Shown: positions 1 through 32,000 of the stretch, in pieces
Layout: each line of letters begins with the position of its first letter
Numbering within the stretch: position 1 is the first letter of the stretch
Assembly: GCA_934613415.1 (NCBI GenBank)
Contig: CAKTSY010000001.1
Coordinates: forward strand, 90,001-122,000
Direction of reading: 5' to 3'
DNA from: an uncultured Opitutales bacterium
GTDB taxonomy: Bacteria > Verrucomicrobiota > Verrucomicrobiia > Opitutales > Intestinicryptomonadaceae
Length of the DNA: 32,000 nucleotides
The notes under the pieces: generated by a model
What the model saw: only the letters and a program-made list of their open reading frames with translations
What the model was told of the DNA's origin: nothing
The model's database searches: none
Made by a program: the position numbers and the translations under genes

Positions 1-1
1 G

Positions 2-415
2 TGGCTAATTTCAAAGCAAAATGCCGACGGCGGCTGGGGCGAAAGCATTGCATCTTATATGGAGCCAAAATATTCGGGTACGGGCATTCCCTCTACGGCG
101 TCGCAAACGGCGTGGGCTTTAATGGCGTTAAATTCCACCAACGACAAAAGCTATAACGAATATATTAAAAAAGGCGTAAAGTTTTTGGAAAATTCCATGA
201 ACGAAGACGGCACTTGGAACGAGCCGTATTATACGGGCACGGGCTTTCCGGGCTACGGATTGGGAGCTAAGGTAGACTTGCGCAACGGCGCGCCCCTGCC
301 GCAGGGCAAAGAATTGGCAAGGGGCTTTATGCTAAACTATAATTGGTATAGACACTATTTCCCCCTAATGGCTTTGGGCAGAGTAAGAGCCAGCAAAAAG
401 TTGGAAGAACAATAA
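2..415 (+). CDS. shc: Squalene-hopene cyclase, C-terminal fragment (5' end outside window)
   Basis: The frame is open from the window edge. The translation WLISKQNADGGWGES...GTGFPG...NYNWYRHYFPLMALGR shows a QW-type DGGWGE repeat and a C-terminus typical of class II terpene cyclases. A TAA stop is followed by a hairpin and T-run. Confidence 0.8.
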   Translation, partial: WLISKQNADGGWGESIASYMEPKYSGTGIPSTASQTAWALMALNSTNDKSYNEYIKKGVKFLENSMNEDGTWNEPYYTGTGFPGYGLGAKVDLRNGAPLPQGKELARGFMLNYNWYRHYFPLMALGRVRASKKLEEQ

Positions 416-451
416 CCAACCAAAAAATCTCCCCTTAAAAAACCAACAAAA

Positions 452-490
452 ACGCAGCAACTTTTTCGGTTGCCGCGTTTTTTGTTTTTT
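452..490. terminator. Bidirectional rho-independent terminator between convergent genes
   Basis: Stem ACGCAGCAAC/GTTGCCGCGT (one mismatch). It is flanked by an A-run on the left and a T-run on the right, between the shc stop and the stop of the minus-strand 90-aa gene. Confidence 0.55.
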
Positions 491-535
491 TGGGATAAGG
501 AATTGCTTAAAATAGCTTATTTCTTTGCATATTTT

Positions 536-808
536 TTACTTGTTGTAACCGCGTACTTCAAACCCCAAATCCTTCAAGGCTTTTGCCGCTGTGTGCGAAA
601 TAAAATTGTCGGGGCCAATGCTGTCATTGCTGCTTATCGAATTATGGGCAAGTTCGCATACATATTTTACAGGGTAGTCTGCATTACTGTTTGGATTGCA
701 AACGGTAATGCTTCTTGCGTCTCTGCGTTCGGGAATACCGTTTTCGTCTATATACTTCATTGCCGACACGACAGAATCAGCTGTTATATTCAGTTTCATA
801 TATTCCAT
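536..808 (-). CDS. Small standalone protein. It resembles the N-terminal DNA-associated domain found on ScoMcrA/HNH-type restriction proteins (tentative).
   Basis: 90-aa ORF with a protein-like composition. The pattern ...G.P.R.ARS......YPVKYV...AH......F......L..LGFEV matches my recollection of that domain family. The overlapping plus-strand ORF 470..835 looks spurious. Confidence 0.4.
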   Translation of the reverse strand: MEYMKLNITADSVVSAMKYIDENGIPERRDARSITVCNPNSNADYPVKYVCELAHNSISSNDSIGPDNFISHTAAKALKDLGFEVRGYNK

Positions 809-890
809 AGTTTTATCCTTATTTTCCCTTATTAGTATGAATTGGTTTGTTTAATGTCAAATCAATATACGAGGCCGAAAAATTCTTTAA

Positions 891-2159
891 CTAAAGCGAT
901 TTTTGTTTGGGTCGGTGCTTAAAAAATTCTTCTAAAATTTCTTTCTTTTGCTTTTCGTACTTGGTTTTGTCGGGCTCGAACGAATAAATATTTATTTCAG
1001 ATTCGAAGTGCTCGTCCTGAAAATTTCTATCGCTAATAATTGCATATGAAGCAACAATATTATCTTTAACAATATACCTCATATAGGTTCCTTTCGGCGT
1101 TATTATACTGCCAAAATTCCGTATTCCGACAAAGTAATGTCCTACCGTATCTTGCCCCTCGAAACCAAAAAAATAAAGATCTGACGATGTAAATGTGCCG
1201 CCGCCGTTGTCCAAACATTCTATAACTTGTAGGTTATTAGACAACGCACCAATATAGTTCAAATAAAGAAACCCTGCATATGTTCCATCCTCGTTTTTTC
1301 GACTATAATCAATAATATTTTCTTTAATTTCAACGCTGCCTCGAATAAAAAATCTATTGCTTTGACCGGGATCTACCAGCCATATCCCGCTTGCATTGTC
1401 GCTCATCCAAGCTATCATCTCGTTTATAGCGCATACATTAACAAGGTGTTTTTTTTCAAAACCGGCTTCGTTTCTGCTTGATTTTGGCAAGGAATTGTAA
1501 TCAACCAAAAATTTATCTTCGTTAAAAACATTTTTGTTTTTAACGCGGTAACTCCACTCGACTGATTCTTGGGGAATAAATGTAAACGGCGACTCTTCTT
1601 GCGAAAGCAAATTTTTTGGGTTAACATAGGTTAAATCGTGTTCGTTTATTTCGGCAATTTTGCCATAATAAAGCTCGTAATAACATCTTGCCCCAAAATC
1701 GGTTAACGAAGCCGTCAGCATAAGTTCAAAGGCTTTTGATGGAGCTTTTTCAACCCCAACGCCTTCGTTTAACATAAGAGCATACATAAGAAATGCCTGA
1801 GAATTTTCGCATTGCATTGCAAGACGAAGCAAAAAAATTGCCTTTTTAATATCGGGCACAATTTTCAGTCTTTTGCCTGCGGTTAAATACTTACTTAAGT
1901 CACTATAATCGATATATTGAAAACCCCATACCCTTTGCGCCAAATGTTTTTTGCCGAAGTAAATAATAGCCAAATCCATCTGCAAATCTTTATCTTTTGC
2001 AAGCGAAGTCTTCTTAAATTCCTTTTCTGCACTTTTAAAGTTTTCAGAATAGATTTTATTAAAATCTTCATTTGCACGGGCAATTTTATCGTCGCTACTT
2101 ATGGCAAACGAAGTATATGTGAAAAAGCAAGTTATAAATATAAAGCAAATAAGTTTCAT
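891..2159 (-). CDS. Secreted Sel1-like repeat protein, function unknown
   Basis: N-terminal signal-like segment MKLICFIFITCFFTYTSFA. Sel1/TPR-like repeat AFLMYALMLNEGVGVEKAPSKAFELM. Long uninterrupted ORF. Confidence 0.55.
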   Translation of the reverse strand: MKLICFIFITCFFTYTSFAISSDDKIARANEDFNKIYSENFKSAEKEFKKTSLAKDKDLQMDLAIIYFGKKHLAQRVWGFQYIDYSDLSKYLTAGKRLKIVPDIKKAIFLLRLAMQCENSQAFLMYALMLNEGVGVEKAPSKAFELMLTASLTDFGARCYYELYYGKIAEINEHDLTYVNPKNLLSQEESPFTFIPQESVEWSYRVKNKNVFNEDKFLVDYNSLPKSSRNEAGFEKKHLVNVCAINEMIAWMSDNASGIWLVDPGQSNRFFIRGSVEIKENIIDYSRKNEDGTYAGFLYLNYIGALSNNLQVIECLDNGGGTFTSSDLYFFGFEGQDTVGHYFVGIRNFGSIITPKGTYMRYIVKDNIVASYAIISDRNFQDEHFESEINIYSFEPDKTKYEKQKKEILEEFFKHRPKQKSL

Positions 2160-2272
2160 TGTATAAAAAATTTGAAATGCGGCTATCTTGTTTGACGTTT
2201 TTTATGTATAAATTATATAGTACAGTTTTTCGCAAAAAGGCTGCAAGTGCTTACCACAAAATTGCTAAAAAA

Positions 2273-4897
2273 CTATTTTTTTAGCATATAAAATTTTATG
2301 TCGCCCTTTTTAAGGGTTAATGTAAGCGAATTTGTTTGGGCTATTTCTTTGTTTTCAAAAATGTCGCAAACTTTGTAGGTGTCGAACAAGTCTATTTTGT
2401 AGACGCCGTCTTTTGCGGCGCAAACCGAAATAAAATTGCCGTTGCGGTATACGGCAACGCCAATACTTGAATATATTGGTGCATTTGCCAGTTTGGCGGC
2501 ATATCTAAAAAGCTCGGCAGGCATTTTGGTTATAGAGCAAAACATATTGTTTTTGCGCACAACAACCGCCGGGCTTTTGTCTTTTAAGGTTGCAAGAACA
2601 ATGTCGCCCTTTTCTACCTTAGGCACAAGCATTTGCACTTTTTTATTTAACCCGAAGCTTTTGGGCAAGCCAGCGGCAAACCCCTCTTTTGTAGCGTAGG
2701 CTTTTGCCTCTAATTCTTCGCTGGTGAGCGTAACCTTAAATGTTGTAAGTTCTTCTACCGCCTTTAACGAGAATTTATTTTCGCTTAAATCTATATAGCC
2801 CGAAAGCCACGGCCAAATGTTAAAGGTGTTTTTTGTGCGCTCTTTTAAAAGCTTGCGGCTTTTTTTGTCTAGGGCATATACGCCCGAAAATACGTTAACC
2901 TTTGCGAGCGAGCCGTTTTCTAAAATGTCACTTAAAAGATATTGCCCAAAGGGAATTGCCGTGCGGTTAAGCGTCGGTCGTATGTCGAACAAAAGCGGCT
3001 TGCTGCATTTTGCCGAATTGCCGCTGCCGCCAACCATACAAAGCGAGGCTTCGTCGTAAACAAGGGCAATTTCAGGCGCAAACGGTTTTTTAGGAAAACG
3101 CTTTTCAAGCTCTACAATTTTTTGCATTTGCCGCCAAAGCACGGGGTCTGCAAACCAGCCCGAGCCGAACAAGTCCATATACCAGCTAGACATATTTCTT
3201 ATAAACTGTTGCGACAAGTTGCGCCGCAAAATCTTTACCGTTTTTGCCTGAGTGTCTACTTCATCTTCTGCGCCGGCATACGAGCCTTCCGGGGCAAGGT
3301 ATGTTGAAGTGTCGTCTTCGTCTAGCCAAAGTTTGCCGTAACGCGCAATGCTTTCGGCGGCTCCCATTGCGGTTTTGCCGCCGCCGAACATTCTGTCGCA
3401 ATAGGAAATTGGCCCGCAAATAATGTCGGCAGTGTTCGACTTTAAAATTTTGTTTAACGCATAGTGCCCCGAAACTGCGGGCCCGTTGTATACGCCCGAA
3501 AATTCGCAGCCGTAGCCGTAAAAGCTAAGCACCAACCTGTTGGGAGCCAGTTCTTTTACGCAACTATTTAGCAGAATTACAATGTCGGCCATTTCGTCTT
3601 GTAAAAACAGATTAAAATCGGCAACGTTGGCGTGGGTTTGCAAGTTTATAAGCTCTTTTGTTGAATTGCGCTCGGCAGGTTCGGGAACTGTTGCCGAATT
3701 TATTGTTATTAAATTTTTGCCCCAAGCCTTTTGCAAATTTAAATCGCTTTTATATTTGTTTTTAAGCCACTTGCGAAACGCAATTTGTGTGGAAACATCG
3801 TAGCCGAAAAGTTCCCTTTTCCAAGTATTTGCATAAAACCATTCGTGCGTATTGCCGCCCGTTGGGTGGTAGCCCGCCATATTCGAACCGTAATTTTTTT
3901 CGGAAAACTCTATTAACGCCTTTAAAGCCTTAAGCGAATATTGCCTATATTTTAACGACGAAACCGACGGGTTTTTAGTGTCTATTTTGCCGTTGTCGTA
4001 GCGCATCATTGCATCGGGGTTTGCCCTGCACCAGTCGGCATTGGGGTAAAAGCGTATGCGCGGTATAAGTTTTGCCTTTGGGTTTGCCTTTAAAACGGCG
4101 TCGTATTTTGCCTTAATTGCGGTAAAATCGGGCTCTTTGCCTTTTTGCGAATACGGGGCGTCTATTTCGAATGTTACAAAATCTACCCCGGCTTTTGCCG
4201 CAAGCTTAATTTGCCAGTTAAACGAATCTTTGCCTATTTGCCCCAACAAAGAGTAGTCTTGGCACTGTTTTCTAAAACCCAAATCGAATTGGCAAATGCG
4301 GTTTGCCCTTATTTTTACCGACACTAAATATTTGTTGTTTTTGCGCACGGGCGGGCATTTATAGTATAGGTGAAAGCCGTCCATTTCGTCGGTCTTTGGT
4401 TTTTTAATATCCAAAAGCAAAAATTTTTTGCCGTTTTCGGTTTGGTTTTGCAAAGTTAGCGGCAACTGCTTTTTGCCGAAGCCTTTGCACCAATATTTCA
4501 TATTTTTGTCGGGCAAAGTTCCCGACAAATCCAAACTGCGCTCTGTTTTGCCCGTGGTAAGGTTTTTTACCTCTATTTGGGCTATGTAAACCTTTAAATT
4601 TTGCTTGTTAAACCTAAAGTGAAGCGCGCATTTTTCTACATCGTAGGGGGCTGTAAATTCGAATTTAAAGTCTTTAAAGCTTTCGCCAAGTTCTTCGCTT
4701 GTAGAGCCTTTTGTAACATATACCATGCGCTGGCATATGCGCTTGCCGTTTTCGGTTATATAGGCTACATTGTTTTCGCTTACAAGCTTGTAGGCGTTGC
4801 TCGATTTTTTAAAGAAAAGCAAAACCACGGCAAAAATTGCAAATGTGCAAAATGCCGCAAAAACTATATAGAAAAACTTTTTATATCTACCCAACAT
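2273..4897 (-). CDS. Membrane-anchored glycoside-hydrolase-like protein (TIM-barrel, GH42-like; family tentative)
   Basis: 874-aa ORF with an N-terminal TM anchor (FYIVFAAFCTFAIFAVVLLFF). Internal segments (DFVTFEIDAPY..., WFYANTWKRELFGYD, LVLSFYGYGCEFSG) are reminiscent of beta-galactosidase-type hydrolases. The family was not verified. Confidence 0.6.
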   Translation of the reverse strand: MLGRYKKFFYIVFAAFCTFAIFAVVLLFFKKSSNAYKLVSENNVAYITENGKRICQRMVYVTKGSTSEELGESFKDFKFEFTAPYDVEKCALHFRFNKQNLKVYIAQIEVKNLTTGKTERSLDLSGTLPDKNMKYWCKGFGKKQLPLTLQNQTENGKKFLLLDIKKPKTDEMDGFHLYYKCPPVRKNNKYLVSVKIRANRICQFDLGFRKQCQDYSLLGQIGKDSFNWQIKLAAKAGVDFVTFEIDAPYSQKGKEPDFTAIKAKYDAVLKANPKAKLIPRIRFYPNADWCRANPDAMMRYDNGKIDTKNPSVSSLKYRQYSLKALKALIEFSEKNYGSNMAGYHPTGGNTHEWFYANTWKRELFGYDVSTQIAFRKWLKNKYKSDLNLQKAWGKNLITINSATVPEPAERNSTKELINLQTHANVADFNLFLQDEMADIVILLNSCVKELAPNRLVLSFYGYGCEFSGVYNGPAVSGHYALNKILKSNTADIICGPISYCDRMFGGGKTAMGAAESIARYGKLWLDEDDTSTYLAPEGSYAGAEDEVDTQAKTVKILRRNLSQQFIRNMSSWYMDLFGSGWFADPVLWRQMQKIVELEKRFPKKPFAPEIALVYDEASLCMVGGSGNSAKCSKPLLFDIRPTLNRTAIPFGQYLLSDILENGSLAKVNVFSGVYALDKKSRKLLKERTKNTFNIWPWLSGYIDLSENKFSLKAVEELTTFKVTLTSEELEAKAYATKEGFAAGLPKSFGLNKKVQMLVPKVEKGDIVLATLKDKSPAVVVRKNNMFCSITKMPAELFRYAAKLANAPIYSSIGVAVYRNGNFISVCAAKDGVYKIDLFDTYKVCDIFENKEIAQTNSLTLTLKKGDIKFYMLKK

Positions 4898-4951
4898 ATA
4901 TCGAATAATGAATTTTTAGGCAGGCTACAAAAAACGCGTTTTTTTAACAAC

Positions 4952-4986
4952 AAAAAAATGCGGCAAACTTTTTAGGGTTAGCCGCA
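4952..4986 (-). terminator. Rho-independent terminator downstream of the FadL-family gene
   Basis: On the minus strand, stem UGCGGC/GCCGCA is followed by seven U. Confidence 0.5.
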
Positions 4987-5009
4987 CTTTTAGGTAAAAT
5001 GCTTATATA

Positions 5010-6251
5010 TTAAAACTTGTAGCCAAGTTGTACGCCAAACACGTTTATGTGCGCCGAATAGCTTCCCTGCAAATTCGACACAAGGCCGCGCCTGTCTATT
5101 GCGCTGTTGTCTAGAACAAAGATATATGTATAGGAAATGTCGAATGTCCAATTTTCGTACTTATAGCCTAGGCCGCACGCAAGCCAAAGCCTGTCGGCGC
5201 AGGGAATTCTAGAAGTTCTGTCTTGCGGACTGGGCACGGGACATTCGTCGTAGCAAATGCCAAAACGCAAAGTTATGTCTTCGGTAGGATACATATGTAT
5301 ACCTGCCGACACCCTAGAGGTGTCTACCCAGTTTTCAACCTCGGTGATTGTGCGCCCGCCCAAGCTTAAGCCCTTAATTGTAAGGTTGTCGAAAACCGAC
5401 CAGGTTATATACGAATATTCCGCCATAACCGCAAACATATCAAAATCGCCGCGCAAACGCTGGTATATGCCTATTGTGAAAGTGTCGGGCATGTGCATAT
5501 CGGCGGTAATGTCGGCAATGTTGGTGCTGCCAAGGGTTGCCTCGCCCGACAAAGTGTGGTCTATTGCGCTGCGCCACTGAAAACCTATGCGGCCGTCTTC
5601 GGCATATTTTACTGTAAAGCCTATGTTGCCGCCAACGCTCCAGCTATCGCCGTGTAGCTTAAGCCTGCTGTTTGTTAGCGGAAACCAGTTTGTTAATGTG
5701 CAATAGCTATATTGCGCGCTAACGCCGCCGCTAATCGAAAACCATTCGTTTACCTTGTACGACACGCTGGGGTTTACGTCTACCGTCATTAAAAAGCTGC
5801 GCAAAGCCTGGTCGCGCCCTACCCAGTCTTCTTTATAGTCAGACTCTAAACCCCACGGAGCCGTACACGAAAGCGAAGCCCCCCAATTTTCGTTAAACTT
5901 GTGCACAACATAAAAATTGGGCACTTTAGAAGTTACCGCGCATTGGCCGTCGTAGTTTGGGCCAGCTGGAACTGTAGAACCGTTGTCGCTAAAGGCTAGC
6001 GAAGGGTCTACAATAAACCCTCCTATGTTTACCAAAGTTTCGCCGTCTTTAAGCGGCATAAATGCTATTGTTGAAGGGTTCCAAAACGCAGCCGAGGCGT
6101 CGTTATTTGAGTTTACCGTTGCCCCCGCAAAGGCTGTGCCCATATTTGCAGCGCCTTGCTCTACAACCTGATACCCCGCGCCAAAAAGGCTTGTGTTTAT
6201 TCCTGCAAGCGAAATGCCTGCAATGCTTATATATTTATTTAGTGATTTCAT
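5010..6251 (-). CDS. Outer-membrane FadL/OmpP1/TodX-family hydrophobic-compound transporter
   Basis: Signal peptide. N-terminal hatch motif GAGYQVVEQGAANMGTAFAGATV. Beta-strand-rich alternating pattern. C-terminal ...QLGYKF with a terminal aromatic residue. Confidence 0.8.
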   Translation of the reverse strand: MKSLNKYISIAGISLAGINTSLFGAGYQVVEQGAANMGTAFAGATVNSNNDASAAFWNPSTIAFMPLKDGETLVNIGGFIVDPSLAFSDNGSTVPAGPNYDGQCAVTSKVPNFYVVHKFNENWGASLSCTAPWGLESDYKEDWVGRDQALRSFLMTVDVNPSVSYKVNEWFSISGGVSAQYSYCTLTNWFPLTNSRLKLHGDSWSVGGNIGFTVKYAEDGRIGFQWRSAIDHTLSGEATLGSTNIADITADMHMPDTFTIGIYQRLRGDFDMFAVMAEYSYITWSVFDNLTIKGLSLGGRTITEVENWVDTSRVSAGIHMYPTEDITLRFGICYDECPVPSPQDRTSRIPCADRLWLACGLGYKYENWTFDISYTYIFVLDNSAIDRRGLVSNLQGSYSAHINVFGVQLGYKF

Positions 6252-6474
6252 TTTATGCGCACAATAAAAATGAACGGGCGTTCACTGTCAAGACTAAAGC
6301 TTTTATTTGGTTTAAATTTTATTTATAAATAAAAAAACGCACGCCGAAAGCCCCACGCATTTCCGCGAAAAAGCAATTTTCCAACTGCTTTATTTGCAAA
6401 TTGTTATAATGTTTCAAAGCTCTTTAAAACTTTACGGGCTTTCCCCAGCATGAAACAATAAAAAATTTAAACTT

Positions 6475-7368
6475 TTATCTATAAAACAAAACCAAAAACG
6501 CGGCAAAAAACAAAAATATTGCACCAATAAGCCGTCGGACAGCAAATGCAAACGAAACTTTTTTCATTTCAAAATTGCCGAAAACTGCGCCGAAAAGCCA
6601 CGCTATAAGTATTGTAAAAAGCCCCCTGGTAGACACCAAAATATTTGCCAAAACCGCCCCGCCCTTCGAGACCGAAAGCGAATAGCAAAAAAGAACGTCT
6701 TTTAAAATCATCAAGGCTGCCCCTAAAAGCAGAATTGCAACAGTTGCCCGTGAAGCATTTTTTAACTCTTTTTTTGCAACCGGCAAAAGCGGCAAACTAA
6801 GCGGCAATAAAATAATGCTTAGCGATGAAATAAAGAATAATACCCCCATTTTTGAGGCGTTCTCCTGCATAACAATATCCATTGCAGCCCAAGCTGCCGC
6901 GGCAAATATTGCAAAAAAAACCGGTAAAAACTCTTTTTTAGAAACTTTAAGTTTTTCTGTCCCAACAAACAAAACCCCTGCAACCGATAAAATTGCAGCC
7001 AAAAACCAAATATCGGAAATGTGTCGCTGCGTGAAAATTGACGCAAAAATTGCAACCAGCAAAGTTTTTACGCCCAAAACGGGGTTTACAACCGTAATAT
7101 CTCCTTTCGAAAATGCGACATAGTTTGCATATTGCCCTGCCAAATATATAACCGCGCAAAGCAAAACATATTTAAAGCAATGCAATGTTGCCAAATTAAA
7201 AGTGGCAATAAAAAGCGGCATATACACCACAAAAATCAGCGCATTTATAACAAAGCAAACCGTTAATGCCCCAATTTTGCCGTTTGTTGCCCTTTTAACA
7301 AGCAAAGATGCCACGGCATATACTACTGCCGACACCAAAGGAAACCCCACTGCCACAAAATCTTCCAT
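6475..7368 (-). CDS. EamA/DMT-family membrane transporter
   Basis: 297 aa with about 10 hydrophobic helices in two similar halves, as is typical of drug/metabolite transporter proteins. Confidence 0.7.
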   Translation of the reverse strand: MEDFVAVGFPLVSAVVYAVASLLVKRATNGKIGALTVCFVINALIFVVYMPLFIATFNLATLHCFKYVLLCAVIYLAGQYANYVAFSKGDITVVNPVLGVKTLLVAIFASIFTQRHISDIWFLAAILSVAGVLFVGTEKLKVSKKEFLPVFFAIFAAAAWAAMDIVMQENASKMGVLFFISSLSIILLPLSLPLLPVAKKELKNASRATVAILLLGAALMILKDVLFCYSLSVSKGGAVLANILVSTRGLFTILIAWLFGAVFGNFEMKKVSFAFAVRRLIGAIFLFFAAFLVLFYR

Positions 7369-7511
7369 TTTTTAAGAAAAAATTATAGCGCAAATTCGAG
7401 CAAGCATTTTTTGTAAACAAAAATAAAAATGCAATTTACACTTTTAGGCTAATACAAAAGCCACCGGCATTTATACACAAAAAAACCGCCATTAAGCGGC
7501 GGTTAAAAATT

Positions 7512-7586
7512 TGGAGGTACGAGTCGGAATCGAACCGACGAATAAGGATTTTGCAGACCCTCGCCTTACCACTTGGCTATCGTACC
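7512..7586 (-). tRNA. tRNA-Cys (GCA), CCA encoded
   Basis: The reverse complement folds as a cloverleaf: acceptor GGTACGA/TCGTACC, anticodon stem AGGGT/ATCCT, loop CTGCAAA (anticodon GCA), T-arm GTCGG-TTCGATT-CCGAC, and 3' TCCA. A hairpin plus U-run follows at about 7478-7506. Confidence 0.9.
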
Positions 7587-7686
7587 ATCAAATAAAAACG
7601 CAAAGAAAATATATTTTAGGCAAGCTTTGCAAGCTTTTTTTTAACATACCTGTAAATTTTGTCTCTTTCGCGCTTTTTTTGCAAAA

Positions 7687-8376
7687 TTAGAACGAAACTT
7701 GGTACAATTCGTTTAGGGTTTTCTTTAGCTCGGCTTCGCTTAGCCAAATTGGTTCTGAACCATACCACATAAGATATTCGCCCGTTTGCTTGTTGTAACC
7801 CGAAATCATTGTATCGGCCCAAATTCTGCCTTTCTTAAAGCTTTTAACTTCGTTCTTTTTAAGGATTTTTACCCATTCGGCCATTTTTTCGGCCCCTTCG
7901 GGGCGGTCTTTTGTGCGCAGTGCAATTTTCTCGTACGAGGGGTGGTCTGCCGAAACATAGGCAAACAAAGGCAGGCCTTCGTCGAGCTTCATTCTTACAT
8001 TGTTTGCCGAAAACGAAATCATTTTAAGCTTTATATTTTTAGACGCCAAATAGGCTTTCGAAACCGCCATAATAGACGCAATTTTGTTCGTCGCGCCCTT
8101 GTTCATTTTTTCCGAAAACTTTTCGAAATCCATATCGGGGTCTACATAAGTCAACAAAATTGCAAGATATGGCGACAGGTGCCTGCTTTCCAACCCCTTT
8201 GGGGCAGAGTCTGGAAGCTTTATCATAACATCGCCGTTCTTTGCGGTTTTGTCTACATTTTCTAGCAGGCTTTCCCTAATCTCTTTTTTAGAGACCTTTG
8301 TCTTTGCCGCATCGTCGGCAAAAGAGAAAGCGCAAGCAACAAATATTAAAAGAAGAGAAATAATTTTAGTTTTCAT
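7687..8376 (-). CDS. Secreted hypothetical protein
   Basis: 229-aa ORF with signal peptide MKTKIISLLLIFVACAFSFA. No family recognised. Confidence 0.55.
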   Translation of the reverse strand: MKTKIISLLLIFVACAFSFADDAAKTKVSKKEIRESLLENVDKTAKNGDVMIKLPDSAPKGLESRHLSPYLAILLTYVDPDMDFEKFSEKMNKGATNKIASIMAVSKAYLASKNIKLKMISFSANNVRMKLDEGLPLFAYVSADHPSYEKIALRTKDRPEGAEKMAEWVKILKKNEVKSFKKGRIWADTMISGYNKQTGEYLMWYGSEPIWLSEAELKKTLNELYQVSF

Positions 8377-8441
8377 TTTTTTACATTGGTTGAAATTCTA
8401 TAGATATTAGGCGGTACAATTCAAGCAAATAATTATACTTT

Positions 8442-9323
8442 TTATTTCAAAATTCGCATTTCCAATTCAAGTTTTATCTTAAATTTTTCGCACACACATT
8501 TTTGTATGTGTTCGGTTAAACGCAAAATATCCGCCGAAGTTGCGTTGTTTTCGTTTAAAACCCAGTTGGCGTGAACGTTGCTTACAATAGCCCCACCCAC
8601 CGAAAAGCCTTTTAAATTGCATTTGTCTATATAATAGCCCGCCGAAACGCCGTTTACATTTTTAAATACGCTGCCTACGTTTTTATTGTTCTTTGGCTGG
8701 CGCAATTTTCTTTGCTCTATTGCCTGCCTAATTTTTTCGGAAATATTTAAGTCTATATTAGGCGTGTAAAATTTTGCCGAAAGAAGTGCATAGTTTCCCT
8801 GCTGCAAAACGCTGCTTCTATAATTAAAAAGCATATCGCTTTTACCTAGTTGAACAACTTTTTGCGTTTTTAAGTCTATGGCTATGGCACTTACAAATAA
8901 AGACGAAATTTCCAGCCTTTCGGGCTGCGAAATGCCTGCATTCATACAAATTGCCCCGCCTATGCTACCGGGTATGCCCGCAAGGAAATCTACATTGCCC
9001 ACATTGTTCTTAGCCCAAAATGCCAACAAACTGGGCAGCGGCATAGAAGCTAAAACCGTTGTATAGCCGTCCAAAAATTGCGGTTCGCTAATGCAGGGCT
9101 TAAAGTGTATAAGCAAAAAATCGCTTGGGTTGTCTGCAACCAAAGTGTTGTATCCGCCGCTCAATATTTTAACGGGCAAAGACTTTTTTGCCGCAAAATC
9201 CAACGCCCTTTCGAGAACATCAACGCCGCAAGAGCCTGCGTCTAGATAATAGCGGCAAGCCCCGCCGCATTTAAAACCGCAAAATGGGGCAAGCAAAACA
9301 TTCTCTTTAATAAATTCGGGCAT
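8442..9323 (-). CDS. murB: UDP-N-acetylenolpyruvoylglucosamine reductase
   Basis: 293 aa. Has FAD-binding and MurB motifs FKCGGACRYY, GGYNTLV, LAGIPGSIGGAICMNAG and GSVFKN. Confidence 0.85.
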   Translation of the reverse strand: MPEFIKENVLLAPFCGFKCGGACRYYLDAGSCGVDVLERALDFAAKKSLPVKILSGGYNTLVADNPSDFLLIHFKPCISEPQFLDGYTTVLASMPLPSLLAFWAKNNVGNVDFLAGIPGSIGGAICMNAGISQPERLEISSLFVSAIAIDLKTQKVVQLGKSDMLFNYRSSVLQQGNYALLSAKFYTPNIDLNISEKIRQAIEQRKLRQPKNNKNVGSVFKNVNGVSAGYYIDKCNLKGFSVGGAIVSNVHANWVLNENNATSADILRLTEHIQKCVCEKFKIKLELEMRILK

Positions 9324-9437
9324 CTAAAAAATATTCAAAAATAAAAAATCTTTCGTTCAAGAAAAAAACGCAAACGGTTCAAACAAAGCAAAGCGTGGTT
9401 TTTTGTTGCCTGCAAACAAATATATAACGGCTTTGCT

Positions 9438-11432
9438 ATGAGCGAAATCAACACACTATATGTATATGCCGCCCAAACGCCCACAAACGGGCAAAACGGC
9501 GAAATATTACGTTTTAAACAAGGCGACGACCTTAATATTGCCGTCGCCTTTTTCGAAAAATCGGGCGGTTTGCGCGATTTGTCTAATGTAGAAAAAATTG
9601 TATTGGAAATATTCGACATTGGCGGATACAACAGCCCCGCCCCAAGACAATCTGAAATTTTGCTGCAAAAAGTTTGCAGCCAGCCAAACAAAGATTTGCA
9701 ACTTTTGCAGTGGCAAAACAAAACCGCGCAACATGCGTTTTTTGAACTGGACGCAAGCCAAACAAATTTTAAAAGCGGCGAAAAGTGGCTTAAATTTACC
9801 GCCATTTGCGACAAACAAAAAAAGTTTACCCTTTGCGCAGGCTGGATTGAATGCGAGGAAAATTTTTGCGCAGACGCTTTGTATACGCCGCCCGATGTAG
9901 AACAATGGAAGTCTCTTGCCGAAAGCGCGGCGCAAAGCGCACAAACAAACGCTCTTTTGGCCGAAGGCTACGCCGTTGGCACGCAAAACAATGCCGAAAG
10001 CGAATATAAGGAAAATTGCGCAAAGTACTTTTTCGAAAAATCAAAAAATAGTGCAGAAAATGCAGCTAGTTTTGAGCTAAAAGCAAAACAGTATGCCGAA
10101 ACTGCAAGCGCATGCAAAAGCGCAAGCGAAGAATTTTGCCAAGCTACACAAAATGCAAAAACTGCCGCAATTAGCGCAAAAGAAGAGGCACTAAATGCAA
10201 AAACTGCGGCGCAAAATGCGGCAAACACCGCCGCCCAAACCGATATCGGGCAATATAAAATGCAAAAGGCAAACAATAGCTTTTTACACATAATTAACGG
10301 CGAGGCAAAAACCGCGTTTACGCTAAAGCCGCCGTTTACCATATTGGCCAAAATCGAAAAATATTCGGGCACGCTGTTTAATGTTGGCAACTTAAAAATT
10401 TCGGCGTCTACAAATGTTATTACCGCCTACAATGCAAGCGAAACCCCGCTTTTAAGCGCGCAAATAAATGCAAACTATATAAATTGCGTGGCAATTATAT
10501 GCACAAATTCAGAGCTAAAAATTTCGGCAAACACGGGTGTGTTTGGCTTTGCCGACTTTGAATTTAGCAGCCAAAACAACTCAAACTTTACCCTAGGCAA
10601 CATAAACCAAAGCCACGGCAATGTTGCCGACATTGCGGTTTTAAATTTCGATATATCTACCGAAAACTATCCCTACAGTTTTGCGAATTATGTTAGCGGG
10701 AAAAGTCTGCCGCCCTACTTAACAAACCTTTTGGCAAAAAACACAGATACAAGTATGGGTGCAACAAGCGACGGCGGCTGGGATATTACGCAAACTACAA
10801 CTACTGCCATAAAACGCGGAGTTTGGACTGCAAGCGCAACGGCAATTTATTACTTAAAAAATAGAACTCTAAGCGAAAGCGAAACAGCCCAAGGCATAAA
10901 CAACGCGATAGACATTGCGGGCGCATTTATTATGTCGGGCAGCGGCTGTTTATATTCAAATATTTCGGTTTTCGGCTACGGACAAGTTACGCTAAAAGTA
11001 AAATTTAAATACCGCAAAAACAACACAAGCGTTTCTACAACGCCTTATTCGGGAATAAACATAGGAACAATGGGAGGCCACATTTTGTTTTTGCAAATTA
11101 AGCTTAGCGACTGCACCGACACCGAGTGGCACACCTACGAAGACACAATAACAAAAACAATTCCCAAAGGCGTGCAAAGCGAGCTAAGCGGCAGAATTGG
11201 CCTAAGCGCAGGGTCGCTTACGGGAACATATGTCGATTACGCCTGGAGCATTGCCGATTTGGAATTAGAAATTTTGGGAGCCTCTTTGGCGTTGGAAAAT
11301 TTCACATTCAAAAACGGCACAACAAAAACTATTCCCGACAAGTCGGCACAAAACAACAATGTTTTGGTAAGCGGCTACATTGCAGGCGAAAACGACACTA
11401 CAATAGAGCGTCTTTACAATCTCTTCAAATAG
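9438..11432 (+). CDS. Phage tail-fibre-like protein
   Basis: 664 aa. Contains an Ala/Gln/Asn/Lys-rich helical stretch (SAAQSAQTNALLAEGYAVG...AKTAAISAKEEALNAKTAAQNAANTAAQ) like those in myophage tail fibres, followed by a beta-rich C-terminal domain. Confidence 0.6.
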   Translation: MSEINTLYVYAAQTPTNGQNGEILRFKQGDDLNIAVAFFEKSGGLRDLSNVEKIVLEIFDIGGYNSPAPRQSEILLQKVCSQPNKDLQLLQWQNKTAQHAFFELDASQTNFKSGEKWLKFTAICDKQKKFTLCAGWIECEENFCADALYTPPDVEQWKSLAESAAQSAQTNALLAEGYAVGTQNNAESEYKENCAKYFFEKSKNSAENAASFELKAKQYAETASACKSASEEFCQATQNAKTAAISAKEEALNAKTAAQNAANTAAQTDIGQYKMQKANNSFLHIINGEAKTAFTLKPPFTILAKIEKYSGTLFNVGNLKISASTNVITAYNASETPLLSAQINANYINCVAIICTNSELKISANTGVFGFADFEFSSQNNSNFTLGNINQSHGNVADIAVLNFDISTENYPYSFANYVSGKSLPPYLTNLLAKNTDTSMGATSDGGWDITQTTTTAIKRGVWTASATAIYYLKNRTLSESETAQGINNAIDIAGAFIMSGSGCLYSNISVFGYGQVTLKVKFKYRKNNTSVSTTPYSGINIGTMGGHILFLQIKLSDCTDTEWHTYEDTITKTIPKGVQSELSGRIGLSAGSLTGTYVDYAWSIADLELEILGASLALENFTFKNGTTKTIPDKSAQNNNVLVSGYIAGENDTTIERLYNLFK

Positions 11433-11447
11433 AAAGGAAATAAATAT

Positions 11448-11654
11448 ATGGATATAAATCTAAAAAACGGTTCGCTGTTTAAAGTTAAATACATAAAAGT
11501 GGTTGGCACCCTTACCGACTCGAACGGGCTTGAAGTTGGCGGAAACACCGAATTTAAGTTCGACGAATCTGAAATAGAAAAGCTAAACCAAAGCGTTGCA
11601 TTGCAGCAGGTATACAACGCCATGCAGCCCGAAAGCGAAGACGAAGATGTATAG
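11448..11654 (+). CDS. Small acidic protein, possible tail-fibre accessory protein
   Basis: 68-aa ORF 15 nt after the fibre gene, preceded by AAAGGAAA. Its stop overlaps the next start by 8 nt. Confidence 0.4.
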   Translation: MDINLKNGSLFKVKYIKVVGTLTDSNGLEVGGNTEFKFDESEIEKLNQSVALQQVYNAMQPESEDEDV

Positions 11655-12072
11655 CGAGCAAAAAATAGAAAATTTGCTTAAAATTGCAAAAGACGCGCAG
11701 TTAATTGTGCCCGAAGAAATGCTTAAATGCCGTTACGAGATGCTTGTAAAAATCTGCAACGGTGTTGGCAGCCAAAGTATGCCCGAATGGGCGCGAAATG
11801 CCGGCAACGTGTTTTTTAACGCAGTAGAGGCATCGGCAGCCATACACGATTTTATGTACGAATTTTCGGACGGTTCGCTACACTTAAAGGAAAAGGCCGA
11901 CGATATTTTTCTATTAAACGGCATAGACGAAATATACCACAAATACGGCTGGTGGAACTGGAAAAGATATGTTGCCCGCATAAAGCTTATGGCGGCCTAC
12001 GACATTTTGCGCGCAGTGGGCAACCGTGCATACATAACCGCCTACATAAAGAGAAGGGAAAACAAATTATGA
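11647..12072 (+). CDS. DUF1353-like phage-associated protein (tentative)
   Basis: The start MYSEQK overlaps the upstream stop. The motif GVGSQSMPEW...AAIHDFMY...KADDIF matches the recalled DUF1353 pattern (G.S.P.W...HD..Y...aD..F). Confidence 0.5.
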   Translation: MYSEQKIENLLKIAKDAQLIVPEEMLKCRYEMLVKICNGVGSQSMPEWARNAGNVFFNAVEASAAIHDFMYEFSDGSLHLKEKADDIFLLNGIDEIYHKYGWWNWKRYVARIKLMAAYDILRAVGNRAYITAYIKRRENKL

Positions 12073-12443
12073 AAATATACAACGCATTTGCACTTGTTGC
12101 AATTTTGCTTATTGGGTGCACTACAACAAAGATAACCGAAACCGAATACGAAAAGGATTCTACAAAAATAAAATCGGTTAAAACAACCGAGACAAACGCA
12201 AACCCCATTGTTGTTTTTGCGCAAAATAGCAAAGATAAATCGTGGGTGCTGCACCAGGGCGGCTGGCGTTTTAACATAGGCTACGCCGACTGGGGGCTAT
12301 CGGGCGGCGTTTTAAACAACACCTTTGCCAGCTTTACAAATAGCGAATTTGGCGTAAAAACCGCGCTGGCATGCCCCGAAATTCTCGCCAACGGCAAATA
12401 TAACATAAATATAAATAAAGACGGCGTAAAAAGCGAAAATTAG
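12069..12443 (+). CDS. Small lipoprotein
   Basis: MKIYNAFALVAILLIGC carries a lipobox (LIGC). Its ATG overlaps the upstream stop (ATGA). Confidence 0.55.
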   Translation: MKIYNAFALVAILLIGCTTTKITETEYEKDSTKIKSVKTTETNANPIVVFAQNSKDKSWVLHQGGWRFNIGYADWGLSGGVLNNTFASFTNSEFGVKTALACPEILANGKYNININKDGVKSEN

Positions 12444-12515
12444 CGAATGCATAAAAGCTAAGTTTCAAAACTTGACAATAGCTTGGCAAATGTCTTTTAT
12501 TTTACGGATAAATTT

Positions 12516-12590
12516 CGGGTGATAGCGCAGTCTGGCTAGCGCACCTGGTTTGGGACCAGGGGGTCGTGGGTTCGAATCCCACTCGCCCGA
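12516..12590 (+). tRNA. tRNA-Pro (UGG)
   Basis: Acceptor CGGGTGA/TCGCCCG, anticodon stem CCTGG/CCAGG, loop TTTGGGA (anticodon TGG, G37), T-arm GTGGG-TTCGAAT-CCCAC. CCA is not encoded. A hairpin plus T-run follows. Confidence 0.9.
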
Positions 12591-12613
12591 CATTTTTTCA
12601 TAAGCCTGCATTC

Positions 12614-12808
12614 TCACAAAGTTTGCGGGCTTTTTTGTTGTTGACTTTTAAAAAAATTGTCAAATTCTCCGATATAGAAAGATTTATTCTCTTGCAATAG
12701 CTCAAATAGTTGCTTGTCTGTAAAACTATAGGGAGACGCAGAAAAGAAAACAGGCTTGGTTAGCTTGCGCACCTTTTCAACGAGTTCTCCTTTTTTTATT
12801 TTAGGCAA
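12614..12808 (-). CDS. Hypothetical 64-aa ORF (possibly a gene fragment)
   Basis: Only an ORF with a non-ATG (TTG) start. Its 3' end runs into the tRNA-Pro terminator hairpin. No recognisable motif. Confidence 0.2.
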   Translation of the reverse strand: MPKIKKGELVEKVRKLTKPVFFSASPYSFTDKQLFELLQENKSFYIGEFDNFFKSQQQKSPQTL

Positions 12809-13210
12809 GGCTTAACTATTGCGCTTTCGCTACATTCAATCTAGATATCGCAAAATACAACTCTCGGTTGCCTACAGCGTTTTCGCATTCAAATTCTTAA
12901 ACATATTTCTTGTTGACAGAGTTTTAGAAAGTTGCAGTCTGTCGTTAAATAAGAAAGCTCCATTTGTTCCTGACGTGCTAAGGTCAGTGATACTTTTGGG
13001 GCTTTCGCCGTGTATAGATACTTCCACAGTCATCGGCGAATAGAGTTTTCTCGAAATATATTTTTGCTATCGCCTACATTTTTACGCTATCACACTAAAA
13101 TGCTCTCAAAATTTGCCGAATACCAATTCTTTGCAAACAATTATTGTTCTTGCTACTTATTACACATCAATGCAAAAGCTTTGAAATTTTCTGCATACTT
13201 ACCGATTGCG

Positions 13211-13501
13211 CTATATTATCAACTCGCCTTCGGGATTATAGGTTTCGTTTTTGCCTATGGTATCTACTTTCTTTTCCCACTTATTGCCGGTCAAATAAAA
13301 TCTTACGCTATCGCGTTGCAAGTCTACAACTTCTTTTAGTTTAAGCTTTAGTTCGGTGTATTTCGTATTATCTACAACGCATTCGAACACCGAATTTTGC
13401 ACGCGTTGTCCGTAATTTTCGCATATTCGGGCAACGCGCCTTAAGCGAGTTTGCCCGCTTTTGGTTGCCGTTTCAACATCGTAAGTTACCACTACAAGCA
13501 T
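13211..13501 (-). CDS. cas2: CRISPR-associated endoribonuclease Cas2 (type I-C module)
   Basis: 96 aa. MLVVVTYDV...RLRRVARICENYGQRVQNSVFEC is the classical Cas2 ferredoxin-fold N-terminus. Confidence 0.9.
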   Translation of the reverse strand: MLVVVTYDVETATKSGQTRLRRVARICENYGQRVQNSVFECVVDNTKYTELKLKLKEVVDLQRDSVRFYLTGNKWEKKVDTIGKNETYNPEGELII

Positions 13502-13502
13502 A

Positions 13503-14525
13503 TTATATTAAAAATACGGGGTATCCGTCTAATTCACCGCGCAAGAATTTTGAAAACATCATAGCTTGCACATATCCCAATAAACCGATTGGCACTTTTT
13601 CGCCAATAAACGGGTGGATAATTTCTTCATGTTTTCGTTTTTGCCATACGCTTATAAAGTTTTTTCTAGCTTCGGGTTTTAATATAACCCCGCTGCCGCC
13701 GTTATCTATAAAATCTTCGGCAGCTACCATATTTTTATTTATTAAACTTAAAACAAATCTATCGGCCAAATACCCCCTAAACTCTTCCATTATATCCAAT
13801 GCCAAGCTTGCCCTACCCGGCCTGTCGGTATGGAAAAAACCAACGTAAGAATCTATGCCAACGCTTTCCAGCGCGCTTTGTATATCGCTTGCTAACAATG
13901 TATATGCAAACGAAAGAAGTGCGTTTACGTTGTCTTTTGGTGGGCGCCTAGTTCTGCCTTCAAACGAAAAGCCATTGCGTAAAATCAGCGAACCGAAAAC
14001 CGAAAAGTATACCCTAGAAGCATTGCCTTCTACCCCGCGCAACACATCTGTATTTTCGGCATTAAGCGCCTCGTGTTTTGCAAAATTTAGAATATTCGAT
14101 GCTTCTTTTACTTTTGCATAATCTAAAGATTCGGGATAATCGCGCAAAAAACGTTCAAGCACTTTTCTTGAATTTGAAATCTTTGCGGCAATTATAGACG
14201 AAGCAAGTTTAAGCGACATTTCCTTATTGTCTGCCAATCTATATTGCGCACGGCGAACCAACACGTTGCCGTTTGTTTTGCCCACCGAACGTGCCAAAAA
14301 GTACCCATTTTCGGACAAAAAAGATAGCCCTATTCCATATTTTGCACAAGCGTGCATTAATGCCGGGCTTGCCCCTGCGTATGAAAAAGTGATAATATTT
14401 TCGAGATTTACTAGCGGAATTTTAAGTTTTTCCTCTCCGCCAATTCTAACCGAAACACACTCTCCGTCGCGAGCCAACCAAGCATCAGAAGTCGTTACAT
14501 ATAGCGTATTTAAAAGCTTTCTCAT
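13503..14525 (-). CDS. cas1: CRISPR-associated integrase Cas1 (type I-C module)
   Basis: 340 aa. Has Cas1 motifs LNTLYV..., NALLSFAYTLL, GFFHTDRPGRASLALDIMEEFR. Confidence 0.9.
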   Translation of the reverse strand: MRKLLNTLYVTTSDAWLARDGECVSVRIGGEEKLKIPLVNLENIITFSYAGASPALMHACAKYGIGLSFLSENGYFLARSVGKTNGNVLVRRAQYRLADNKEMSLKLASSIIAAKISNSRKVLERFLRDYPESLDYAKVKEASNILNFAKHEALNAENTDVLRGVEGNASRVYFSVFGSLILRNGFSFEGRTRRPPKDNVNALLSFAYTLLASDIQSALESVGIDSYVGFFHTDRPGRASLALDIMEEFRGYLADRFVLSLINKNMVAAEDFIDNGGSGVILKPEARKNFISVWQKRKHEEIIHPFIGEKVPIGLLGYVQAMMFSKFLRGELDGYPVFLI

Positions 14526-15181
14526 AATTCCTTTAATTTATCGAGATATTTCGATACGCAGTTTTTTTGTTTTTCGGACTTTGGCAGGCAAATATCTATA
14601 AGCGAGCAAGAGCGACATTTGGCCGAATATTCTGCCGAAATTGAAGTAGCTTTCGAAAATGCCATATGCATTTTTGCGGAAATATCAAAAACCTTTTCGC
14701 GCAATTCCAAATCGAAAAAAACAGTGCGCCTTCGCGCTATTTTACCGTAATACAAGTCGCCGCTTTCAATTTTTGTTCTAAAAGCCTCTTCCAAACAAAT
14801 TGCCTGCGCACACAGCTGCACTTCGTCGCAAATGCCCAATTTTTCGGTGCCGTGTTTATACTCTATGGGGCGCATTGTCCACAAGCCGTCAAACCCGCCA
14901 ACGAGTACGCCACTTAAAGACTCGCTAAGTTCAACAACATCGCAAACGCCATATAACCCAAGCGATTTAGACGAAACCTGCAAACCGTTAAGTTGAATGC
15001 TATCGCCGCGTTTGCGGCTTTTTAGCGGGTTATCGACATTTCTGTGCAAATAGGCACCCTCAAGCGTTAACGAATTTTCGCTCCATGCCTGAAAAACGTG
15101 TATAAGCGCCCATTGCCGTTTGCAAAAGGCGAAATGCTGAATGCCCGAAAGCATCAGCATATCGTCTTCGGAATACTCCAT
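14522..15181 (-). CDS. cas4: Cas4 RecB-like exonuclease
   Basis: 219 aa. N-terminal Cys (FAFCKRQW) plus C-terminal CRSCSLIDIC, the 4-Cys Fe-S cluster pattern, with a RecB-like core. Overlaps cas1 by 4 nt. Confidence 0.85.
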   Translation of the reverse strand: MEYSEDDMLMLSGIQHFAFCKRQWALIHVFQAWSENSLTLEGAYLHRNVDNPLKSRKRGDSIQLNGLQVSSKSLGLYGVCDVVELSESLSGVLVGGFDGLWTMRPIEYKHGTEKLGICDEVQLCAQAICLEEAFRTKIESGDLYYGKIARRRTVFFDLELREKVFDISAKMHMAFSKATSISAEYSAKCRSCSLIDICLPKSEKQKNCVSKYLDKLKEL

Positions 15182-16002
15182 TATTTCTTTACTTCAATTT
15201 CAACACCGTTCGGAGCTTGTCCAACCGAAAACTCGTAATCGCTAAACGAACGAGCAGGAACAGACGGGTCTTTTTTTGCAATTTTTATTAAATCAAAAAG
15301 CTTGTAGGAAGGAGCATTTCCTAGTGCTGAACTATGCTTAAAAATCACAAGTTTTTTTACGCTCATAAGGCCTCGGGCAGCAGAGCGGTCGCTTTCGAAC
15401 ATATTAAGAATAGCCTCCCATAAAAGAGCAAGGTCATCTTCCGAAAAACCTGTTTGTTCGGCAAGAGCAGGCGAGATAAAGCCGTGTGCAACATACAACC
15501 CGTATGGAACTGTAGATTTGCGCCCCATTGTTTGGTCTTTCCCGTCGTGTGCAATACGCGTTATTGTATGTTCCGAATACAAAATTGGATCAACAGACCT
15601 TGAAAACGTAAGCTGTACGGGACCGCGAACTTGCCCGGCGTTGTTTCCGCTACCGCTAGTTAACACAGCGCCAAATGTCCTAACATCGAAAAATTTAGAA
15701 CAAAATTCACTACAATTTACAGCACTTTTTTTGCTTTTCTTATCTCCTGCATCAGATTGTTCTGTCGAACTGTCTGTCTCTATCAATTCAGATTTTTGTT
15801 TTATGTAAATATCGAACGGCGGAACGCATTTTTTTGTAAGTTGAACATAGTTTCTTATCTTGCGTTTAAGACATACATCGGTAACAAGCCCCATACCCGT
15901 TTCAGCATCTATACGGGGAAGATTACCAGCATCTGGGTCGCCATTCGGGTTGCCGTCAGCAACATCAAAAACTATGGCAAAATCGTACTTATTTTCTATC
16001 AT
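15181..16002 (-). CDS. cas7: Cas7 (Csd2), type I-C backbone subunit
   Basis: 273 aa. FDVADGNPNGDPDAGNLPRID...TDVCLKRKIRNY is the Csd2 signature. Confidence 0.9.
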   Translation of the reverse strand: MIENKYDFAIVFDVADGNPNGDPDAGNLPRIDAETGMGLVTDVCLKRKIRNYVQLTKKCVPPFDIYIKQKSELIETDSSTEQSDAGDKKSKKSAVNCSEFCSKFFDVRTFGAVLTSGSGNNAGQVRGPVQLTFSRSVDPILYSEHTITRIAHDGKDQTMGRKSTVPYGLYVAHGFISPALAEQTGFSEDDLALLWEAILNMFESDRSAARGLMSVKKLVIFKHSSALGNAPSYKLFDLIKIAKKDPSVPARSFSDYEFSVGQAPNGVEIEVKK

Positions 16003-17746
16003 TTTCGTTCTCCTTATTTTCTATTGTTTCGTTTTCTTCTTTAGATTTAAAAAATTCCTGTCTTTGGTGATAATAACCAATTGCAAAGCGCGATTGTTCG
16101 TCTAGCGATAGATGAGCCGGAAAGCCTGTAGCAGGTATTTTATCCATAATCTCGCTAATTGATTTTTTCAGAAAGATAACCGTTCCTTGATTAGCTATTT
16201 TCGACAAATGGTGATTCGACAAATCTATAAGGCGCCCAAACACAAGCATTGGAGTAGAGGAAGCTGAACCATAAAATCTGTCTACAATTGTAGCATTAAC
16301 GTTTTTCCCCAACGCCGATTCCTGTATACGCTCTAACACGGCAAAAAGCCTGCCGCAAAGGTAGCCTATATCGTTATTTTCAATATCTAATGACACTTTT
16401 ATTTCCCTTTCTTTACTATTCAATATTCTATTTTTTCTGTTTAAATATGCTTTTAAAATTGCAGCTCTAATGCGATTTATTATCCTATCTGCACGAATTC
16501 TATTCGTACATTGCATTTGAAGCGACTTAGGATACATTCCGCCCGAAAGAATTGCAGAAACTAGCCCGCCTTCAATATTTGGAGGAATATTTTCAATTTT
16601 GTTACCTTGCGATATACAAGTAAGTATGTTGAAAATCGAAAACAATTCACGGTCATAAGAACTGCGAATTATTTCAAAATCAGAAAAATGCTCCGCTATA
16701 CGCGCGCCTATTGCCTGTTCTGTGTCGGCAATAAAAAAGCGTACCACCATTCTTGCTTTGTTTGAACAAATCCCCAAAACAAAAAACTTTCGGTCTTCAA
16801 AAACTTGTTTGCGACCGCTAAACACCGACTTATAAAGTGCCGAAATTGACGAACTCCAAGCATCTGGATTGTCTTTTTTAGGTATGTCAAATAACGAACC
16901 AAAAACATTTTCAATTTCAGAGTTTTTTGAATCGCTCCAAAAAACTATCTGCAAATCGCCAATTCTAACATGGTTGGTTTTGCTAGCAAGCAAACTTGAT
17001 AGTGCCGCAGTATAAGCCGACTCGGCGTACAATGAAACAGGCGCATTTTCGCCCTGGTCTTTATAGTACGAATCATACCCGCTAGACGTCTGGAACGAAA
17101 CGAGTTTAACCCCCGCCGTTTTACCAATAGTAAAACCGCCGTGTGTCATAACCGGAGCAGTTTTTTCGCCCGTTATTAGGCAAATAAATTTTTGTCCATC
17201 GCTAGATGTGTTCATAGTTTTAGCGAGAAAATCGGCAACATCGGGATTTTCAACAACAAGTTCTTTACCGCAAATTTTAAATGTTACATTGCACCCTGCT
17301 TTCTTAGAGCACTTTTCCCACTCGCTCGCATTCTTTATTTCTTCAAGCCTATTAGGATTTTCCACAAACTTGCGCACCGCCAAAAAATCTTTATTGTTTG
17401 GGTACATTTCCGAAAGTTTTATAATTTTTTCGGCGAACGCTTTTGTCTTTTTCATTGCCGCTTTAACATCTTTTTCAGAATCGCTTTTGGGAAACCCAAA
17501 CACATATTCTATATTATCCCACAGCAAATTTGCATCAACATTGCTGCTTCGCCCATTATTTTTTGGAACGCACAAAACACGCCCGTTTTTAGCGGAATCT
17601 GAACGGGTATCTTCAAGCGCAACTAACTTGCCGTTTTCGTCTATTACCACTAAAAATGGAATGGCTTTGTCTTCAAACCCAAGCGGGGCAATCTCTCCGA
17701 GTTTACTTTTGCGCTGATAATAATCATACAATGCTTTAAGTATCAT
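15989..17746 (-). CDS. cas8c: Cas8c (Csd1), type I-C large subunit
   Basis: 585 aa. Csd1-like N-terminus MILKALYDYY. Lies between cas5 and cas7 with overlapping junctions. In characterised I-C systems a Cas11-like product arises from an internal start in this gene. The only in-frame ATG candidate I saw is at 16516..16514 (MQCTNR...), and this is unverified. Confidence 0.85.
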   Translation of the reverse strand: MILKALYDYYQRKSKLGEIAPLGFEDKAIPFLVVIDENGKLVALEDTRSDSAKNGRVLCVPKNNGRSSNVDANLLWDNIEYVFGFPKSDSEKDVKAAMKKTKAFAEKIIKLSEMYPNNKDFLAVRKFVENPNRLEEIKNASEWEKCSKKAGCNVTFKICGKELVVENPDVADFLAKTMNTSSDGQKFICLITGEKTAPVMTHGGFTIGKTAGVKLVSFQTSSGYDSYYKDQGENAPVSLYAESAYTAALSSLLASKTNHVRIGDLQIVFWSDSKNSEIENVFGSLFDIPKKDNPDAWSSSISALYKSVFSGRKQVFEDRKFFVLGICSNKARMVVRFFIADTEQAIGARIAEHFSDFEIIRSSYDRELFSIFNILTCISQGNKIENIPPNIEGGLVSAILSGGMYPKSLQMQCTNRIRADRIINRIRAAILKAYLNRKNRILNSKEREIKVSLDIENNDIGYLCGRLFAVLERIQESALGKNVNATIVDRFYGSASSTPMLVFGRLIDLSNHHLSKIANQGTVIFLKKSISEIMDKIPATGFPAHLSLDEQSRFAIGYYHQRQEFFKSKEENETIENKENENDRK

Positions 17747-18447
17747 CTTAAAATCTCCCCGCTGTTAGGATTCGGCACGTTCAATACGCCGTTTTCAAGC
17801 TTTGCTCTAAAAAACATAGGCATTGGGTTTTTCATATTTGTAAAATCCATATCAAAAAGCATTATACCCAAGTCGCGCGTTTCGGAGATTGGCAGACACA
17901 ACTCTTCACCTGGTGCAACCAGTTTAAAGTTTGCCGAAAATTCCCTGCAACCCAAATACGGAGTGGTAAAACATTGACCTTTTGACGCCCTGCGCTCGAA
18001 TATTGCATTATATTTTGCAGGGTTTTCGTCGGCTCTAAACAACCTATCTTCATCTGCATCTAAAAGTTTAGACTTTTTCTCTCGCGGCATTCGTTTGCCT
18101 ACGGGGATAAAATCAAGCTCTGCATAAATTCTATAGCGCACGTCTTTTAAAAACATTCCCGATTTTTGCTGGCGTTTGTCCTCAATAAATATGCCATCGT
18201 TTTTCGCTGAAGCTAGGGCCGCTACTTCGTTTCGTTTTACCGAAACCCATTTGATGGGAGATAAAACCTCTATGCGTTTTACTATCCAATTTATTGCGGG
18301 TTTCCAAAATATGGCTTGAAAAATATTTCTGGCTGCCGACGGCGTCATTACATCGTAGCTTACCCTCTCTACTTTTAATTCTGGGCGAGTAAAACACGCG
18401 TAATCGCCCCACACTTCTATGCAAAATTCTTTATTTCTATATTCCAT
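17743..18447 (-). CDS. cas5: Cas5c (Cas5d), pre-crRNA processing subunit
   Basis: 234 aa. CIEVWGDYACFTRPELKVERVSYDVMTPSAARNIFQAIFWKP is the typical Cas5d N-terminus. Confidence 0.9.
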   Translation of the reverse strand: MEYRNKEFCIEVWGDYACFTRPELKVERVSYDVMTPSAARNIFQAIFWKPAINWIVKRIEVLSPIKWVSVKRNEVAALASAKNDGIFIEDKRQQKSGMFLKDVRYRIYAELDFIPVGKRMPREKKSKLLDADEDRLFRADENPAKYNAIFERRASKGQCFTTPYLGCREFSANFKLVAPGEELCLPISETRDLGIMLFDMDFTNMKNPMPMFFRAKLENGVLNVPNPNSGEILR

Positions 18448-18454
18448 AATATCA

Positions 18455-20701
18455 CTATACCATTAAAATATCGTTTAACACTTTATTATCTATTGTCAAT
18501 CCCATTTTTTCAGAATACAAAGTAGAATCTTTTAAAACGTATATACCGTTAAAATCTGCTATTTGCCCCATCGCCAAAGCGTCTTTAAGTTGAGATTTCC
18601 TAACCGAAACGCAATAGCGGCGAAGCTTGCGAAAGAAACGCGAATCTCCCAAATATCCGTCGCAAATGCGTTTGCACAAATCGGCTCCGTCGCGGTACGG
18701 AACAATAACTTCAGCACAATCGCTAGCGTCTATTAAACGAAAATTTTGGGCAGCCGTTTCAAATTGAAACTCGCCGTTGCAAGCACATTTAACAAGCAAA
18801 TCATAAATTTCTGGCTTATCAAAATTATTACATTTACCAAAAAAACATTCGAAATACTTTGCCACAACTTTGCGCGAATCTAATGCCTCGTTTTTACAAC
18901 AAAGAATAGTTTCGTTAAGTGCTTTCGCTCCACTGTATATAAAACCTAAATTAACCGGTTTTTTTGTTTTAAACACATAAACATTTCCATACTCTTTGCG
19001 CCCTTCGCGGTTGCAGCGACCAGCCGCTTGGATAATGCTGTCTAGCCCGGCATATTCTCTAAACACTTCTGGGAAATCCAAATCTACCCCCGCCTCTACA
19101 AGCTGCGTGGAAACCACACGCGTGCACTTTCCTAAAGCAAGAGATGCTTTGATTTCAGCTAAAACATCATCTATGTGAGCCGTGCACATCGACCGCGAAA
19201 GATGAAATGCGCTTTCGTCGTTTAACTTAGAAAATATTTCGGCAGCATGAGCGCGAGTGTTGCATATGCATAAGAATGAACCTGTGCGCAAATGCAAGTA
19301 ATCGGCAAAATCTGCAAGTTCAAATTCGCCTTCAATTAAATTAAATTTTGTACGCCTAAACGCAGCCTGCAATTCATCGCAATTTTTAATAATCTCTTGC
19401 ACATTTTTTATCGGAGAATCAAAGGCGGTAATGTTAGAACCAATTTTACCCGAAAATACGGGCTGGGTTGCGGTGCAAAACAGCACAGTAGCTCCGCCAA
19501 TTTTTACAAAAGCATCTAACCCCCATAGAATGGGTTTTAAAAAATCGGTAGGCAACATTTGCGCTTCGTCTAAAATTATAACGCTTTTGCAAATATTATG
19601 AAGTTTGCGCGTGCGCGACGACAAATTTGCGTACATAGACTCAAACAACTGTACATTTGTTGTAACAACAATCGGCGCGTCCCAATTTTCAGAGGCTAAG
19701 CGCGCCGCAGTAGGCTGTTCATTTTCGTCGAACAGCTTGTCTGGCTCAACATTAGAATGATGTTCTAAAACATTTTCGTCTCCAAAAATTTTTCTGTATT
19801 GTGCCGCCGTCTGCGAAATTATGCTAGTGTATGGAATTGCTACAATTACGCGCTTCTTGTCGTTTTTAACTGCAAATTTCAAAGCCCATAAAATCTACGC
19901 AAGTGTTTTACCTCCACCGGTGGGAACGCTAAGTGAAAAGTAGCTGCCTGTATAATTTTCTGCAGCATTGGAACATGTTTCATCTATGCCACAGCGCAAA
20001 CGGTTAATAGGCGTATCTGGAGAATTTTCAAAAAGCGTTTTTAAATGCAATTGCAATCGTTCTAGTAAAACTTCCAACGAATCGAACTTGCCTCGCTCCC
20101 TATCTGAATAGAAAAATTTTTCTGTATCTAAATAGTCTGCATCAACAAGAGCCGAAAACATAAGCCTTACAAGCATATTAATTGAAGACTTACTGACATC
20201 TATACCCTTAAAACTTTCTAATGGCGGAATTTTATTTTCTAAAAAGAATTGTTTGGCTCTATTGGCTACTAAATCTAAACATTCTTTTTTTTCAAGACGC
20301 GAATTTTTAACGCTATAATCTTGAAGCCCAGAATGGTGCCCTGCCGAAAGATAGTCTAGAATCGGCATTTTGTTGGTTGCGGCATATATAGCCCCAGCTG
20401 TCGAGTGGTCTACCGAGCCTTTGCGGTTTTTAGGGTCAGCGGACTTCTCGAAAACAGCGGCACGAATATATTTTTGAAAAGCATCAGAAAATTTCCCTAT
20501 ATCGTGAATCAGCCCAGCAGCATAACCCCAATTCTTGCAACCAAAAGATTCTGCAAATTCTGCGGCAAGCAAAGCTACACCCTTTAAATGATCGGGCAAT
20601 AAATGATAATAAGCCTTTTTCTCATCATCACTATCAAGCTTTATGTGCGCCACAAAATCGTTCATATTTCTAAAGCTATAATAATATTTTTTGATTGTCA
20701 A
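18455..20701 (-). pseudogene. cas3: cas3 (HD nuclease + SF2 helicase) interrupted by one in-frame TAG
   Basis: The HD motifs (HLLPDHL, GLIHDIGK) and Walker A (VPTGGGKTLA) end at TAG 19897..19895. The same frame continues ILWALKFAVKNDKKRVIVAIPYTSII... through helicase motifs (DEAQ, CTATQP). There is no frame shift. TAG terminates other genes in this window. Confidence 0.8.
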
Positions 20702-20802
20702 TTACTTTTCAAAAAAAAATGTACAAAACAAAATATTCAAAATTCATATTCACATTTTTACCAACTACTTGCACCGAATTTGTTTGTTTTTTTCAAAAAA
20801 AG

Positions 20803-21066
20803 TCACCTCTTAATTGCCAAGCAACTTGAAAAAAAATATATATCATTGCTTGACAAGATTAAATGAATCCGAAAATTTCTTTTAGATAGATGGAAATTAT
20901 CTAATTGCCCACGGTTTTTTGTGGTGTCATGACAATAATTCCCATTCAAGAAAGCTTCCTTTGTTCCGTGGAAATTTCCCATGCTACTTTGGAAGCTTTC
21001 CCTATCTATTTCTGTGGGATAAATTTTTCGCGGGATACAGCCATTTATTAATATCTTTGCTTGCAT
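20803..21066 (-). CDS. Hypothetical 87-aa ORF between the I-C array and cas3
   Basis: The ATG is preceded by GAAGGAG (3-4 nt spacing). No motif recognised. The 3' third overlaps an AT-rich inverted-repeat element and may be non-coding. Confidence 0.2.
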   Translation of the reverse strand: MQAKILINGCIPRKIYPTEIDRESFQSSMGNFHGTKEAFLNGNYCHDTTKNRGQLDNFHLSKRNFRIHLILSSNDIYFFSSCLAIKR

Positions 21067-21108
21067 TTGCTCCTTCGATTATTTGCCTCCCCTCATAAGA
21101 CAATATTT

Positions 21109-22191
21109 CATGAGATTCACGCGCCAACGAGGGGCGCGACACGGCTCATTCTTGCTGAAATTGCCCTCAATGCGTTTCAATTCACGCGCCCGCGAGGGGC
21201 GCGACGGCTTTGAATGTATCGTATGCCGATTGTGTTACGTTTCAATTCACGCGCCCGCGAGGGGCGCGACTTTGTCTTGGTCTTTTTCGTCCGCTGCAGA
21301 CTTTTGTTTCAATTCACGCGCCCGCGAGGGGCGCTACCAGGGAGACTGGGCTGTTTGCTCGCAACGTTTTGGTTTCAATTCACGCGCCCGCGAGGGGCGC
21401 GACTCTGCGGTTTCATGTAATCAGTTGCGTCCATTTTATGTTTCAATTCACGCGCCCGCGAGGGGCGCGACAATGGTAGCGCAGGGAAAAGGAGCGCGAA
21501 GAGACGTTTCAATTCACGCGCCCGCGAAGGGCGCGACCGACGAGGACGAGTATTTTGCCGACTACGAGCAGGTTTCAATTCACGCGCCCGCGAGGGGCGC
21601 GACGGTATGGCTATATCAATCGGCGGCGTAATGGTGTTTCAATTCACGCGCCCGCGAGGGGCGCGACCTCGTAGTATTCCCTTTCGGGCACCCTTATAGG
21701 GGTTTCAATTCACGCGCCCGCGAGGGGCGCTACCAGATGAGCGTTTTGTGATGTGTGGTTATTGTGGTTTCAATTCACGCGCCCGCGAGGGGCGCGACGC
21801 TATGATAAAGCATTTTAATGACGTATTTGTAGTTTCAATTCACGCGCCCGCGAGGGGCGCGACTGCTTACAAGCCAGATTCCTATAGATAGCACAGTGTT
21901 TCAATTCACGCGCCCGCGAGGGGCGCGACTTGCCATAAAACAAAGAAGAACATTGGCAGAATCAGTTTCAATTCACGCGCCCGCGAGGGGCGCGACATTG
22001 GACTTGGGCGAGGGCAATGTATTGTTGATGTTTCAATTCACGCGCCCGCGAGGGGCGCGACGCACTTGATAGGCTATTAAAGAGAGGAGAAAACGTTTCA
22101 ATTCACGCGCCCGCGAGGGGCGCGACTACATCATCCGCCGATTATTCATTGGCACTCAAGTTTCAATTCACGCGCCCGCGAGGGGCGCGAC
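21109..22191 (-). CRISPR. Type I-C CRISPR array: 17 repeats of 32 bp, 16 spacers of 32-36 bp
   Basis: The repeat in crRNA sense is GTCGCGCCCCTCGCGGGCGCGTGAATTGAAAC, the canonical I-C stem plus ATTGAAAC tail, so transcription is on the minus strand. The leftmost repeat (21109-21140) has 7 mismatches, marking the distal end. Repeats at 21306 and 21702 carry the same G>T variant, and the repeat at 21506 carries a G>A variant. Confidence 0.97.
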
Positions 22192-22300
22192 AGTATATGG
22201 GTTTATCTATCTATTTTTCTGCGTTTGCAACGATTTTTTTGCGAAATACGAAAAATTTTTATTCTCTATATTGTATATTTCACATTTTTCTTCGCAACTT
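22192..22300 (-). promoter_or_regulatory. I-C array leader with a candidate promoter
   Basis: AT-rich sequence abuts the first, intact repeat. On the minus strand, TTGCGA (22297-22292), a 16-nt spacer and TACAAT (22275-22270) lie about 75 nt upstream of the first repeat. Confidence 0.4.
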
Positions 22301-22841
22301 GCTTAATATCAACATGTGCGAAAGCCCTGGCTTTTTTTGCGCGCTTGGGGTTCGCTTACGCAAGTTTGCCCTACTATTCTACCATCGTTTGTAGGTTAGA
22401 TAAAATATATTTGTTTTATGAAAGAAGCTGACGAGCAATGCAAAATGCCTCCTCTTACACGTCCTATAAACGCTTTCAACTTCTCTAAATTCAGTAGAAT
22501 TTATTCCTTTTTATAAATCAAGCGAAAAAAACATTCTTGCTTTTAATATAAATTTTAAAAGTATTTTAAGTTGGTTGGATAGCATAAGCCTGTAGGGTTT
22601 TGACCCAACGCATTTTTTGCCAGCTATTATCCAACCTCACCTTTTATAACATATTTTTGGAGTCTCCTTCTTGGGAAGACCGTCAAGCTTCCATTCAACC
22701 TACTACTTCTAGCAATGGCGGCGACGGTAATATTTCCGCTCGTCAAGAATCAAACTCTGCTTTTAAAGTCGAAAAATCCTACAAAAATATCAAGCAAAAA
22801 ACTTCTTGATTTTTTAAATCTGTTTATAGACGATATGTACC

Positions 22842-22938
22842 GACGATTGAAGCTTTTGAGCGTGGAAATTTTCGCCTGCCTACGGGATGAGTCCGATGAA
22901 GATGTGGCGTTCTTCCAAAAGCTTTAATCGTCTTTTTT
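22842..22938 (+). ncRNA. Structured unit D: 16-bp closing stem plus T6 (candidate sRNA or terminator)
   Basis: GACGATTGAAGCTTTT (22842-22857) pairs with AAAAGCTTTAATCGTC (22917-22932): 15 Watson-Crick pairs and 1 G-U. TTTTTT follows. Confidence 0.3.
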
Positions 22939-23222
22939 GCATATACATATTATTATCTGCAACTTTTAGAGGTTTTTGGTTGACTTTTAGAATTGTTGCC
23001 AGATTCTTACGAACGATTCTCAAAATTAGAGATATTCCCTCGTTTGACTTATGGGAGGTACGCTTGCTGGGAAGAATCGATTGGCAAGATATTAGGTGTA
23101 TACCACTGGTAAGCTATTCGCAGAAATGCGTGGGGCTTGCTTTGTTTTTAATAGAATTGCTTTCTTTTAGTATTACCAATTTTTTGTTGACAGTACTTAT
23201 TCATTTAAAGAGGCTTTTTGCA

Positions 23223-23310
23223 GAATCCGAGAACAGCTCGAAAGAGTCAGGGAATGACGAAGCTCCTTTTTGGACAGGCAGGTTCCCGCCCATCTCGGAT
23301 TCCCTTTTTT
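23223..23310 (+). ncRNA. Structured unit E: 10-bp closing stem plus T6
   Basis: GAATCCGAGA (23223-23232) pairs perfectly with TCTCGGATTC (23293-23302), followed by CCTTTTTT. A GAAA-tetraloop hairpin (GCTCGAAAGAGT) lies inside. Confidence 0.3.
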
Positions 23311-23356
23311 GCATATTTTATTGACAGGCAAAAAACTTATAGCACCCTGCGCATTA

Positions 23357-23430
23357 GAACGGTATTGTTAGTGTCAAACGGGGCTTTATTGCCAACGCGC
23401 GCCTTAAATTGCAACACCGTTCCTTTTTTT
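23357..23430 (+). ncRNA. Structured unit F: 7-bp closing stem plus T7
   Basis: GAACGGT (23357-63) pairs with ACCGTTC (23416-22), followed by CTTTTTTT. The interior contains CGCGCGCCTTAAATTGCAAC. Confidence 0.3.
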
Positions 23431-23488
23431 ATATATGACGTCTATTTGATAATGTAGATTTTGCGCTATTTGTAAAAAGCATTTTCTC

Positions 23489-23589
23489 TTGACTTTTGCG
23501 GCGTTATTTTAACCTTTAATTTAGACACTTGAGAAGCGTTGCCGTTATTCGCTACGGACTTGAACACGTTATCAAGTGTCTCTTTTTTT
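23489..23589 (+). ncRNA. Paralogous structured unit A (candidate small RNA)
   Basis: TTGACTTTTGC box. Outer stem AGACACTTGA/TCAAGTGTCT (10 bp). Inner hairpin CCGT/ACGG. Invariant CTTGAAC (23559-65). Ends CTTTTTTT. Confidence 0.4.
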
Positions 23590-23773
23590 GCACAAATATA
23601 AAAATTTCTTATACCGCAAAATTTTTCTTGATAAAAAAGAATTTATAAAACCTAGTTTATGTGGGCTTTCGCGGGGTTGTGCCAGATTAACAATGCCGTC
23701 TTTTTATATCTAAAATGTTGCATTGCAAACATTTGCATTTTCTTTTATTCTTACAAACCGCCAACAATACGTC

Positions 23774-23873
23774 TTAACTTTTGCAAACCATTTTTCAAGC
23801 ATACACTAAGACGCTTACGATATTGCCCCTTAAGTGGTGGTCTTGAACATATCCTTAAGCGTCTCTTTTGTTT
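23774..23873 (+). ncRNA. Paralogous structured unit B (candidate small RNA)
   Basis: TTAACTTTTGC box. Outer stem AGACGCTTA/TAAGCGTCT (9 bp). Inner hairpin GCCCC-TTAAGT-GGTGGT. CTTGAAC (23842-48). Ends CTTTTGTTT. Confidence 0.4.
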
Positions 23874-23908
23874 ATACAGACAAAAGCCCTACACATAAAA
23901 AATTTTAT

Positions 23909-24009
23909 TTGACTTTTACAAACGGTATTTCGACTATATTGCCCGACGCTTGGGAGGCGCGCCCTTAAGTGGGCGTCTTGAACGCCCCTTCAAGCGTCTC
24001 TTTTGTTTT
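23909..24009 (+). ncRNA. Paralogous structured unit C (candidate small RNA)
   Basis: TTGACTTTTAC box. Outer stem GACGCTTG/CAAGCGTC (8 bp). Inner hairpin GCGCCC-TTAAGT-GGGCGT. CTTGAAC (23977-83). Ends TCTTTTGTTTT. Confidence 0.4.
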
Positions 24010-24056
24010 GTTAAAGTTTTCTGTTTTACATGCAACAGCATCGTTTGTGAATAAAC

Positions 24057-24180
24057 AAAAAAATTGGGCCAAACAAATGTTTGGCCCTTATTTGGTGGAC
24101 ATAAGTCCTTGTTAACGGATATGTATTTTGCAATACAACAGGGTTTTACCCCAGACACCGTTCTTTGATTTCTACAAACT
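24057..24180 (-). ncRNA. Candidate tracrRNA of the II-C system (strand assignment provisional)
   Basis: Positions 24160-24177 are identical to 18 nt of the minus-sense repeat, so they are complementary to the array's plus strand. The minus-strand transcript would read UUUGUAGAAAUCAAAGAACGGUGUC..., then hairpins UGUAUU-GCAA-AAUACA and GGAC-UUAU-GUCC, then a 9-bp GC-rich terminator GGGCCAAAC-AUUU-GUUUGGCCC followed by AAUUUUUUU. Confidence 0.6.
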
Positions 24181-24295
24181 CCCATTAATGAGAGTGTATG
24201 CAACCTTTCACAGAAAAAATATTTTGTCAATATTTTTATTGCATTTATTCTATAAATATTTTATATGTCAAATAAAGTTTAAACAATATAAATAT

Positions 24296-27200
24296 ATGAG
24301 CGATAAGAAAGTTTTAGGTTTTGATATGGGTGCAAATTCGATTGGCTGGTGTATGCAGTTAATAAATAACGAATGTAAAACCGTTGATATACTAGGAATG
24401 GGGACAAGAATTTTCGACAATTCGAGAGACCCTAAAACCAATGTTCCATTATCCGTAAAAAAGCGTATGGTTAATGCGGCGTCCGTACGGCGAAATCGAC
24501 AAATTATGCGCACAAAAAACGTATGCAAAATTCTCAGAAAATTCGGGTTATTACCAAAAGACGAAAAAAGTAGTGTATCCAAACGAAACCCATATAAACT
24601 AAGGGCAAAAGCAGTAAAAGAAAAGATAGATTTATTCGGCATAGGTCGCATTATTTTACATATAAATAAGCGCAGAGGCTTCAAATCTAACCGTAAAATA
24701 GATAAACGCGCCGACGACAAAGAAACCAAAGGGATGAAGGCCGGCATATCTAGACTGCGCGAAATGCTAAAAGATAAAACTCTGGGCGAATTTTTATACG
24801 AGAGAAAAATTGCAGGTAGTTCGGTAAGAATGAGGGCCAATGTAATAAAAAACAAAAATGAATATGAGATATATGCCGAACGCGATATGTACGAAACAGA
24901 ATTGGCAAAAATATGGGAGACACAAAAGAAATTTCACCCTTGCCTAACAGACGACATGTACAGGGAAATATCTAACGCAGTATTTTTCCAACGTCAATTA
25001 AAAGTTCCCGAAAGAGGCTTTTGTCAATTTGAACATACAGAACACCGCGGGTATAAAGCATATCCTATTTTCCAAAAGTTTAGAATTTTGCAGGAGATTA
25101 ATGCACTAGAAATTATTGATATCAATGCAAGCAATGAAAATAAGCTTTCTGTTGAAGAGAAACAAAAACTGGCAAATGCCCTACTTTACAACGACAATAA
25201 ACTTGTTGATAAAAAACAATTTGCAAAATTTTCCAAAATCAAAAAATTTTTAAATATACCCGATACATTTAGTTTTAATTTCGAAAGCGAGAATCGCAAA
25301 GGACTCTATGGCAATTTAACAGATGCTGTTATGGCATCAAACAAATGTTTCGGCGAAAGTTGGCGTAATATAGACGATACAATTAGAGAAAAATTGATAG
25401 ACCTTGTAATGGCTGACAATGAACAAGGATTCATTGCATTGTGTTTTGAACACTTTAAAATAGAAAAAGAAGAGGCAAAAAATATCCTTAATGAATGCTT
25501 TGATTTAACCGACGGAACCGCATCGTTATCTTCATTGGCTATGCATAAAATTGTTCCTTTTTTAGAAAAAGGCGAATTATACCACAATGCTTGTGCCTTA
25601 GCTGGCTATGATTTTAACGTCAATTATAATGGCGAAAAATTCGACGAACTGCCATATTATGGGAAAATTTTAAAAACCGCCGTACTTGGTGGAAATCCAA
25701 ACTTCGATCCCGAGACATTCCCAGAAAAGCACTATGGAAAAATCAATAATCCCACCGTACACGTTGCACTAAATCAGTTACGCAAACTCTACAACAAAAT
25801 TATTTCTGTTTATGGGAAACCAGACAGAATTGTAATTGAAACTGCCAGAGAATTACCTATGGGGCAAGAATCGTTAAAAGGTCTCCTTTCGGAACAAAAA
25901 GAAAATACAAAAAAGAACAAGGAAATTGCCGAAAAATTAAAAGAATTAGGAGAATCCAACACCCCAGAAAACAGAATGAAATATAAGTTGTGGGAAGACC
26001 TAAGCGAGGATATTGCAAAAAGAATTTGTCCGTTTTGTGGAGAAAAGAAAATTGAGGCAAAAAATTTATTTACACCGGAATTTGAAATAGAGCATTTATT
26101 GCCATTTTCCGAAACTTTTGACGATTCGAGGGCAAACAAAGTAATTTCTTGCGCTAGCTGCAATAGAGTTTTTAAAGGACAACGCACACCCTACGAAGCA
26201 TTTGCAAACCGCGAAAAATATAGTTGGGATGGAATCATGGCAAGAGTATCTTTGATGCCAAAGTCAAAACAATGGAGATTCCGCCCAGATGCAATGGAAA
26301 TATTCCGCGAAAAATACGGTGACTTTACTCAACGTATGCTAAACGACACAAGATATATGTCGAAAGTTGCAAGAGAATATTTTACCTCAGTAATTGACGC
26401 GAATAATATTATTACCGTTCCAGGGCAAATTACTGCAATGTTGCGAAAGGAATGGGGGTTAAATGACATATTAAGACCCACTCCTCTAACGGAAAGCAAT
26501 AAGCAAGACAAAACGCTAATGGAAATTGTCAGCGAAACAACAACAGAAAATGATGAGGATGAATCTGACGAAGACAGCGACAAAACGAAAGGCAAAAAGA
26601 AATACCGCGGAGATAATAGACACCATGCAATAGACGCATTTGTAATTTCTTCAGTCAACCGCAACTTAATATCAAAAATTTCAGAAGCATCTAAGATGGC
26701 TGAAAAAGCTGGTTTAAATGATTTGTTAAAACAAATTCCAAAACCATTTTCAACTAACTATATAACTTACGATACTTTTAGAAAAAAAGTTTTATCAATA
26801 GTAGTTTCGCATAAGCTTGATAGAGGTGATGTAAAAACAGCGATAAAAAACCATAAAACTGTTGCGAAATTACACAACGATACAGCATTGGGGAAAATTG
26901 GCAACGAAATTGACGGAAAAATAACAATTGTAAAACGTGTGCCTTTAAATTCCATAGAATGCACAGATAAAGATATATCGGAAATCGCAACGCCAAAAAT
27001 TCGCAATGAACTTTTAAGCATATACGAATCGATATATTCAGATTCAAGCATTAAAGATTTGCCTGAGAAAAAACAAAAAAATGCGATAAAGGATATGTGG
27101 GCAAAAAAGTTAGATGAATACTGCAATGCCAATAAGATTAGACGTGTTAGAATACATATAAAAAACCGTGAAATAAAAAAGCTTGTTCCTATTGCAGACA

Positions 27201-27598
27201 AAAACGGTGTTATCTATAAGTATATGGAAAATGCTGAATCGTATTGTATGGACATATATGATACAGGAAGCGGCAAATGGCAATTTGAGGTTATAAATAT
27301 GTTCGATGCCCATAAAAACAAAATGCCCCAATGGAGAAAAAACAATCCCCACGCAAAACTTATTATGCGTTTGTTTAAACGCGACGCGATTGCCTACGAG
27401 GAAAACGGCGAATATAAAATTGCTATAATTAAGAATGTAGCTACTCACGGACAGATAGGCATTCTTCCGCCAAGCGTTGCAAAAGTTGATGGCAATGTTC
27501 CAAAAAAAATTCCATCTGCCTTACAAGAATTGAACGCTCGCAAAGTTTATATAGATGAAATTGGCCGCGTATTTGACGCTTACAAAAATAAGAAATGA
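24296..27598 (+). CDS. cas9: Cas9, type II-C (1100 aa from MSDKKVLGFDMG)
   Basis: RuvC-I GFDMGANSIGW. RuvC-II IVIETAREL. HNH EIEHLLPFSETFDDSRANKV...NRVFKGQRTPYEAF. RuvC-III NRHHAIDAFV. Arg-rich bridge helix RRNRQIMRTKN. Followed directly by cas1 and cas2, with no csn2 or cas4. Confidence 0.95.
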   Translation: MSDKKVLGFDMGANSIGWCMQLINNECKTVDILGMGTRIFDNSRDPKTNVPLSVKKRMVNAASVRRNRQIMRTKNVCKILRKFGLLPKDEKSSVSKRNPYKLRAKAVKEKIDLFGIGRIILHINKRRGFKSNRKIDKRADDKETKGMKAGISRLREMLKDKTLGEFLYERKIAGSSVRMRANVIKNKNEYEIYAERDMYETELAKIWETQKKFHPCLTDDMYREISNAVFFQRQLKVPERGFCQFEHTEHRGYKAYPIFQKFRILQEINALEIIDINASNENKLSVEEKQKLANALLYNDNKLVDKKQFAKFSKIKKFLNIPDTFSFNFESENRKGLYGNLTDAVMASNKCFGESWRNIDDTIREKLIDLVMADNEQGFIALCFEHFKIEKEEAKNILNECFDLTDGTASLSSLAMHKIVPFLEKGELYHNACALAGYDFNVNYNGEKFDELPYYGKILKTAVLGGNPNFDPETFPEKHYGKINNPTVHVALNQLRKLYNKIISVYGKPDRIVIETARELPMGQESLKGLLSEQKENTKKNKEIAEKLKELGESNTPENRMKYKLWEDLSEDIAKRICPFCGEKKIEAKNLFTPEFEIEHLLPFSETFDDSRANKVISCASCNRVFKGQRTPYEAFANREKYSWDGIMARVSLMPKSKQWRFRPDAMEIFREKYGDFTQRMLNDTRYMSKVAREYFTSVIDANNIITVPGQITAMLRKEWGLNDILRPTPLTESNKQDKTLMEIVSETTTENDEDESDEDSDKTKGKKKYRGDNRHHAIDAFVISSVNRNLISKISEASKMAEKAGLNDLLKQIPKPFSTNYITYDTFRKKVLSIVVSHKLDRGDVKTAIKNHKTVAKLHNDTALGKIGNEIDGKITIVKRVPLNSIECTDKDISEIATPKIRNELLSIYESIYSDSSIKDLPEKKQKNAIKDMWAKKLDEYCNANKIRRVRIHIKNREIKKLVPIADKNGVIYKYMENAESYCMDIYDTGSGKWQFEVINMFDAHKNKMPQWRKNNPHAKLIMRLFKRDAIAYEENGEYKIAIIKNVATHGQIGILPPSVAKVDGNVPKKIPSALQELNARKVYIDEIGRVFDAYKNKK

Positions 27599-28518
27599 AA
27601 GAATGCCAAATAGTTGAAATTGAAAACGATGCTAGATTTATTGGCGTCGAACGCGGTTTTTTAGTTATAAAAAATTTAGGAACAGAAATTGGCCGTATAC
27701 CGCTTGATTCTATTTGTGCCGTAGTTTGCACCGCAAACTATGGCACAGTAAGTACACAAACAATATCTGCTTTGTCGGAATATAATATACCGCTTGTTGT
27801 ATGCAACAAACGTACAAAAACGCCAACTTGCGTGCTAATTCCTTTAGCCTACAATTGGCGTCAAGGCGATATAATGGAGGCGCAAGCTTTTTGCACTCAT
27901 AGCAAAAAGAAACTAGTTTGGAAAACCATTGTAAAAGCAAAACTTTTACAACAATCTCAAGTTTTAAAATATTTAAATAAACCTTTTGAATTAATTAAAA
28001 ACTTATCTGATATGGTTAAAGCAGGCGACCCCGAAAATATTGAAGGCAGAGGTGCAAACGCATATTGGAAAATATTGATGGGACAATCTTTTAGGCGCAA
28101 TAGGGACGACGAAAACGAAAATATATTATTTAATTATGGTTATACAATTTTACGAGCGGCAACAATAAGAGCAATTTGTGCTGCCGGTTTAAACCCAAGC
28201 ATTGGGGTACACCACTGCTCTTCTACAAACCAAGCCAGACTAGCAGACGATTTAATGGAATCGTTTAGACCTTTTGTAGACATAAAAGTTTTTGAAATTT
28301 GCCAAGACGGCGACTCGGAACTTAACAAAGAAAATAAGAAAAAATTAAGTTCGGTTTTAACGGATAGGTATTTTAGAAAAGAAAAAATAACGAGCGTTCA
28401 ACAAATGCTGTACGACACCGCTATAGATTTTGCAAAGTTTTGCTCAAACGAAATAACAGAATTTAAAATCGATATAGTAAAAAGCAAAAACCTATGCAAT
28501 ACGAACAATGGAACTTAG
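27595..28518 (+). CDS. cas1: Cas1 (type II module)
   Basis: 307 aa. The ATG overlaps the cas9 stop (ATGA). Motifs NILFNYGYTILRAATIRAI and GVHHCSSTNQARLADDLMESFRP. Confidence 0.9.
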   Translation: MKECQIVEIENDARFIGVERGFLVIKNLGTEIGRIPLDSICAVVCTANYGTVSTQTISALSEYNIPLVVCNKRTKTPTCVLIPLAYNWRQGDIMEAQAFCTHSKKKLVWKTIVKAKLLQQSQVLKYLNKPFELIKNLSDMVKAGDPENIEGRGANAYWKILMGQSFRRNRDDENENILFNYGYTILRAATIRAICAAGLNPSIGVHHCSSTNQARLADDLMESFRPFVDIKVFEICQDGDSELNKENKKKLSSVLTDRYFRKEKITSVQQMLYDTAIDFAKFCSNEITEFKIDIVKSKNLCNTNNGT

Positions 28519-28837
28519 TGGTTATAAACTTATGTGGATGATGGTTATGTTTGATTTACCGACGGCTACAACCCAAGAACGCAAACAGTACTCGGATTTC
28601 AGAAATATGCTATTGGATAATGGGTTTAGTATGTCCCAATACTCGGTATATTTTAGATTTTGCGGAGAAAGAGAATGTTGCGCAAAATATGTCAGAAAAA
28701 TAAAGATGTCGGCTCCGCCAGAAGGAGATATTTCAATATTGTTTTTTACGGATAAACAATTTGGACAAATTATAAACATAATAAAAAGAAAATTTGTTAG
28801 ACCTAAGAATACACCCGAACAATTACAACTTTTTTAA
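28508..28837 (+). CDS. cas2: Cas2 (type II module)
   Basis: 109 aa. LMWMMVMFDLPT...FRNMLLDNGFSMSQYSVYFRFC is typical of type II Cas2. Overlaps the cas1 end. Confidence 0.85.
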   Translation: MELSGYKLMWMMVMFDLPTATTQERKQYSDFRNMLLDNGFSMSQYSVYFRFCGERECCAKYVRKIKMSAPPEGDISILFFTDKQFGQIINIIKRKFVRPKNTPEQLQLF

Positions 28838-28848
28838 AGCATAAAAAA

Positions 28849-28885
28849 ACTCCCATAATCTTCAAAAAAATGGGAGTTTTTATTT
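28849..28885 (+). terminator. Terminator after the II-C cas operon
   Basis: Stem ACTCCCA (28849-55) / TGGGAGT (28871-77) followed by TTTTTATTT. Confidence 0.6.
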
Positions 28886-28934
28886 CATGTAATAGCACAT
28901 AACTCGGTAAAACACACATAGTTATAAATGCTAA

Positions 28935-29959
28935 ATTGTAGAAATCAAAGAACTGTAGTCAATCCGCAACAAATATTATGAAATACTATATTGTAAAAAA
29001 ATTGTAGAAATCAAAGAACTGTAGTCAATCCGCAACACCTTGGGTGCTCAATTCGAAAACCCAATTATTGTAGAAATCAAAGAACTGTAGTCAATCCGCA
29101 ACCGACAAGCACAATTACAAAGGGCAAATGGAATTGTAGAAATCAAAGAACTGTAGTCAATCCGCAACGATATTTCTTTTTTGTTATCGGCTACTTTGAT
29201 TGTAGAAATCAAAGAACTGTAGTCAATCCGCAACCAACATAACCCGTTCGACATTGATACTGTCATTGTAGAAATCAAAGAACTGTAGTCAATCCGCAAC
29301 TGAAAAAATGAACACAAATTTAGATATAAATTGTAGAAATCAAAGAACTGTAGTCAATCCGCAACAACAGGCAGTTTTCGTTTACCGCCTGCGAGATTGT
29401 AGAAATCAAAGAACTGTAGTCAATCCGCAACGTTATCGAGGACTATGACAAGCAACAAATTATTGTAGAAATCAAAGAACTGTAGTCAATCCGCAACGTT
29501 ATCGAGGACTATGACAAGCAACAAATTATTGTAGAAATCAAAGAACTGTAGTCAATCCGCAACCAAGTATAAATTTTATTCGCTGTGGCAGCGATTGTAG
29601 AAATCAAAGAACTGTAGTCAATCCGCAACCTATGTACAGAACACCCGTCCGGGAGATACATTGTAGAAATCAAAGAACTGTAGTCAATCCGCAACGAACG
29701 TGCACTACATAAAGCAACAAAACAGATTGTAGAAATCAAAGAACTGTAGTCAATCCGCAACCGAAGAACCTAAGGTTGAATTTTTGTCGCAATTGTAGAA
29801 ATCAAAGAACTGTAGTCAATCCGCAACTTATAAGCTTGTTGACGTTGTTTTAGTATTATTGTAGAAATCAAAGAACTGTAGTCAATCCGCAACTCATTTT
29901 TTGCTTGACGCCCCTTTTTAAAAATTGTAGAAATCAAAGAACTGTAGTAATTTCAGAAA
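28935..29959 (-). CRISPR. Type II-C CRISPR array: 16 repeats of 36 bp (last one degenerate), 15 spacers of 29-30 bp
   Basis: Plus-strand repeat ATTGTAGAAATCAAAGAACTGTAGTCAATCCGCAAC. Minus-sense repeat GTTGCGGATTGACTACAGTTCTTTGATTTCTACAAT. The repeat at 29924-29959 keeps only the first 25 nt in plus sense. Spacers 8 and 9 are identical. The minus orientation is preferred (TTGACT-N16-TACAAT in every repeat; ends in TACAAT like Neisseria II-C repeats) but is not proven. Confidence 0.95.
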
Positions 29960-29985
29960 AAGACCGCAAGTGCGGTCTTTTTTTA
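29956..29985. terminator. Bidirectional terminator between the array and the convergent hydrolase gene
   Basis: AAAAA-AGACCGC-AAGT-GCGGTCT-TTTTTTT. Confidence 0.7.
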
Positions 29986-29999
29986 TTTATTTATTTGTT

Positions 30000-31283
30000 T
30001 TATTTTCTTTTGGGCATTTCGTCGACAATGTTGCCGGTTTTTAGCATTTCGCTGATTTTCGAAGCCAAAAATAGGTAGTGGTCTTCGGCAACGCCTTCGG
30101 TGCCTACAAATGGGCAGCCTTCCGCTACGGGCGGTTCTTTACGGAGTTTGAATATTGCGGTAGCTTCGTCTATTTCGTCGAACATCGAAATATATATCAT
30201 ATTTGCGCCGCCTTCTACAGCCTCTTTGCCCATTTCCCAGAAAAACTTTCCGCCAAGTCTTGGCACTTTGTTAAGCTGCGAAGATTTCACAAATTTGGGA
30301 TTGTTTTTCATCTTATTATGCCACGAAAAACCCGCATAAATTGTGGGCATATACGAAATATTGTTTTTGGTGCACCACTCTACGTCGTCGGAAACAACAT
30401 CGGCAAAAATATTTTTCTTAGCCATCATTTTGCCTTCTTTTTTATTATAGTTATAACGCCCAACATTCCACGGAGAAACAATGTCGGCATATTTTTTAAG
30501 GAAATCGTGCAAATAGGGTTTTGCCTTAGAGCAGTCGCCATCGGCCTTCCTAAAGCCAGCACCAGTGCCAATCATAATAGAGCAGTTGCCGTAAACGGGA
30601 TCGTTCTTCAAAAAGTCCAGGAACTTAACTAAGTCGGTATCCTGCACAAAGTTAAGCCTGTCGTTAAGCCCTATTCCCCATATACATACAAGGGGCTTGC
30701 CGTTATGGAAAACGTAGGTATCTTTAGAAGTAAGCGCCAATTCGTCGAGCAGCATTTTCCAGTCTTTAATAAGGCCGTCGGCGACTTTTTTGCCGCCCAT
30801 ACCGCTTAAGTCGTACATTACAATCATACCGACTTTATATTTTTGCGAAGCCTTCATGCAGTTGCCCATAATTTTTACCCAGTCTTGCCAATCGGCTCCC
30901 TTGCGGGTTGTATGGTAGTAAAATCTCTGCACAAAGGCTGCGTCAATGCCGTATTCTTTCATCCACTTAAAGTGCAAGTCGCTTGTAGAATAGTCAAGCG
31001 AGCTGAACATTTGAGCGGGTTTGCCGTCTTTTTCCAAAAATTTTGTATCGTAGGTTTTTTCGTATTCGCGCATATCCGGCCACATATCAACCCTGCAAGT
31101 TTCCGGGTCGTACAGCCTAAAAAGTTTGCCTTTGCCGCCGTCGAGCGGGCATCTAAACCAAGCCTGATATCCCGTAACCAAAAGCTTGTCGCAACTTTTA
31201 AATATGGGCGTTGTTGTGTGTTTGCTCTGTGCAAAGGCCGAAATTGCAAATGCGCACAATATTATTGTTAATAATTTTTTCAT
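30000..31283 (-). CDS. Secreted glycoside-hydrolase-like protein (TIM-barrel; family uncertain)
   Basis: Likely start is MKKLLTIILCAFAISAFA (signal peptide) at 31283; the ORF track start at 31343 is probably an over-extension. Motifs DMWPDMREYEKTY and HFKWMKEYGIDAAFVQRF recall carbohydrate-active enzymes. Confidence 0.6.
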   Translation of the reverse strand: MKKLLTIILCAFAISAFAQSKHTTTPIFKSCDKLLVTGYQAWFRCPLDGGKGKLFRLYDPETCRVDMWPDMREYEKTYDTKFLEKDGKPAQMFSSLDYSTSDLHFKWMKEYGIDAAFVQRFYYHTTRKGADWQDWVKIMGNCMKASQKYKVGMIVMYDLSGMGGKKVADGLIKDWKMLLDELALTSKDTYVFHNGKPLVCIWGIGLNDRLNFVQDTDLVKFLDFLKNDPVYGNCSIMIGTGAGFRKADGDCSKAKPYLHDFLKKYADIVSPWNVGRYNYNKKEGKMMAKKNIFADVVSDDVEWCTKNNISYMPTIYAGFSWHNKMKNNPKFVKSSQLNKVPRLGGKFFWEMGKEAVEGGANMIYISMFDEIDEATAIFKLRKEPPVAEGCPFVGTEGVAEDHYLFLASKISEMLKTGNIVDEMPKRK

Positions 31284-31302
31284 TGTCATACAAAATAAAG
31301 CG

Positions 31303-31446
31303 TTAAGACAAATACTGTTGCATAGTTTCGCAATTTTGGCCAAAAAAACCTTTCGAAATTGTTACTCCCCTGTCGTCGGTAGATGTACACCCCGAAAAAA
31401 CTACGGCCAACGCTGCCAAAACTAACATAATCTTTATAATTTTCAT
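31303..31446 (-). CDS. Small lipoprotein (47 aa)
   Basis: MKIIKIMLVLAALAVVFSGC has a lipobox. Lies immediately upstream of the hydrolase-like gene. Confidence 0.4.
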   Translation of the reverse strand: MKIIKIMLVLAALAVVFSGCTSTDDRGVTISKGFFGQNCETMQQYLS

Positions 31447-31524
31447 ACAAAACAAGCCTACAAAAAATGCACCCTCTACACAAGGCAATTTTTGGGTGCA
31501 TTTTTAAAAATTTACCGCGCTTAG

Positions 31525-32000
31525 CTACTTTTCGATGGGCGTAATTTCGAAAAACACGGCACTATTTCCGCAAAATGTATGGCTTAAATCTATAACGCCG
31601 TTTTCGCCCACTTTTACCGTTTTTACCTCAGGCTCTATCTTAGACATCTTTACGTATTTTGGCCTCAGCTTTTCCATATACAACTTGTGGTTTTTCTTGT
31701 CGCACCAAGCCCTCGGCAAGTCTAGCTGCACGCTTTCGGGAGACCATGTAAAGTCGCTATCCTTTAATTTGTAGATTTTGCGGTCTTTTTTAAACTCGTC
31801 GCAAAAATTGCTTTTATAGTCCATTGTCAGCGTAGAAATTTTCACCTCCTTGCCAGCAAATTGCGGGGCCAAAATGCGCCATTGCGACGGAAGCTCGAAA
31901 CGGTCGTTATAGGTTTGCTTTAAAGAATAGCCCATAATGCGCAGGGTGTTTGCCTTTTTGTCGAAGCCTGCAAAGCCGTTTACTTCGTGCCCCTGTGTTT
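31525..32000 (-). CDS. C-terminal part of a larger protein (N-terminus outside window)
   Basis: The minus-strand frame stays open from 31935 to the window edge (...TQGHEVNGFAGFDKKANTLRIMGYSLK...). No family recognised. Confidence 0.5.
   Translation of the reverse strand, partial: TQGHEVNGFAGFDKKANTLRIMGYSLKQTYNDRFELPSQWRILAPQFAGKEVKISTLTMDYKSNFCDEFKKDRKIYKLKDSDFTWSPESVQLDLPRAWCDKKNHKLYMEKLRPKYVKMSKIEPEVKTVKVGENGVIDLSHTFCGNSAVFFEITPIEK

Follow-up and report, generated by a model that had tools for sequence, protein, structure and literature searches.

A tandem array of putative sibling small RNA genes between two CRISPR-Cas loci of a human-gut Opitutales bacterium

What occupies the DNA between two CRISPR-Cas loci when that DNA holds no credible gene, and does it belong to either locus? 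The question is raised by a stretch of 32,000 nt from an uncultured Opitutales bacterium (GenBank assembly GCA_934613415.1, contig CAKTSY010000001.1, positions 90,001 to 122,000), here called the window. Positions 22400-24050, between the I-C and II-C CRISPR loci, contain no credible gene, and on their plus strand closing stems with a T run behind them occur in large excess over shuffled sequence. A sequence-only reading had put the span at about 1.9 kb; it is 1.65 kb. The seven main closing stems of that reading were all recovered at their reported coordinates (U1-U7). Three of its starting points, 23489, 23774 and 23909, mark upstream TTGAC-like hexamers, not stems. The features of the region and its flanks are as follows.

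22192-22320, minus strand: leader of the I-C array, with a promoter-like TTGCGA-16-TACAAT (22297-22270) pointing leftwards into the array at 21083-22191
22537-22816, plus strand: leader-distal segment in common with strain type C (88.6% identity to L031), holding the weak unit U0 (TTGCTT at 22537, helix 22574-22578/22605-22609, TTTTTT 22613-22618)
22806-22938, plus strand: U1, with a -35-like TTGATT (22806-22811) 36 nt before a helix of 17 bp including one G·U (22842-22858/22916-22932), then TTTTTT (22933-22938)
22932-22944, plus strand: 13-nt direct repeat CTTTTTTGCATAT at the 3' border of U1; its second copy, 23304-23316, lies at the 3' border of U3
22980-23150, plus strand: U2 region, with TTGACT twice (22980, 23044) and a simple hairpin (23108-23141), then TTGTTTTT
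23187-23310, plus strand: U3, with TTGACA (23187-23192) 36 nt before a perfect 10-bp helix (23223-23232/23293-23302), then CCTTTTTT
23321-23430, plus strand: U4, with TTGACA (23321-23326) 36 nt before a 7-bp helix (23357-23363/23416-23422), then CTTTTTTT
23489-23589, plus strand: U5, a paralogue of U6 and U7, with TTGACT (23489-23494) 34 nt before a 10-bp helix (23523-23532/23572-23581), then CTTTTTTT
23628-23749, plus strand: two weak units, U5b (TTGATA at 23628, hairpin 23671-23699, then CTTTTT) and U5c (promoter-like site 23687-23716, hairpin 23724-23737, then a T-rich run)
23774-23873, plus strand: U6, with TTAACT (23774-23779) 35 nt before a 9-bp helix (23809-23817/23856-23864), then CTTTTGTTT
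23909-24009, plus strand: U7, with TTGACT (23909-23914) 36 nt before a helix of 10 bp including two G·U (23945-23954/23989-23998), then TCTTTTGTTTT
24055-24195, minus strand: II-C tracrRNA, with promoter TTGACA (24230-24225)-17-AAGGTT, anti-repeat TTGTAGAAATCAAAGAAC and terminator 24087-24066

Six of these units, U1 and U3-U7 (22806-24009), have a fixed build in common. An A/T-rich tract is followed by a TTGACA-like hexamer that stands 34-36 nt before a helix of 7-17 bp; the helix spans a segment of 54-91 nt and directly abuts a T tract. What would be the loop of an ordinary hairpin is 34-57 nt of structured sequence. The 34-36 nt spacing is also kept in U3 and U4, whose sequences cannot be aligned to those of U5-U7. 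The chance expectation was taken from 300 dinucleotide shuffles of 22400-24050. Counting stems of 7 bp or longer that run into a T tract, the plus strand has nine and the minus strand one, versus 2.9±1.75 in shuffled sequence, and those of at least 9 bp number five versus 0.43±0.67 (maximum 3). Six stems have TTGAY 34-36 nt upstream, versus 0.15 in the shuffles (maximum 2). All six phased units are on the plus strand and lie within 1.2 kb, and the background of the phased pattern in 361 kb of unrelated loci is ~0.07 per kb-strand. No further strong units were found in ~100 kb of same-species DNA. The loose 7-bp criterion by itself is common, at ~1.8 per kb-strand across the window.

Folding energies separate the units further. 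U1 has a predicted RNA of ~91-97 nt with a three-way junction and an MFE of -35.8 (z -3.6). U5 (z -3.35) and U7 (z -3.1) are each matched in stability by none of 200 shuffles, and U6 reaches z -2.7, while the whole RNAs of U3 and U4 gain no stability over shuffles (z -1.3). The sequence-only reading had counted ten intrinsic-terminator-like structures; its seven main stems are present, but its three 'weaker' structures, and with them U2, U5b and U5c, are no more stable than shuffled sequence (z -0.3 to -1.5). U2 is a weak unit of uncertain boundaries (z -2.4 for the hairpin, -1.0 to -1.2 for longer transcripts), and U5b and U5c are indistinguishable from chance (z -1.3 and -1.6). Besides U0, the segment 22537-22816 also holds a conserved stretch of ~140 nt that ends in an A/U-rich hairpin, ATCAAG...CTTGAT (22789-22810), followed by TTTTTT; the structures of this segment are individually non-significant.

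The likeness to intrinsic terminators also has to be redrawn. A classical terminator scan (G+C-rich stem, 3-8 nt loop, T run) of the plus strand of 22400-24050 returned no sites, and no plus-strand structure fits that definition; the structures are long-range closing helices instead. The units resemble classical terminators in being strand-specific and in having a helix followed by a U tract. They differ in that the helix closes a structured RNA of 54-91 nt, not a 3-8 nt loop, and in that a phased promoter-like element precedes them, not a gene. The -10 hexamers of these elements are poor (GACGAT, GAGGCT, ACCCTG, ACCTTT, AAGCAT, GACTAT). A TTGACA-17-hexamer(A2,T6)-7 build is also found upstream of the tracrRNA, and a tRNA-Pro in the window is preceded by TTGACA-17-TTTTAT. 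The TTAACT hexamer of U6 reads TTGACT in strain L054.

The poverty of open reading frames in the region is confirmed. The longest, a 145-aa orphan (22887-23324), crosses three hairpin/T-tract units, and a search of 1.84 billion representative proteins returned only its self-match. The sequence-only reading saw no minus-strand ORF of at least 60 aa; a 98-aa ORF (23934-24230) does cross the right edge, but it is spurious and overlaps the tracrRNA. A Pfam scan of the region's ORFs gave no family above threshold. With neither such a family nor a homologue of the 145-aa ORF, a decayed gene is rejected. Small proteins and leaderless mRNAs are rejected as well, since the reading frames continue past the terminators and end differently from one paralogue to the next. 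An IS or MITE remnant, named with the decayed gene as an origin that would overturn the sequence-only reading, likewise finds no support in searches of phage, plasmid and viral collections or of ~100 kb of same-species DNA. Comparison with phage and plasmid collections by blastn gave no match, and the ORFs of the window encode no integrase, transposase or recombinase domain. No viral contig matches the unit interiors; seven viral sequences match the promoter-like pattern but nothing beyond it, as would be expected by chance. An Rfam scan, which had been suggested as a check, matched no family to the region at gathering score. Only two tRNAs in the window pass that threshold, and at E up to 10 the best value for the region is 0.36 or worse, far below gathering scores.

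The units are related to one another. U1, U5, U6 and U7 are alignable paralogues with compensatory helix changes, and the alignment of U5-U7 covers promoter, body and terminator. Two positions of the P1 helix of U5-U7 are double-compensated, and the inner helices differ in sequence with pairing kept. U1 has ~70% identity to U7 over the promoter and 5' arm (by reading the sequence) and has an A-U pair where the other paralogues have C-G. In the U6 orthologue of strain L045, the inner stem CCCC/GG-GG has become CCAU/AUGG, a compensatory change. All of U5-U7 have an unpaired UCUUGAAC in common, and U6 and U7 also have the apical loop UUAAGU. The covariation evidence comes from few sequences because the family is found only in one species-level clade. 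The proposal of a cluster of small structured plus-strand units is supported in silico by phased -35 hexamers, T tracts and compensatory changes; the CRISPR-Cas link that it implied is not.

The best reading of the region, to which we would give an even chance, is a tandem array of independently transcribed putative 'sibling' small non-coding RNA genes. Each strong unit would possess a sigma-70-type promoter, in which the -35 TTGACA/T is preceded by an A/T-rich tract and followed, at 17 nt, by a weak -10 hexamer; this geometry would place the transcription start within a few nt of the 5' arm of the long helix. The 3' arm, reached after 54-91 nt, would pair back with the 5' end, and this closing helix, with six to eight U directly after it, would act as an intrinsic terminator. 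The released RNA would be compact: both of its ends would be locked in the helix, while internal and apical loops stay exposed. Exposed loops, which in U5-U7 are the conserved asymmetric loop UCUUGAAC and the apical loop UUAAGU, could contact a partner RNA or protein. We infer that the units are transcribed and terminated, and they might act in trans. A search for antisense or target complementarity in the 32-kb window found nothing longer than 10-11 nt and none above chance.

Sibling sRNA genes include Listeria LhrC1-5, Neisseria NgncR_162/163 and Pseudomonas PrrF1/PrrF2. Tandem 'sibling' sRNA genes have been described (PMC5880928, PMC5362039), and the array resembles them in its head-to-tail paralogous putative small RNA genes free of ORFs, its short exposed motifs in common and its copy number that varies between lineages. 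In silico, the array consists of adjacent paralogues that each appear to have their own promoter and Rho-independent terminator, as sibling sRNA genes do. The orphan status of the longest ORF, the lack of Pfam families and the compensatory helix changes indicate that the units are non-coding, as such genes are. The array differs in having more copies (six strong units, up to ten) and in turning over very fast between strains of one species. Each predicted RNA amounts to a single long closed helix in which the closing stem doubles as the terminator, and neither sequence nor Rfam comparison relates the array to a described family.

Sister strains of the gut Opitutales carry differing subsets of the units: U7 alone, U1-U6, U1 with decayed U4-U6, or U3 alone. 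Strain type C has U7 as its only strong unit, and therefore no unit is essential. The U2 block is missing from strain types D and E. U4 is truncated in L045 and L051, where it lacks its 3' arm and has a mutated -35; other decay in sister strains includes loss of the U5 5' arm and a U6 either without its -35 or with an internal deletion. All deletions end at unit borders, as do variant junctions, with TTTAT microhomology among them. The 13-nt repeat CTTTTTTGCATAT is the recombination junction that removed U2-U3 in L045 and L051. By duplication and recombination between such conserved borders, the array would grow, shrink and decay. Same-species contigs with identical Cas9 show no variation, and the array is absent beside the GH71/99 orthologue in a more distant species.

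The genomic setting speaks against membership in either CRISPR locus, and the co-occurrence that the sequence-only reading had considered breaks down. Strains L031, L048 and L054 have units and no II-C locus, and neither L045 (U1, U4-U6) nor L050 (U3) has cas genes within 10 kb. The array adjoins the I-C leader in four of six strain types, and in every strain it abuts the 3' flank of the same GH71/99-like gene, at a synteny break marked by gain and loss of entire defence loci. The II-C island starts exactly after the T tract of U7, on which the tracrRNA converges, and the I-C block extends as far as the U0b/U1 border. Membership in the II-C locus is rejected because Cas9 relatives (57-63% identity) keep, upstream of cas9, only the tracrRNA region in common (24054-24252); alignment of the II-C repeat to the region is at chance level. 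A general association with I-C is rejected too, as Cas3 relatives at 72-76% identity (L041, L042, L044) lack such units. The link to CRISPR is incidental: a variable spot was already there, both loci inserted into it in particular strains only, and this is how the array came to lie between them. The hypervariable spot beside the GH71/99-like gene of this human-gut Opitutales bacterium is also the place of the I-C and II-C insertions in some strains.

The same turnover suits a neutral explanation, in which the array is debris from a duplicated terminator-bearing intergenic segment at a recombination hotspot, with no RNA function and with TTGAC carried along. Units are freely lost, truncated and mutated between strains, junctions fall at repeated unit borders (the CTTTTTTGCATAT repeat, TTTAT microhomology) and the family is confined to one species-level clade. 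Pairing is not always kept: three G-to-A changes break inner pairs in the L031 copy of U7, and the L050 orthologue of U3, 91% identical, has four uncompensated helix changes. Against it speak the spacing retained by the non-alignable U3 and U4 and the compensatory changes by which diverged paralogues keep their helices. Constraint is also visible between strains. In four strain types, conservation of U1 far exceeds that of the sequence around it; in types D and E it is 94-96% identical with the same fold, versus ~80% identity in neighbouring sequence, and three of its four helix changes there retain pairing as G·U. Between the window and L054, ~55 differences in 1.4 kb include none in the 88 nt of closing-helix arms. 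We consider neutral debris unlikely.

An insulating role is less probable still. One-way transcription stops might shield the tracrRNA, or in II-C-less strains the convergent GH71/99-like gene, from antisense read-in by plus-strand transcription that starts in the variable island. All units face the 3' end of the GH gene, a T tract follows each helix, and in strains without II-C the last unit lies 30-60 nt from the gene's bidirectional terminator. A stop would not require a promoter-like element phased ahead of it, however, and strong terminators already exist at 29958-29985 and 24066-24087. The helices are moreover long-range and fail the classical terminator scan. With a similarly slim chance, the minigenes may be an active part of a defence-island hotspot. 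Their borders (T tract + GCATAT/TTTAT + TTGAC) would then be recombination modules that capture or exchange defence loci, and/or the RNAs themselves would take part in phage defence or regulate the immune loci nearby.

Could the units be regulatory RNAs derived from CRISPR repeats, of the CreA/CreR/crlRNA type, loaded by the I-C Cascade for promoter repression or serving as repeat decoys? Such RNAs are known (bioRxiv 10.1101/2024.12.27.630466, PMC8501985), among them I-C crlRNAs that derive from solitary repeat units and combine one pseudo-repeat with a 3' hairpin (bioRxiv 10.1101/2024.12.27.630466). Like the units, they lie beside type I CRISPR-Cas, and in both a hairpin leads into a short, conserved unpaired segment, with another hairpin or a terminator at the 3' end; the position of the array beside the I-C leader in most strain types fits this as well. 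Within U7, the inner hairpin GCGCCC-UUAAGU-GGGCGU and the CUUGAAC next to it recall the I-C repeat, in which CGCGCCC-CUCGC-GGGCGCG precedes UGAAUUGAAAC, and the U7 site is the repeat's best local alignment in the region. The likeness is nonetheless at chance level: the alignment scores 16 versus 15.5±2.0 in shuffles, 92 of 200 of which reach it, CUUGAAC does not reproduce the 11-nt handle UGAAUUGAAAC, and the inner stem of U5 is unrelated. Nowhere in the 32-kb window does a 12-nt seed, with 2 mismatches allowed, match beside a TTC or TTA PAM, and no PAM-flanked target exists there for any putative pseudo-spacer. The reading is further weakened because strains without nearby CRISPR-Cas, L045 and L050, carry units, and we regard it as very improbable.

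Hardly credible is a role for the units as DNA-level recombination sites, attC-like or transposon-end-like single-stranded hairpins, with the array made up of MITE remnants or of cassettes that are empty. The gain and loss of units in the manner of cassettes, the junctions at their borders and the position at a synteny break with defence-locus turnover would fit, but the window's ORFs include no integrase or transposase, the arms show (by reading) neither RYYYAAC/GTTRRRY-type core sites nor flanking target duplications, the copies are diverged instead of near-identical with no others in ~100 kb of same-species DNA, phage and plasmid collections give no match, and ordinary recombination at the 13-nt direct repeat explains the junctions. 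Integron attC arrays do offer a parallel in their imperfect inverted repeats of 55-95 bp and strain-specific gain and loss at unit borders. They differ in that the array has no integrase, attC core motifs or cassette ORFs, and its T tracts and TTGAC phasing suggest transcription signals. Three further candidates were rejected. A CsrB/RsmZ-like protein sponge is not indicated, as GGA is not enriched (7.3 versus 6.8 per kb); anti-Shine-Dalgarno seeds are moot because the genes here lack SD sequences; and a type I toxin-antitoxin system would not fit an opposite strand free of hydrophobic mini-ORFs.

The putative sibling sRNA array has consequences for how such loci are read. A position between two CRISPR-Cas loci does not by itself make DNA a part of one or the other. 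To our knowledge, almost no riboregulators are known from Opitutales, a gut lineage, and if expressed, the units would constitute an undescribed sRNA family in this order of Verrucomicrobiota. They would also form an unusually large, fast-turnover array of sibling sRNAs, in which the birth and death of sRNA genes would be visible among the strains of one species.

The DNA between the type I-C leader and the type II-C tracrRNA (22400-24050) belongs to a human-gut Opitutales (Verrucomicrobiota), and contigs identical to the window come from human gut metagenomes. The features on either side are these.

13211-20701, minus strand: type I-C cas operon
21083-22191, read leftward from the leader (22192 to ~22320): I-C CRISPR array
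~24195-24055, minus strand: type II-C tracrRNA, with anti-repeat, promoter and terminator identified
24296-27598: type II-C cas9, followed by cas1 and cas2
28935-29955: type II-C array
30000-31343, minus strand: GH71/99-like glycoside-hydrolase gene

The tracrRNA lies on the strand opposite to cas9 (24055-24230, minus), with a perfect 18-nt anti-repeat, a TTGACA-17-AAGGTT promoter and a bidirectional-looking terminator at 24066-24087; a 200-nt tracrRNA stretch is 72-80% conserved beside cas9 in three related loci (L001, L003, L004). Two successive spacers of the II-C array (29421-29552) are identical (GTTATCGAGGACTATGACAAGCAACAAATT), a repeat-spacer duplication within the array. The I-C cas3 of the window (18455-20701, minus) is two ORFs of 475 aa (helicase domains) and 268 aa (HD domain), whereas Cas3 in sister strains (L028, L029, L051, L054) is a single 736-aa protein, so the I-C interference nuclease of the window strain may be frameshift-inactivated.

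No credible gene lies within 22400-24050, in keeping with the sequence-only reading, which had described the region as ORF-poor. Its longest ORF (145 aa) traverses three hairpin/T-tract units and scores above threshold with no Pfam family; among 1.84 billion representative proteins its sole match is itself. That reading had also listed ten terminator-like structures; the seven main closing stems are all found where it placed them, while the three weaker ones fold no more stably than shuffled sequence. Under a loose criterion (7-bp closing stem plus T run) hits are common throughout, at ~1.8 per kb-strand, and stem counts alone are therefore not convincing. The plus strand nevertheless has nine such stems against 2.9±1.75 in 300 dinucleotide shuffles, and five of its stems reach 9 bp or more (0.43±0.67 in shuffles); on the minus strand there is a single loose-criterion stem. 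A terminator scan found no classical short-loop terminators among the plus-strand structures, which are helices closing 54-91 nt of sequence.

Six strong units (U1 and U3-U7, 22806-24009) share a phased promoter-like element that the sequence-only reading had not described. A TTGACA-like hexamer, usually preceded by an A/T-rich tract, starts 34-36 nt before the first closing-helix base in each (U1 TTGATT, U3 TTGACA, U4 TTGACA, U5 TTGACT, U6 TTAACT, U7 TTGACT). The combination of stem, T tract and phased hexamer occurs six times in the region against 0.15 in shuffles; 361 kb of unrelated loci gave ~0.07 phased units per kb-strand, and no further strong one was found in ~100 kb of same-species DNA. 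The unit -10 hexamers are poor, with A2 and T6 alone mostly kept. An identical -35/17-nt/hexamer/7-nt geometry is found ahead of the tracrRNA in this window, and tRNA-Pro is preceded by TTGACA-17-TTTTAT, so TTGACA functions as a -35 hexamer in the organism. Upstream of start codons the window is A/T-rich, as in Bacteroidota, and nearly all genes lack a Shine-Dalgarno sequence (18 start codons inspected, each over the preceding 30 nt).

Paralogy links several units. U5, U6 and U7 align across promoter, body and terminator; in their outer closing helix (P1) two positions carry substitutions in both strands that maintain the pair, the inner helices P1b and P2 differ in sequence per paralogue yet retain pairing, and all three units share an unchanged 8-nt asymmetric loop (UCUUGAAC). 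By reading of the sequences, U1 is ~70% identical to U7 over promoter and 5' arm, with an A-U pair in place of the C-G of U5-U7. Predicted folds are more stable than shuffles for U1 (z -3.6), U5 (-3.35), U6 (-2.7) and U7 (-3.1). U3 and U4 are not (z ~-1.3), though their closing stems are perfect (10 bp and 7 bp), and the weak units U2, U5b and U5c are also indistinguishable from shuffles in folding. The ~140-nt stretch between the I-C leader and U1 (22673-22816) is nearly unchanged in strain type C (below; L031 660-810). It contains a GGAAG-N9-CUUCC hairpin, and at its end an A/U-rich hairpin with a T run overlaps the U1 -35. The stretch does not fold significantly, and it is probably non-coding, because a frameshift in L031 interrupts its 70-aa ORF.

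Related contigs fall into six strain types. L031 was found by a metagenome pattern scan and the other types by look-ups through the GH71/99-like gene.

Type A, the window: U0-U7 and II-C
Type B, L054 (95.9% identical): I-C, U0-U5, then a hybrid of U6 promoter and U7 body; without II-C
Type C, L031, L048, L049: I-C, the 22400-22824 segment and U7 only; without II-C
Type D, L051, L052: I-C with variant repeat, U1, truncated U4, altered U5, U6 with internal deletion
Type E, L045-L047: CRISPR-Cas absent within 10 kb; U1, truncated U4, U5 without 5' arm, U5b, U6 without -35
Type F, L050 (NCBI MAG GCA_034180465.1): U3 alone, immediately next to the GH gene

In every one of these types the array is bounded by the 3' end of the same GH71/99-like gene; it is absent beside an orthologue (54% identity) in another species. 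The left flanks of L045 and L050 have no homologue in the window, the DNA opposite the GH gene being wholly different between types. On that flank L045 (7934-17098) has OMP/OmpA-like genes together with a GAP1-N2 protein, L050 (2000-11760) has SHMT, RpiB and others, and the window has I-C cas genes and tRNA-Pro; the difference marks a synteny break or island hotspot. Variant junctions coincide with unit borders: a 13-nt direct repeat (CTTTTTTGCATAT; 22932, 23304) is the U1/U4 junction of types D and E, TTTAT microhomology lies at those of types C and F, and the type B hybrid would be the expected product of an unequal U6-U7 crossover. As a whole, the II-C island (24011-29955: tracrRNA, cas9, cas1, cas2, array) is a presence/absence polymorphism, its place being taken in types B and C (L031, L048, L054) by a 22-nt segment (GCATCTGGCAAAAAATGTAGGGC-like) that separates the U7 T tract from a terminator at 29958. 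The U6-U7 spacer (23876-23900) holds GCCCTACA, the reverse complement of TGTAGGGC, which lies in this replacement segment (L031 917-940); the match may be fortuitous, or may record an inversion at the insertion site. The variant I-C repeat of type D (GTTTCAATTCACGCGCTCGCGAGGAGCGCGAC; L051 8230-8330 vs window 21083-22191) carries compensatory changes in its stem, and type D seems to possess a second array after cas2. The constant GH gene, differing opposite flank and junctions at unit borders together show that the array varies by strain within a recombination hotspot, and insertions there account for its position between two CRISPR loci.

Constraint and decay coexist in the array. Types A and B differ at ~55 positions in 1.4 kb and at none in the 88 nt of U1, U3, U4 and U5 closing-helix arms; the differences are clustered, so the clean arms are only weak evidence of constraint. 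In types D and E the identity of U1 is 94-96%, against ~80% for adjoining sequence, and U1 keeps its three-way-junction fold, three of four helix changes preserving pairing as G·U. The inner stem of the type E U6 orthologue changes from CCCC/GG-GG to CCAU/AUGG. Elsewhere, arms or promoters are missing, or uncompensated mismatches have arisen, in U4, U5 and U6 (types D, E) and in U3 (type F), and U7 of type C has three pair-breaking G-to-A changes. This turnover is a birth-and-death pattern in which single units are dispensable. Such decay would also suit neutral duplicated debris, an unlikely reading given the conservation of U1, the compensatory changes and a phasing conserved even in non-alignable units. 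A one-way terminator stack is less probable again, as it leaves unexplained the promoter-like element before every stop.

The phased hexamers, paralogy and compensatory changes favor the predicted cluster of small structured transcription units that the sequence-only reading had proposed, while a role as CRISPR accessory falls away because CRISPR-less strains carry units; that reading is thus borne out in part. Nor does a link to the II-C locus hold: Cas9 relatives, from gut Opitutales/Verrucomicrobiota MAGs, reach 63% identity at most (nearest 57-63%) and have only the tracrRNA region (24054-24252) in common with the window; same-species contigs whose Cas9 is identical or nearly so are uninformative, being themselves 99.4-100% identical. 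Type I-C crlRNAs that combine a single pseudo-repeat with a 3' hairpin have been described (bioRxiv 10.1101/2024.12.27.630466), a precedent for CRISPR-derived units, and the U7 inner hairpin resembles the I-C repeat stem; this likeness is at chance level, no PAM-flanked target was found in the window, and the units of CRISPR-less strains count further against what is a rather remote prospect. Most improbable are attC-like or MITE-like DNA sites: no recombinase was found among the window's ORFs, no core motifs in the helix arms and no dispersed copies in ~100 kb of same-species DNA. A CsrB-like sponge, anti-SD seeds, type I toxins and small proteins were set aside.

There is about an even chance that the strong units are independently transcribed sRNA genes. 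Under the most likely mechanism each would be a minimal non-coding sRNA gene: a sigma-70-type promoter would start transcription at or beside the 5' arm, the 3' arm would pair back with the 5' end 54-91 nt later, and closing helix and U tract would stop transcription, releasing a compact RNA with both ends in helix and loops exposed. No local target was found within the window, and no chaperone or regulator was identified. Sibling sRNAs include PrrF1/2 and OmrA/B. The nearest known kind is the tandem sibling sRNA array, as in LhrC1-5 (PMC5880928) and the Neisseria sibling sRNAs (PMC5362039). The putative sRNA units described here are unusual in their copy number, their strain-level turnover and their occurrence in a little-studied phylum.

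Follow-up and report, generated by a model that had tools for sequence, protein, structure and literature searches.

What are three similar, hairpin-forming repeats doing between two CRISPR-Cas systems, and do they belong to either of them? This question is raised by a 32,000-nt stretch of DNA from an uncultured Opitutales bacterium (hereafter the window), in which a type I-C system on the minus strand and a type II-C system on the plus strand lie on either side of three repeats, units A, B and C. The units are sited in the 2.1-kb gene-poor interval that separates I-C from II-C (Table 1), and unit C is the final one ahead of the II-C cassette, about 290 nt upstream of cas9 and on the same strand. 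The habitat of the source bacterium is the human gut, and an identical Cas9 is present on Hadza gut metagenome contigs.

Table 1. Positions of the units, the neighbouring modules and the CRISPR-Cas loci in the window
Feature	Position	Strand	Details
Type I-C operon		minus	split cas3 (HD + helicase genes), cas8c/Csd1, cas1; assigned with Pfam
Type I-C array	~21100-22191		
Module 1	22806-22938	plus	TTGATT 22806-22811, 30 nt, closing stem, T-run; sequence unrelated to A-C
Module 1, closing stem	22842-22932	plus	14-17 bp; fold -29.1 kcal/mol, z -2.3
Module 2	23187-23312	plus	TTGACA 23187-23192, 30 nt, closing stem, T-run; sequence unrelated to A-C
Module 2, closing stem	23223-23302	plus	10 bp, GAATCCGAGA/TCTCGGATTC
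Module 3	23321-23430	plus	TTGACA 23321-23326, 30 nt, closing stem, T-run; sequence unrelated to A-C
Module 3, closing stem	from 23357	plus	GAACGGT/ACCGTTC
Unit A	23489-23589	plus	alignment, fold, covariance-model match 76.2 bits
Unit A, 5′ box	23489-23499	plus	TTGACTTTTGC
Unit A, -10-like hexamer	23515-23520	plus	TTTAAT
Unit A, outer stem P1	23523-23532 / 23572-23581	plus	AGACACTTGA / TCAAGTGTCT
Unit A, core	23559-23565	plus	CTTGAAC
Unit A, T-run	23582-23589	plus	
Unit B	23774-23873	plus	alignment, fold, covariance-model match 86.2 bits
Unit B, 5′ box	23774-23784	plus	TTAACTTTTGC (strain L111: TTGACTTTTGC)
Unit B, -10-like hexamer	23802-23807	plus	TACACT
Unit B, outer stem P1	23809-23817 / 23856-23864	plus	AGACGCTTA / TAAGCGTCT
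Unit B, core	23842-23848	plus	CTTGAAC
Unit B, T-run	23865-23873	plus	
Unit C	23909-24009	plus	alignment, fold, covariance-model match 77.8 bits
Unit C, 5′ box	23909-23919	plus	TTGACTTTTAC
Unit C, -10-like hexamer	23935-23940	plus	TATATT (strain L113: TATAAT)
Unit C, outer stem P1	23945-23952 / 23991-23998	plus	GACGCTTG / CAAGCGTC
Unit C, core	23977-23983	plus	CTTGAAC
Unit C, T-run	23999-24009	plus	
Type II-C tracrRNA	~24055-24186	minus	anti-repeat TTTGTAGAAATCAAAGAAC, four helices, terminator
Type II-C locus	cas9 24296-27598; array 28934-29959	plus	cas9, cas1, cas2, array

In a preliminary description of the window, A, B and C had been presented as plus-strand paralogues that align end to end, and the alignment bore this out. 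A 30-nt pattern of the 3′ part, searched with up to three mismatches, matched the sites of A, B and C alone in the window, with 0 matches expected from shuffles. Conservation across the units falls in blocks and is mosaic-like. Invariant alignment columns account for 9 of 11 positions in the 5′ box, 6 of 9 in the 5′ arm of P1, 8 of 9 in GNCTTGAAC, 8 of 10 in the 3′ arm of P1 and 7 of 9 in the T tail; the corresponding counts are 7/24 for the spacer from box to stem, 7/25 for the inner region, 0/6 for the junction after the core and 3/22 for the flanks. The core heptamer CTTGAAC had been called invariant but varies between strains, since strain L111 has CTTAAAC in its unit A, and unit B of strain L012 has lost the heptamer by deletion together with the inner part. 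The T-rich 3′ end ascribed to every unit is present as a T-run directly 3′ of each stem, the tails after P1 being CTTTTTTT, CTTTTGTTT and TCTTTTGTTTT in the terminators of A, B and C, respectively. The units accordingly carry the G+C-containing stem followed by a U-run that characterizes intrinsic terminators, with 8-10 bp and 4-5 G:C pairs in P1; the region enclosed by P1, at ~40 nt, is unusually long for such an element.

Folded at full length, each unit is one long hairpin, with energies of -21.5 kcal/mol for A (z -3.3), -18.5 kcal/mol for B (z -3.3) and -30.5 kcal/mol for C (z -3.4). Stem pairing was counted over seven copies from four strain variants, aligned to the covariance model. The 9-bp outer stem P1 pairs in every intact copy (95.9-98% of cells paired), and the paired cells drop to 21-52% in a control with slid partners. 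A compensatory change in this stem, reported in the preliminary description, was found again: two pairs (columns 7/57 and 11/53) have exchanged both partners, from G:C to A:U, one in the A lineage and one in the B lineage. These are two evolutionary events and suggestive, minimal covariation support for a paired outer stem. The inner hairpin had been said to keep its pairing, yet the inner 38-39 nt fold at shuffle level in three of the four variants (z +0.27 for A, -0.16 for B and +0.75 for the C-variant of L113), and window C alone stands out (-2.4). P2 occupies other alignment columns in A than in C, so that the two helices are analogous, not covarying. Three G/A changes separate the RNA part of window C from that of the C unit in L113; each affects a position that is paired in the window-C fold, and none is compensated. 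The supported structure is the outer stem plus the U-run only. Of the earlier proposal of selection on RNA rather than protein, the non-coding nature of the units and the compensatory change in the outer stem are supported; covariation of the inner hairpin is not. CUUGAAC is predicted to be mostly unpaired in window A, B and C (unpaired probability 0.72-1.0, one C base 0.35), and it is predicted to be paired in the L113 variant, where the unpaired probability of most bases is ~0.2-0.3.

The -35-like hexamer TTGACT/TTAACT ends 28 nt (A), 29 nt (B) and 30 nt (C) before the base of P1, a distance that fits a -35 box if transcription starts at the base of the stem. This layout recurs in the three neighbouring modules, so that a TT[GA]A[CT]N hexamer stands 28-30 nt ahead of a closing stem in 6/6 modules; in all, six plus-strand elements consisting of a long stem and a T-run are found inside 1.16 kb. 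The chance of the 6/6 geometry was calculated at ~5e-12, which is a post-hoc estimate, as the test was defined after the data had been seen. Because three neighbours of unrelated sequence have the identical layout, the segment 22806-24009 was regarded as a cluster that comprises at least six putative mini-genes, each with promoter, hairpin and terminator. Module 2 is missing in strains L012 and L113. An extra TTGACTTTTAG box was seen at 22980, followed by a longer, less clear module ending in GGGGCTTGCTTTGTTTTT near 23150.

At 16-17 nt from the -35 hexamer the units have minimal xAxxxT hexamers only; the better -10-like hexamers (TTTAAT, TACACT, TATATT; TATAAT in L113) are located at 20-22 nt, and a consensus promoter scan with 16-18-nt spacers returned 0 promoters for any of units A, B and C. 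That the -10-like hexamer of unit C reaches the consensus TATAAT in L113 supports the presence of unit promoters. A tRNA gene in the window has TTGACA-N17-TTTTAT, and every 36-nt II-C repeat contains, on the minus strand and in crRNA sense (GTTGCGGATTGACTACAGTTCTTTGATTTCTACAAT), TTGACT-N16-TACAAT. These boxes with their 16-17-nt spacers indicate that the organism uses promoters of this kind. For the II-C repeats they suggest repeat-internal promoters, from which each crRNA would start in the adjacent spacer; such promoters have been reported for the II-C systems of Neisseria and Campylobacter.

Searches for known families agreed with the statement that the family was not recognised. No match at gathering scores was obtained for the units with Rfam 15, these scores being passed in the window by two tRNAs only. 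At E values up to 10 nothing credible appeared either, the overlaps with unit C scoring 17.5-26.7 bits where 40-90 are required for gathering (MicC, 26.7/90), and ARAGORN detected no tRNA-like gene. Elsewhere in the 32-kb window, no unit was found with the 3′ pattern or the covariance model. With the strict 3′ pattern, a single true locus came out of 185,579 species genomes and a single one out of the JGI metagenomes; these are L012 and L113, both of the same lineage and at the same locus. The further candidates L013, L112 and L114-L118 were rejected as chance matches, L117 resembling coding sequence. Three scans of IMG/VR gave 97 matches to the loose pattern, which were noise according to the covariance model, and 0 to the strict patterns, and no phage or plasmid sequence was matched by 22200-24290 in blastn. 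A dispersed repeat of REP/MITE type had been named beforehand as the finding that would count against a structured RNA family; the true copies lie at one locus in one lineage, as judged with the strict pattern and a fragmented species-representative MAG. The nearest homologues of flanking genes outside the lineage (GH99-like, 54% identity; Cas3-HD, 65-71%) are on contigs too short to compare the locus. With flanking-gene homologues 54-71% identical or on very short contigs, the lineage is, by sequence comparison, isolated.

The repeats are a genuine family, restricted to one lineage, and probably represent small-RNA genes. The reading preferred here, to which a probability of roughly 0.45 is assigned, is that A, B and C are lineage-specific, self-contained sibling small-RNA genes whose RNAs would be closed hairpins with a loop as candidate functional site. 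Transcription would begin at the 5′ arm of P1 or a few bases from it, driven by a sigma-70-type promoter that consists of TTGACT/TTAACT and a -10 of weak sequence or unusual spacing. The predicted RNA has ~62-67 nt and forms one long imperfect hairpin closed by P1, the 3′ arm of which, together with the U-run, would serve as intrinsic terminator. The 3′ internal loop (G)UCUUGAAC is the sole conserved sequence predicted to be unpaired and would be the likely working surface, either as a protein contact or as seed for a target RNA that contains GUUCAAG(AC). The sibling copies may have arisen through local duplication and recombination. The cluster around them varies between strains, counts no fewer than six such mini-genes and has the type I-C leader on one side and a GH99-like gene on the other. 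The II-C cassette would have been inserted into this cluster, or lost from it, in some strains, and the proximity of the units to cas9 would reflect a shared locus, not a demonstrated function. Block conservation, P1 compensation, the fold z-scores, the unpaired loop, the 6/6 geometry and the gain or loss of whole units argue for small-RNA genes; the absence of a consensus promoter, the chance-level inner fold, the variable core, dispensability and the want of a consistent target duplex argue against them. The inner covariation, the invariance and the switch behaviour claimed in the preliminary description were overstated.

Gain and loss became apparent from the comparison of strains. The window has units A, B and C and the II-C system, which is absent from the other three variants: L111 has A and B intact and C missing, L113 has a single C-type unit, and L012 has an A with degenerate box and 5′ arm as well as a B in which a deletion of 29 nt has left a simple hairpin. 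Between strains, intact units come and go as wholes, and L113 is without the window sequence from ~22830 to 23905. The presence of the II-C cassette (tracrRNA, cas9, cas1, cas2 and array; window 24012-29955) also varies by strain, as determined by comparison with L111 3517-3600, L113 905-965 and L012 915-975. In the strains without II-C, ~25 nt (catctggcaaaaaatRtagggc) extend from the last unit to the terminator of the convergent GH99-like gene, and this stretch is replaced in the window by the cassette. The number of units therefore changes between strains, and the units are independent of cas9. In all strains with the Cas9 or Cas3-HD protein of the window the units are identical. Window and L111 differ by ~14 substitutions over ~1.6 kb (~0.9%); three of these lie inside units, so that no purifying selection is measurable, and the units are dispensable, since L012 has degenerate copies only. 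A block of ~110 nt past the I-C leader (~22420-22532; L012 200-305, L113 405-515) is near-invariant in all four strain variants, in surroundings that are indel-rich.

The same variation could be read as decay. The units would then be duplicates without function in trans, promoter-plus-terminator segments that recombination has copied and reshuffled within a hypervariable stretch between genes, and their conserved blocks would reflect the needs of any promoter or terminator, or gene conversion among the copies. The drop from three to zero intact copies among near-identical strains, deletion junctions of microhomology type, the degenerate copies in L012, the inner folds at chance level, the uncompensated changes between the two C units and a conservation of units not above that of the flanks are all consistent with it. 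Such decay would nevertheless not explain why GNCTTGAAC, needless for promoter or terminator, is conserved at 8/9 columns next to a junction with 0/6, why the 11-nt box is conserved far past the -35 hexamer, or why one precise geometry is common to six modules. This reading, the main rival of the small-RNA genes, is unlikely, though it has to be taken seriously.

A second alternative, distinctly improbable, is a terminator/antiterminator switch in cis, in which CUUGAA would compete with the 5′ arm for (U)UCAAG of the 3′ arm and thereby tune read-through; behind unit C, read-through would traverse the tracrRNA in antisense into cas9. In each of the three units the 3′ arm offers a pairing partner for CUUGA (B using one G·U pair), and the position and orientation of unit C relative to cas9 would suit such a role. 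The mutually exclusive fold described previously, however, reaches only -0.7 to -4.2 kcal/mol in the local 3′ part, the full fold closed by P1 having -18.5 to -30.5 kcal/mol, and in A and C the local 3′ optimum differs from the CUUGAA:UUCAAG pairing. Behind A and B there are only further modules, the last unit of L111 and L113 faces the terminator of a convergent gene with no cas9, and no conserved structure resembling a ligand pocket was seen. Riboswitches and attenuators combine competing folds of comparable stability with a downstream gene on the same strand; comparable folds were not found in the units, nor such a gene in L111 and L113. The switch or attenuator originally proposed is not sustained by these results.

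Considerably more speculative is the idea that the 1.2-kb run of at least six mini-genes might be a new defence-associated RNA cluster, in which the loop (G)UCUUGAAC of A, B and C would bind or regulate a Cas component or phage factor and the units would act as recombination sites of the II-C cassette; this has to be considered a long shot.

Still less credence is given to a CRISPR-linked role, in which the unit RNA would load into Cascade or Cas9, or titrate them, as a guide-like or decoy RNA (a crRNA-like regulator of the CreA/CreR mini-array type, an anti-CRISPR repeat mimic or a partner of the tracrRNA). Besides the location of the units between the I-C array and the II-C locus, two faint likenesses of unit C speak for it: inner hairpin plus CTTGAAC resemble the I-C repeat (p ~0.07), and the 5′ box is similar, in sense orientation, to the II-C repeat in its 3′ half (p ~0.02, uncorrected). 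Both are specific to C and do not survive correction over 12 tests, and the best ungapped match of the units to the I-C repeat, 17/32, is inside the null (mean 16.4, 95th percentile 18). CRISPR repeat-like RNAs (crlRNAs, CreA, CreR) are defined by a sequence similar to the CRISPR repeat of their own locus, for which PMC10120712 took a BLASTN match of at least 16 bp. The only repeat-like match of at least 11 bp by BLASTN in 22195-24295 was the anti-repeat of the tracrRNA; the units show no significant repeat likeness and therefore fall outside the repeat-like regulatory RNAs as defined there (PMC10120712). They also lack what marks RNA anti-CRISPRs (Racr, solitary repeat mimics carried by a phage, plasmid or prophage), with no repeat likeness, no match in phages or plasmids and no true copies in IMG/VR, as well as the anti-repeat and the conservation beside cas9 that mark a tracrRNA. 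A further mark of crlRNAs is a pseudo-spacer with partial complementarity to a cas or toxin promoter, beside a PAM. A look-up of pseudo-spacers, a weak test because no handle defines the pseudo-spacer, showed that the units share only chance 8-13-mers with the spacers and the rest of the window. Predicted duplexes of the units with the tracrRNA, the crRNA repeats, the cas9 and cas3 leaders and the I-C leader were not consistently above shuffles, the best being B with the tracrRNA (p ~0.017 among 18 tests), and GUUCAAG occurs in the window as often as expected by chance, at 9355 and 14153.

The units persist in strains without II-C and are missing at related II-C loci: the three-unit covariance model found 0 units at the Cas9-relative loci L007-L011, with the tracrRNA present in L007 and L008, the two checked for it. 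Together with the lack of repeat-like sequence, this argues against a functional tie to cas genes, and the guide-like or decoy reading is already largely refuted at the sequence level. The tracrRNA itself has an anti-repeat with an 18-bp perfect match to the II-C repeat (24160-24177) and a terminator of GGGCCAAAC/GTTTGGCCC plus T-run, and it is kept upstream of cas9 in L007 and L008 (Cas9 identity 60-63%) with 10 compensatory pairs. About 45 nt with two hairpins appear to interrupt its anti-repeat.

Some further observations concern the two CRISPR-Cas loci. The I-C cas3 is split in two (HD 19895-20665, helicase 18455-19882, within 18455-22191 of the window on the minus strand), and the I-C array is placed upstream of cas3, not behind cas2, with a degenerate terminal repeat near 21110-21140. 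In the II-C array, neighbouring spacers at 29432-29461 and 29498-29527 are identical (gttatcgaggactatgacaagcaacaaatt), and the array terminates in a truncated repeat at ~29926-29948.

Small peptides, suggested by one frame (..GLEH(V/I)(I/L)K(C/R)LF..) that is open through core and tail in all three units, were rejected as scarcely conceivable: no small conserved ORF, conserved start codon, ATG or ribosome-binding site was found in the units, the start in A and C would be a TTG within the stem that is TTA in B, the frame passes through the T-run of the terminator, and the compensatory stem changes indicate pairing of RNA or DNA.

If expressed, the units would rank with the earliest candidates for small regulatory RNAs to be described in the gut Opitutales, which are uncultured Verrucomicrobiota, and they would exemplify sibling small RNAs with strain-variable number. 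Their place in a strain-variable cluster with no detectable CRISPR link makes them a modest, lineage-restricted curiosity. The negative result outweighs the positive one: a striking structured repeat beside cas9 has no link to CRISPR by sequence or by comparison, and the genuine II-C accessory RNA is the tracrRNA, just downstream on the opposite strand. This cautions against labelling all hairpins near cas genes as CRISPR-related.

Among known systems, CRISPR repeat-like regulatory RNAs (CreA/CreR, crlRNAs; PMC10120712) and RNA anti-CRISPRs (PMC10651486) are, like the units, small, non-coding, equipped with a terminator and a promoter (putative in the units) and intergenic beside cas genes. 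The units differ from them in having no repeat-like sequence and no pseudo-spacer match in the weak look-up over the window, in not being located on mobile elements and in being independent of II-C. With the II-C tracrRNA they share small size, structure, a terminator and the intergenic region, whereas the 18-bp anti-repeat and the conservation with compensatory pairs in Cas9 relatives belong to the tracrRNA and not to the units. Like REP/MITE elements, they are ~100-bp units with a 9-10-bp inverted repeat and several copies, but they occur at one locus only, with no terminal repeats or target-site duplications evident. Qrr1-5, LhrC1-5, the streptococcal csRNAs and OmrA/B are sibling trans-acting sRNAs with their own promoters and intrinsic terminators. 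The units have no sequence or Rfam relationship to these sRNAs and no known regulator, chaperone or target; moreover, the whole unit RNA would be closed into a single hairpin, and its candidate seed would lie in an internal loop instead of a 5′ tail or apical loop. In common with these siblings, the units are tandem paralogues, each with a terminator hairpin plus U-tail and a conserved box that would belong to a promoter, in which a short conserved stretch is predicted to be single-stranded, the rest is variable and the copy number depends on the strain.

Follow-up and report, generated by a model that had tools for sequence, protein, structure and literature searches.

Repeat-internal crRNA promoters are typical of the type II-C CRISPR-Cas systems of Neisseria and Campylobacter. 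For the type II-C system of Neisseria meningitidis, promoters embedded in the repeats were reportedly described by Zhang et al. in Mol Cell in 2013 ('Processing-independent CRISPR RNAs...'). The guide RNAs of Cas9 are said, following Briner et al. in 2014, to consist of canonical modules, namely a lower stem, a bulge, an upper stem, a nexus and 3' hairpins; in SpCas9 guides, the bulge that separates the lower stem from the upper one is considered critical for function. Hairpins have also been added to such guides artificially, as in the SAM and sgRNA 2.0 scaffolds, whose tetraloop and stem-loop 2 carry aptamer hairpins; these helix tips protrude from Cas9. According to Faure et al. 2018 (PMC6546382), the general trend is for the lower stem to be followed by AA and by a nexus stem beginning with GG; the nexus is an insertion hot spot, and structured insertions in the main bulge are not described there.

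Here we analyse a type II-C locus of an uncultured Opitutales bacterium within a window of 32,000 nucleotides, by which we mean the whole stretch of DNA examined. The locus resembles that of N. meningitidis (Nme1Cas9/Nme2Cas9) in its order cas9-cas1-cas2-array, its 36-nt repeats and 30-nt spacers, its crRNAs predicted to run toward the cas genes from repeat-internal promoters, and its repeat, which starts with GUUG and ends with TACAAT as in Nme (TGCTACAAT); the predicted tracrRNA likewise has a lower stem, an AA junction, a GG nexus and a terminator. Unlike in N. meningitidis, the -35 element (TTGACT) also lies within the repeat, the tracrRNA gene is upstream of cas9 and divergent from it, and two tracrRNA hairpins take the place of the internal loop of the duplex. 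A sister group (L005-L019), comprising gut alphaproteobacterial metagenome-assembled genomes, Acetobacter sp. CAG:977, Kangiella and Marinicella, has its tracrRNA gene at the same place and in the same orientation upstream of cas9, and it shares the lower stem GUUGCGG:CCGYUAAC, together with the AAG-nexus, a terminator and repeats that bear promoters, but it has UUU or CUUU (3-4 nt) where the two hairpins stand in the clade of the window. All modules of the canonical scheme are found in order, and the AA followed by a GG nexus fits the trend in PMC6546382 exactly; in place of a few unpaired bulge nucleotides, however, the tracrRNA side of the duplex has a 33-nt module of two hairpins. As in the engineered scaffolds, hairpins are added with the lower stem and nexus undisturbed, whereas this insertion is natural, conserved and located at the bulge, where the lower and upper stems meet.

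Results

A type II-C locus with predicted promoters in its repeats

The locus is a type II-C CRISPR-Cas system, with a Cas9 that carries RuvC and HNH domains and with cas1 and cas2 as the only adaptation genes (Table 1). Cas9 matched Pfam RuvC_III (2.4e-22) and HNH_4 (5.2e-16) in addition to Cas9_a. Its PDB matches were all Cas9 proteins, with N. meningitidis Cas9 (6JDQ and 6KC8) among the best and, for example, 9AR4 and 8UZA as further top entries; the match to the Nme structures is weak (phmmer E ~1e-52, residues 5-725). The three cas genes overlap or abut, and the array follows directly. Neither csn2 (type II-A) nor cas4 (type II-B) is present in the cas9-cas1-cas2 operon. The window does hold a cas4, which is part of a separate type I-C operon on the opposite strand. 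Compared with its relatives, Cas9 has no domain-sized clade-specific insertion to hold tracrRNA hairpins: the clade-specific differences are only two, of 4-5 residues each (762-766 and 914-917), and an acidic insert at residues 730-761 is specific to the Cas9 of the window.

The minus-sense repeat is GTTGCGGATTGACTACAGTTCTTTGATTTCTACAAT, and a degenerate terminal repeat lies at the cas-distal end of the array (29924-29948). Because each of the 15 repeats bears TTGACT-16-TACAAT (a 10/12 promoter match) on the minus strand, the crRNAs are read as minus-sense; the promoter scan returned 18 sites in total, against 4.5 +/- 1.9 expected from shuffles. These promoters are consensus matches with predicted start sites, and the repeats of relatives carry similar elements, such as TTGACG...TATAAT in L009. 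Each crRNA would be started by a sigma-70-type promoter within the preceding repeat, so that transcription would begin inside the downstream spacer. Six spacers, searched as 24-mers against IMG/VR in order to read crRNA polarity from the side of the PAM, gave no protospacer match. The hairpin between cas2 and the array likely acts as a terminator in both directions, where transcription of the cas genes would converge with that of the crRNAs.

Table 1. Positions in the window of the cas genes, the array and the predicted tracrRNA elements.
Feature	Position	Strand	Basis or remark
cas9 (1100 aa, type II-C, Nme-like)	24296-27598	+	Pfam RuvC_III, HNH_4, Cas9_a
cas1	27595-28518	+	Pfam Cas_Cas1
cas2	28508-28837	+	Pfam CRISPR_Cas2
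Hairpin CTCCCAT-N13-ATGGGAG, T-runs on both strands	28850-28876		Between cas2 and array; sequence reading
CRISPR array (15 perfect 36-nt repeats and a truncated 16th, 30-nt spacers)	28935-29948	-	
Putative tracrRNA promoter -35, TTGACA	24224-24229	-	Conserved in clade
HP0, 5'-terminal hairpin CUCUCA-UUAA-UGGGAG	24179-24194	-	Directly upstream of anti-repeat
Upper anti-repeat	24154-24177	-	24177-24160 perfect, then GGUGUC 24159-24154
HP1, UGGGG-UAAAA-CCCUG region	24139-24153	-	Predicted in every clade member
HP2, UGUAUU-GCAA-AAUACA	24122-24137	-	Pair changes across 10 sequences
Lower anti-repeat AUCCG-U-UAAC	24111-24120	-	Co-fold and clade invariance
AA junction (24110-24109) and nexus hairpin GGAC-UUAU-GUCC	24097-24110	-	Alignment helix 5
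Linker ACCAAAUAA, terminator hairpin GGGCCAAAC-AUUU-GUUUGGCCC, then AAUUUUUUU	24057-24096	-	Terminator scan

A predicted tracrRNA gene divergent from cas9

The only significant match to the repeat outside the array in the window (blastn-short E 1e-5) is an exact 18/18-nt match at 24160-24177, which corresponds in minus sense to repeat nt 18-35; the next-best match outside the array spans 10 nt (E 0.6), and no second anti-repeat RNA was found elsewhere in the 32 kb. This anti-repeat lies 119 nt upstream of the cas9 start in divergent orientation. The minus strand of 24057-24196 is very probably the tracrRNA gene that belongs to the adjacent type II-C cas9, with the internal loop of the repeat:anti-repeat duplex turned into a four-way junction. 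As predicted, the RNA is minus-sense, runs from about 24196 to 24057 (~140 nt), divergent from cas9, and is presumably expressed. It would comprise, in order, HP0, an upper anti-repeat of ~24 nt, HP1 and HP2 (33 nt), the 10-nt lower anti-repeat AUCCGUUAAC, the AA junction, a GG-based nexus hairpin, a linker and an intrinsic terminator.

A hairpin is found at the position of HP0, with differing sequence, in all clade tracrRNAs and may protect the 5' end of the primary transcript. In 11/11 clade loci, TTGAC(A/T) precedes the anti-repeat by 45-50 nt on the tracrRNA strand, and it accompanies the tracrRNA gene in L003, where the gene has moved across to the other side of the array. In the window, no strong sigma-70 -10 element was found for the tracrRNA gene, AAGGTT matching the consensus at 2/6 positions; because only the -35 is convincing, the promoter is a putative one. 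At the other end, the terminator stem comprises 9 bp, 6 of them G-C, and the U-run AAUUUUUUU comes next (24087-24057); compensatory changes occur in six of the eight stem pairs compared, and a U-tract is present on the minus strand in all relatives. Thirteen clade sequences share the arrangement UAAC-AA-GGAC-UUAU-GUCC (24111-24097), which is conserved in the outgroup as well. Rfam returned no family at the gathering threshold for 23900-24320, where it gave sub-threshold chance matches only.

Every strand-specific line of evidence favours the minus strand. The co-fold of the repeat with the minus-strand RNA reached -69.6 kcal/mol, compared with -41.5 kcal/mol for the plus-strand model, and the free minus-strand RNA folded with z = -4.23, compared with z = +0.16 for the plus-strand alternative. 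The insertion folds better in minus sense than as its reverse complement in 12/12 sequences, and 21 G-U pairs in total occur when HP0, the insertion and the 3' tail are folded in minus sense by minimum free energy (MFE). The minus-sense elements (promoters in the repeats, the AA-GG nexus and the U-tract terminator) are conserved down to 37% Cas9 identity. The initial annotation had proposed a minus-strand RNA with an anti-repeat, hairpins and a GC terminator followed by a U-run, divergent from the 1100-aa cas9 and forming 18 perfect pairs with repeat nt 18-35; the exact match, its distance from 24296 and the terminator scan agree with this description, and the assignment of the RNA to the adjacent cas9 is borne out by the presence of all tracrRNA modules and by linkage to cas9 or the array in relatives. 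The same annotation regarded the strand evidence as conflicting and suggested co-folding in both orientations, which, together with the z-scores, terminator, promoters and nexus, consistently points to the minus strand. The A/U hairpin that it considered as a plus-strand terminator (24216-24238) has the minus-strand TTGACA of the conserved -35 at its centre.

Two predicted hairpins divide the anti-repeat

A second anti-repeat segment, AUCCGUUAAC at 24120-24111, was found by RNAcofold to pair with repeat nt 1-9 (GUUGCGGAU) beside the spacer. It sits 33 nt past GGUGUC, which itself pairs imperfectly with repeat nt 11-16, and its pairing is backed by 12 further distinct tracrRNAs of related loci. 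The lower stem so formed has 9 bp and one bulged U (GUUGCGGAU:AUCCG-U-UAAC) and is invariant in the clade; we consider it canonical because AUCCGUUAAC is followed by the AA junction, the GG-based nexus hairpin and the terminator. This pairing is supported by thermodynamics, by its place beside the AA-GG nexus and by one compensatory change in an outgroup locus, L008, where the lower stem is GUUUUGG:CCAAUAAC and C5-G is replaced by U5-A. In the upper stem, 97% of cells are paired in A1 and three pairs show compensatory changes, with an additional A-U to G-C change in L039.

The 33 nt that separate the two anti-repeat segments are predicted to fold as two hairpins, HP1 and HP2; both are on the tracrRNA side of the repeat:anti-repeat duplex, in an internal loop that would normally have 3 nt, and turn this loop into a four-way junction. 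The lower and upper stems would stack as in an ordinary guide, and HP1 and HP2 would jut out from the position of the bulge, forming a structural module of the Cas9 scaffold that is specific to the clade. The pairing of repeat nt 10-17 is imperfect and locus-dependent, and the exact geometry of the junction is therefore uncertain. A small unstructured bulge between the lower and upper stems is typical, if not universal, in tracrRNAs; since a 33-nt two-hairpin bulge stands here instead, we file this RNA as a tracrRNA variant rather than as a plain member. For the tracrRNA folded on its own, an alternative helix of 5 bp, AACGG:CCGUU, is also predicted.

These results change the view of guide pairing with which the analysis began. 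The match at 24160-24177, taken to be the sole anti-repeat, is indeed the only significant one, but the lower segment at 24120-24111 had been overlooked. Perfect pairing had been thought to be limited to the spacer-distal half of the repeat, with its 17 spacer-proximal nucleotides paired only through GGUGUC and three terminal pairs, whereas the co-fold places nt 1-9 in a canonical, clade-invariant stem of 9 bp. The alternative partner suggested for the 5' end of the repeat, UUGCAA, with GGGG-UAAAA-CCC looped out, was rejected: UUGCAA lies in HP2, as its loop and upper part, and is not kept in relatives, which have UUCG, GAAA, GUAA or UUUU as the HP2 loop. The scaffold is atypical, as had been stated, but its oddity is the conserved two-hairpin insertion that splits the anti-repeat and not poor proximal pairing; the comparison with tracrRNAs of related Cas9s, which had also been suggested, revealed the same module in 13 distinct sequences.

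Conservation of the two-hairpin module

The two-hairpin module is present in all 13 distinct tracrRNAs from loci with Cas9 proteins 45-63% identical to that of the window; no tracrRNA was recovered from L002 and L038, two other loci, in which the contig stops near the array or cas9. The four-way junction appears in the MFE folds of 11/11 repeat-GAAA-tracrRNA fusions, and RNAalifold recovers it from an unguided MAFFT alignment, with compensatory changes in 19/53 pairs. When pairs were counted in an alignment of only 10, mutually related, sequences in which repeat and tracrRNA were joined by an artificial GAAA loop, 95.8% of cells were paired, compared with 87.4% after shuffling, and none of 500 shuffles attained the observed value; sliding the 3' partners by 1-3 columns lowered the proportion to 37-51%. 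The covariation score was 0.324 versus 0.156, and changes on both sides were seen in 6/6 pairs of HP2 and in 3/4 pairs of HP1. The loops of HP1 are GCAA, GUAA or UUCG in relatives, and those of HP2 are GCAA, UUCG, GAAA, GUAA or UUUU in the clade.

Outgroup tracrRNAs (gut Alphaproteobacteria, Kangiella and Marinicella), whose Cas9 proteins are at most 40% identical, have merely a 3-4-nt loop at this position. At 37-39% Cas9 identity the tracrRNA is canonical and lies in the same place and orientation, with a UUU/UUU loop between the stems and with the lower stem GUUGCGG:CCG(U/C)UAAC followed by the AAG-nexus and terminator. We found no precedent for a split or bipartite anti-repeat, or for a four-way junction, in the literature searched, which included the tracrRNA surveys 10.1101/2020.09.02.279885, PMC7606464 with its supplements and PMC6546382. 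Judged from its sequence, the type II-C system is an ordinary one whose tracrRNA is a new structural variant.

Discussion

The identity and strand of the RNA could be read in two other ways. If the array and tracrRNA ran in the direction of cas9, the anti-repeat would pair with repeat nt 2-19 beside the guide, the perfect duplex would adjoin the spacer and an A/U hairpin would serve as terminator, and the degenerate cas-distal repeat would also fit a plus-sense array with a leader on the cas2 side. However, the co-fold of this arrangement is weaker by 28 kcal/mol, the downstream nexus and terminator are absent, the region folds no better than shuffled sequence and the A/U hairpin is not conserved as a hairpin in relatives, its core being the conserved minus-strand TTGACA, whereas the AA-GG nexus, the U-tracts, the G-U pairs and the repeat promoters are all minus-sense. 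Energy, missing downstream modules and comparative data together led us to reject the plus-strand model, which we regard as scarcely credible. It is also very unlikely that the RNA is a degenerate solo repeat or a scaRNA-like regulator with the true tracrRNA lying beyond the window. Although the inspected stretch covers 32 kb of the genome and type II loci may bear additional repeat-like small RNAs (PMC6199352), all tracrRNA modules are present here in the correct order, the window holds no other anti-repeat, and the gene is linked to cas9 or the array wherever a tracrRNA was recovered, despite its relocation in L003 and L023.

With the RNA taken as the minus-strand tracrRNA, the role of its two hairpins can be considered. 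It is quite possible, and we put it forward tentatively, that HP1 and HP2 together make up a recognition module which is obligatory and specific to the clade, such that the Cas9 proteins of this Opitutales-centred clade read a four-way junction at the position of the bulge; alternatively, the hairpins could recruit an additional host or phage factor. A tolerated neutral insertion, solvent-exposed, dispensable for Cas9 binding and cleavage and replaceable by UUU with equal effect, seems rather unlikely to us. It would agree with the absence of a matching clade-specific domain insertion in Cas9, with the conservation of foldability in HP1 and HP2 but not of stem and loop sequences, with an outgroup that presumably functions with a 3-nt loop, and with presumed-harmless loop insertions known in other tracrRNAs, such as the streptococcal 18-nt nexus insert (PMC6546382). 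Yet decay or loss in some lineages would then be expected, whereas compensatory substitutions maintain both hairpins and none is lost in the 13 distinct tracrRNAs; moreover, stable GNRA or UNCG tetraloops recur, and the junction nucleotides (G-U between the hairpins and U/A before AUCC) are near-invariant. It is improbable that the hairpins serve mainly in the folding or regulation of the free tracrRNA, with a short helix, AAYGG:CCGUU, bringing HP1 and HP2 together in a three-way junction; this helix would join the two halves of the anti-repeat and hide the lower one until the pre-crRNA invades through the exposed 5' anti-repeat. Folding of the free tracrRNA does yield this closing helix, in the MFE as well as the centroid structure, with the anti-repeat unpaired over its first ~15 nt, and the GG after GAA(C/U) in the tracrRNA is invariant while its crRNA partners at nt 16-17 vary (CA, CC, UC, UG, UU and CG). 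However, the helix has only 5 bp, and such a role would not by itself explain why there are two hairpins rather than one. Both sides of the helix are invariant and carry no covariation signal, and as the far more stable crRNA-bound state excludes it, the helix would be transient at best.

In the guide that we propose, repeat nt 1-9 would form the canonical lower stem bound by Cas9, and repeat nt 11-35 would form a long upper stem that is likely a substrate of RNase III. The split anti-repeat with its hairpin pair is a predicted guide-RNA design that is unusual and common to this clade of Cas9 proteins from gut bacteria, and it must be known for building a working sgRNA for the clade. In the standard design, ~16 nt of the repeat are joined to the contiguous anti-repeat (e.g. 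PMC7606464); applied here, this would take the upper stem only, so that the true lower stem would be lost or misplaced and the guide would probably be dead. The proposed scaffold would apply to compact gut-derived Cas9 proteins of 1049-1100 residues. If HP1 and HP2 are indeed a recognition module, the guide would be orthogonal to those of the nearest relatives, and the tips of the hairpins would offer a natural, unused site for grafting a large structured RNA into the guide. More generally, this is a natural lineage in which a conserved four-way junction appears to have taken the place of the bulge, no obvious counterpart insertion being seen in the protein, and it may for that reason be a good system for studying what is required of the bulge and how guide RNA and Cas9 co-evolve.

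Structure and strand of the tracrRNA

The window holds a compact type II-C operon of cas9, cas1, cas2 and a CRISPR array. When the repeat was searched against the window with blastn-short, one significant match lay outside the array (18/18 nt, E 1e-5; the next best was 10 nt), 119 nt upstream of cas9. It covers nt 18-35 of the minus-sense repeat GTTGCGGATTGACTACAGTTCTTTGATTTCTACAAT, which bears out the 18 perfect pairs of the initial annotation; the match is indeed unique, but a second anti-repeat segment had been missed. When the minus-strand RNA is co-folded with the repeat, nt 1-9 of the latter (GUUGCGGAU) form nine pairs with AUCCG-U-UAAC, leaving one bulged U, nt 11-16 pair imperfectly with GGUGUC, and nt 18-35 are perfectly paired. 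Directly after AUCCGUUAAC come AA, the hairpin GGAC-UUAU-GUCC, a linker and the GC-rich terminator, which is as initially described. This fits the general signature of type II guides, in which a lower stem is followed by AA and a GG-based nexus (PMC6546382); therefore, the half of the repeat nearest the spacer is canonically paired, not poorly paired as first thought. The anti-repeat is split by 33 nt folded as two hairpins, HP1 and HP2, and the UUGCAA once offered as a partner of the repeat is the top of HP2. The anti-repeat of the window's tracrRNA is thus divided by a conserved pair of hairpins that turns the duplex into a four-way junction, a structure better supported than the one first proposed.

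Features of the window, with coordinates
Feature	Position	Strand	Description
Type I-C operon and array	13211-22191	-	system on the minus strand
Type I-C helicase ORF	18455-19882	-	475 aa
Type I-C HD ORF	19895-20701	-	268 aa
Type I-C array	21306-22191		repeat GTTTCAATTCACGCGCCCGCGAGGGGCGCGAC
Gap unit, third copy	23556-23589		3' part only
Gap units, long	23774-23873; 23909-24008		about 100 nt each, 70% identical
Terminator	24087-24057	-	9-bp GC-rich hairpin, then AATTTTTTT
Lower anti-repeat	24120-24111	-	AUCCG-U-UAAC
HP1	within 24153-24121	-	UGGGG-UAAAA-CCCUG
HP2	within 24153-24121	-	UGUAUU-GCAA-AAUACA
Upper anti-repeat	24177-24154	-	18/18 match at 24160-24177
HP0	24194-24179	-	directly upstream of the anti-repeat; covarying stems in all clade members
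-35-like element	24229-24224	-	TTGACA
cas9	24296-27598	+	1100 aa; RuvC_III, HNH_4, Cas9_a domains
Acidic insert of Cas9	26483-26578	+	residues 730-761; PLTESNKQDKTLMEIVSETTTENDEDESDEDS
cas1	27595-28518	+	
cas2	28508-28837	+	
Hairpin between cas2 and array	28850-28876		CTCCCAT-N13-ATGGGAG
Type II-C array	28935-29948		15 perfect 36-nt repeats, 30-nt spacers, truncated terminal repeat
29-nt spacer	29301-29329		
Identical spacers	29432-29461; 29498-29527		GTTATCGAGGACTATGACAAGCAACAAATT

The initial annotation considered the strand evidence conflicting, and a plus-strand tracrRNA would place repeat nt 2-19 next to the guide and end in an A/U hairpin. However, every repeat carries TTGACT-16-TACAAT on its minus strand, giving 15 identical 10-of-12 promoter matches among 18 sites in total, compared with 4.5 +/- 1.9 in shuffles; crRNAs are therefore minus-sense, with GUUGCGG first after the guide. 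The same promoter-in-repeat arrangement is found in type II-C arrays of Neisseria and Campylobacter, where crRNAs reportedly start inside each spacer. The minus-strand RNA 24196-24057 folds at -42.3 kcal/mol (z = -4.23, 0/200 shuffles as good), whereas the alternative on the plus strand gains nothing over shuffled sequence (z = +0.16), and co-folding with the repeat in both orientations, a check suggested at the outset, gave -69.6 kcal/mol for the minus strand against -41.5 for the plus strand. The HP1+HP2 insertion is also more stable in minus sense than as its reverse complement in 12/12 sequences, and a total of 21 G-U pairs occurs in the minus-sense minimum-energy folds of HP0 (the 5'-terminal hairpin), the insertion and the 3' tail. 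The plus-strand reading is rejected, and the minus strand is taken as settled.

Conservation of the two-hairpin module

Scanning GTDB representative genomes with the window's Cas9 yielded 21 related loci, the closest in Opitutales and Verrucomicrobiota MAGs. Cas9 identity steps clearly in the protein search, from 45-63% for a close group (P0002-P0016) to 40% or less for all others. Contigs were fetched for close-group members, and metagenome contigs were also scanned for the motif conserved across lower stem and nexus. Comparison of the tracrRNAs of these loci, likewise suggested at the outset, showed a pair of hairpins separating the upper from the lower anti-repeat in all 13 distinct close-group sequences recovered (the window's own and L001, L003, L004, L024, L030, L025, L026, L027, L028, L029, L033 and L039); no tracrRNA was found in L002 or L038, where the contig breaks off near the array or cas9. 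Public assemblies contain an identical Cas9 on 20 contigs, human gut samples (for example, the Hadza set) being among their sources, and the tracrRNA was identical to the window's in 3/3 such contigs fetched.

The inserted stems vary in sequence, those of HP2 being UGCGCU/GGCGCA, UGCGAU/AUCGCA, UGCGUC/GACGCA, CGCACC/GGUGCG, UAUGC/GCAUA, GUUCGCC/GGCGGAC, UGUGC/GCACA and GUGGGC/GCUCAC in relatives, and the loops are often GNRA or UNCG tetraloops. Repeat-GAAA-tracrRNA fusions from 11 loci, folded independently, each gave the same four-way junction followed by nexus and terminator. When 10 of these fusions were aligned unguided with MAFFT, RNAalifold returned the same six helices, with 19/53 pairs compensatory, although the sequences are few and related to one another and the GAAA joint is artificial. 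In this alignment, 95.8% of cells were paired, compared with 87.4 +/- 0.8% in column shuffles (0/500 reached the observed value) and only 37-51% when the 3' partners were slid by 1-3 columns, and the covariation score was 0.324 versus 0.156 in shuffles (0/500). Both sides changed in 6/6 pairs of HP2, 3/4 of HP1 and 6/8 of the terminator. The insert is thus conserved by compensatory change over Cas9 divergence down to 45% identity. A further caveat is that the clade shows no variation in the lower stem.

The outgroup (L005-L019: gut alphaproteobacterial MAGs, Acetobacter sp. CAG:977, Kangiella and Marinicella) has its tracrRNA at the same position and facing the same way, but canonical throughout, with an upper stem of ~20 bp, a UUU/UUU internal loop, a lower stem GUUGCGG:CCG(U/C)UAAC, an AAG-nexus and a terminator; L008 shows a compensatory change in its lower stem (GUUUUGG:CCAAUAAC). 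The closest solved structures to the window's Cas9 include the N. meningitidis entries 6JDQ and 6KC8, and no domain-sized Cas9 insertion specific to the two-hairpin clade was found. Separately, the RuvC-III region of the window's Cas9 carries a 32-residue, highly acidic, low-complexity insert absent from most of its closest relatives.

Putative promoter and predicted 5' end of the tracrRNA

In 11/11 loci, the strand of the tracrRNA carries TTGAC(A/T) at a distance of 45-50 nt upstream of the anti-repeat. The element is kept in L003 and L023, two loci with the tracrRNA gene on the far side of the array and not upstream of cas9, and is therefore part of the tracrRNA unit. In the window this element is the centre of the plus-strand hairpin AAAAATATT-TTGTC-AATATTTTT, which the initial annotation weighed as a possible terminator. 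Some loci have a good -10 element (TCTAAT), but that of the window is poor (AAGGTT), so the TTGACA-based promoter there is putative. The predicted transcript start coincides with HP0, for which no counterpart was seen in the outgroup tracrRNAs looked at; this hairpin could protect the 5' end or stack on the end of the duplex.

The relocated unit, including TTGACA and the 5' hairpin, lies whole just past the cas-distal array end (about 10800-10960 in L003 and 8800-8925 in L023), still reads in the crRNA direction and has a truncated, promoter-only repeat immediately next to it. L002, whose contig stops at the array, has the same repeat. Cas9 of this sublineage is about 60% identical.

Neighbouring features

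The type II-C array contains two neighbouring spacers of the same sequence, so a repeat-spacer unit has been duplicated; one further spacer is 29 nt, not 30. The hairpin between cas2 and the array, with T-runs on both strands, is probably a bidirectional terminator that keeps the converging cas and crRNA transcripts apart. The window also carries a separate and complete type I-C operon (cas2, cas1, cas4, cas7, csd1/cas8c, cas5 and cas3), which has its array on the cas3 side, not after cas2, and its cas3 is apparently split into HD and helicase ORFs. The gene-free gap between the two systems contains repeated units (23556-24008), the two long ones beginning with a -35-like TTAACT or TTGACT and all three copies ending in a long hairpin and CTCTTTTGTTT. 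These look like small plus-strand transcription units, perhaps sRNA genes; Rfam at a permissive threshold gave no match reaching threshold from 23900 onwards.

Discussion

We propose that the crRNA strand would pass from lower to upper stem with the single unpaired U10 between them, so that stacking of these stems, as seen in ordinary guides, is probable. HP1 and HP2 would project from the bulge position, and the upper stem (~24 bp) would serve as the RNase III substrate. In the predicted fold of the free tracrRNA, a 5-bp helix, AACGG:CCGUU, joins the end of the upper anti-repeat (within 24154-24159, minus strand) to the lower anti-repeat (within 24111-24120), so that HP1 and HP2 become arms of a three-way junction. 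This modelled helix, invariant on both sides, might represent a pre-loading state. The tracrRNA GG is invariant despite varying crRNA partners, which hints at an alternative conformation before crRNA binding.

By every sequence-level criterion tested except the small bulge, the system belongs to type II-C and its RNA to the tracrRNAs; where a typical tracrRNA has that bulge, this one has a structured insertion. Rfam contains no matching family. Surveys of tracrRNAs cover bulges and nexus insertions (10.1101/2020.09.02.279885; PMC7606464 with supplements; PMC6546382), but a structured insertion at the main bulge is absent from these three, and the literature searched gave nothing relevant on split, interrupted or bipartite anti-repeats or on four-way junctions in Cas9 guides; neither absence is proof of novelty. 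The split anti-repeat has practical value for guide design, and the two-hairpin module raises a clear question, namely what Cas9 requires at the bulge.
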